Source: Fibrobacter succinogenes subsp. succinogenes S85 (GTDB taxonomy: Bacteria; Fibrobacterota; Fibrobacteria; Fibrobacterales; Fibrobacteraceae). From it: 32,000 nucleotides of DNA. The stretch is from the NCBI RefSeq assembly GCF_000146505.1, contig NC_017448.1, positions 1,770,001-1,802,000 of the forward strand. Direction: 5' to 3'. Position 1 is the first letter of the stretch. Each line of letters opens with the position of its first letter. Under the pieces are notes generated by a model. The model searched no databases. It saw nothing but the letters and a program-made list of their open reading frames with translations, and was not told the DNA's origin. The position numbers and the translations under genes are program-made. Shown here one piece after another: positions 1 to 32,000 of the stretch.

Positions 1-23
1 AAAATCCGGGTCGCGGCGAACGC

Positions 24-1013
24 ATGGTGCGAATTTTTGTGTACCTGATGGCACACTATAACAATCGTTATAGCGTTACGGACATCATGCAGCATTTGGA
101 TATTCCCGCAAATGAATTGCGAAGCGTGCAGCGCGATATGCAGGCCTTGACAAATCTTGAAAGCCGTTACATCCAACGCATTACTGACAGTGGCAAGACT
201 TATTACCAGGCGGCGCTTGAACGTGCGAACAAGCTCGTATTCCCAGAGTTTGGCGACATGGTTTTGCATTTCGTCTTTTTGCAGCGCATCGCAAACTTGT
301 ACCCGGCAACAGCTAGCCTTATCGATGACCTCACCAAGAGAATCACGCAGGATTTGCCCGCGAAGCAGCAAGATGTTTTGAAGAGCTATTCAAAAGAATT
401 GAGCGGGCGCATTCTCTTTATGGGGACTCCGCCCAATTACGACGAAGACGTGAGCAAGCACCTGCCGACCATTCTTAACGCGATTCGTCAAAAACGGAAA
501 GTACAGATAAAATATACAGACAATTGGGGAACGCCATCGGATAAGCCACGCATTCCGCTGATGGTCGCCATAAGTCATGGAGACATTTATATCGGTTGCG
601 TTTCGCAGCACCACCCCGACAAAACTTACGCGTTAAAATTGCAACGCATCGAGTCGGTAAAATTGCTGAAGGAAACTTTTGAAGAAGACCCGAAGGTTGT
701 TGAATCACTGCGCAAGCGCATCCGCACGGGATCTTTGCTTTTGGGCGAACAGAATCCGCAAGAGGAAAAGGTCGTCATTTACTTCCCGAAATACGCCAAG
801 AACTTTTTGAAGGAACGTCCGTACCACCGCTCCATGGAAATGGAAGACGCGCCAGGCGACGAGATCCGCGTAACGATGAAGGTCGAGGTGAACGAGCTGC
901 TCAAGCAGTGGATTATGTATTATGGGAACATCGCGACGGTTGAACAGCCGAAAAAGTTGAGGCAGATGATACTGGAAACGGCAAAAAAGCTGGTGGAAAA
1001 GTACGAAAAGTAA
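24..1013 (+). CDS. WYL-domain transcriptional regulator (HTH-WYL architecture), possibly 5'-truncated by the window edge
   Basis: 329-aa ORF. N-terminal HTH-like segment ERMVRIFVYLMAHYNNRYSVTDIMQHLDIPANELRSVQRDMQAL. Central WYL-like segment RKVQIKYTDNWG...IPLMVAISHGDIYIGCVSQ...ALKLQRIESVKLL. The frame is open back to nt 3, so the true start may lie upstream of the window. Confidence 0.6.
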   Translation: MVRIFVYLMAHYNNRYSVTDIMQHLDIPANELRSVQRDMQALTNLESRYIQRITDSGKTYYQAALERANKLVFPEFGDMVLHFVFLQRIANLYPATASLIDDLTKRITQDLPAKQQDVLKSYSKELSGRILFMGTPPNYDEDVSKHLPTILNAIRQKRKVQIKYTDNWGTPSDKPRIPLMVAISHGDIYIGCVSQHHPDKTYALKLQRIESVKLLKETFEEDPKVVESLRKRIRTGSLLLGEQNPQEEKVVIYFPKYAKNFLKERPYHRSMEMEDAPGDEIRVTMKVEVNELLKQWIMYYGNIATVEQPKKLRQMILETAKKLVEKYEK

Positions 1014-1102
1014 GGAAAATCCACTCGTTATTACCAAAATTACGGTCTTGTTATAGCTTTTATTTATATATAAGTAACTTTTCTAGAAAAATTTTATAAT
1101 TC

Positions 1103-1140
1103 ACCCTACTTTCCTATTGGACTAGTAGGGTTTTGTTTTT
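1103..1140 (+). terminator. Rho-independent terminator after the WYL regulator gene
   Basis: 8-bp stem accctact (1103-1110) / agtagggt (1124-1131), followed by tttgttttt. Confidence 0.6.
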
Positions 1141-1374
1141 AAATTATGCACATCAAACGAACGAGGCACCCCGAAAGGGAAAAGCCTGGAGGATTTCGCT
1201 ATGCGATGTCGAATGTGTAACCAAGCTGAAGGCGGGCGGGCCTAATACCGCCAAAATTTAACGCTCAGGATTGAGCAAAACTATTAACTATCGCGTCGCC
1301 CGACGCCAACAGTAACAAAACGTTCGGGCGAACGCGAAAATTTCGCGCCAAGCGCACAAAAGGATTTAAATAAT
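1141..1374 (+). promoter_or_regulatory. Long structured 5' leader of metY-cysK containing a short Cys/Met-codon ORF (1201-1245)
   Basis: About 230 nt without a long ORF. Strong SD ggagga (1188-1193) lies 7 nt before ATG 1201, encoding MRCRMCNQAEGGRA. Hairpins: ggcgg..ccgcc (about 1231-1252), gctca-ggat-tgagc, and a 13-14-bp imperfect stem tcgcgtcgcccga (1291-1303) / tcgggcgaacgcga (1324-1337). No riboswitch class recognised by eye. Confidence 0.3.
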
Positions 1375-2661
1375 ATGACGACTCAGAATAAGCTCCATTT
1401 CGAAACTCTTCAGCTCCACGTTGGTCAGGAACAGGCAGACCCGGCAACCGATTCCCGAGCAGTTCCTATATACCAGACCACCTCTTACGTGTTCCACAGC
1501 GCTCAGCACGCTTCTGACCGTTTCCATCTGAAGGATGCAGGCAACATTTACGGCCGCCTCACCAACACCACGCAGGACGTTTTTGAAAAGCGCATCGCTG
1601 CTCTCGAAGGCGGTATCGCAGGTCTCGCAGTCGCTTCCGGTGCAGCAGCTCTTACTTATGCCATCACGGCTCTCGCTCGCAAGGGTGACCACGTGGTCGC
1701 ACAGCGCTCCATCTACGGCGGCACCTACAACCTCTTGGAACATACGCTTTCCAAGTTCGGCATTGAAACGACTTTCGTCGACATCCACAACCTCAAGGAA
1801 GTCGAAAACTCTATCAAGTCCAACACCAAGCTCATCTTCATTGAAACGCTCGGCAACCCGAACTCCGACATCCCGGATATCGAGGCCATCTCCGAACTCG
1901 CTCACAAGAACAAGATTCCGGTCGTGATCGACAACACCTTCGGTACTCCGTACTTGATTCGTCCGCTCGAACACGGTGCTGATATCGTCGTGCATTCTGC
2001 AACGAAGTTCATCGGCGGTCACGGTACGACTCTCGGCGGCGTGATTGTTGACGGTGGCAAGTTTGATTGGGCTGCATCTGGCAAGTTCCCGCAGTTCACC
2101 GAAACGAACCCGAGCTACGGTGTGCCTTTCACCGCAGCAGCTGGCGCAGCAGCTTACATCGTTTACATCCGCGCTATCCTTCTCCGTGACGAAGGTGCAG
2201 CAATTTCCCCGTTCAACGCATTCCTTCTCTTGCAGGGCACTGAAACGCTTTCGCTCCGTCTTGACCGTCATGTGGAAAACACCAAGAAGGTTCTCGAATT
2301 CCTCTCGAAGCACCCGAAGGTCGCTAAGGTCAACCACCCGAGCTTTGCAGATCATCCGCAGCACGCTCTCTACCAGAAGTACTTCCCGAACGGTGCAGGT
2401 TCCATCTTCACATTCGATGTGAAGGGCGGCCAGGCAGAAGCCTTCAAGTTCATCGACGGGCTCAAGATTTTCAGCTTGCTCGCTAACGTTGCCGACGTGA
2501 AGAGCCTCGTTGTTCACCCGTATACAACGACCCACTCCGAACTCACTCCGGCTGAACTTGCCGAAGCTGGTATCTCTCCTGCAACGATCCGTCTCTCTAT
2601 CGGTACGGAACACTACGAAGACATCATCAACGACCTCGCACAGGCTCTTGACCAGATTTAA
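1375..2661 (+). CDS. metY: O-acetylhomoserine sulfhydrylase (aminocarboxypropyltransferase), PLP-dependent
   Basis: 428 aa. N-terminus [34 protein letters not shown] and PLP-Lys motif [12 protein letters not shown] are typical of the MetY/MetZ Cys/Met-metabolism PLP family. SD aagga lies upstream. Confidence 0.9.
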
Positions 2662-2686
2662 TTATAAATAACAAAAGGATTCTACC

Positions 2687-3619
2687 ATGTCAAAAATTTA
2701 CGCATCTGCTGACCAACTTATCGGTCATACCCCGCTCCTCGAACTTTCCCACATCGAAAAGGAAAACAATCTCCAGGCTAAGATTGTGGCAAAGCTTGAA
2801 TATTTCAACCCGGCTGGATCTGTCAAGGATCGTATTGCCAAGGCAATGATCGACGATGCCGAAGCTTCAGGCAAGCTTAAGCCGGGTTCCGTGATTATCG
2901 AACCGACTTCTGGTAACACTGGTATCGGTCTTGCTTCCGTCGCAGCGGCTCGCGGCTACCGCATCATCATCGTGATGCCGGAAACCATGAGTGTTGAACG
3001 TCGCCAGCTCATCAAGGCTTACGGTGCAGAAATTGTTCTCACTGAAGGCGCTAAGGGCATGAAGGGCGCTATCGCTCGTGCAACGGAACTCTCTCAGGAA
3101 ATTCCGAACAGCTTTATCCCGGGTCAGTTCGTGAACCCGGCAAACCCAGCCGCCCACAAGGCAACGACGGGTCCGGAAATTTGGGAAGACACGGATGGCA
3201 AGGTTGACATTTTCGTCGCAGGCGTAGGTACTGGTGGAACGGTCACGGGTGTCGGTGAATACCTCAAGTCCCAAAATCCGAATGTGAAGGTTGTCGCAGT
3301 TGAACCGGAATCTTCTCCGGTGCTTTCCAAGGGCACGGCTGGTCCGCACAAGATCCAGGGTATTGGCGCAGGCTTTGTTCCGGATACTTTGAACACCTCC
3401 GTCTATGACGAAGTGCTCCCGGTCAAGAACGAAGACGCATTTGCCGCAGGGAAGGCAATTGCCAAGGCAGAAGGCATCCTCGTGGGTATCTCTTCTGGCG
3501 CTGCTTTGCATGCCGCAATCGAACTTGCAAAGCGTCCGGAAAACAAGGGCAAGACGATTGTCGCACTCCTCCCGGATAGCGGTGACCGTTACCTCTCCAC
3601 TCCGCTCTTCGCTGACTAA
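2687..3619 (+). CDS. cysK: Cysteine synthase A (O-acetylserine sulfhydrylase)
   Basis: 310 aa. Motifs NPAGSVKDR (PLP Lys), [24 protein letters not shown] and [10 protein letters not shown]. 25 nt downstream of metY, with its own SD. Confidence 0.9.
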
Positions 3620-3702
3620 TTGATTTAAGGTTTGGTAAGTGCCTCGCAGTTCCATTCGCTACGCGGTAGAAACCATCCTCTCAACAAAAGTTTATTGAAT
3701 GC

Positions 3703-3750
3703 AAACGCTAGAAGGTTCCATTCGCCTCTCTAGCGTTTATTTGTGTTTTA
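3703..3750 (+). terminator. Rho-independent terminator of metY-cysK
   Basis: Perfect 10-bp stem aaacgctaga (3703-3712) / tctagcgttt (3729-3738), followed by atttgtgtttta. Confidence 0.7.
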
Positions 3751-3760
3751 TACAACGCAT

Positions 3761-3789
3761 TGTCATCCCGGCCTTGTGCCGGGATCACC
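3761..3789. repeat. REP-like palindromic unit (tgtcaYcccggcc..ccgggRtcaNc family)
   Basis: tgtcatcccggccttgtgccgggatcacc. 8-bp stem atcccggc / gccgggat. A related copy with shared flanks lies at 18964-18993. Confidence 0.4.
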
Positions 3790-3814
3790 AATTTTCAAAA
3801 AGAACGGTTTTAAC

Positions 3815-4915
3815 ATGTCACAAAAAAAGCGTGTCGCTGTAGGATTGTCGGGCGGTGTGGACTCCGCCCTTTCGGCGTATTTACTGAAAAAGCAAGGTTA
3901 CGAAGTTGTCGGCATGACGATGGCGACGTGGGACGACTCCGTGAAAATGCCTGCAGTCGAAGGTCGCGAAGGCTGTTACGGTCCGAGCGAAGACAAGAAT
4001 ATCGAAGAGGCAAAACTCGTTGCCGAACGTCTCGGGATTCCGCATTACGTTGTTCCGGTTGCCGAAGATTACAAGCGTGAAGTACTCGACTATTTCCGTG
4101 CGGAATACCGCGCAGGGCGAACGCCGAATCCATGCGTCCGTTGCAATCAGAGCATCAAGTTTGGAGCGCTACAGCATGCGGCACGCAAGCTCGGGATTGA
4201 TTTCGATTACTTTGCGACGGGGCATTACGCGCGACTCGATTTCAAGAATCCTGATGTTCCGTTCTTGTACGAAGCATTGGACGAGCATAAAGACCAGACG
4301 TACTTTTTATCAAGACTCTCGGCAGAGCAACTTTCCACTGTGATTTTCCCGCTCGGCGGAATGCAGAAAGCAGACGTGAAAGCGCTCGCCAAGGAAATCG
4401 GCTGGGACGATTTTGCAACAAAGCGCGAAAGCCAGGACTTTATCGAGTGCGGCGATTACTCGGTGCTATTTGACGAGAGCGATAACGTTCCCGGAGATTT
4501 TATCGATGTGAACGGAAAAGTTCTCGGGAAGCATAAGGGCATTGTGCATTACACGATCGGGCAACGTAAGGGGCTCAACATCGGCGGGCAAGCGGAACCG
4601 CTTTACGTTGTGGCGATTGATGCACACCACAATCAGGTGATTTTAGGTCCGCGAAGCGCTTTGAGCTGTACCGAAGTTTCTGCTGTCGACTTGAACTTGA
4701 TGGTTTCAGAGACTTCCCCACTTTTGAAGGAGCCGCTCACGGCACACATTCGTCTCGGACATAAAGGCGCAACAGCCAGAATTACGGCTTTGGACACTGC
4801 GGCCGGCACAATCAGCGTGAAATTTGACGAACCGCAATTCGCATCGGCACCGGGTCAAGTGCTAGTGCTCTACGCAGACAAAGGCGTGGTCGCCAGCGCG
4901 ATCATCGGGAAGTAA
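3815..4915 (+). CDS. mnmA: tRNA 2-thiouridine(34) synthase MnmA
   Basis: PP-loop RVAVGLSGGVDSALSAYLLKKQGYEVVGMTM, catalytic region PNPCVRCNQSIKFGAL, and HKDQTYFL. I prefer ATG 3815 (MSQKKRVAV) over the GTG-extended ORF start 3743, which runs through the REP-like hairpin. Confidence 0.9.
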   Translation: MSQKKRVAVGLSGGVDSALSAYLLKKQGYEVVGMTMATWDDSVKMPAVEGREGCYGPSEDKNIEEAKLVAERLGIPHYVVPVAEDYKREVLDYFRAEYRAGRTPNPCVRCNQSIKFGALQHAARKLGIDFDYFATGHYARLDFKNPDVPFLYEALDEHKDQTYFLSRLSAEQLSTVIFPLGGMQKADVKALAKEIGWDDFATKRESQDFIECGDYSVLFDESDNVPGDFIDVNGKVLGKHKGIVHYTIGQRKGLNIGGQAEPLYVVAIDAHHNQVILGPRSALSCTEVSAVDLNLMVSETSPLLKEPLTAHIRLGHKGATARITALDTAAGTISVKFDEPQFASAPGQVLVLYADKGVVASAIIGK

Positions 4916-4940
4916 AGGGCGAGAAACGCCCTTTTTATTT
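4914..4940. terminator. Bidirectional hairpin between convergent mnmA and the Rpn-like gene
   Basis: aaagggcg (4914-4921) / cgcccttt (4927-4934), then tttatt on the + strand. Confidence 0.55.
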
Positions 4941-6017
4941 CCCTCGAATTTGTTCTTCTGTAAGATTGAAGCGTCGAACAAGAATCTCCATAGGAACATT
5001 GTCTTTGTATAGCCCTCTTGCTGTATTAATCTTTTCTTCTTCGACTTTATTCAACTTATCACGTTCTTTGGCTAATTTTTCCTCGAATTGTTGACGTTCT
5101 TCAGTCATTTGCAGGCGTTCTTCTGTAATCTGCTGACGTTCTTCAGCCATTTGCAGGCGTTCTTCTGTAATCTGCTGACGTTCTTCAGCCATTTGCAGTC
5201 GCTCTTCCGTCATTTGCTGACGCTCTTCTGCCAATTGCTGGCGGAAATAGTCACCTATGCTTACGAAACCGTATTTCTGTCCGATGCTTACGAACGCCAT
5301 GTTCAGCTCCTTTAGGAAGTCTTTACCTAAATACTCCATTAAATATATACTTGTTTTTTCAAGCAGACAAGAGGCCTCGTTTCGTGGCATTTTATCCAGG
5401 AATTTACAGAACTGAGGCAACAGTTCCAGCAGCTTGTCTTTGTTGAACGCATGCTTTAGCGCGATTATCCCCATGCCGGTTGCAGTATTTTCGCAGGCGA
5501 GGCAATCACTGTCGGGAATATCTGCCATATTCACGAACGTACACTGGAACGGGAGCACTTTCCCGCGAAAATAATCGGGATAGGACTTTTCTAGAATCTT
5601 GAGAGGATTCCAGTTGTCACGTCCGTTGTAGAATATTATCGCCATTGTCGGGATTCCGCTGAATATCCTGTTCTTGTCCTGAATTTTCATGACGGAATGA
5701 ATGTATTTGGAGATTTGGTCGAAGATTATGGGATCGCGTCCGGACTTGTGTTCCAGCAGGATTCCGACGAGAATCGGAGCGCCCGTCGAGACGTTCACAC
5801 GGAACGCGAGGTCCGCTTCGCCAGTGTCATCAACTTCTGAATAGGAATCTGGAATACGCATGAGCGTATCAAGATTGATCTGAGTCAGGAAAGCGTCAAT
5901 CTCGTGGTTAATTTTCCCAGCAAGTTCAAGCAAGCAGCGCGCGTGTGTTGTATCGGCAAATAGCCAGCGAAAGTATGCGTCGTGTTTTCGTTTAGTAACC
6001 TTATTTTCGTTTTCCAT
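4935..6017 (-). CDS. Rpn-family (YhgA-like, PD-(D/E)XK) recombination-promoting nuclease / putative transposase with a C-terminal heptad-repeat tail
   Basis: 360 aa. N-terminus HDAYFRWLFADTTHARCLLE, core EADLAFRV...ILLEHKS and AIIFYNGRDNWN are typical of the family. The C-terminus carries EERQQxT/EERLQMx heptads. Confidence 0.7.
   Translation of the reverse strand: MENENKVTKRKHDAYFRWLFADTTHARCLLELAGKINHEIDAFLTQINLDTLMRIPDSYSEVDDTGEADLAFRVNVSTGAPILVGILLEHKSGRDPIIFDQISKYIHSVMKIQDKNRIFSGIPTMAIIFYNGRDNWNPLKILEKSYPDYFRGKVLPFQCTFVNMADIPDSDCLACENTATGMGIIALKHAFNKDKLLELLPQFCKFLDKMPRNEASCLLEKTSIYLMEYLGKDFLKELNMAFVSIGQKYGFVSIGDYFRQQLAEERQQMTEERLQMAEERQQITEERLQMAEERQQITEERLQMTEERQQFEEKLAKERDKLNKVEEEKINTARGLYKDNVPMEILVRRFNLTEEQIRGK
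5088..5243. repeat. Coding tandem repeat, 42-bp unit (21-bp sub-unit), about 3.5 copies
   Basis: Unit ctgctgacgttcttcagccatttgcaggcgttcttctgtaat is repeated almost perfectly. On the - strand it encodes EERQQ(M/I)TEERLQM(A/T). Confidence 0.85.
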
Positions 6018-6271
6018 TTATTCAGTGGAACCAGTTGTTTAAAGCGAGCTGGTACGCAATCTCATATAGCAAAGGATATAGAAAACGATCTAGCAAAAAG
6101 TTCTTGAAAACAATTTGCGTTATCAAGAACGGATGTGCTTAATTTAACAAACTCATTCCGGGAAAACAAGGGAAATTTTGCTTTCGGTTCATTTTGCAAA
6201 CAATTGGTTGCATTTGCGTTTTTTTTACAAATTAAAGGCAACATTTGACAGAAAAAAAATTCCAATAACGC

Positions 6272-6301
6272 AAAAATCCTACCCGATTGGGTAAGATTTT
6301 T
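6272..6301 (-). terminator. Rho-independent terminator of NifH-like gene 1
   Basis: On the - strand: aaaaatcttaccc-aatc-gggtaggattttt (one G-U pair), followed by a U-rich stretch. Confidence 0.55.
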
Positions 6302-6330
6302 CACTTTGAGATAGTTGGCAATAAAAGTTT

Positions 6331-7191
<861 letters not shown>

Positions 7192-7226
7192 TTAGGATTT
7201 TCCTATAGGAACGCTAGGCAAGAACA

Positions 7227-7255
7227 AGTTTAGAATTTGCGTCTACCCTTTTCAA
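7227..7255 (-). promoter_or_regulatory. Sigma-70-like promoter of NifH-like gene 1
   Basis: On the - strand: TTGAAA (7255-7250), 17-nt spacer, TAAACT (7232-7227). It lies inside a 44-nt block (7229-7272) identical to 22913-22956. The motif gaacgctagg (7209-7218) sits just downstream of the predicted start site. Confidence 0.5.
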
Positions 7256-7468
7256 TACTTTTTTAGCCCATTTCGTCACAATTATTCTTTTTTGCGCGTT
7301 GCTATAAAAACTTTTTATAACCCCATTCAGCGGGAATCTATTGCACGCCCAGAAAAAACATTTTTTTTAATTTTCACCCCTTGTTTCATATTGTCTTTCG
7401 CTATACCGCTTTTTAAATTTTTGCCCGAACTTCTTCGACAGGGAAGTAAAAGAATTAATCACACAACA

Positions 7469-7552
7469 GAACGCTAGGCAAACCGTTCATCATCTTCCAC
7501 ATAAACTAAATCGGTATTTACCGCTAGTTTAGCGCAAGGCTTTTATGCCTTG
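7469..7552 (+). promoter_or_regulatory. Conserved leader elements upstream of the nifB-like operon
   Basis: gaacgctagg..cgttc inverted repeat (7469-7488). Hairpin taaact (7502-7507) / agttta (7526-7531) with inner stem cggt-attt-accg. Second hairpin caaggc (7535-7540) / gccttg (7547-7552). All have counterparts at 23147-23226. Confidence 0.4.
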
Positions 7553-7587
7553 TGTTTACCACGAATCTTTTGCCTTTGTGAGGTTTT

Positions 7588-8460
7588 ATGGCAATCGATC
7601 AAGAAACAGTTTTTAGAGAGCACCCCTGCTTTGGCGCATGCAAGAATCGTAAAGGGCGTATCCATTTGCCCGTCGCTCCGGGTTGTAACATCGAATGCCG
7701 TTTTTGCGACCGTCGCATCAACGAAGACGCACAAGTCCCGGGAAATACAAGTAAAGTTATCAAACCGGAAGAAGCATGTGGCTATATTCGCAAGGCTCTT
7801 GAATTCGTACCGGATCTTACTACGGTGGGTATTGCAGGCCCTGGCGACACGCTCGCGACACCTTTTGCACTGGACACTTTCCGCCTCGTCAAAAAGGAAT
7901 TTCCAAACCTGATTCGTTGCATGAGCACAAACGGACTTTTGCTGAACGACAAGGCAGACGAAGTCATTGACGTGGGCATCGATACGCTTACGGTCACGGT
8001 GAACGCCGTTGACCCAGAAATCGAAGCAATGATCAATGCGAGAATTTTCTACCACGGCAAGACCTACACGGGTGTCGAAGCCGCTGAAATCTTGATCCAC
8101 AACCAGCTGGAAGGCATTCGCAAGGTTGCAAAAAGCGGGACACTCGTGAAAGTAAATACGGTTCTTTGCCCAGGCATCAACGACAACCATATCGAAGATG
8201 TGGCCGCTACAGTCCGCGAAGCGGGAGCGATTATATACAACATCATTCCGCTGATTCCGCAAAACGGATTCAAGGATCTTCCAGCCCCGACTCCGAAGGG
8301 ACTCGCAATTGCACAGGAACAGGCCGGCGTATTTATCAATGTTTTCAAGCACTGCGCTCACTGCAGAGCAGATGCTGTTGGCGTTCCCGGCGTCTATGAC
8401 GTTGGTTCACAAATCTACATGGATCGCATCCGTGTAAAGGAGACTTTCTCTCATGGCTAA
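7588..8460 (+). CDS. nifB: NifB-type radical SAM protein (catalytic domain only, no NifX-like C-terminal domain)
   Basis: 290 aa. Motifs HPCF, VAPGCNIECRFC (CX3CX2C), RCMSTNGL, TVTVNAVDPEIE and HCAHCRADAVGVPG. The stop overlaps the next gene's start by 8 nt. Confidence 0.8.
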   Translation: MAIDQETVFREHPCFGACKNRKGRIHLPVAPGCNIECRFCDRRINEDAQVPGNTSKVIKPEEACGYIRKALEFVPDLTTVGIAGPGDTLATPFALDTFRLVKKEFPNLIRCMSTNGLLLNDKADEVIDVGIDTLTVTVNAVDPEIEAMINARIFYHGKTYTGVEAAEILIHNQLEGIRKVAKSGTLVKVNTVLCPGINDNHIEDVAATVREAGAIIYNIIPLIPQNGFKDLPAPTPKGLAIAQEQAGVFINVFKHCAHCRADAVGVPGVYDVGSQIYMDRIRVKETFSHG

Positions 8461-9763
8461 AATATTGGATCAGGCGCGCTACAAATGCGCTTTGGCAGCA
8501 ATGCAGACCGTGCAATCCATTCCTGGAGCAATTCCCGTTTTGCATTCCGGTCCGGGATGCGCATCCAAGCTAAACGATAACAACGGCACGAGCGGCAGAT
8601 TCAGCCCCAACATTTACCCTTGCACAAGTATCAGCGAAAAAGAAGTCGTGTTTGGCGGTGCAGACAAGTTGCGTTCAACCATCAGCAACGCTCTCAAAAT
8701 CATCGATGCCGACCTGTTCGTGGTTCTTTCCGGTTGCACGGGTGAAATCATTGGTGACGACATTCAAGAAGTCGCAGAAGAATTCGAAGATGCCGAAAAG
8801 CCTGTCATCTGGGCAAAGACACCGGGATTCAAGGGCAACAACTACATCGGTCACGACTGGATTTTAAAGAGCATCTTTGAACAGTATGTGAGAAAGTTCA
8901 AGGGCGAAGCCCCGAAGGAAAAGGGACTCGTCAACTTATTCGCAGGCGTGCCACAGCAGGATCCGTATTGGCTTGGCAACTTGCGTGAACTCGAACGTCT
9001 TTTGCAGTCCATCGGTCTCAAGACGAATACGATTTTCGGTTTTGGTCGCGGGCTTGAAAACTTGCAGAAGATTCCGACGGCAGAATACACAATTCTAGTT
9101 TCGCCGTGGGCAGGCCTCGAAAGCGCCCAGTATCTCGAAAAGGAATTCAACATTCCGCTGTTGCACTACCCGATTTTGCCAATTGGTGCGGCCGAAACGA
9201 CAAAGTTCCTCCGTACGGTCGCTGAGTTCACGGGCGCTGACAAAGAACTCACGGAATCCGTTATCCAGCAAAACGAAGCGCAGTTCTTCTACTACCTGGA
9301 ACGCTACGCCGATACGATTCTCGAAAGCCGTATCGTGAGCAAGCGCTTTACCGTCGTGAGCGAAGCCCAGTACGTAATTGCTGTGACCAAGTTTCTCGTG
9401 AACGACATGGGTCTTTTCCCGCAAAAACTGTTCGTTACGGACGACACGCCGGAAGCATTCCGCGAAGAAGTCTCGCAAGAAACAAACACGCTGAATTACG
9501 ACATCAAAACAAAAGTCGAGTTCACCACGGACGGTTTCGACCTCCAGAATCAAATCCGCAAAATGGACTTTGGCGGCTCCCCGCTCATCATCGGTTCGAA
9601 CTGGGAAAAGAAACTCGCCCACGAACTCAAGGGCCACTTCGTGAACATCAGCTATCCGATGATCGAAAAAATCGTCATCAACTCGCATGTGGCAGGTTAT
9701 TCCGGCGGTCTTTACTTGTTGGAAGACATCTACTCTGCAGCACTTTCCATGCTGAAAATTTAA
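8453..9763 (+). CDS. Nitrogenase component-1 family protein, beta-like (NifK/NifN-like), set 1
   Basis: 436 aa. Cys12 (YKCAL), Cys36 (HSGPGC) and Cys95 (LSGCTGEIIGDD) have spacing like NifK Cys70/95/153. TPGFKGNNYIGHD resembles NifK TPSFVGSH. Confidence 0.8.
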   Translation: MAKILDQARYKCALAAMQTVQSIPGAIPVLHSGPGCASKLNDNNGTSGRFSPNIYPCTSISEKEVVFGGADKLRSTISNALKIIDADLFVVLSGCTGEIIGDDIQEVAEEFEDAEKPVIWAKTPGFKGNNYIGHDWILKSIFEQYVRKFKGEAPKEKGLVNLFAGVPQQDPYWLGNLRELERLLQSIGLKTNTIFGFGRGLENLQKIPTAEYTILVSPWAGLESAQYLEKEFNIPLLHYPILPIGAAETTKFLRTVAEFTGADKELTESVIQQNEAQFFYYLERYADTILESRIVSKRFTVVSEAQYVIAVTKFLVNDMGLFPQKLFVTDDTPEAFREEVSQETNTLNYDIKTKVEFTTDGFDLQNQIRKMDFGGSPLIIGSNWEKKLAHELKGHFVNISYPMIEKIVINSHVAGYSGGLYLLEDIYSAALSMLKI

Positions 9764-9773
9764 GGAGGATCTA

Positions 9774-11243
9774 ATGCCATTTAATTTTAAAAATGCAAAC
9801 GTCGGTGTTCGCGAAAACCGTCTTGGATCCATCACTGGATTTTCGGGCGACTTGGAAACGCTCGCACACCGCTCACAGTGCGGATCTGTCAAGAATCGCG
9901 AACGTTGCTTTAGCCAGTCCAGTTCTTGTCTTTCGGGCTGCGCTTTGGACCAGCTCATCAGTATCCGCAATGTGGCTGTCGTCTATCACGCTCCAGCCGG
10001 TTGCGTTGCGCTTGCGCAAGGTGAAGATGTCAAATTCCGCCAACTCGCCGAACGCATTAACGAAAAGACAAATTCCGTTTACGTCTGCACGGACTTGAAC
10101 GAAAACGATACAGTCTTTGGCGCTATCGAAGCACTCCGCAAGGCAACGCAGTACACGTACGAAAAGTTCCACCCGGAAGCGATTTTCCTCTCGTCTTCTT
10201 GCGTATCGGGCGTGATTGGCGAAGACGTTGACGGTCTCGCCGACGAACTCGCAGATGAATACGATATTCCAATTATTCCAATCCATTGCGAAGGTTTCAA
10301 GAGCCGCATTTGGGCCAGCGGTTTCGATATCGCGGACCACGCCGTTTTGCAGGGAATCGTGAAACCGCCCGAGAAGAAGAACAACAAGATCATCTTCAAG
10401 AACTTCTTTGAAAGCGCACGTCCGCAAATTACGGAACTTTTCAAGGAAATCGGCGCAGAACCGCAATTCGTTTATTGTAACTCCACTGTTGAAGAACTTT
10501 CGCATTTGAGCGAAGCCCAAGCAATGGTTTGCATTTGCGGAACGCTCGGCACCTACCTCGGCAACGCCCTCGAGGAAACTTACGGTGTACCATATGTGCG
10601 TACGATTAACCCGAACGGCATTACCGGTTTTGAAACTTGGTTCCGCGCTATCGGCAAAACGATTGGCAAGGAAGCCGAAGTGGAACGCTACATCGAGCGC
10701 CAGCGCGCCATTTACTTGCCACAAATCGAAGAAGTCAAGAGGGAACTCAAGGGTCTTCGCGCCGTGATCGGTATGGGCCCGGGCTACACCTACGAAGTTT
10801 CGCGCGTATTGCAGGAACTCGGTATGGAAGTGGTTCACGGTCTTGCTTGGCATTATGACTACAAGTACGATAACGGCCAGATTCCGCCAGCACTCGAACA
10901 TTTGCTGAAGACATCGCCAAAGGGGCTCAAGCTCACTGTGGCTGACCAACAAAACTACGAAGTGATGAGCGTATTGAACTATCACAAGCCGGACATTTAC
11001 TTTAGTCGTCATCCGGGCTCAACCGTATGGGCCATCAAGCAGGGTTACGCAGCGCTCTTCGTCGCCGATGAATACATGATTTTCGGTTACGAAGGAACAC
11101 TCAACTTTGCCAAGAGCATCCTCGATACCATCAAGAACCGTAGCTTTGAAAAGAGTCTTGCCGCTCGAATCAAGTTACCCTATACCAAGTGGTGGTACGA
11201 ACAAGATACAGACAAGTTCTTGAAGCCGGAAGGCGCAAGGTAA
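9774..11243 (+). CDS. Nitrogenase component-1 family protein, alpha-like (NifD/NifE-like), set 1
   Basis: 489 aa. Motifs YHAPAGC, SSSCVSGVIGEDVD, IPIHCEGFKS and MVCICGTLGTYLGNALEETYGVPY (by eye, the NifD Cys275 context). SD aaggagg. Confidence 0.8.
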   Translation: MPFNFKNANVGVRENRLGSITGFSGDLETLAHRSQCGSVKNRERCFSQSSSCLSGCALDQLISIRNVAVVYHAPAGCVALAQGEDVKFRQLAERINEKTNSVYVCTDLNENDTVFGAIEALRKATQYTYEKFHPEAIFLSSSCVSGVIGEDVDGLADELADEYDIPIIPIHCEGFKSRIWASGFDIADHAVLQGIVKPPEKKNNKIIFKNFFESARPQITELFKEIGAEPQFVYCNSTVEELSHLSEAQAMVCICGTLGTYLGNALEETYGVPYVRTINPNGITGFETWFRAIGKTIGKEAEVERYIERQRAIYLPQIEEVKRELKGLRAVIGMGPGYTYEVSRVLQELGMEVVHGLAWHYDYKYDNGQIPPALEHLLKTSPKGLKLTVADQQNYEVMSVLNYHKPDIYFSRHPGSTVWAIKQGYAALFVADEYMIFGYEGTLNFAKSILDTIKNRSFEKSLAARIKLPYTKWWYEQDTDKFLKPEGAR

Positions 11244-11266
11244 ACAAACATTTTTTTGACATGGTT

Positions 11267-11302
11267 TCTCCTGCGGGAATTTTTTCCGCAGGAGATTTTT
11301 TG
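11267..11302 (+). terminator. Rho-independent terminator of the nifB-like operon
   Basis: Perfect 10-bp stem tctcctgcgg (11267-11276) / ccgcaggaga (11286-11295), followed by tttttt. Confidence 0.75.
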
Positions 11303-11411
11303 TTTAAGCAACCAATTTCAGCTGAGATTCAAATTCAAAAAAAACGCAACAACAAAACGGCTATAGAAAATCATTATTGCCGGTTCAAGAAAAATAGTAT
11401 AAAGAAATCTC

Positions 11412-11440
11412 TTGCCAAAACGAAAGGCTTTATCTAAATT
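11412..11440 (+). promoter_or_regulatory. Candidate sigma-70-like promoter of the Cys-leader / transsulfuration operon
   Basis: TTGCCA (11412-11417), 17-nt spacer, TAAATT (11435-11440). It lies about 29 nt upstream of the leader ATG. Confidence 0.4.
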
Positions 11441-11468
11441 AACCTACAAAAGAAATAGGATATAAAAA

Positions 11469-11531
11469 ATGAATTTCCCGTTCAATAGCTTAAATTTCGC
11501 TTGTTGTTGCCGATGTCGGACGGGCATCTAG
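11469..11531 (+). CDS. Candidate Cys-codon leader peptide (MNFPFNSLNFACCCRCRTGI)
   Basis: 20-codon ORF with tgt tgt tgc cga tgt at 11502-11516. Weak SD agga lies 9 nt upstream. Followed by an intrinsic terminator, and then Cys-forming genes. Confidence 0.5.
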   Translation: MNFPFNSLNFACCCRCRTGI

Positions 11532-11557
11532 TTTTTAGGCTATTCTTTTAAACAGAT

Positions 11558-11594
11558 TCCCGCTCGGTTTGATGTTCCGTAGCGGGATTTTTTT
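11558..11594 (+). terminator. Attenuator-type intrinsic terminator in the operon leader
   Basis: tcccgctcgg (11558-11567) / ccgtagcggga (11577-11587), followed by 7 T (11588-11594). It lies 66 nt upstream of the structural-gene ATG. Confidence 0.65.
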
Positions 11595-11660
11595 ATTCAA
11601 AACAAATTTTAAACCAAAAAGGCGCTAGCATTTAATAGCGTCATAGGAGATTATTATCTT

Positions 11661-12818
11661 ATGTCAAACTTCAACAATATCGAAACAAAACTCATTCACG
11701 GCGGCATTGATGGCGACAAAACTACAGGAGCTGTAAACGTCCCTATCTACCAGACTTCCACCTACAAGCAGGCAGGCCTTGGTGAAAACACGGGTTGGGA
11801 ATATTCCCGCACAGGGAACCCGACGCGCGCAGCATTGGAAACGCTGATTGCAGAACTCGAAGGAGGAGTCGCAGGCTTTGCATTTGCAAGCGGTATGGCT
11901 GCAACAACAACCGTCCTTTCGCTTTTTAAGCAAGGAGACCGCATCATCATTTCGAGCAATGTCTATGGCGGCACTTTCCGCGTTTTGGACAAAGTTTTCA
12001 AGAATCTCGGAATTACTTATTCCATCGAAGACACGACCGATTTGAAATTGCTTGAATCCAAAATAACACCCGATGTGAAAGCATTCTTTGTCGAAAGCCC
12101 TGCAAATCCGCTCTTGACGGTAACAGACTTGGCAGGCGTTGCCGCAATTGCCAAGAAGCACAACATTTTGACCATTGTCGATAACACATTTATGACGCCG
12201 TATCTGCAGCGTCCGATTGAATTGGGTGCTGACATTGTCGTGCATTCTGCGACAAAGTATTTAGGCGGTCACAGCGACTTGGTGGCAGGGCTTGCTGTTG
12301 TCAATTCCAAGGAACTCGCTGAAAGACTCGCTTTTACGCAGAACGCAACCGGTGCTGTACTCGGACCTTTTGATTCATTCCTCTTAATTCGCGGCATCAA
12401 GACGCTTGGCGTCCGCTTGGATCGTCATACTGAAAATGCCGAAACCATCGCAAAGTATCTCGAAAAGCACGAAGCCGTAAAGCACGTGTATTATCCGGGA
12501 CTCCCGACAGCACAAGGCTACGAAATCAACAAGAAACAGGCCAAGAACGGTGGCGCTATGATTTCGTTCGAACTTCGTGAAAATTACGATATCAAAAAAT
12601 TCTTCAAAGCTCTGAAACTCGTTTCTCTTGCTGAAAGCTTGGGCGGAGTCGAAAGCCTCGTGTGCCATCCAGCCACAATGACGCATGCATCTATCCCAAA
12701 GGAAATTCGCGAAAAAGTCGGCATCACTGACGGGCTCATTCGCTTATCCGTGGGCATTGAAAAAGTTGACGACATCATCGCAGATGTTAACGCAGCCATT
12801 GAAGCCGCAAAAGCATAA
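11661..12818 (+). CDS. Cys/Met-metabolism PLP enzyme, cystathionine gamma-synthase / beta- or gamma-lyase family (MetB/MetC/MccB-like)
   Basis: 385 aa. Motifs VPIYQTSTY, YSRTGNPTR and HSATKYLGGHSD (PLP Lys). SD aggag. Confidence 0.85.
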   Translation: MSNFNNIETKLIHGGIDGDKTTGAVNVPIYQTSTYKQAGLGENTGWEYSRTGNPTRAALETLIAELEGGVAGFAFASGMAATTTVLSLFKQGDRIIISSNVYGGTFRVLDKVFKNLGITYSIEDTTDLKLLESKITPDVKAFFVESPANPLLTVTDLAGVAAIAKKHNILTIVDNTFMTPYLQRPIELGADIVVHSATKYLGGHSDLVAGLAVVNSKELAERLAFTQNATGAVLGPFDSFLLIRGIKTLGVRLDRHTENAETIAKYLEKHEAVKHVYYPGLPTAQGYEINKKQAKNGGAMISFELRENYDIKKFFKALKLVSLAESLGGVESLVCHPATMTHASIPKEIREKVGITDGLIRLSVGIEKVDDIIADVNAAIEAAKA

Positions 12819-12828
12819 GGAACAAGAT

Positions 12829-13740
12829 ATGCATTACTACGAATCCATGAAATCTCTCATTGGGAAAACGCCGCTTGTAAAATTGAATCATGTTGGTGTT
12901 CCTGAAGGTGTAAATTTATTCGTAAAGCTTGAATTGTGGAACCCTTCGGGCAGCGTAAAAGACCGCGCCGGCCTTTATATGGTCGAAGACGCGTTCGCCA
13001 AAGGGACGCTCAAACCTGGCGGAACAATTATCGAAGCAACCGCAGGCAATACCGGGCTTGGAATTGCATTTGCAGCATTGAACCGCGGAGTGCGTGTCAT
13101 TTTTGTAGTACCGACAAAATTTTCGCAAGAAAAGCAGACGCTTTTGCGTGCGCTTGGCGCAGAACTCATCAACACCCCGCGTGAAGAAGGCATGCTCGGC
13201 GCCGAAAAGAAAGCAGAAGAACTGCTGAAGCAAATTCCGGATTCCATTTCTCTCAGACAATTCCACAACATGGCAAATCCGCGGGCCCATTATGAAACGA
13301 CAGGACCTGAAATTTACGATGATCTCGATGGCAACGTTGATTATGTTGTTGCAGGCGCAGGAAGCGGCGGAACGTTCTCGGGCATTCTCAAGGCGCTCAA
13401 GGAACGCAACCCCAAAATTCAAGGCGTGCTCGCTGACCCTGTAGGCTCTACAATGGGCGGTGGCGAACATGGCGACTACAATATCGAAGGAATCGGAAAC
13501 GATTTTATTGCAGACACTATGGACATGACGCTTGTAGACCGCGTCATCAAAATTAACGATGACGACGCTTTCGGTGGTTCCCGTGAACTCGCGCAAAAAG
13601 AGGGAATTTTTGCGGGATCTTCTTCGGGCGGCGCTTTCGCAGCAGCCAAGAAACTGATTGCATCGGGCGCTCGCGGGAACATTGTCTTTGTAGCCCCAGA
13701 CCGTGGCGATCGTTACTTCAGCAAAGGTTTATACAAATAA
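12829..13740 (+). CDS. Cysteine synthase / cystathionine beta-synthase family protein (MccA-like)
   Basis: 303 aa from ATG 12829 (SD taaggaa). Motifs NPSGSVKDR, EATAGNTGLGIA, GAGSGGTFSG, ADPVGS and PDRGDRYFSK. The longer ORF start at 12685 overlaps the previous gene. Confidence 0.85.
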   Translation: MHYYESMKSLIGKTPLVKLNHVGVPEGVNLFVKLELWNPSGSVKDRAGLYMVEDAFAKGTLKPGGTIIEATAGNTGLGIAFAALNRGVRVIFVVPTKFSQEKQTLLRALGAELINTPREEGMLGAEKKAEELLKQIPDSISLRQFHNMANPRAHYETTGPEIYDDLDGNVDYVVAGAGSGGTFSGILKALKERNPKIQGVLADPVGSTMGGGEHGDYNIEGIGNDFIADTMDMTLVDRVIKINDDDAFGGSRELAQKEGIFAGSSSGGAFAAAKKLIASGARGNIVFVAPDRGDRYFSKGLYK

Positions 13741-13764
13741 CATAAAAATTCATCTTTAATTAGA

Positions 13765-14646
13765 GTGCACAAGTTTATGATTAGCAAAACTGCGCTTTTA
13801 TGCGCTCTTGCCCGAGCTGTCCACACTCACGCTAAAAGTGAAAAAATTTTTGAAGACGAATTTGCACAGGATTTTGTGGGTTTGAAGGAATATCGCCACG
13901 CACGCAATCTTGCAAGGCAGTTCCTTCCTGCAAAAAAGTCGAAGTCCAAAGATTACCCGGCTAAGGATTTTATTGACCAATACCTTCTCCCCATCATTCT
14001 TCCACGAAATCGATTTGCAGAAGATATTGTCGATGCCAAGCAGAAAACAGGAGATGTGCAATACGTTCTATTGGGTGCGGGCCTAGATTCCTTTGCGCTT
14101 AGGAACAAAAGTCAAAACGTCGATGTCTTTGAACTGGATCTGTACGAAACACAAGTTTTCAAAATCGAGCGGACGCGACAACTTTTCACAAAGAGGCGTC
14201 CCAAAGTTCACTTTGTAGAAATCGATTTCAACAAGGATAGCATCATCAGCAGATTGACAAACGCTGGTTTTAATCCGAAAAAACGCTCCGTCTTTTCGAT
14301 TCTCGGCGTGTCCTACTACATTCCTATTGAAATCTTTTTCAAGACGATTGCGGAAATTTCTAAGATAGCAGCACCCAATAGTGCAATAGTATTCGATTAC
14401 TATGAAAAAGAGCGGGACAGTGCGGACAGCACAACCAAAATCAGCCGCTTAAAACAAATAACAGCATCGTGCGGCGAGTGTATGGTTGACGGATACGATC
14501 CCGTTCAAGTTGACAATTTGGCCAGGAAATCGGGTATCCAATATTGTCACGACCTTTCTCCTAAAGATATCGACGAAGCCTTTTTCAGTGCATCAACTGG
14601 ATTGTCCGCATTCGAGGGCGTTCATCTGATGTATTGCGGTTTGTAA
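13765..14646 (+). CDS. Class I SAM-dependent methyltransferase, leucine carboxyl methyltransferase (LCM)-like family
   Basis: 293 aa. Motifs ALLCALARAVH and VQYVLLGAGLDSFALRN...VFELDLYET. The start is ambiguous (GTG 13765 or ATG 13777). Confidence 0.6.
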   Translation: MHKFMISKTALLCALARAVHTHAKSEKIFEDEFAQDFVGLKEYRHARNLARQFLPAKKSKSKDYPAKDFIDQYLLPIILPRNRFAEDIVDAKQKTGDVQYVLLGAGLDSFALRNKSQNVDVFELDLYETQVFKIERTRQLFTKRRPKVHFVEIDFNKDSIISRLTNAGFNPKKRSVFSILGVSYYIPIEIFFKTIAEISKIAAPNSAIVFDYYEKERDSADSTTKISRLKQITASCGECMVDGYDPVQVDNLARKSGIQYCHDLSPKDIDEAFFSASTGLSAFEGVHLMYCGL

Positions 14647-14662
14647 AAAATCCATACAAAAT

Positions 14663-14690
14663 ACCCGGCTGCAAAATTCTGCATCCGGGT
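14663..14690. terminator. Bidirectional hairpin between convergent operons
   Basis: acccggctgca / tgcatccgggt (one mismatch). T-rich on the - strand side (attttgtatggatttttt). Confidence 0.5.
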
Positions 14691-14724
14691 TATTCAAAAG
14701 CACGTTAATATAACACTCGTCGAC

Positions 14725-15489
14725 TTAATTCGCCTTCGTCCAGAATAGCACCTTGCGTTTTACAAATTCAAAAAATTCCATGATCGCAAGGACGACAATG
14801 CCAGTCCACAAAATTCCCGCAACCATGTTGGGGTAATCGGAATAGTCAGCGTAGAATTGCACAAAGTGTCCAAGGCCTGTATTTTCGCCGAAGAGTTCAG
14901 CAACGGTGAGCATGATGAACGAAAGTCCCATGCCTACGGAAAGCCCAGAAAATATGGACGGAAGGCTTGCAACAAATGCAATTCGCCACAAGTATTCAAA
15001 GCGACCGATGCCGATAATGGCGGCATTTCGCCTGTACTTTTCAGGAATGTCCGCAGCACCCGCGGCGGTATTCAAGTAGATAGGCCAAAAGGCCGCAATG
15101 AAAATAATGAAAGTAGAGGACAAGTAAAATGTCGGCAAAATCGCAATGGCGTAAGGGATGTAAACGTTAGGCGGAATCGGAGCCGCGAATCGTGAAATGG
15201 GCTTTAGCATAGTACCCACCCAAGGGACAGACCCCGAAACAATTCCGAGAGAGATTCCGACGACGGCAGCCGCGAAATAAGCAGGGACAAGTTTCAAAAG
15301 CGACGACCACGCACTGCGCAAAAGCTCCTCGCGAGAATTGAAAAGCGCCGTCAAAACCGCTTTTGGCGATGGGAACAAGTATTGGCTGCTCCATTCCGGG
15401 CCACTACTGATGAACGTCCAGATTCCAATCAAGAACAGAAGGAATAAAAATCCTGAAAATTTAGATAGATATTTCACAAAAATTCTCAT
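14725..15489 (-). CDS. ABC transporter permease, NitT/TauT (SsuC/TauC-like) family
   Basis: 254 aa with multiple TM segments. EAA-like loop RNAAIIGIGRFEYLWRIAFVASLPSIFSGLSVG. The start overlaps the ATPase stop by 4 nt. Confidence 0.85.
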   Translation of the reverse strand: MRIFVKYLSKFSGFLFLLFLIGIWTFISSGPEWSSQYLFPSPKAVLTALFNSREELLRSAWSSLLKLVPAYFAAAVVGISLGIVSGSVPWVGTMLKPISRFAAPIPPNVYIPYAIAILPTFYLSSTFIIFIAAFWPIYLNTAAGAADIPEKYRRNAAIIGIGRFEYLWRIAFVASLPSIFSGLSVGMGLSFIMLTVAELFGENTGLGHFVQFYADYSDYPNMVAGILWTGIVVLAIMEFFEFVKRKVLFWTKAN

Positions 15490-16301
15490 ATACTTGCGCC
15501 CTCCTGTACGGTATGCCCGAGTTTTTCAAGGATGTCCTTGTGGTAAGCTTCTTCAATTTCAACGATTGTCTTTTGGACTTTTTCGTTGCGAAACCATTCG
15601 CTACGGCTCTTTTTCACTGGAAAATCCAAAGGAATATCTGCGATGATACGGCCTGGCGTCGATCCCAAAACGATAATTCGACTTCCGAGATAAACGGCCT
15701 CGCGAATGTCGTGCGTCACAAACAAAGTCGTAATTGCACGGTCTTTAGAGCCTCGGCAAAGCTCCAAAACCAAATCTTGAAGGCTTGCACGATTTACAGG
15801 ATCAAGCGCACCAAAAGGCTCGTCCAAAAGAAGGGCATCTGCGCCGACGCTCAACGCTCTTGCAATGGCCCCGCGCTGACGCATACCGCCCGAAAGTTCA
15901 AAGGGATATTTATGAAGGCTTCCCGAAAGCCCAACCAAATTCAGGTATTCTTCTGCCAAATGTTTTGCAAAACTCCCCTTGACCTTTTTCGTCTTTTTAA
16001 TGGCAAGAGAAACGTTCTGTAGAAGCGTAAGCCAAGGAAAAAGAGTGTAGTCCTGAAAGACCACGCTCCTTTCAGAAGAAGGCTTTTCAATTTCCTTCCC
16101 GTTCCAATAGACATGGCCCTCATTTGGCTTGGTCAGCCCAGCGAGAAGATTCAGCAAAGTGGTCTTGCCACTTCCGCTTTCGCCTAATAAACATACAAAC
16201 TCGCCTGGTTTGATTTTCAAGTTGATGTCTTTCAGGATGGGTTTGCCATCATAGGAAAAAACGAGATTAGTCGCTTCGAAACCACTTTGTATTTGAGTCA
16301 T
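15486..16301 (-). CDS. ABC transporter ATP-binding protein, NitT/TauT (SsuB/TauB-like) family
   Basis: Walker A GESGSGKTT, signature LSGGMRQR, Walker B LLLDEPFGALD. Confidence 0.9.
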   Translation of the reverse strand: MTQIQSGFEATNLVFSYDGKPILKDINLKIKPGEFVCLLGESGSGKTTLLNLLAGLTKPNEGHVYWNGKEIEKPSSERSVVFQDYTLFPWLTLLQNVSLAIKKTKKVKGSFAKHLAEEYLNLVGLSGSLHKYPFELSGGMRQRGAIARALSVGADALLLDEPFGALDPVNRASLQDLVLELCRGSKDRAITTLFVTHDIREAVYLGSRIIVLGSTPGRIIADIPLDFPVKKSRSEWFRNEKVQKTIVEIEEAYHKDILEKLGHTVQEGASI

Positions 16302-16310
16302 TTTAGTTCC

Positions 16311-17339
16311 TTAATTTCTAGATAGGAAAATCTTTTCGGCCTGCGCGTAGAATTCAGATTTGGGCTTTTGCTTGCGAAGTTCTGCAAGAGCGTCACGATA
16401 GTAGTTCGTGAGAACGTATTGAGAGACCTTCTTGTCGGACTTGATGAACTCCGCATCCTTCAAGAAATCCCAGAAGAATTCAACGCCTTTCACGTTCGGG
16501 TCGGTATCCTGCGTCACGTAACCGCTGTAGAAAGCCTTGTTGACGAGAGCCGTATCAAGCTTAATCCACTTTGCGATAATTTCAACGCTCTTCTTGTGAT
16601 CGTTTGCGACAAGTTCTTCGGCTTCAATCAGCGACTTGACCAAGCGCTTGTAAATGTCGTCACGGCCTTCAAGTTTGCGGAGCGATGCAATGAGGCGGCA
16701 GCAAATATGACCGGGATTGATGTCCTTGCTGCGGAGCACTACGGAGAGGCCGGCTTCTTCGGCACGGAGATCGTGCGGGCCCCAGGTCACGCCTGCATAA
16801 ACGCTTCCGTTCTTTACCGCTTCGATAACTGCAGGCGGATTCTTGAGTTCTACAATAGTAACATCCTTACGCCAGTCAATACCTTCTTTTTTGAGGCCTC
16901 CGCGAACAATGGCATCCGCTGTTCCCAAACGGATTGTAGCGATTTTCTTTCCCTTGAGATCGCTCAGTTTTTTGACGGAGCCTGCATTTTCCTTGCGGGT
17001 GATTACAGCTTGGTCGCCACCCATGAGGCCGCCAATGACGCGAATATCAGCACCCTGCGAAACATGGATGAGCGGAGCAAGAGAGCCAAATGCACCAGCA
17101 TCGAGCTTTCCGGCACGAACAGCAGCGATACCATCGCCAGAATTCGAAAATTCTACCAATTCCACATCGAGGCCGTTCTTCTTGAAAATGCCAGCATCTT
17201 TTGCGATGAAGAATTTCCCCTGGCCCGTAGAAGAAAGGTAGCCGATGGAAAGTTTGTCTGCGGCGATTGTGGAAGTCACGCAGGCGAGAACGAACAGGAA
17301 TGCCGATGCAATTTGAGTATGTAATTTATTCTGAGTCAT
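16311..17339 (-). CDS. ABC substrate-binding protein, NMT1/SsuA-like; probable lipoprotein
   Basis: 342 aa. Signal sequence with a possible lipobox (VLAC). KLSIGYLSSTGQ...VRAGKLDAGAF is typical of sulfonate/nitrate/taurine-type SBPs. Confidence 0.8.
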   Translation of the reverse strand: MTQNKLHTQIASAFLFVLACVTSTIAADKLSIGYLSSTGQGKFFIAKDAGIFKKNGLDVELVEFSNSGDGIAAVRAGKLDAGAFGSLAPLIHVSQGADIRVIGGLMGGDQAVITRKENAGSVKKLSDLKGKKIATIRLGTADAIVRGGLKKEGIDWRKDVTIVELKNPPAVIEAVKNGSVYAGVTWGPHDLRAEEAGLSVVLRSKDINPGHICCRLIASLRKLEGRDDIYKRLVKSLIEAEELVANDHKKSVEIIAKWIKLDTALVNKAFYSGYVTQDTDPNVKGVEFFWDFLKDAEFIKSDKKVSQYVLTNYYRDALAELRKQKPKSEFYAQAEKIFLSRN

Positions 17340-17356
17340 TGTAGAATTCTCCTTTG

Positions 17357-18568
17357 TTAGAAGGCGTAAGTTGCAGAAAGGTGATAACGATTCAGGTCCG
17401 CTTCTTTTACCGTATTGGCGGTCAAGTAATCCGTTTGAACGCGAAGGTATTCGAATCCCAACGAGAATGCGTCTGTCAAATTGTAGGTCGTATTGGCAAA
17501 GAACGAGAAGTTTTGTTCACGGCCACCGGCTTTTCTAATATCTTCACGTTTTAGCTTGTCAAGTCCGGCACCCACATTAAAGGCCAACTTTTGGATAAAT
17601 TTGGCTTGCAAGGCAATCCATCCACCGTAAGCACCAATGCTTCTTACGCTTTCGGGGTCTTCAGTATTCGAAACCAGTCCGCGTCCAATACCGGCTGCGT
17701 ATGTATCGAGATTAGCACCGACAAAATACTCACCAAGGAAGGTAAAGTTGCTTGTGATGGGGAGAGTCAAATCGACGTTAAAAGACCATGAGGGAATATC
17801 CTTAGTATCACCAGTGGCATCCAAGTCAACTTCTTCTTGGCCATAATGACCAGAAATACCTAAACCGAACTTTTTATTTTCAACCCAAAGCGGAATGGCA
17901 ATACCGATGCGTCCCTGAATGGTAGGAACGTCTGCATCGACACCGGTCTCTGAAGCAGAAGAAGTGTTGTACGGCTGCGTTTCGCCGATAGTGCGAACAA
18001 GAGCAACAGCAAAGTCTAAAGAGCCATTACCAACAGGAACTTTTTCGGTCAGTCGGAGTTGTGCTCTGCGAAGGCCCGGATCACCAGAGTTGTTAAGAAC
18101 GCCAGCATTGATCGTTGGAGTCACGAGGGGAGAAATCAAATCCCATGTCTGACCGCCCAAAATGGAGAAACCGGACTTGCCAAAAGAAATTTCGCCGTAA
18201 CCATGACGGAGGCGTGGAACAGGCGCATTACCGGAACCGCCACCGTAGAAATCAACTTCGATTTTACCGTTCACCTTGAGGAACGAAGTATCGCTACCGC
18301 TCGAAAGATTCAAACCGATTCGAGTGAGGTTCGGCGTGAAATGCCAGCCACCATCGTTTTTGTTGGCAATATCCGATTGAGCAGCAAAGTTTGCAAAGTT
18401 GCCATTATTGCTCTTGGAATCTTCGTAGGCGGCGTTCAAAGACGCAAAACCATAGAGTGTAGCACTTACGCCAGATTTCGTGGTAACAGCAATAGGTTCA
18501 GCAGCAATTGCAGTAATTGAAGACAAAAGAACAATTTGAGCTATAGATTTTTTAATATTGAAATTCAT
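17357..18568 (-). CDS. Outer-membrane beta-barrel (porin-like) protein, first gene of ABC operon 1
   Basis: About 403 aa from ATG 18568 (SD aggag). Signal peptide MNFNIKKSIAQIVLLSSITAIAAEP, alternating beta-strand pattern, C-terminal ...LSATYAF. The longer ORF start at 18625 lacks an SD. Confidence 0.65.
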   Translation of the reverse strand: MNFNIKKSIAQIVLLSSITAIAAEPIAVTTKSGVSATLYGFASLNAAYEDSKSNNGNFANFAAQSDIANKNDGGWHFTPNLTRIGLNLSSGSDTSFLKVNGKIEVDFYGGGSGNAPVPRLRHGYGEISFGKSGFSILGGQTWDLISPLVTPTINAGVLNNSGDPGLRRAQLRLTEKVPVGNGSLDFAVALVRTIGETQPYNTSSASETGVDADVPTIQGRIGIAIPLWVENKKFGLGISGHYGQEEVDLDATGDTKDIPSWSFNVDLTLPITSNFTFLGEYFVGANLDTYAAGIGRGLVSNTEDPESVRSIGAYGGWIALQAKFIQKLAFNVGAGLDKLKREDIRKAGGREQNFSFFANTTYNLTDAFSLGFEYLRVQTDYLTANTVKEADLNRYHLSATYAF

Positions 18569-18920
18569 GGAGAAACTCCTATTTTTTATGAGTTTAGTAA
18601 CCACGCAGAGCAATATTCTGCGCACTTTTAAAATTGCCGATTAGCCATTTAAAATGGCTTTGGCTTAGTTATTGGAGAATTTACAGCTACAACACATATA
18701 GGTATCCTCGTGTTGATTTGTGGAAGTTTCGGAACACAATGTTCTCGAATGCAACGCTTAAATTAGAAAAGAAAAAATGATTTGTAAAATACTTTATTTT
18801 TATCACACGATATAAGAAATTTATTTACATATAAAGTATAGTTATACAAAATAAACTCAAATAGCAGTAGCCTATACATGTACAATAGATTCCCGCCGGA
18901 GTTTATCATACGAGCATTAT

Positions 18921-18951
18921 AAAAAAGGAAATGCCCGATCAAGTCGGGCAT
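18921..18951 (-). terminator. Rho-independent terminator of nitrogenase-like operon 2
   Basis: On the - strand: atgcccga-cttga-tcgggcat, followed by ttcctttttt. Confidence 0.55.
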
Positions 18952-18963
18952 GACGTTCTCTTC

Positions 18964-18993
18964 TGTCACCCCGGCCACAGTGCCGGGGTCAAC
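18964..18993. repeat. REP-like palindromic unit, related to 3761-3789
   Basis: tgtcaccccggccacagtgccggggtcaac. 8-bp stem accccggc / gccggggt. Confidence 0.4.
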
Positions 18994-19011
18994 TTTTTAC
19001 GGCATTTTTTA

Positions 19012-20364
19012 TTATTTTCCGCCAACGGATGCGCTATAAATTTTTTCAAGCAAATTAAGCGCACCCTTATAACCGACGAAACTACGATTGATAATCAAAG
19101 TTTCGCTGGACGGAGGCGTAATTTCAAAGAACAAAGCGCCCTTATCATTGGCAAGATTGATTTCCCAAGAAGAAGCAAGAATCAACGGCTTTCCAGAAGA
19201 GAAATCAACTTCCTTGATAGCTTTTTCAATCAAGTAGCCATCTTCTTCGAATTCCACTTCAACATCGACACCTTCGCTGATGTTATGGAAAGCATCTTCG
19301 ATGGTCTTGCGGAATTTCTGCGGAGGATCGTCCGTGATAATCGCCTTGCGCGGAATAAGGCCGATTTGGTCGGCAAGGAACTTGGTGTAGGCAAGCGTGT
19401 AAGCGGAATCAGCAGTAATTGCAAATTCACTCGGCATACCGTACCAGTATTCAGCAAAGAATTCAGAGAAGTGTTCCAAATAGTAGTAATAAATACCATT
19501 TTCTTGTTCAATGAACTTTTCGCTCTGTTCCTTATCGATTCCGGCAAAATCAACAACTTTGCGGATAAATGCAGCAGTTGCTTCGGCACCGATTGGAATT
19601 TCAGGAATATGGAGGAACGGCTGACCATATTTTTTCTCAAGGTGTTCAGCATTTCTCACGCCGACCCACGGAGAGACCACCAAGTTAAACTGAGCTTCCG
19701 GAATGCGCAACCAATCCTTGACACCGTTATTTTCAGGTCCAAAGAGCACATTCACTTCAAAACCAGCGCCACGGAGAATACGGGCAAGTTCCTGGTAATC
19801 ACCGCGCCAGTTCTGGTTGTAATACGGAACTTCAAACCAAAGGTTGACAAGGCCCTTCTTGCGTTCACCCTTGTAATCGCCCACAAACTGATCGACAATA
19901 GCGTTTACCACTTCTTCGTGACCGAAAAGGTTATTGCCCTTGAAGCCTGCGGTATCCACAGCCACAATCGGGTAGCCCAAATCGCGATATTCATTCACCA
20001 AGCTGGGGACGTCATCACCAATGAGGCCGCCCACGCAACCCGTGAGAACAACATAAAGGTCGCCATCGAAAACTTTGAGTGTCGATTTGATTAACTGATC
20101 CAAAGTCTTGATGCCGCCAAACACGATATCGTTTTCGGTGGAGTTTGCGCTCGGCATGTTACCAGCACCAGCGAAAATGCTGCCCTGGAAGCCGTTTTCA
20201 AAAGTGAGGAATGCGGTTTGCTTAAGCTGGCAACCCGGAGAGCAGTTGGCTATAGGAACTGCACCCTTGATGCCGACAACCGTATTGGACGCACCAACTG
20301 CGCAAGAATAGCGGGGGTCCGAAATAGAATTGCTTTTTTTCTTTGTTTTAAGTGCTTCTGACAT
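19012..20364 (-). CDS. Nitrogenase component-1 family protein, beta-like (NifK-like), set 2
   Basis: 450 aa. Cys21 (YSCAV), Cys45 (NCSPGC), Cys110 (LTGCVGGLIGDD), DTAGFKGNNLFGHE. SD gggaga. Confidence 0.8.
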   Translation of the reverse strand: MSEALKTKKKSNSISDPRYSCAVGASNTVVGIKGAVPIANCSPGCQLKQTAFLTFENGFQGSIFAGAGNMPSANSTENDIVFGGIKTLDQLIKSTLKVFDGDLYVVLTGCVGGLIGDDVPSLVNEYRDLGYPIVAVDTAGFKGNNLFGHEEVVNAIVDQFVGDYKGERKKGLVNLWFEVPYYNQNWRGDYQELARILRGAGFEVNVLFGPENNGVKDWLRIPEAQFNLVVSPWVGVRNAEHLEKKYGQPFLHIPEIPIGAEATAAFIRKVVDFAGIDKEQSEKFIEQENGIYYYYLEHFSEFFAEYWYGMPSEFAITADSAYTLAYTKFLADQIGLIPRKAIITDDPPQKFRKTIEDAFHNISEGVDVEVEFEEDGYLIEKAIKEVDFSSGKPLILASSWEINLANDKGALFFEITPPSSETLIINRSFVGYKGALNLLEKIYSASVGGK

Positions 20365-20381
20365 TTTCGAAATCTCCCTTA

Positions 20382-21986
20382 TTATGCGTTTTCTGAATTA
20401 GATTCTTTGCCTTTGCTGAACTTGAGATTTCTCGGTTCAGGAAGGTCGTTAAGTGCTTCTGGGTGATGCGTCAAATAGAACGGATCGTCCTGAGCAAGCC
20501 ACCAATCAGAATACGGGAGTTTCACATTACGCTTGAGAACTTGGTTAAACTTTGTACGTGAAAGAACGCCCTTGAGCATTTCACCAATGCGGAGGATACC
20601 ATCGTAGCCCACCGGAATATGTTCGTCGCCCATGGTGAGGGTCGGGAATCCGAGGTGGCCCGCGACAGATGCAAGGCCCGGATGGCGAATGAGCAAGAAG
20701 TCCGTCTTGGCACGCTTCAAAAGTTGCGGAAGCTGAAAGGCGCGAGTCTTACTTACAGTATAGTGCGGAATGTCGCCGTAAGTTTCCACAAGTTCCTTCA
20801 AGGTGTCTTGATGCTTTCCAGCGCCATCGTAAATGGGGTCATGATGGAACACGAGAGCTGCATCGTGGCCTATTCCGAGTTCCGAAAGAACACTGATAAG
20901 GCCGTGAGCATAAGCAGAACCCGTCATTACGATGCCGTTTTTGCCCTTGAAAAATTCGCGAAGTTCAGCGAGCTTCGGAGCAATACGCTTATGTTCACTT
21001 TCGATATATTCTTCAGCTTCTTTTTCTTTGCCAACAACTTTTGCAATAGCGCGGAGCCATTCGTCAGTGCCCTTGATACCGTACGGCTGCGGAGCATCAA
21101 TTTGCGGAACGCCGAAGGATTCTTCAAGTGCGGTGGCCATGTAGCCACCCAAAGTATCGCAGAAAGTAGCGGTTGCAACAGCTTCAGAAGCCTGGCGGAT
21201 TTCATCGAAAGATGCAGTATCCAAGAGGTAGTTGACGCGGAGCCCAAGCGGAGCAAGCATTTCAGAGAAATAGTCCGTTCCCCAAAGAGCAACAATATTG
21301 AGCAAGTCATTTTGCTTTTTGGTCGGATGGCGATTCACGATTTGACGGAGAACGCCATGGAATGCAATGTCGAAGCCCGTGGACCAATGCTTGGAACGGA
21401 AGCCTTCGCAGTGCAGCGGAATTATAGGCACGCCAACTTCAGGTTCCATTTCTTCGGCGATGGAGTCAATATCTTCACCGATAATAGCGGTAGCGCAAGC
21501 CATGCCAATGAAAATAGCCTTGGGATTGAAACGTTCTTTTGCATCACGAATCGTTTGACGAAGCTTTTCAGAAGCACCGAACACCATGTCCTGTTCTTTC
21601 AGGTTGGTGCTGATGTTCAAAGTATTCTGCAAAGGCTTGCCACGACGCTTAAGGCCCACATGCATAGAAAGGTTGAATTTGGAGTTTTCGCCGCTGCAGC
21701 CGATCGGAGAATGGTCAATCAAAGCGCAGTCCGTGAGGTTGCCCACCTGGCACTGGACAATAGCGTTGGAACACATGGTTTCTTGGTTGAGCGGAGATTG
21801 CAATTCGCAAAGCTTACAGCCGGCCCCCTTGCCTGCGCAGCCACCGTGCTTTTTCGCGCTGCGTTCGTCGTAGGCAGATTCCTTGATCAAGTCGCTGGCT
21901 TTGCCGTCCCAACCGATAATGGTACCCAGTCGATATTCGCGGTTTTCGACCGAGGTCATATTTAAATTAATGTTAGTTGATGCCAT
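20382..21986 (-). CDS. Nitrogenase component-1 family protein, alpha-like (NifD-like), set 2, with a Cys-rich N-terminal region
   Basis: 534 aa. GNLTDCALIDHSPIGC lines up with NifD GPIKDMIHISHGPVGC. Other motifs: MACATAIIGEDID, IPLHCEGFRS, ATFCDTLGGYMATALEESFGVPQ. Seven Cys lie in about 50 residues (HGGCAGKGAGCKLCE...MCSNAIVQC...DC...GC). SD aggagg. Confidence 0.8.
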   Translation of the reverse strand: MASTNINLNMTSVENREYRLGTIIGWDGKASDLIKESAYDERSAKKHGGCAGKGAGCKLCELQSPLNQETMCSNAIVQCQVGNLTDCALIDHSPIGCSGENSKFNLSMHVGLKRRGKPLQNTLNISTNLKEQDMVFGASEKLRQTIRDAKERFNPKAIFIGMACATAIIGEDIDSIAEEMEPEVGVPIIPLHCEGFRSKHWSTGFDIAFHGVLRQIVNRHPTKKQNDLLNIVALWGTDYFSEMLAPLGLRVNYLLDTASFDEIRQASEAVATATFCDTLGGYMATALEESFGVPQIDAPQPYGIKGTDEWLRAIAKVVGKEKEAEEYIESEHKRIAPKLAELREFFKGKNGIVMTGSAYAHGLISVLSELGIGHDAALVFHHDPIYDGAGKHQDTLKELVETYGDIPHYTVSKTRAFQLPQLLKRAKTDFLLIRHPGLASVAGHLGFPTLTMGDEHIPVGYDGILRIGEMLKGVLSRTKFNQVLKRNVKLPYSDWWLAQDDPFYLTHHPEALNDLPEPRNLKFSKGKESNSENA

Positions 21987-22012
21987 AGATTTTTACCTCC
22001 TGCCGGTTCTCG

Positions 22013-22882
<870 letters not shown>

Positions 22883-22910
22883 TTACCTACAGAAACGCTA
22901 GGTTTGCGAA

Positions 22911-22939
22911 ATTTTAGAATTTGCGTCTACCCTTTTCAA
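22911..22939 (-). promoter_or_regulatory. Sigma-70-like promoter of nitrogenase-like operon 2
   Basis: On the - strand: TTGAAA (22939-22934), 17-nt spacer, TAAAAT (22916-22911), inside the 44-nt block identical to 7229-7272. The motif aaacgctagg (22893-22902) lies just downstream. Confidence 0.5.
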
Positions 22940-23146
22940 TACTTTTTTAGCCCATTCCGTTCAAAAAAATCCAATTTACAACATTGCTATAGTTTCATTT
23001 TATCACCCAATTCATTTAGTTTCTATCGCAATCAAGAAAATCGAACTTTATTTATTGTTCAAACAGGGTTTTATATTGCATTTACCTATTACGCTTTTTA
23101 AATTATGCGGGACTTCGTAACAGAAGCAAAAATTTAAAAGAATACA

Positions 23147-23226
23147 GAACGCTAGGTAACCGTTCTTTTATATAAACTAAACCGGTACGCCGGGAGTTTA
23201 GCCACGTAGAAAATTCATCTTCGTGG
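23147..23226 (+). promoter_or_regulatory. Conserved leader elements upstream of the NifX-like/GNAT/CysK-like operon
   Basis: gaacgctagg..cgttc (23147-23165). Hairpin taaact (23173-23178) / agttta (23195-23200) with inner stem ccgg-tacg-ccgg. Second hairpin ccacg (23202-23206) / cgtgg (23222-23226), followed by ttcatttt. Confidence 0.4.
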
Positions 23227-23261
23227 TTCATTTTACATCTGCGTTAAGGAGGCTTTTTTAC

Positions 23262-23672
23262 ATGGCTAAATACAAAGTAGCAGTTGCCACGAATGACGGA
23301 GTAAATGTCAATGTTCACTTTGGACACGCAGCCGCATTTGACATCTATGAAGTTGACGAAGCAAGCGGAAAATATGAGAAAGTCGAAGTCCGTTTAAAGC
23401 CGGAACATTGCGATGGTTCTTGCGGAGACGGCACTTGTGGCCAGCGCGAAGTTCAGCATTCATCGATGTATGCAGCAGCCAAGAATCTAGCCGATTTAGA
23501 TTACGTGCTTTGCGAACAGCTTGGTCCGCAAGCTATACAATCATTGGCCCGCTTCAATGTACGTGCATTCGATATTGCGCTCCCCATCAGCGAAGCCATT
23601 GCAAAAATCAACATTTACAGAAACAAAATCGCAGAACGCGCATTACGATTCAAATCAAATCACAACGACTAA
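23262..23672 (+). CDS. NifX/NifB-C-terminal-domain-like (dinitrogenase FeMo-cofactor-binding family) protein
   Basis: 136 aa from ATG 23262 (SD aaggagg). KVAVATNDGVNVNVHFGHAAAFDIYEV is typical of the NifX_NifB domain. Contains a CDGSCGDGTC insert. Confidence 0.75.
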   Translation: MAKYKVAVATNDGVNVNVHFGHAAAFDIYEVDEASGKYEKVEVRLKPEHCDGSCGDGTCGQREVQHSSMYAAAKNLADLDYVLCEQLGPQAIQSLARFNVRAFDIALPISEAIAKINIYRNKIAERALRFKSNHND

Positions 23673-23673
23673 A

Positions 23674-24174
23674 ATGAGTCTAAGCAAATTTACGATAAGA
23701 AAAGCGACGCTATCCGATTGCAATGCGATTGCCGCAGTGGAAGCAACATGCTTTCCGCCAGCAGAAGCTGCAAAACATGAAGATTTCCAAAAGCGTTTGG
23801 AACGCTATGCGGACTATTTTTTACTGATGTTCGATGGCGATAAGCTGATTTCATTCGTAGACGGATTTGTAACGGACATTCCCGATTTGAACGACAAAAT
23901 GTACGAAGACGCCGGTATGCACAATCCAAACGGAGCATGGCAAATGATATTCGGAGTCAACACTATCCCCGAATACCGCCATCAAGGTTGCGCAGAAAAG
24001 CTATTGAGATTATTCGTTCAAAATGCAAAAGTAGAAGGCAGACGTGGCGTTGTTCTCACTTGCAAAGAAAAGCTCGTACATTATTACGCCAAAATTGGTT
24101 TTGTTGATGAAGGTATTTCGGCAGATTCGACTCACGGAAACGTTGTCTGGAATCAAATGCGACTGACGTTTTAA
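23674..24174 (+). CDS. GNAT-family N-acetyltransferase
   Basis: 166 aa starting 2 nt after the NifX-like stop. Acetyl-CoA motif A: YRHQGCAEKLL. Also LTCKEKLVHYYAKIGF. Confidence 0.75.
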   Translation: MSLSKFTIRKATLSDCNAIAAVEATCFPPAEAAKHEDFQKRLERYADYFLLMFDGDKLISFVDGFVTDIPDLNDKMYEDAGMHNPNGAWQMIFGVNTIPEYRHQGCAEKLLRLFVQNAKVEGRRGVVLTCKEKLVHYYAKIGFVDEGISADSTHGNVVWNQMRLTF

Positions 24175-24189
24175 CAAAGAGAGGTAAAC

Positions 24190-25176
24190 ATGTCACATAT
24201 CCACCATTCTATTACAGAACTTATTGGGCATACACCGCTTCTTGAACTTCACAATTTCGAAAAGAACCACAACGCCCAAGGCCATATCTTGGCAAAGCTC
24301 GAATATTTCAACGCTACAGGTTCTGTCAAGGATCGCGCCGCCCTCAGCATGATTGAAGCTGCCGAACGCGAAGGGAAACTGAAACCGGGTGGAGAAATCG
24401 TTGACCTCACGAGTGGAAACACAGGCATTGCTCTTGCCGCCATCGCAGCCGCAAAAGGGTACAAAGTCACTATTTTCTTTGAATCCGGCGGTTCCAAGGA
24501 ACGCATTCAAGTTATCAAGACTTATGGCGCGCAGCTTTTCGATTACAAAGATATTCCCGAATTGAAAAAAGCTCTTGAAGACGGCACAATTTGCGACAAC
24601 ATCGTTATCGAGGCCATCACAAAGTACACCAAAGAGCACAACGCATTTTTCATCAACCAGTGCGAAAACGAATACAATCCCCTCGCCCACTACAATACCA
24701 CAGGGCCTGAAATATGGGAAGATACCGATGGCAAAGTAGATTTTGTCGTTTCGATGGCAGGCACAGGCGGAACACTGAACGGGCTTTCAAAATATTTCCG
24801 CGAAAAGAATCCGAATGTTAAAATTATCGGTGTGCAAGCGACTCCGGACTCCCGCTATTTCACGCCAGAAGCCGAAAAGAATGGCGTTATCGACGGTGTC
24901 GCACCATTTGCAAACGTCGCGGAACCTCCTACGTTTTTGACGGATTCCTCGATTTATGATGAATACATCGAAGTTTCTACATTACAGGCAAAAGCTGTAG
25001 CGCACGAACTTGCCGAACACGAAGGGCTTTTCCTGGGTACATCAAGTGCAGCAGGCGTTTACGCAGCCTCAATTGTCGCAGCGCGTCCTGAAAATAAAGA
25101 CAAGAACATCATCGTTATTACAGCCGATAACGGGTTCAAATATCTTTCCACAAAAGTTTATGCTTTGAATAAGTAA
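24190..25176 (+). CDS. PLP-dependent cysteine synthase-family paralog A (atypical CysK-like, 328 aa)
   Basis: Motifs NATGSVKDRAA, LTSGNTGIALA and MAGTGGTLNG, plus a family-atypical region GVQATPDSRYFTPEAEKNGVIDGVAPFANV. Close paralog of 28559-29545. Confidence 0.8.
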   Translation: MSHIHHSITELIGHTPLLELHNFEKNHNAQGHILAKLEYFNATGSVKDRAALSMIEAAEREGKLKPGGEIVDLTSGNTGIALAAIAAAKGYKVTIFFESGGSKERIQVIKTYGAQLFDYKDIPELKKALEDGTICDNIVIEAITKYTKEHNAFFINQCENEYNPLAHYNTTGPEIWEDTDGKVDFVVSMAGTGGTLNGLSKYFREKNPNVKIIGVQATPDSRYFTPEAEKNGVIDGVAPFANVAEPPTFLTDSSIYDEYIEVSTLQAKAVAHELAEHEGLFLGTSSAAGVYAASIVAARPENKDKNIIVITADNGFKYLSTKVYALNK

Positions 25177-25198
25177 GACTCATCGCATAAAACTCCTA

Positions 25199-25236
25199 AT
25201 ACTCCTTCTCGTTAACGCGGGAAGGAGTATTTTTAT
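25199..25236 (+). terminator. Rho-independent terminator after CysK-like A
   Basis: atactccttc (25199-25208) / gaaggagtat (25221-25230), followed by ttttat. Confidence 0.65.
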
Positions 25237-25294
25237 AAGTTCCGATAACATAAATCAATACGTATAATTGCGAGCGATAGCACCCAATACTTAA

Positions 25295-25378
25295 ACAAAA
25301 TTAGAATAAAATAATTTTAAATTATTTTGTTTTTCAATTGACAAAACTCTTTGACTGCGCAAAAGTGCTTTTTACTTT
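25295..25378 (+). promoter_or_regulatory. Operator-like inverted repeat plus promoter, copy 1 (upstream of the OMP / SBP-A genes)
   Basis: Inverted repeat acaaaat (25295-25301), 22-nt spacer, attttgt (25324-25330). Then TTGACT (25351-25356), 16-nt spacer, TACTTT (25373-25378). Paralogous to 27343-27427. Confidence 0.45.
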
Positions 25379-25419
25379 TAATCCGACATTAAAAAACAAA
25401 ACAAACAAGGAGTTTATCA

Positions 25420-26172
25420 ATGAATATCAATGCAAAAAAAATTATTTCCGTTATTGCCCTTGCCACTGTCAGTTCATTTGCTGAATGGGATTATTACACT
25501 GTTCTCGACGAACATCAGGGTCAAGCACGAATCAAGGCAAACTATTGGTACAACGGAGATTTCCATTCCACATCTTTTGACTTGAATGCCCGCTATACAG
25601 TCGTCAAAGGATTAGAATTGAGCCTCACCGGTCTCGGCTACCAGCTTTTTGCCGATCCGAATGACAAAACAAAAGAAGGTGACGGATTCAAGGACTTTAG
25701 CGTGGGTGCAAAATACGCATTCAATCCCAACTTCTCCGTTTTCTTAGACGCCAACATTCCCGCCGGAAAAAAAGAAATTTCCAGCCAGGAATTTAGCCTC
25801 AAGGGCGGTGTTCAATGGTTCTTGCCCATCTCCGAACAGTTCGGTATCGGTAATGAATTTGGCTTGACCGTTCCTTTCAAGCATGATGGAGTCCAACGCG
25901 GTCTCGTTGCTGATTATGGTTTTGAATTCTATTATGCATTCAGCTCCGGTATTTCTCCGTTTACAGGCTTTGTATTTACGAGCCAGTTGACAGATTCAAA
26001 GAACGAAGACAAATCCGAATCCGGAACGGGAGCCTCCAACATTTCTTTCTGGGCCGGCATTTCTTACAACGTTAACAAGAACGTCAATCTGACGCTTTAC
26101 ACTGATGTTGAATACGCCGCACATGGCGCTTATCAATCCGGCTACATTTTCCAAACAACATTCAGCTTCTAA
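25420..26172 (+). CDS. Small outer-membrane beta-barrel protein
   Basis: 250 aa. Signal peptide ...ALATVSSFA-EW, alternating hydrophobic pattern, C-terminal ...IFQTTFSF. SD aaggag. Confidence 0.6.
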   Translation: MNINAKKIISVIALATVSSFAEWDYYTVLDEHQGQARIKANYWYNGDFHSTSFDLNARYTVVKGLELSLTGLGYQLFADPNDKTKEGDGFKDFSVGAKYAFNPNFSVFLDANIPAGKKEISSQEFSLKGGVQWFLPISEQFGIGNEFGLTVPFKHDGVQRGLVADYGFEFYYAFSSGISPFTGFVFTSQLTDSKNEDKSESGTGASNISFWAGISYNVNKNVNLTLYTDVEYAAHGAYQSGYIFQTTFSF

Positions 26173-26188
26173 AAAGGAGGCCGCAATA

Positions 26189-27286
26189 ATGAATTTCAAA
26201 CACCTCATTAAAACAACACTTATAAGCGCTCTGCTTTTCGGAGCAAGCGCTTTCGCCGAAATTAAAACAGTTCGAATCGCACATTACACAGGAGTGTTGT
26301 GCAGTGCTCCGGTTCATACCGCATGGCTCAAAGGATTTTTCGACGAAGAGTTCAAAAAGATCGGGCAAAAATACGAAATGGTACCGATTGCCGAAGGTTC
26401 CGGTTCCGTCAACGACTTGATTGTCGCTGGGAAAGCGGACGCAGGTAATGAACTTCTCGCCACTGAACTTCAGCCTATCCAAAACGGGCTCCCGATTATC
26501 TTTGTAACAGGCGTACACACAGGCTGCACCAAGTTCTACGTCACAAAGCAATCGACCATCAAAAAACTCAAGGACCTGAAAGGGCGCAAAAGCAAAATTG
26601 GCGTCATTGGATTGTCCGACAGTTCAATTATGACATTCAAGCGAAAACTCCGTGACCTTGGTGTTGTCGCCGATGGCCCCGAAGCGGATATCGAATTCGT
26701 TGTCTATGGCGCAAGCGACTTGCCATTGGCACTCCAAAAGGGAGCCGTGGACATTATCGCCCTTCACGATCCGACCGCAACAACAGCCGAAGAAGAATAC
26801 GGTTTCCGTAAGCTTCTGGACACCGCCACCGATCCGAAATTTGCCGTAGAATACTGCTGCATCGCATTCGTGAGCCTCAAACTTTGGAAAGAAAATCCAG
26901 AAGGTGCAGCCGCATTCACACGTGCAGTCGCTCGCGGTTCCGCATTCATCAACGCTAACCCGCGTGAAGCAGCAAGACTCCAGCTTGCAAAGGACATCGT
27001 CCCCGGAAGCGAAGATTTCAACACCAAACTGCTTGAAAGCTACACCCACATTCCATCCCGCAAAGCAACGATTCGCACATTCAGAACCGTCGCCACGGAA
27101 CTCCAAAAAACGGGCGTACTCAAGAAAAAGTTGAACATCGAAAAGTTCATCACAAACCACTTTGCCAATTTTGCGTCTAAGGGGATTCACGTTCCTGACG
27201 GTTACAAGTACGATAAGGATACAGGCACATTTACAGAAACGACCGAAGAACCGAAAACCTTAGCGAAAAATATCGTTGAGAACTAA
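26189..27286 (+). CDS. ABC substrate-binding protein A, NMT1/SsuA-like (NitT/TauT family)
   Basis: 365 aa from ATG 26189 (SD aaggagg). Signal peptide ...FGASAFA-E. Close paralog of 27455-28543. Confidence 0.8.
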   Translation: MNFKHLIKTTLISALLFGASAFAEIKTVRIAHYTGVLCSAPVHTAWLKGFFDEEFKKIGQKYEMVPIAEGSGSVNDLIVAGKADAGNELLATELQPIQNGLPIIFVTGVHTGCTKFYVTKQSTIKKLKDLKGRKSKIGVIGLSDSSIMTFKRKLRDLGVVADGPEADIEFVVYGASDLPLALQKGAVDIIALHDPTATTAEEEYGFRKLLDTATDPKFAVEYCCIAFVSLKLWKENPEGAAAFTRAVARGSAFINANPREAARLQLAKDIVPGSEDFNTKLLESYTHIPSRKATIRTFRTVATELQKTGVLKKKLNIEKFITNHFANFASKGIHVPDGYKYDKDTGTFTETTEEPKTLAKNIVEN

Positions 27287-27342
27287 AAAGTAGGAGCGCA
27301 ACTAGGTTTATATAACCATAGCCTATAGCGCCCAATATACGA

Positions 27343-27427
27343 ACAAAATTAGAACAAAGTATTTTTGAATTATTTTGTTTTTCCATCTTTAAAACATCTT
27401 TGATTTAGAAAAAGTGATTTATACCTT
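27343..27427 (+). promoter_or_regulatory. Operator-like inverted repeat plus promoter, copy 2 (upstream of the SBP-B / CysK-like B genes)
   Basis: acaaaat (27343-27349), 22-nt spacer, attttgt (27372-27378). Then TTGATT (27400-27405), 16-nt spacer, TACCTT (27422-27427). Confidence 0.45.
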
Positions 27428-27454
27428 TTCACAATCAAAAATAGGGAATTAAAA

Positions 27455-28543
27455 ATGAATTTACGAAGCATCATTAAGACTACGCTCATAAGCGCCCTCC
27501 TCCTCGGAACAAGCGCTTTTGCCGATTTCAAACCAGTCCGAATCGCACACTATACTGGTGTGTTGTGTAGTGCCCCGGTTCATGTCGCTTGGCTCAAAGG
27601 TTACTTTGACGAGGAATTCAAAAAGATTGGTCAGAAATTCGAAATGGTTCCTGTTGATGCCGGAAAGAATTCTGTGAACGAGCTCATCGTCGCAGGCAAA
27701 GTCGACGCAGGGAACGACTTGCTCGCCACCGAACTTCAGCCCATTCAAAACGGGCTCCCTATCGTCTTTGTCACTGGTGTTCATACGGGTTGCACCAAGT
27801 ATTACGTCACCAAAAAATCGACGATTCAAAAGTTGGAAGATTTGAAGGGACGTAAAACCAAGGTAGGCGTTATCGGTTTATCCGATAGTTCCGTGATGTC
27901 GTTCAGACGCAAGCTTCGCGATCTAGGTATCGTCGCAGACGGCCCGGAAGCGGATGTTGAATTCATCGTCTATGGTGCAAGCGACTTGCCGATTGCCCTT
28001 GAAAAAGGTGCCGTTGACATTATCGCCCTTCATGATCCAACCGCAGCAACCGCCGAAAAAGAATATGGCTTGCGCAAGTTGCTCGACACCGCAATCGATC
28101 CGAAATTTGCCGTAGAATACTGCTGCGTCGCATTCGTGACACTCAAGCTCTGGAAGGAAAATCCGGAAGGTGCCGCCGCTTACACGCGCGCTGTCGCTCG
28201 CGGATCCGCATTCGTGAACAGCAATCCGCGCGAAGCCGCAAGACTCCAGCTCTCGAAGGATGTCGTTTCTGGCAGTGAAGAATTCAACGCCCAGTTGCTC
28301 GAAAGCTACGGTCACATTCCTTCCCGCAAGGCCGCGCTCCGCACGTTCAATATCGTCGCTGCAGAGCTTCAAAAGACGGGCGTCTTGAAGAAAAAATTGA
28401 ACATCGAAAAGTTCGTCAAGAGTCACTTTGCTGACTTCGAATCAAAGGGTATCAAAATTCCGGATGGCTACTCCTATGATAAGGCCACCGATAAATTCAC
28501 AGAAAATTTCGAAGAGCCAAAATCTCTTGTGAAAAACATTTAA
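27455..28543 (+). CDS. ABC substrate-binding protein B, NMT1/SsuA-like (NitT/TauT family)
   Basis: 362 aa. Collinear with SBP-A, for example RIAHYTGVLCSAPVH(T/V)AWLKG(F/Y)FDEEFKKIGQK. Confidence 0.8.
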   Translation: MNLRSIIKTTLISALLLGTSAFADFKPVRIAHYTGVLCSAPVHVAWLKGYFDEEFKKIGQKFEMVPVDAGKNSVNELIVAGKVDAGNDLLATELQPIQNGLPIVFVTGVHTGCTKYYVTKKSTIQKLEDLKGRKTKVGVIGLSDSSVMSFRRKLRDLGIVADGPEADVEFIVYGASDLPIALEKGAVDIIALHDPTAATAEKEYGLRKLLDTAIDPKFAVEYCCVAFVTLKLWKENPEGAAAYTRAVARGSAFVNSNPREAARLQLSKDVVSGSEEFNAQLLESYGHIPSRKAALRTFNIVAAELQKTGVLKKKLNIEKFVKSHFADFESKGIKIPDGYSYDKATDKFTENFEEPKSLVKNI

Positions 28544-28558
28544 AAAAGAGAGGTAACA

Positions 28559-29545
28559 ATGTCCAATATTCACCATTCCATTACCGAGCTCGTCGGCCAC
28601 ACTCCGCTGCTGGAGCTCCACAATTTTGAAAAGAATCACAATGCCAAGGGCCATATCCTGGCAAAACTCGAATACTTCAACCCGTCCGGCTCCGTGAAGG
28701 ACCGCGCAGCCCTCAGAATGATTGAAGAAGCCGAACGCGAAGGCAAGCTCAAGCCGGGTGGAGAAATCGTTGAAATCACAAGCGGCAACACGGGCATCGG
28801 CCTTGCCGCTATCGCCGCTGCCAAGGGCTACAAACTCACCGTTTTCTTTGAACCGGGTGGTTCTGAAGAACGCATACAAGTGATCAAGACCTATGGAGCA
28901 ACGCTCCTCGGTTACGACGCCCTTCCGAACGTAAGCAAACTCCTGAAGGAAGGCTCCTTCTCTGTTGCCGTCTTGCTCTCCGACGTCCGCAAGTATGCCG
29001 AAGAACACAATGCATTCTTCATCAACCAGATTGAAAACGAAAACAACCCGCTCGCCCATTACTACACCACCGGCCCGGAAATCGTTGCCGATACGGATGG
29101 CAAGGTAGACTTTATCGTTTCCATGGCAGGCACGGGCGGAACGCTCAATGGTCTTTCCAAGTACTTCCGCGAACACAATCCGAACGTGAAAATCGTCGGT
29201 GTGCAGGCCACTCCGGATTCCCGCTTCTTCACCCCGGAAGCTGAAGAACATGGCGTGATCGATGGTGTTGCCCCGTTCGCAAACGTTCCAGAACCGCCTC
29301 CTCTGCTGAACGATTCTTCGATCTATGACGAATACATTGAAGTCTCTACGCTCCAGGCTACAGGCGTTGCCCACGAACTCGCCGAAAAGGAAGGTCTCTT
29401 TCTCGGAACATCCGGTGCAGCAGGCATCTATGCCGCCTCCATCGTGGCTGCACGTCCTGAAAACGAAGGAAAGAACATTGTCGTTATTACAGCTGATAAC
29501 GGATTCAAGTACCTTTCCACTAAGGTGTACGCATTGAAGAAGTAA
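28559..29545 (+). CDS. PLP-dependent cysteine synthase-family paralog B (atypical CysK-like, 328 aa)
   Basis: Motifs [22 protein letters not shown] and MAGTGGTLNG. Same length as paralog A, and it shares the 5' (aaagagaggtaa) and 3' (taagactcat) flanks. Confidence 0.8.
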   Translation: MSNIHHSITELVGHTPLLELHNFEKNHNAKGHILAKLEYFNPSGSVKDRAALRMIEEAEREGKLKPGGEIVEITSGNTGIGLAAIAAAKGYKLTVFFEPGGSEERIQVIKTYGATLLGYDALPNVSKLLKEGSFSVAVLLSDVRKYAEEHNAFFINQIENENNPLAHYYTTGPEIVADTDGKVDFIVSMAGTGGTLNGLSKYFREHNPNVKIVGVQATPDSRFFTPEAEEHGVIDGVAPFANVPEPPPLLNDSSIYDEYIEVSTLQATGVAHELAEKEGLFLGTSGAAGIYAASIVAARPENEGKNIVVITADNGFKYLSTKVYALKK

Positions 29546-29559
29546 GACTCATTGTGTAC

Positions 29560-29601
29560 AAGCTCCTTCCCGTGACCTCACAAGGGGAGGAGCTTTTTTA
29601 T
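29560..29601 (+). terminator. Intrinsic terminator-like hairpin between CysK-like B and the ABC permease
   Basis: aagctccttccc (29560-29571) / ggggaggagctt (29584-29595), one mismatch, followed by ttttttatt. Confidence 0.6.
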
Positions 29602-29614
29602 TCAAGGAGTTTAA

Positions 29615-30577
29615 ATGAAGAATAAACTAATAAACACATTAAGAAGATTTTTACCCTTTTTAGGTGTTATTGTCGCACTTGCCATCCACTTGCTTATTGA
29701 AGACAGCGACGAACACCCAGAAGCTGAAGAAGCTTACTACACCTGGATTTTGTATTTCTTTTTGGCCACTACATTCATCCTCGGCATTGTCTCCACCTTT
29801 GTCAAAAAATTGAAGAAAGGCCTAGAATATTCCGGTGCGTTTTGGGGAGGCGTCGGAATCGTCGTCGCTATCATTGACATTGTCATCGGAAAGCTCGCCC
29901 TCTTCCCCGTCTTGTTTTTCCCGAAATACGACAACATTCTCGCCCAGTTTTTCGAAGGCTACGAAATCATCCTCAAGTGCATTTGGCACTCGACAAAACT
30001 TTTAGTCACAGGATTCCTCTACGGTGCCGGATTCGGCTTTATCACAGGTGTTCTCCTTGGATTCAACAAAAAGTTCAATTATTGGATCAACCCTTACATC
30101 AAGCTGATAGGCCCAATTCCCGCAACAATCTGGATTCCGATTTCGTTGACAATTTTCCCGACAACTTTTGGCGCAAGCGTTTTTATCATTGCACTTTCCG
30201 TCTGGTTCTCGGTTGCGCTTATGACGAGCTCTGCAATACAGGCTGTCCCCAAAGCCTATTTTGAAGTTTCACGCACGCTCGGCGCAAGCAGCGCTTTCCA
30301 GATTTTCCGAGTCGGCATCCCGGCCGCCATGCCCTCCATTTTCCTTGGCGTATTCTACGGCATCATCAGTGCATTCTTGGCGCTCATGACCGCAGAAATG
30401 TTCGGCGTCAAATACGGTATCGGCTGGTACATCTCCTGGCAAAAGGCCATGCTCGTCTATAGCGGTGTTTACGCAGGAATCATCGTCATTGCAGTTTACT
30501 GCATGCTCATACTCACCTTGCTCTTTAAATTGCGCGATAAAATCTTGAATTGGCAAAAGGGAACTTTGAAATGGTAG
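29615..30577 (+). CDS. ABC transporter permease, NitT/TauT family, with an N-terminal extension
   Basis: 320 aa. EAA-like loop EVSRTLGASSAFQIFRVGIPAAMPSIFLGVFYG. SD aaggag. Confidence 0.8.
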   Translation: MKNKLINTLRRFLPFLGVIVALAIHLLIEDSDEHPEAEEAYYTWILYFFLATTFILGIVSTFVKKLKKGLEYSGAFWGGVGIVVAIIDIVIGKLALFPVLFFPKYDNILAQFFEGYEIILKCIWHSTKLLVTGFLYGAGFGFITGVLLGFNKKFNYWINPYIKLIGPIPATIWIPISLTIFPTTFGASVFIIALSVWFSVALMTSSAIQAVPKAYFEVSRTLGASSAFQIFRVGIPAAMPSIFLGVFYGIISAFLALMTAEMFGVKYGIGWYISWQKAMLVYSGVYAGIIVIAVYCMLILTLLFKLRDKILNWQKGTLKW

Positions 30578-31374
30578 CAGAAAATATCGAAAACGTAAAA
30601 GGCGCAATCCACATTGATAATCTTGTAAAGACATTTATCAGTAACGAAGGCGAAACCGTCGCCGCCTTGAATGGAGTCAATCTCGACATTCCCGCAGGCA
30701 GTTTCGTGAGCCTTATCGGTCCATCCGGCTGCGGAAAGACAACGCTCTTGAGACAAATCGCAGGACTTGCCGAACCCACCTCGGGCGGCGTATTTGTCGA
30801 TGGCAAAAAAATTACGAAGCCCGGTGCCGATCGCGGTTTTGCATTCCAGCAAGCAACACTTTTCCCATGGCTCAACATCCGCGACAACATTTCGCTTGGG
30901 CTCAGGGCCCGCCACGTGTACAAGGAACACAAGCAAGACGTTGACGAATTCATCGAAACAGTCGGGCTCAAGGGATTCGAAAAATCATACCCGCACGAAC
31001 TTTCCGGCGGCATGAATCAGCGAGCAAGCCTTGCAAGAGCGCTAGTCGGCCACCCGGATATTCTCCTTTTGGACGAGCCCCTTGGTGCACTGGACGCTTT
31101 CACGCGCATGGCGATGCAAGACGAAATCCACCGCCTTTGGGAAAAGTACAAGACCACGATGGTGATGGTCACGCACGATGTCGACGAAGCGCTTTACCTC
31201 AGCAACTACGTTGTCGTGATGAAGGCCCGCCCCTCAAAAATCGAGCAGGTCATCAAAATCGAACTCCCGTTCCCGCGCGCACGAACACAGGACACGTTCA
31301 TCCAATACCGCAAAAAGATTCTCGAACTGCTAAACTTTGCAGGAAAGATTCAGGAACCGGAATACTACTTGTAG
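30571..31374 (+). CDS. ABC transporter ATP-binding protein, NitT/TauT family
   Basis: Walker A GPSGCGKTT, signature LSGGMNQR, Walker B LLLDEPLGALD. ATG 30571 overlaps the permease stop (atggtag). The TTG start at 30550 is less likely. Confidence 0.85.
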   Translation: MVAENIENVKGAIHIDNLVKTFISNEGETVAALNGVNLDIPAGSFVSLIGPSGCGKTTLLRQIAGLAEPTSGGVFVDGKKITKPGADRGFAFQQATLFPWLNIRDNISLGLRARHVYKEHKQDVDEFIETVGLKGFEKSYPHELSGGMNQRASLARALVGHPDILLLDEPLGALDAFTRMAMQDEIHRLWEKYKTTMVMVTHDVDEALYLSNYVVVMKARPSKIEQVIKIELPFPRARTQDTFIQYRKKILELLNFAGKIQEPEYYL

Positions 31375-31496
31375 CTATAGTCAAAATCTATAAAAGGTGC
31401 TAGAAATATAATATTGGACAAAAATATCAATTCCTTCTATATTATGTGCCGGCGTGAAAAGCCTACAACTGCAAAATTTTGCAAGGGAGACTCGCC

Positions 31497-32000
31497 ATGT
31501 CAGAAATTAAAGAACGAAATTTAGACTTTGATACCGTTATTGAGCGTCGCCATACCAACTCTATCAAATACGATTTTGCTATTGAACGCCGTGTTGTAAA
31601 GCCAGGTGAAGATCCATACAGTCTTCTCCCGCTTTGGGTTGCCGACATGGATTTCAAGACATCTTCGTTTATTCAAGATGAGTTGACCCGCGTTGCCGAA
31701 TATGGAATCTTCGGGTACAGCGAACCCAAAGAAGACTACTACGAAGCTGTCAAAAATTTCTACCGCCGCCGACACCACTATGATATAGAAGACCGCAAAT
31801 CGATTATCAAGATTCCCGGTGTGATGTTCGCGCTTGGCATGGCAATAAAAGCATTCACAAACGTTGGCGATGGAGTACTTATCCAGCAGCCGGTCTATAT
31901 GCACTTTGTTGACGTCATCGAAGACAACGAACGCAAAGTTGTCAGTAACGACCTCGTTTATGGCGAAGACGGTCGCTATCACATTGACTTTGAAGATTTC
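31497..32000 (+). CDS. PatB/MalY-type C-S lyase (cystathionine beta-lyase-like aminotransferase class I/II), 3'-truncated by the window edge
   Basis: Not in the ORF track because it has no stop inside the window. ATG 31497 follows SD gggaga. MSEIKERNLDFDTVIERRHTNSIKYD...LPLWVADMDFKT...VLIQQPVYMHF is typical of the MalY/PatB family. The frame is open through nt 32000. Confidence 0.8.
   Translation, partial: MSEIKERNLDFDTVIERRHTNSIKYDFAIERRVVKPGEDPYSLLPLWVADMDFKTSSFIQDELTRVAEYGIFGYSEPKEDYYEAVKNFYRRRHHYDIEDRKSIIKIPGVMFALGMAIKAFTNVGDGVLIQQPVYMHFVDVIEDNERKVVSNDLVYGEDGRYHIDFEDF

Follow-up and report, generated by a model that had tools for sequence, protein, structure and literature searches.

The leader peptides of enterobacterial amino acid operons (trpL, hisL, leuL, thrL, ilvL, and pheL) are encoded by 5' leader ORFs that are led by a Shine-Dalgarno (SD) sequence and contain a run of codons for the end-product amino acid. 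Their antiterminator and terminator helices are mutually exclusive and have a strand in common, and the stop codon is placed such that a terminating ribosome can mask the antiterminator strand. Leaders with Cys codons have been described in Rhodobacterales and in Actinobacteria (mycobacteria), and the statement in an earlier note on the DNA studied here that they have only rarely been predicted is dated. The uORFC-8-2 motif of Rhodobacterales is a predicted upstream ORF with Cys codons, accompanied by an intrinsic terminator and located upstream of cysS (Brewer et al. 2021, PMC8632094). Cys leaders in mycobacteria were predicted by Seliverstov et al. 2005 (PMC1262725), and polycysteine leaderless short ORFs in these bacteria, such as Ms5788A, constitute a ‘Cys ribulon’ (Canestrari et al. 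2020). The mycobacterial Cys short ORF that has been studied acts on translation, through sequestration of a downstream SD sequence (bioRxiv 10.1101/834739). Lastly, the ubiG-mccB-mccA operon of Clostridium acetobutylicum is preceded by a Cys-specific T-box leader (André et al. 2008, PMC2566862).

We analyzed a stretch of 32,000 nucleotides from Fibrobacter succinogenes subsp. succinogenes S85 (the window, in whose positions all coordinates are given; features are on the plus strand unless stated otherwise). An element located upstream of an mccB-mccA-methyltransferase operon is, in our assessment, quite likely to be a ribosome-mediated leader-peptide transcription attenuator that senses the supply of Cys-tRNA(Cys) and controls this operon. 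The Cys leader-peptide reading had been proposed in the earlier note, and it is supported by conservation, by competing helices, by a model of ribosome masking, and by recurrence in other phyla. This kind of device is already known, and no new mechanism is introduced. For this operon and for these phyla, it has apparently not been described before, and literature searches returned no Cys leader for Fibrobacter or for mccB/ubiG operons.

The Fibrobacter element resembles the enterobacterial attenuators in its SD-led ORF with end-product codons, in its exclusive helices with a common strand, and in the placement of its stop codon; as in leuL, a minor codon is used. Unlike these attenuators, it has Cys as the regulatory amino acid, belongs to the phylum Fibrobacterota, and has no sequence or Rfam relationship to them. 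It also differs from trp and his in that it has no dominant region 1:region 2 protector, and read-through, not super-attenuation, is predicted for its untranslated RNA. With uORFC-8-2 it has in common tandem Cys codons, a terminal U-run, and a predicted role as a sensor of Cys-tRNA charging by transcription attenuation. However, uORFC-8-2 belongs to cysS in Alphaproteobacteria, whereas the Fibrobacter element is ahead of a Met-to-Cys operon, and the sequences are unrelated. Furthermore, the two Cys codons of uORFC-8-2 (positions 14–15) are inside the first stem, whereas the three to four of Fibrobacter are outside the stems, just 5' of the antiterminator. As in mycobacteria, upstream runs of Cys codons are proposed to relieve attenuation of a cysteine-related operon under Cys limitation. 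Several mycobacterial operons have the device, and a second Cys short ORF is present in the Fibrobacter window. In mycobacteria, the ORFs are leaderless and without SD sequences, and no intrinsic terminators were found for them, whereas the Fibrobacter ORF is SD-led (with a predicted transcription start) and is followed by an intrinsic terminator. The T-box of C. acetobutylicum has the same operon type, the same tRNA-Cys charging signal, and the same output as proposed here, antitermination at a leader terminator. The sensor differs, being an RNA-tRNA interaction in the T-box and, as proposed, a translating ribosome in Fibrobacter.

The first regulated gene (11661–12818) encodes an mccB-like PLP enzyme of the cystathionine gamma-lyase/homocysteine desulfhydrase family (Pfam Cys_Met_Meta_PP, E = 1.9e-157). 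Its best NCBIfam matches are PRK06176 and PRK07671, both under their cut-offs, and the closest PDB entries are 4L0O and 7D7O (MccB). The second gene (12829–13740) is mccA-like, of the CysK/OAS-dependent cystathionine beta-synthase family (Pfam PALP; NCBIfam cysKM, cysK, and CBS matches under cut-offs; closest PDB entries 5XW3, 6AHI, and 5B1H), and is paired with mccB in 80 of 80 loci. These domain matches and closest structural relatives confirm the MccB- and MccA-like assignments made previously. The third gene (13765–14646) encodes, by domain and family matches, a SAM-dependent methyltransferase of the LCM/TIGR00027 type, which functionally corresponds to ubiG/yrrT of Met-to-Cys operons. In 27 other loci, a homologue immediately precedes mccB. 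The operon thus reads as one that would convert methionine-derived homocysteine to cysteine. A NifB-like radical-SAM gene is located 3 kb upstream, in a separate marB-like operon that ends in its own terminator (11267–11295).

The leader ORF (11469–11531) consists of 20 codons and a TAG stop, and its product is MNFPFNSLNFACCCRCRTGI. As the earlier note described, four of five consecutive codons are for Cys (UGU UGU UGC, CGA, UGU; 11502–11516). This compares with a Cys share of 1.4% among the codons of the window's genes, and a shuffled window would contain on average 0.04 short ORFs with at least four Cys in five codons. No Cys-rich short ORF was found in any of 109 unrelated metagenomic loci having the same terminator pattern. 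The SD sequence UAGGA (11456–11460) is 8 nt 5' of the ATG at 11469. A sigma-70-type promoter-like site (11412–11440), composed of a −35 TTGCCA (11412–11417), a 17-nt spacer, and a −10 TAAATT (11435–11440), is present where it had been noted, but a scan for such sites is by itself at chance level (2 sites versus 2.1 expected in shuffles). The position of this promoter is conserved in Fibrobacter orthologues, and in loci L003 and L005 it is nearer to consensus (TTGACA-17-TATATT). From the end of the conserved −10 hexamer to the ATG there are 28 nt, which include the conserved SD sequence, and the predicted transcription start is at ~11446–11448, ~20 nt 5' of the ORF. An SD-led ORF enriched in codons for Cys, the operon's product amino acid, is therefore situated between a promoter and the first structural gene, as in leader-peptide attenuators, and from these signals the ORF is probably translated. 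The window contains a second conserved Cys short ORF (Met-Cys-Cys; 18665–18697, minus strand), which is upstream of a porin/ABC-transporter operon and lacks a U-run terminator.

Conservation was examined in 16 distinct variants from three clades, including five species-level Fibrobacter genomes identified by way of the MccB protein and 10 variants from metagenomes identified by way of the terminator. All 16 keep the SD sequence, the ATG, and the in-frame Cys run, and conservation of the ORF in related genomes, on which the earlier note had made its proposal depend, is therefore borne out. Every variant has three to four in-frame Cys codons. The TAGG of the SD sequence is invariant (alignment A1), and AGGA occurs at most 16 nt from an in-frame ATG in 16 of 16. 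Outside the Cys run, the leader peptide drifts (MNFLFNSFNSVCCC, MNQKMMNMCCCCWS, MMLIYSSSCCWCRCRAGD, MTQYLMNMCCFCWGRCRTGD, and MITLFANMCCKCRCRAGD), with lengths of 14 to 20 residues and two alternative stop positions. Judged from these comparisons, conservation applies to the reading frame of the leader ORF and not to its peptide. In contrast to the drifting peptide, the block TGTCGRRCGGGC..CTAGTTTTTAGGCT..AAACA..TTCCCGCTC is conserved whether translated or not; L001 and L003 have a stop 18 nt earlier and retain it. This suggests that the constraint on the block acts at the level of RNA. One Fibrobacter genome (L006) has the operon and no leader.

An intrinsic terminator (11556–11594) with seven T follows the leader ORF, as had been noted. 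Its stem (11558–11587) has 10 bp and one bulged U, closed by a loop at 11568–11576 and followed by the seven T at 11588–11594, and its free energy is −16.7 kcal/mol (z = −5.2 versus shuffles). The terminator occurs in all Fibrobacter leader variants, 10 of which were retrieved by terminator sequence and are thus invariant in it by construction. In L004 and L165, the top of the stem is CAA/UUG instead of CGG/CCG.

Folding of alternative structures, the check proposed in the earlier note, identified a conserved antiterminator that is predicted to compete with this terminator. It is an imperfect hairpin of ~18 bp (11517–11566), whose 5' strand (CGG.CGGG.AUCU.GUUU..AGG) contains the last ORF codons and the stop codon, and whose 3' strand (CUU..AAACAGAU.CCCG.UCG) doubles as the 5' arm of the terminator. 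The pairing of cgggcatc with gattcccg, noted earlier, is real and constitutes the middle of this longer helix, with gattcccg being at 11555–11562 and not at 11556–11563. The free energy of the antiterminator is −14.8 kcal/mol (z = −3.07) in the window, and its z-score is −4.0 in L004. In RNA truncated before the terminator 3' arm, it is the minimum-free-energy fold in five of five variants tested, and untranslated RNA is predicted to antiterminate. Across these five variants, energies range from −11.7 to −22 kcal/mol for the antiterminator and from −16.5 to −18 kcal/mol for the terminator. The helices of E. coli leader attenuators have similar energies. The antiterminator was also recovered by RNAalifold from 16 sequences, with 91% of cells paired. 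Among the 16 variants of three clades, none of its 18 pairs had double-sided compensatory changes, and only four one-sided G-U/A-U changes were found. A strand shared between antiterminator and terminator, as in known attenuators, is thus indicated by thermodynamics and conservation, not by compensatory double changes.

A small hairpin ‘P’ (GAUGUC/GGCAUC, followed by UAGUUUUU; 11512–11528) was terminator-like in the scan, with a free energy of −7.7 kcal/mol (z = −3.2). In the other clades, a hairpin of 4 bp forms in a shifted register, its final base being unchanged. Hairpin ‘P’ is not predicted to outcompete the antiterminator; together with UAGUUUUU it may be a pause site or a 1:2-type element. 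A conserved 1:2 ‘protector’ that dominates the fold was not found in the Fibrobacter leader variants. One candidate from the minimum-free-energy fold of the window, in which UUCCCGUU (11475–11482) pairs with ACGGG, was rejected, since the CCCG is absent from L001, L094, and others.

When the full leader was folded at equilibrium with ribosome masks, the probability of the terminator was ~1 in almost every state. Full-leader folding therefore cannot discriminate between ribosome positions, and masking was instead modeled on RNA truncated before the terminator 3' arm. As the terminator always wins at equilibrium, the model depends on kinetic, co-transcriptional competition. With the ribosomal A site on Cys codons 1–3 of the window leader, the terminator arm was paired upstream with a probability of 0.57–0.79; this value dropped to 0.13–0.17 once the A site was at the stop codon. 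The direction agrees in L001, L003, and L004. At the stop codon, the effect was partial in L003 (0.50–0.61) and weak in L005 (0.68–0.71). The geometry of the leader is consistent with these results. The first Cys codon is 15–24 nt upstream of the helix base in all 16 variants (15 nt in the window), and of the two stop positions, one is 6 nt short of the helix base and the other 12 nt inside it, either of which puts a terminating ribosome on the basal strand. In the masking model, Cys and stop codons are thus placed such that stalled and terminating ribosomes select different folds.

We propose the following switch. Transcription would begin ~20 nt upstream of the 20-codon leader ORF, the last codons of which (CGG ACG GGC AUC UAG) would form the 5' strand of the antiterminator hairpin. 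With charged tRNA-Cys scarce, the ribosome would stall with one of the first UGU/UGC codons (11502–11510) in its A site. Its front edge would then remain short of the helix base, allowing the antiterminator to persist and RNA polymerase to enter mccB. With Cys plentiful, the ribosome would reach the stop codon and unwind the basal CGG.CGGG strand, freeing CCCGCUCG to pair with the 3' arm and leading to termination at 11588–11594. The scheme presumes that ribosomes stall at the leader Cys codons and that polymerase and ribosome are coupled; it predicts that cysteine shortage would induce the operon in vivo.

Cys-rich leader ORFs were also sought ahead of orthologous operons in other genomes, as the earlier note had suggested, and were found in Ruminococcus, other Bacillota, Treponema, and another spirochaete. 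These leaders are non-homologous to the Fibrobacter leader, the common features being Cys codons and a terminator. For the gene order methyltransferase-mccB-mccA, an SD-preceded Cys-rich short ORF occurs in 23 of 27 loci, versus none of 27 on the opposite strand as a control; among mccB-first loci, 14 have a Cys-rich short ORF versus two on the control strand. All 13 leaders of the methyltransferase-first order that were examined in detail have a terminator-like hairpin after the ORF, and a U-run is nearly always present (weak in L001). In three Treponema loci (L012, L037, and L047) and a spirochaete (L009), the 3' end of the ORF repeats the terminator 3' arm. The masking model gave the expected direction in eight of 11 of these leaders. 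L048, L034, L046, and L068 have the Cys ORF and terminator, yet the simple masking model lacks the expected direction for them. Based on these sequence comparisons, the same design appears to have arisen independently ahead of orthologous operons in other phyla.

Some properties of the Fibrobacter leader would also suit an RNA switch that resembles a riboswitch or TRAP/PyrR control and toggles the same helices upon binding of a ligand or protein, with the ORF and its UGU repeats being incidental or a binding site. The invariance of the block CUAGUUUUUAGGCU and of its partner AAACA exceeds what a plain helix needs, and the antiterminator has no covariation. Cys codons in the Fibrobacter leaders (16 variants) are nearly all UGU, although the window's genes prefer UGC (101 UGC versus 29 UGU, making UGU the minor Cys codon there), and this bias could reflect an RNA motif instead of a codon-level constraint. 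In addition, since the untranslated RNA is predicted to antiterminate, an extra factor could supply the OFF state. However, every UGU or UGC is without exception in frame with the SD sequence and ATG, and this frame is kept although the peptide drifts in sequence and the ORF in length. A synonymous UGC/UGU change separates the leaders of the window and L002, and the unrelated leaders of other phyla, which mix UGU and UGC, have only Cys codons and a terminator in common. Rfam likewise gave no match in the window at gathering scores, and for 11150–11750, matches with E-values of up to 10 were at chance level only; neither the window nor 20 orthologous loci matched a T-box, an S-box, or a known leader family, permissive thresholds included. 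We consider such a switch unlikely.

Even if Cys stalling is sensed, as in the leader-peptide attenuator that we favor, its output might be translational, Rho-dependent, or exerted on mRNA stability, with the hairpin and U-run serving as a leaky constitutive terminator or a stabilizer. The SD sequestration used by the mycobacterial short ORF (bioRxiv 10.1101/834739) provides a precedent, and the second Cys short ORF (18665–18697, minus strand) has no U-run terminator. A conserved GC-rich hairpin (GGCGCUA/UAGCGUC; 11621–11642) also adjoins the SD sequence of mccB (AGGAG, 11645–11649), being just 5' of it. The position of this hairpin is kept and its sequence differs in each clade, and it is present even in the leaderless L006; it is probably not part of the switch. 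The mccB SD sequence is unpaired in every predicted fold and hence sequestered in none. The terminator, moreover, is canonical and strong (−16.7 kcal/mol), and its strand is common to a conserved alternative helix overlapping the 3' end of the ORF. An output other than transcription termination is for these reasons very unlikely. Least credible of all is a functional Cys-rich micropeptide (a metal or redox binder, or a radical-SAM-modified precursor) with a terminator that merely ends its transcript, for although the product is Cys-rich, the ORF conserved, and a NifB-like radical-SAM gene 3 kb away, no peptide conservation extends beyond the Cys run in products of 14 to 20 residues, the C-terminal ‘RCRTGI’ is untranslated in two lineages with its DNA still conserved, the radical-SAM gene belongs to the upstream marB-like operon with its own terminator (11267–11295), and the same architecture is found ahead of operons without a radical-SAM neighbor.

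If the element is a Cys-sensing leader-peptide attenuator, the range of Cys-codon attenuation, so far Actinobacteria and Rhodobacterales, widens to include Fibrobacterota and, judging by the comparative scan, also Spirochaetota and rumen Bacillota. The Met-to-Cys operon would then be tied to tRNA-Cys charging by two unrelated sensors, the clostridial T-box and the leader peptide described here. The leader would also provide an easily mutated handle on sulfur regulation in F. succinogenes, a cellulolytic rumen bacterium, and the analysis brings to attention short ORFs missed by genome annotation. A broader joint reading, which we put forward tentatively and hold to be possible though rather doubtful, is that the Fibrobacter element belongs to a large undescribed set of polycysteine attenuators spanning Fibrobacterota, Spirochaetota, and Bacillota such as Ruminococcus flavefaciens, and in addition to a Fibrobacter ‘Cys ribulon.’ The cross-phylum leaders would in that case replace the Cys T-box ahead of (methyltransferase)-mccB-mccA operons. 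The Fibrobacter ribulon might comprise the mccB leader, the 18665–18697 short ORF, and a paralogous leader upstream of a methyltransferase gene, and might coordinate an island for organosulfur salvage, in which transporters and Met-to-Cys conversion are joined by a Mar-like methylthio-alkane reductase. In F. succinogenes S85, sulfur-gene expression increases with growth rate even when the medium contains cysteine, an induction that was called unexplained (PMC6204037). A Cys ribulon, if true, could explain this growth-rate-linked rise.

Two further features were found near the promoter. A 5' hairpin (CCUAC...UAGG) that includes the leader SD sequence is probably irrelevant, because the predicted transcription start falls inside or after CCUAC. 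An A/T-rich box, GAAAAATAGTATAA (11389–11402), is located ~10 nt upstream of the −35 hexamer. It is almost invariant across Fibrobacter clades whose flanking sequences are non-alignable (alignment A1), with a single substitution in variant L145, and possibly serves as an UP-like element or as a site for an activator.

The short open reading frame upstream of mccB occupies positions 11469–11531 (forward strand) and encodes MNFPFNSLNFACCCRCRTGI. As described in the earlier note, this 20-codon frame contains a cluster of four cysteine codons (tgt tgt tgc cga tgt, 11502–11516); a Shine-Dalgarno sequence (UAGGA) ends 8 nt before its ATG. Cysteine accounts for 1.4% of codons in the genes of the window, and 0.04 ATG-initiated short frames with at least four Cys codons in five are expected by chance per shuffled window. 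The promoter-like element put forward in that note (TTGCCA-17-TAAATT) is present at 11412–11440, although the promoter scan itself performed no better than chance (2 sites vs. 2.1 expected). The preceding gene, which runs to 11243, is followed by a terminator of its own (11267–11295), and thus the leader opens a separate transcription unit. The proposed intrinsic terminator is strong, consisting of a hairpin (11558–11587) followed by seven T (−16.7 kcal/mol, z = −5.2).

The leader is conserved in Fibrobacter. Loci were fetched by MccB protein similarity, which leaves their choice unbiased regarding the leader; it was present in five distinct species-level genomes and missing from one (L006). 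A metagenome scan anchored solely on the terminator sequence yielded ten further leader variants, each 5' of mccB, while the other 109 loci sharing the terminator pattern lacked the Cys-rich short ORF. All 16 distinct Fibrobacter sequences have a Shine-Dalgarno sequence, an ATG, and three to four in-frame Cys codons. The peptide drifts (e.g., MNFLFNSFNSVCCC, MNQKMMNMCCCCWS, MMLIYSSSCCWCRCRAGD, MTQYLMNMCCFCWGRCRTGD, and MITLFANMCCKCRCRAGD), and the DNA from TGTCG to the U-run is almost invariant. Two variants (L001 and L003) stop 18 nt earlier and still keep the block that encodes RCRTGI elsewhere. Because the block is kept beyond early stops while the peptide drifts, the block is constrained as RNA, and the ORF in its frame and Cys codons. 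These Cys codons are nearly all UGU, whereas genes of the window favor UGC (29 UGU vs. 101 UGC). Sensitivity to rare codons is known for leuL, and by analogy the UGU bias fits such a sensitivity; it could alternatively stem from RNA-level constraint.

The equilibrium fold of the complete leader always contains the terminator, which is expected of attenuators and uninformative. Folded as it would be before synthesis of the terminator 3' arm, the RNA adopts a single long, imperfect hairpin in every variant (11517–11566 in the window). The 5' strand of this antiterminator (CGG.CGGG.AUCU.GUUU..AGG) covers the final codons of the ORF together with the UAG stop, and its 3' strand (CUU..AAACAGAU.CCCG.UCG) is the 5' arm of the terminator. 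The pairing of cgggcatc with gattcccg suggested earlier forms its central part, with gattcccg at 11555–11562 and not where it had been placed. Antiterminator energies range from −11.7 to −22.1 kcal/mol (z = −3.1 in the window, −1.7 in L003, and −4.0 in L004), and terminator energies from −16.5 to −18.2 kcal/mol across variants. RNAalifold recovered the antiterminator from a truncated alignment of the 16 sequences. In pair counting on these variants, 91% of cells were paired, with four one-sided compatible changes and no double-sided compensatory change; support for the structure thus comes from thermodynamics and conservation rather than from covariation. No conserved protector helix was found among the folded Fibrobacter variants. 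A small hairpin (11512–11528, −4 to −8 kcal/mol) is followed by UAGUUUUU, and this hairpin and U-tract may constitute a pause signal.

Ribosome position was modeled by masking the covered nucleotides (A site −15 to A site +9 or +12). With the A site on any of the first three Cys codons, the terminator 5' arm in the window is predicted to pair in the antiterminator with a probability of 0.57–0.79, falling to 0.13–0.17 once the A site reaches the stop codon. The outcome is alike in L001, L003, and L004 and weak in L005. The first Cys codon lies 15–24 nt 5' of the antiterminator helix base, a geometry conserved across variants; depending on the variant, the stop codon is found either 12 nt within the helix or 6 nt short of its base. 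In the model, a ribosome terminating at either position covers the basal CGG.CGGG strand. Untranslated RNA is predicted by folding to antiterminate (probability 0.8).

The first two downstream genes are of the types named in the earlier note. The first (11661–12818) encodes a Cys/Met-metabolism PLP enzyme nearest to MccB-type cystathionine γ-lyases (PDB 4L0O, 7D7O), the second (12829–13740) a CysK/CBS-family enzyme (nearest PDB 5XW3, 6AHI, 5B1H), and the third (13765–14646) a SAM-dependent methyltransferase. The top matches of the window proteins, at 96–99% identity, come from F. succinogenes as well as Fibrobacter sp. MAGs and assign the window to Fibrobacter. The trio corresponds to ubiG-mccB-mccA of Clostridium acetobutylicum, a Met-to-Cys conversion operon under Cys-specific T-box control (PMC2566862). 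An Rfam search of the leader and 20 orthologous loci matched no family, T-box and SAM riboswitches included.

Cys-rich leaders recur at these orthologous operons. mccA adjoins mccB in all 80 MccB-orthologous loci, 27 of which have a homologous methyltransferase gene first (ubiG-mccBA order). A Shine-Dalgarno-preceded Cys-rich short ORF lies just upstream in 23 of these 27, compared with 0/27 on the opposite strand, and in 14 mccB-first loci (control strand, 2). Examples are MNMNFYADRSISSCCQCCCRHRRT in Treponema (L012), MRNNMMCCMQCCCCMNKSNDIRILHTYAQRCCVIS in Ruminococcus (L043), MKGELNMRHFSMCCCCCMNSNYMFRIVRTYAQRCCSF in R. flavefaciens ND2009 (L046), and MKNTVFAKCCCCIKNEYCCNDGT in Ruminiclostridium (L034). 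The 13 leaders inspected closely, in which UGU and UGC are mixed, all have a terminator-like hairpin after the ORF, with a U-run in almost every case (a weak one in L001). In L012, L037, L047, and the spirochaete L009, the ORF 3' end repeats the terminator 3' arm and so is able to serve as an antiterminator strand; L009 has classical 1:2 pairing involving the Cys codons. Masking gave the expected direction in 8/11 of these leaders. The non-Fibrobacter leaders cannot be aligned with the Fibrobacter leader and share with it a Cys run, position, and terminator, the set that a ribosome-stalling sensor would predict.

Cys-codon leaders are already known as a kind. They were predicted without terminators in Actinobacteria (Seliverstov et al. 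2005, PMC1262725); mycobacterial leaderless polycysteine short ORFs were shown to be Cys-responsive translational attenuators, for which "ribulon" was coined (Canestrari et al. 2020); and uORFC-8-2 combines a Cys upstream ORF with a terminator before cysS in Rhodobacterales (Brewer et al. 2021, PMC8632094). Our literature search found no Cys leader described for Fibrobacter or for mccB/ubiG operons, and the Fibrobacter element falls outside every Rfam family, uORFC-8-2, and the leaderless mycobacterial class. It shows those hallmarks of leader-peptide transcription attenuators that are open to in silico testing. Conservation, folds, masking, and recurrence together support the attenuator first proposed, and the leader is likely a Cys-sensing, ribosome-mediated one. 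The mechanism is textbook; its appeal lies in its phyletic spread, in a leader peptide taking the place of a T-box at the same operon, and in signs that a Cys ribulon of several operons may exist inside an organosulfur-salvage island.

Protein matches place Nif- and Mar-like genes at 6331–7176 (−), 7588–11243 (+), and 22013–22858 (−). Products of the operon upstream of the leader are a NifB-like radical-SAM protein and a pair of nitrogenase-component-1-like proteins, and two NifH-like genes also occur in the window. The best solved relatives of the component-1-like pair are by far MarK/MarD of methylthio-alkane reductase (9FMG, 9D9U; E = 1e-107 and 1e-90), with true nitrogenases at 1e-33 or weaker. 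Given these matches, the window looks like an anaerobic organosulfur-salvage island beside a Met-to-Cys operon. NifB-/NifH-like genes also adjoin mccB-mccA in Treponema, Ruminococcus albus, and other Bacillota (L010, L031, L035, L044, L070, L078), and MccB is ~80% identical among Fibrobacter, Ruminococcus, and Treponema. Taken jointly, the two observations suggest horizontal transfer of a shared island among rumen phyla. The KEGG classes "nitrogen metabolism" and "chloroalkane degradation" hold nif-like genes. Chemostat cultures of F. succinogenes S85 had a co-expression cluster, enriched in these two classes, sulfur metabolism, Cys/Met metabolism, and ABC transporters, that rose with growth rate despite cysteine in the medium, a pattern unexplained according to the authors (PMC6204037). 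Such behavior would be compatible with sensing of tRNA-Cys charging, the link being hypothetical.

Adjacent Cys codons occur in just two of the intergenic ATG ORFs in the window, the mccB leader and MCCSCKFSNN (18665–18697, reverse strand). The latter, also preceded by a Shine-Dalgarno sequence, lies in the 5' leader (18570–18790) of a reverse-strand operon encoding a porin-like protein (start near 18569), an NMT1/Ssu-like binding protein, an ABC ATPase, and a permease. Its Met-Cys-Cys is kept in L117, L094, and L180 while the remainder drifts, and a conserved hairpin without a U-run (GUGCGCAGAAUAUUGCUCUGCGUGG) follows. A further Cys leader, MSIQFANICCMSGRC, occurs in Fibrobacter MAG_346 (L001:1353–1400) 5' of a methyltransferase paralogue and directly before the mccB leader; the hairpin that follows it has no more than a weak U-run. 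The two leaders appear paralogous, since they share a CGATGT.GACGGGC core.

A conserved A/T-rich box, GAAAAATAGTATAA (11389–11402, forward strand), lies just 5' of the mccB-leader −35 hexamer. The similar AUAAAAAUAAAGUAU (about 18800–18815, reverse strand) lies just 5' of a −35-like TTTACA in the leader of MCCSCKFSNN. The box may represent an UP element or a site for a shared regulator. Directly 5' of the mccB Shine-Dalgarno sequence is a GC-rich hairpin (11621–11642, forward strand), which may be an mRNA 5' stabilizer or a processing site. Its sequence differs per Fibrobacter clade; it occurs also in the leaderless L006, and a similar hairpin precedes the Shine-Dalgarno sequence of the porin gene.

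Follow-up and report, generated by a model that had tools for sequence, protein, structure and literature searches.

In the known methylthio-alkane reductase (MAR) pathway, methanethiol and O-acetylhomoserine are converted to methionine. Characteristic of MAR are the reductive C-S cleavage of methyl thioethers and an induction when sulfate is limiting. The closest described systems are MarBHDK of R. rubrum and the Mar1, Mar2 and NflDK3 sets of R. palustris. MarB is by definition a NifB without the NifX domain, and the His429 ligand of R. rubrum MarD sits on a MarD-specific loop. The substrate-channel residues M70, C73, Y98 and I101 of R. rubrum MarD are those of enzymes active on DMS, EMS and MT-EtOH, and have been proposed to tune specificity, not to define the MAR family. 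In R. palustris, a NifX homolog (RPA2355) is essential for growth on DMS or DMSP, and NflDK3 was inactive on the substrates tried (bioRxiv 10.64898/2026.08.20.746119). Additionally, Cys275-containing nitrogenase-like genes, Fibrobacteres included, were tied to cysteine synthase or O-acetylhomoserine sulfhydrylase genes in 2012 (PMC3464626), and published reviews have already predicted functional MAR in Fibrobacter.

The window, i.e. the whole stretch of DNA analysed here (32,000 nt of Fibrobacter succinogenes subsp. succinogenes S85, NC_017448.1, positions 1,770,001 to 1,802,000), carries a nitrogenase-like K1D1 set (8453-11243, Mar-like clade) and a second set, marHDK (set 2), with the following features:

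18931-18951, minus strand: terminator-like hairpin and T-run 3' of the beta gene, predicted to end the marHDK transcript
19012-20364, minus strand: marK, beta subunit, 450 aa (Oxidored_nitro; match to R. rubrum MarK)
20382-21986, minus strand: marD, catalytic alpha subunit of a Group IV-C nitrogenase-like enzyme, 534 aa (Oxidored_nitro; match to R. rubrum MarD)
22013-22858, minus strand: marH (nifH copy 2), ATP-dependent Fe protein and electron donor of the reductase, 281 aa (Pfam Fer4_NifH, 422 bits)
22859-23261, strandless: divergent promoter region between marH and nifX, a full-length paralog of the intergenic region between nifH copy 1 and marB (7177-7587), with two copies of GAACGCTAGG

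The gap between the H and alpha genes is 26 nt with a GGAGG Shine-Dalgarno, and that between the alpha and beta genes is 17 nt with AAGGGAG as Shine-Dalgarno. The initial annotation had described this H-alpha-beta order on the minus strand, divergent from NifX-like, GNAT and CysK-like genes, and all of these genes lie where it placed them. nifH is duplicated in the window, and marH shares 99% identity with copy 1 (6331-7176).

Judged from its sequence, set 2 is the F. succinogenes S85 ortholog of MAR, which would cleave carbon-sulfur bonds for sulfur scavenging, and not a new kind of reductase. The alpha subunit matched R. rubrum MarD (PDB 9fmg_A, 9d9u_A) with E=5e-183, against 2e-36 for the next best match or family, and is 54% identical to it over 502 aa; the beta subunit matched R. 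rubrum MarK (PDB 9d9u_C/9fmg) with E=2e-150. Specifically, the P-cluster cysteines C72, C97 and C164 of S85 MarD correspond to C66, C91 and C158 of R. rubrum MarD and are invariant in 16 orthologs, and C21, C45 and C110 of S85 MarK align with C32, C56 and C121 of R. rubrum MarK. The [Fe8S9C]-cluster ligands Cys270 and His429 align with C276 and H435 and are invariant, and the active-site residues H194, W195, S196, F199, F374 and H375 are found as H200, W201, S202, F205, F380 and H381. S85 has thus kept all the cluster ligands and active-site residues that the structure papers name, which we counted for MAR orthology. Counting against the assignment, the 54% identity is about the distance between R. 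palustris NflDK3 and R. palustris MarDK1 (52-56%). In the substrate channel, M70, C73, Y98 and I101 became I76, C79, F104 and S107 (M70I, Y98F, I101S), so that the Cys alone is kept. Because three of the four predicted channel residues differ, the true S85 substrate may be other than DMS or methylthioethanol.

The motifs singled out in the initial annotation (HSPIGC, MACATAIIGEDID, ATFCDTLGGYM, HWSTGFDIAFH and KVAVATNDGVNVNVHFGHAAAFDIYEV) were all found in the sequence. It had also noted seven cysteines at the N-terminus of the alpha subunit, which are indeed present (C50, C57, C60, C72, C79, C87 and C97), but its suggestion of an extra Fe-S cluster found no support. C72 and C97 are P-cluster ligands, and C79 corresponds to Cys73 in the active site of R. 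rubrum MarD. Two P-clusters and two [Fe8S9C]-clusters account for the iron count of R. rubrum Mar(DK)2, and the spacing of the three free cysteines differs between R. rubrum and Fibrobacter.

The genes on the other side of the promoter region are as follows:

23262-23672, plus strand: NifX-like, stand-alone cofactor carrier of the NifX/NifB-C-terminal type, 136 aa with a Cys-rich insert (Pfam Nitro_FeMo-Co)
23674-24174, plus strand: GNAT acetyltransferase, 166 aa (Pfam Acetyltransf_9, _10 and _1)
24190-25176, plus strand: CysK328a, beta-replacement PLP enzyme from a clade of CysK paralogs, 328 aa (PALP, 235 bits)
25420-31374, plus strand: rest of the cassette, comprising an outer-membrane protein, two NMT1-type binding proteins, CysK328b, an ABC permease and an ATPase
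28559-29545, plus strand: CysK328b, 80% identical to CysK328a

The spacer between marH and nifX aligns end to end with that between nifH copy 1 and marB, and the 80-nt block adjoining nifH is 86% identical between the two. GAACGCTAGG occurs twice in each spacer and is absent from all other non-coding DNA (8 matches versus 1.4 expected). Since the plus-strand promoter region is paralogous to this other divergent region over its full length, co-regulation of the nifX operon with the reductase is plausible. The true start of the nifX-like gene is the ATG at 23262, preceded by AAGGAGG; the GTG at 23223 given by the ORF finder was rejected. The Nitro_FeMo-Co domain scored 50.5 bits (cut-off 26.3), whereas the TIGR02663 nifX equivalog was not reached (31 bits, cut-off 112), indicating a NifX/NafY/NifB-C-type carrier domain protein and not an equivalog NifX.

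A single nt lies between the NifX stop and the GNAT start codon (the start is 2 nt past the final base of the stop), and 15 nt separate the GNAT gene from CysK328a. This packing argues that nifX, GNAT and CysK328a form one tight operon and are co-expressed in S85. A functional tie is therefore possible, which counts against our preferred explanation below. The GNAT family is very large (7455 matches). In CysK328a, the SVKDR lysine is retained, as are the substrate loop TSGNTG and the phosphate loop GTGGT; the protein is approximately 35-45% identical to solved CysK enzymes, with insertions near residues 118-140 and 220-245. Its description as atypical was borne out, as it falls below the NCBIfam cut-offs for cysK (TIGR01139; 259 vs 351) and cysKM (277 vs 344). 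In the tree, it belongs to a LanC-linked subclade, in a clade apart from the housekeeping CysK of the same window. Relatives in the CysK328 clade adjoin LanC-like genes or sit inside nitrogenase-like (K1D1-type) operons, whereas only 0-1 of 40 generic CysK loci have such neighbours. This placement is the remaining lead for CysK328.

Three further sulfur and maturation genes lie elsewhere in the window:

1375-2661, plus strand: O-acetylhomoserine sulfhydrylase (TIGR01326, 614 bits, cut-off 495)
2687-3619: true cysK (462 bits)
7588-8460, plus strand: marB, NifB-like radical SAM maturase without NifX domain, 290 aa (TIGR01290 nifB, 268 bits, radical-SAM part only)

Homologs of the sulfhydrylase directly adjoin mar genes in the loci L030, L066, L073, L081 and L083. 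Additionally, a cystathionine gamma-lyase-like gene, a CysK/CBS-like gene and a SAM-dependent methyltransferase gene form one run at 11661-14646, both PLP enzymes scoring just under their equivalog cut-offs. marB is the only such maturase in the window and is not beside set 2; it presumably serves both reductase sets.

Conservation was surveyed in 48 informative species-level MAR loci, 18 from Fibrobacter and 30 from other organisms. NifX homologs and MarB were each found in 41 of the 48. In most Fibrobacter genomes, marB-nifX and marHDK are arranged divergently, Succinivibrio has the order nifX-marB-marDKH, and in C. kluyveri the NifX domain is fused to NifB. The carrier proposed as a partner of the reductase is thus conserved, and its R. 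palustris homolog is the essential gene mentioned above; among the three divergent genes, the putative NifX-like carrier is the sole regular MAR partner. Meanwhile, GNAT was found in 3/48 and CysK328 in 1/48 loci. GNAT and CysK328 are not conserved MAR partners and are part of a strain-variable cassette. The initial annotation was right that the three genes form one operon divergent from the reductase genes, but the conserved NifX-GNAT-CysK module that it envisaged did not emerge from the survey.

Several other readings were weighed against this result. That set 2 is a minimal true nitrogenase (nifHDK) fixing N2, as annotated in older genome papers, is extremely improbable. Fibrobacter had been credited with nifH, D and K in earlier papers, and MarH does exceed the cut-off of the nifH equivalog TIGR01287 (458 vs 394); however, the alpha subunit reached only 138 against the 654-bit nifD cut-off and the beta subunit 64 against 427 for nifK, and the best similarity to a true NifD was E=1e-31, compared with 5e-183 for MarD. 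Trp and Phe replace the equivalents of Gln191 and His195, as in MAR, nifEN was not found in the window, and N2 fixation by S85 has never been shown in the literature. The model of the initial annotation, a dedicated module of set 2 in which CysK328a would join the thiol or sulfide released by MarHDK to O-acetylserine (giving, e.g., S-methylcysteine) and GNAT would acetylate the substrate or product, seems unlikely to us. The tight three-gene operon sharing a divergent, duplicated promoter region with marH speaks for it, and the retained catalytic Lys and two loops suggest intact aminoacrylate chemistry. Moreover, CysK-family genes recur in nitrogenase-like operons of three phyla; for example, 20 of 23 Bacteroidales loci have cysK-marB-marH-nifX-marDK, locus L063 has a CysK328-like gene between nifX and marD, and the operons of R. 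flavefaciens and L. multipara contain a CysK332 gene. Nevertheless, the trio stands beside marHDK in only two of the 18 Fibrobacter loci (S85 and one MAG) and in none of the 30 others, and in the sister strain L005, whose MarD is 99% identical, everything from nifX to the ATPase is missing beside marH. The closest CysK328 relatives outside Fibrobacter lie beside LanC-like genes with no reductase, and the nearest non-Fibrobacter GNAT homolog among those whose context was examined (69% identical) has a neighbourhood unrelated to nitrogenase-like genes. In addition, the known methanethiol sink, O-acetylhomoserine sulfhydrylase, is encoded in the window. The idea of the initial annotation that a thiol released by a nitrogenase-like reductase is fixed on an amino-acid backbone was right in kind, but this is the already described MAR pathway.

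Less unlikely, although still doubtful, is that the cassette belongs functionally to the K1D1 set, from which S85 would have split it by recombination between paralogous nifH<>marB-nifX regions. The Fibrobacter MAG RGIG10307 has the order nifH<>marB-nifX-K1-D1-GNAT-CysK328-OMP-SBP-SBP-ABC on one strand, and the K1D1 orthologs of R. flavefaciens (61% identity) and L. multipara (56%) have a CysK paralog within the operon, which is followed by a long NifX; alignment revealed the Cys-rich insert to be common to S85 NifX and these K1D1-linked NifX proteins. In S85, marB and K1 overlap, nifX being absent between them, and no marB stands beside nifX, which looks like reciprocal loss after duplication. 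However, this reading rests on a handful of loci, the RGIG10307 GNAT is not orthologous to that of S85, and the operon-embedded CysK332 genes form a subclade distinct from CysK328. Furthermore, nifX accompanies marB and marHDK in about 16 Fibrobacter loci that have no K1D1 within 10 kb.

We therefore consider it quite probable that MarHDK is a MAR, with nifX as its conserved partner and the GNAT/CysK328/transporter block as a strain-variable and dispensable addition. By homology with the R. rubrum enzyme, MarH would hydrolyse ATP and deliver electrons via the P-cluster of MarDK to the [Fe8S9C] L-type cluster, where small methyl thioethers would undergo reductive C-S cleavage to methanethiol and a hydrocarbon. 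Methanethiol would then be converted to methionine by the O-acetylhomoserine sulfhydrylase (1375-2661), and methionine sulfur might reach cysteine through the cystathionine-type pair at 11661-13740. The NifX-like carrier, driven by the duplicated copy of the marB promoter region, would bring the cluster built by MarB to MarDK and, probably, also to K1D1. GNAT, CysK328a, the outer-membrane protein, the two binding proteins, CysK328b and the ABC transporter would constitute a strain-variable cassette for organosulfur uptake and assimilation, which came to lie downstream of nifX when a fluid sulfur island was rearranged; it would probably be co-induced by sulfur limitation and would not be required for MAR function.

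yrrT-mtnN-mccA-mccB of Bacillus subtilis is a methionine-to-cysteine operon. The S85 run at 11661-14646 resembles it and may act similarly, although no MtnN gene was seen in this run. Like the O-acetylserine sulfhydrylases CysK and CysM, CysK328a has the PLP lysine and the TSGNTG and GTGGT loops, but differs from them in scoring under all NCBIfam cut-offs, in its insertions, in its separate clade and in its unusual neighbours. As in R. palustris Mar1/Mar2/NflDK3 (bioRxiv 10.64898/2026.08.20.746119), several Mar-like sets share one sulfur island, the MarH copies are near-identical (94% in R. palustris, 99% in S85), one set is divided into an H-B and a K-D part, and the system has a linked, separately encoded NifX homolog. 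Unlike in R. palustris, S85 K1D1 is only 32% identical to MarD and thus represents a separate clade, not a Mar duplicate, and GNAT and CysK328-type genes are not described in the R. palustris loci. Compared with R. rubrum MarBHDK (PDB 9FMG, 9D9U), S85 MarD is only 54% identical, with three of four predicted channel residues changed, marB lies 14 kb off with the K1D1 set, there is a stand-alone NifX, and the Fe protein is nearer to clostridial NifH (C. pasteurianum) than to any other solved Fe protein. Shared with R. rubrum are the H, D and K subunits with six P-cluster cysteines, the [Fe8S9C] Cys/His ligands, the active-site H-W-S..F and F-H residues, a MarB without NifX domain, and the location in a sulfur-assimilation island with O-acetylhomoserine sulfhydrylase.

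ORF listing and Pfam/NCBIfam scans characterised the window as a sulfur-assimilation island, containing a WYL regulator, MnmA and the following features:

1375-2661, O-acetylhomoserine sulfhydrylase (TIGR01326, 614 bits)
2687-3619, true CysK (462 bits)
4935-6017, YhgA-type transposase-like gene
6331-7176, minus strand, nifH copy 1, divergent from marB-K1-D1
7588-8460, marB, the NifB radical-SAM part only
8453-9763, K1
9774-11243, D1
11661-14646, cystathionine-lyase-like, CysK/CBS-like and SAM methyltransferase genes
19012-20364, minus strand, beta gene (marK), 450 aa
20382-21986, minus strand, alpha gene (marD), 534 aa
22013-22858, minus strand, nifH copy 2 (marH)
23262-23672, plus strand, NifX-like gene, 136 aa, starting with ATG at 23262
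23674-24174, plus strand, GNAT gene, its ATG two bases past the NifX stop
24190-25176, plus strand, 328-aa PLP enzyme (CysK328a)
28559-29545, CysK328b, a paralog of CysK328a
Minus strand, SsuA-type ABC transporter and outer-membrane protein genes

ORF analysis confirmed the gene layout, coordinates and divergent arrangement of set 2 (marH, marD and marK) described in the initial annotation, and every peptide motif quoted there was found in the window proteins. Gaps of 26 and 17 nt separate the minus-strand genes, a Shine-Dalgarno sequence lies in both, and a terminator-like hairpin (18951-18931) follows the beta gene. Every gene from 19012 to 31374 showed 100% amino-acid identity to the CP001792.1 locus. 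In the run at 11661-14646, the CysK/CBS-like ORF overlaps the preceding gene over 134 nt, and the true start codon therefore probably lies downstream of the one assigned. This run resembles the yrrT-mccAB methionine-to-cysteine route of B. subtilis and is a plausible module of that kind; in most Bacteroidales loci, marK is followed by similar pairs. No riboswitch or RNA of another Rfam family was detected when the whole window was scanned.

Set 2, with its NifX carrier, belongs to the methylthio-alkane reductase (MAR) family as an ordinary member. The alpha subunit matched PDB entries 9fmg_A and 9d9u_A with E=5e-183, whereas the best true nitrogenase alpha chain reached only 2e-36, and the beta subunit matched MarK with 2e-150; 9FMG is the cryo-EM structure of the R. 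rubrum MAR. Alpha is 54% identical to R. rubrum MarD over 502 aligned residues, and all functional residues named in the structure papers are conserved in the window alignment, namely the P-cluster ligands of MarD (C66/C91/C158, window C72/C97/C164) and MarK (C32/C56/C121, window C21/C45/C110), the [Fe8S9C] ligands (C270/H429, window C276/H435) and the active-site residues (H194, W195, S196, F199, F374 and H375, window H200, W201, S202, F205, F380 and H381). Because the active site aligns with that of R. rubrum MarD, HWSTGFDIAFH represents the MAR signature, in which nitrogenase Gln191 and His195 have given way to Trp and Phe. Only one of the four proposed substrate-channel residues, the Cys, is kept (M70I, Y98F and I101S are changed), so the substrate range of the window MAR is not certain. 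In R. palustris, NflDK3, which shares 52-56% identity with Mar1, showed no activity on any substrate tested (bioRxiv 10.64898/2026.08.20.746119), a fair caveat for the window MarD at 54%. In earlier Fibrobacter papers the genes appear as nif genes of doubtful status, the organism being a non-diazotroph; a 2026 review considered functional MAR systems likely in Fibrobacter.

The initial annotation had raised the question of an additional Fe-S cluster in the Cys-rich N-terminus of MarD. Of these Cys residues, C50, C57, C72 and C97 are invariant in all 16 MarD orthologs compared, and C60, C79 and C87 are each present in 14 of the 16; R. rubrum MarD also has three Cys before the E(L/M)xSP motif, but their spacing differs from that in Fibrobacter. 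C72 and C97 are P-cluster ligands, C79 corresponds to active-site Cys73, and the 32.6 +/- 5.3 Fe of R. rubrum Mar(DK)2 are explained by two P-clusters and two [Fe8S9C]-clusters; the additional cluster was rejected as unsupported. The R. rubrum MarD N-terminus is described as a flexible lid.

Scanning one genome per species gave 400 MarD relatives, and gene orders at the best 80 of these 400 loci were analysed by tblastn with all window proteins; neighbours were counted in the 48 loci with sufficient flank. NifX and MarB were each found in 41 of the 48, GNAT in 3, CysK328 in 1 and an ordinary CysK in 21 (among them 20 of the 23 Bacteroidales loci). NifX is thus a regular part of MAR loci, and this fits the report that a NifX homolog of R. 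palustris is essential on DMS or DMSP (bioRxiv 10.64898/2026.08.20.746119). In most Fibrobacter genomes nifX-marB is divergent from marH-marD-marK-OMP-SBP-ABC. The order is cysK-marB-marH-nifX-marD-marK followed by cystathionine-type genes in Bacteroidales, marD-marK-nifX-marB-marH in Ruminococcus and nifX-marB-marDKH in Succinivibrio, and C. kluyveri carries NifX as a domain fused to NifB. In rumen Paludibacteraceae, Prevotellaceae and Segatella bryantii (L032-L068), MarD is 77-87% identical to Fibrobacter MarD (20382-21986), far closer than the phyla are related, which suggests recent horizontal transfer of mar within the rumen.

The specific NifX-GNAT-CysK module tied to set 2 did not survive the refutation test that the initial annotation had set for it, since it is not conserved in relatives. 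The nifX-GNAT-CysK328a order of S85 recurs in only one MAG (L015) among the loci surveyed. In another Fibrobacter MAG (L005) whose MarD is 99% identical, marH faces aminotransferase, LysR, DUF4418, FtsX and ABC genes (7519-9973), and the entire nifX-GNAT-CysK328a-OMP-SBP-SBP-CysK328b-ABC block (window 22859-31374) is absent; in S85 the same aminotransferase-LysR-DUF4418-FtsX-ABC genes stand just past the ABC ATPase. This shared flank marks the 8.5-kb nifX-to-ATPase block as an indel that distinguishes near-identical strains. The GNAT and CysK328 genes form a strain-variable accessory cassette with a recent, non-conserved link to set 2. Two copies of a 71-nt AT-rich repeat, 80% identical, lie at 25277-25347, ahead of the outer-membrane protein gene, and at 27325-27395, ahead of the second binding-protein gene, and may be a promoter or operator repeated within the cassette.

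The two nifH copies share 99% amino-acid and about 95% DNA identity, and the divergent spacers between nifH copy 1 and marB and between nifH copy 2 and nifX can be aligned end to end, so that nifH and the whole spacer are duplicated (6331-7587 and 22013-23261). GAACGCTAGG occurs twice in each spacer, as direct repeats about 255 nt from one another, and was found nowhere else in the non-coding DNA of the window; the downstream copy is part of a GAACG-N9-CGTTC palindrome, a candidate operator. In S85, marB overlaps K1 without an intervening nifX, and nifX stands without marB, whereas relatives carry both together. The split genes and paralogous spacers look like the outcome of duplication and of recombination between paralogous nifH<>marB-nifX regions, followed by reciprocal loss. 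As a consequence, nifX-GNAT-CysK328a would be driven by a copy of the marB promoter region, which makes co-regulation with the reductases plausible. A sigma-70 promoter scan gave 14 sites against 11.8 in shuffles, no excess, and the single noteworthy site lies inside the conserved nifH-proximal block. The YhgA-like transposase-family gene (4935-6017) adjoins nifH copy 1 at the margin of the rearranged region.

The second reductase set occupies 6331-11243, with nifH copy 1 divergent from marB-K1-D1 and K placed before D. D1 is only 32% identical to MarD, which is still its best solved relative (E=1e-90), and it has CEGFKSRIWASGFD where MarD has CEGFRSKHWSTGFD. K1D1 represents a Mar-like clade of its own; R. 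flavefaciens and L. multipara carry orthologs. Assignment of this set to isethionate reductase (Group IV-F) is unlikely, because the P-cluster ligands and the Cys/His ligands of the cofactor are retained at the aligned positions, and isethionate reductase is described as lacking P-/L-cluster ligands.

The S85 NifX carries a Cys-rich insert, HCDGSCGDGTCG, of a type common to the long NifX after K1D1-type genes in Firmicutes (L086 11774-12190; L094 10789-11223); the short NifX of those operons and that of the Ruminococcus mar locus examined (L077) are without it. The GNAT family gave 7455 matches at E<=1e-10, many of them 65-69% identical and from gut bacteria. The one homolog context examined contained LytR and FMN reductase genes and no sulfur or nitrogenase-like genes, and in Ruminococcus a homolog of 41-47% identity lies near mar, paired with a ThiF-family gene, with a LysR gene between it and marD. 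Against the PDB the S85 GNAT gave only weak matches (E about 1e-5), to CurA/GphF GNAT domains and serotonin N-acetyltransferase, so no function can be drawn from them. In the Fibrobacter MAG RGIG10307 the gene directly upstream of CysK328 also encodes a GNAT (L090 4819-5307). The two GNATs are not orthologous (a 52-residue local match at 29% identity), and their shared position reflects either coincidence or non-orthologous replacement.

The catalytic lysine, TSGNTG loop and GTGGT are all present in CysK328a, which scored under all curated cysteine-synthase cut-offs; CysK328b, 80% identical to it, lies within the transporter operon of the cassette. In a neighbour-joining tree, both and their relatives formed a superclade separate from housekeeping CysK, with two subclades. 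The first occurs in K1D1-type operons, for example marB-nifX-nifH-CysK332-D-K-nifX in R. flavefaciens and L. multipara, where D and K are 61% and 56% identical to D1 and K1 and CysK332 is the CysK328 relative. The second, which holds the Fibrobacter genes, adjoins LanC-like genes in every non-Fibrobacter case examined. A LanC-like gene (440-477 aa) is the immediate neighbour of CysK328 relatives of 49-58% identity in Streptococcus gallolyticus, Lachnospiraceae, Clostridium and one Fibrobacter MAG (L085, L088, L092, L093, L095, L098 and L090 12397-14855), and an NMT1-type ABC transporter sometimes joins the pair. In RGIG10307 the cassette lies downstream of marB-nifX-K1-D1 on the same strand, with the LanC-like and PALP pair nearby. 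A metagenome scan with the CysK328-clade alignment served only as a baseline control, as the matches listed were almost only generic CysK (37-50% identity). In the 40 loci of this kind, each spanning 8 kb or more, that were examined, NifH, NifD and NifK were all absent; one Fibrobacter-like locus with a housekeeping CysK had marB and nifX, and one, the sole locus of the 50%-identity class, had a LanC-like gene. The CysK328-clade neighbourhoods are thus non-random, and they do not point specifically to MarHDK. A further reading, which we consider unlikely, is that CysK328a/b belong to a distinct clade whose members work with enzymes forming or cleaving thioether C-S bonds, namely LanC-like proteins in many Firmicutes and K1D1-type nitrogenase-like reductases (Fibrobacter, Ruminococcus, Lachnospira and some Bacteroidales). 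If this were true, the clade would mark oxygen-independent salvage of S-substituted amino acids or related thioethers, with the sulfur group exchanged or captured by the CysK paralog and the amino acid modified by an acetyltransferase, and it would be a pointer to the substrate of the K1D1 group.

The long-puzzling "nif" genes of this model rumen cellulose degrader can be re-labelled as a sulfur-scavenging C-S reductase. The closest solved relative of both Fe proteins (6331-7176 and 22013-22858) is C. pasteurianum NifH, and as both pass the curated nifH equivalog model, surveys with nifH as marker would score this organism, a non-diazotroph, as fixing nitrogen; studies that rely on nifH to gauge diazotrophy or H2 production in the rumen should be read with caution, as they will collect these genes. 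MAR acts on methylated sulfur compounds to give methane or ethylene and methanethiol, and being common in Fibrobacter, Bacteroidales, Ruminococcus and Succinivibrio, it may be relevant to the sulfur and trace-gas chemistry of the rumen.

Dos Santos et al. (2012; PMC3464626) had reported Cys275-containing nitrogenase-like genes, Fibrobacteres included, beside O-acetylhomoserine sulfhydrylase/cysteine synthase genes. In the MAR pathway, methanethiol is converted by O-acetylhomoserine sulfhydrylase to methionine, and this enzyme is present in the window. The proposal that a released thiol is captured on an amino-acid backbone was right in spirit, but it restates known MAR logic. What remains new beside these described systems is the second reductase set and the CysK-paralog clade with its ties to LanC-like and K1D1-type genes, which could help to assign a substrate to the K1D1 nitrogenase-like group; the literature searched for LanC-like proteins with cysteine synthase gave no relevant description of the pair.
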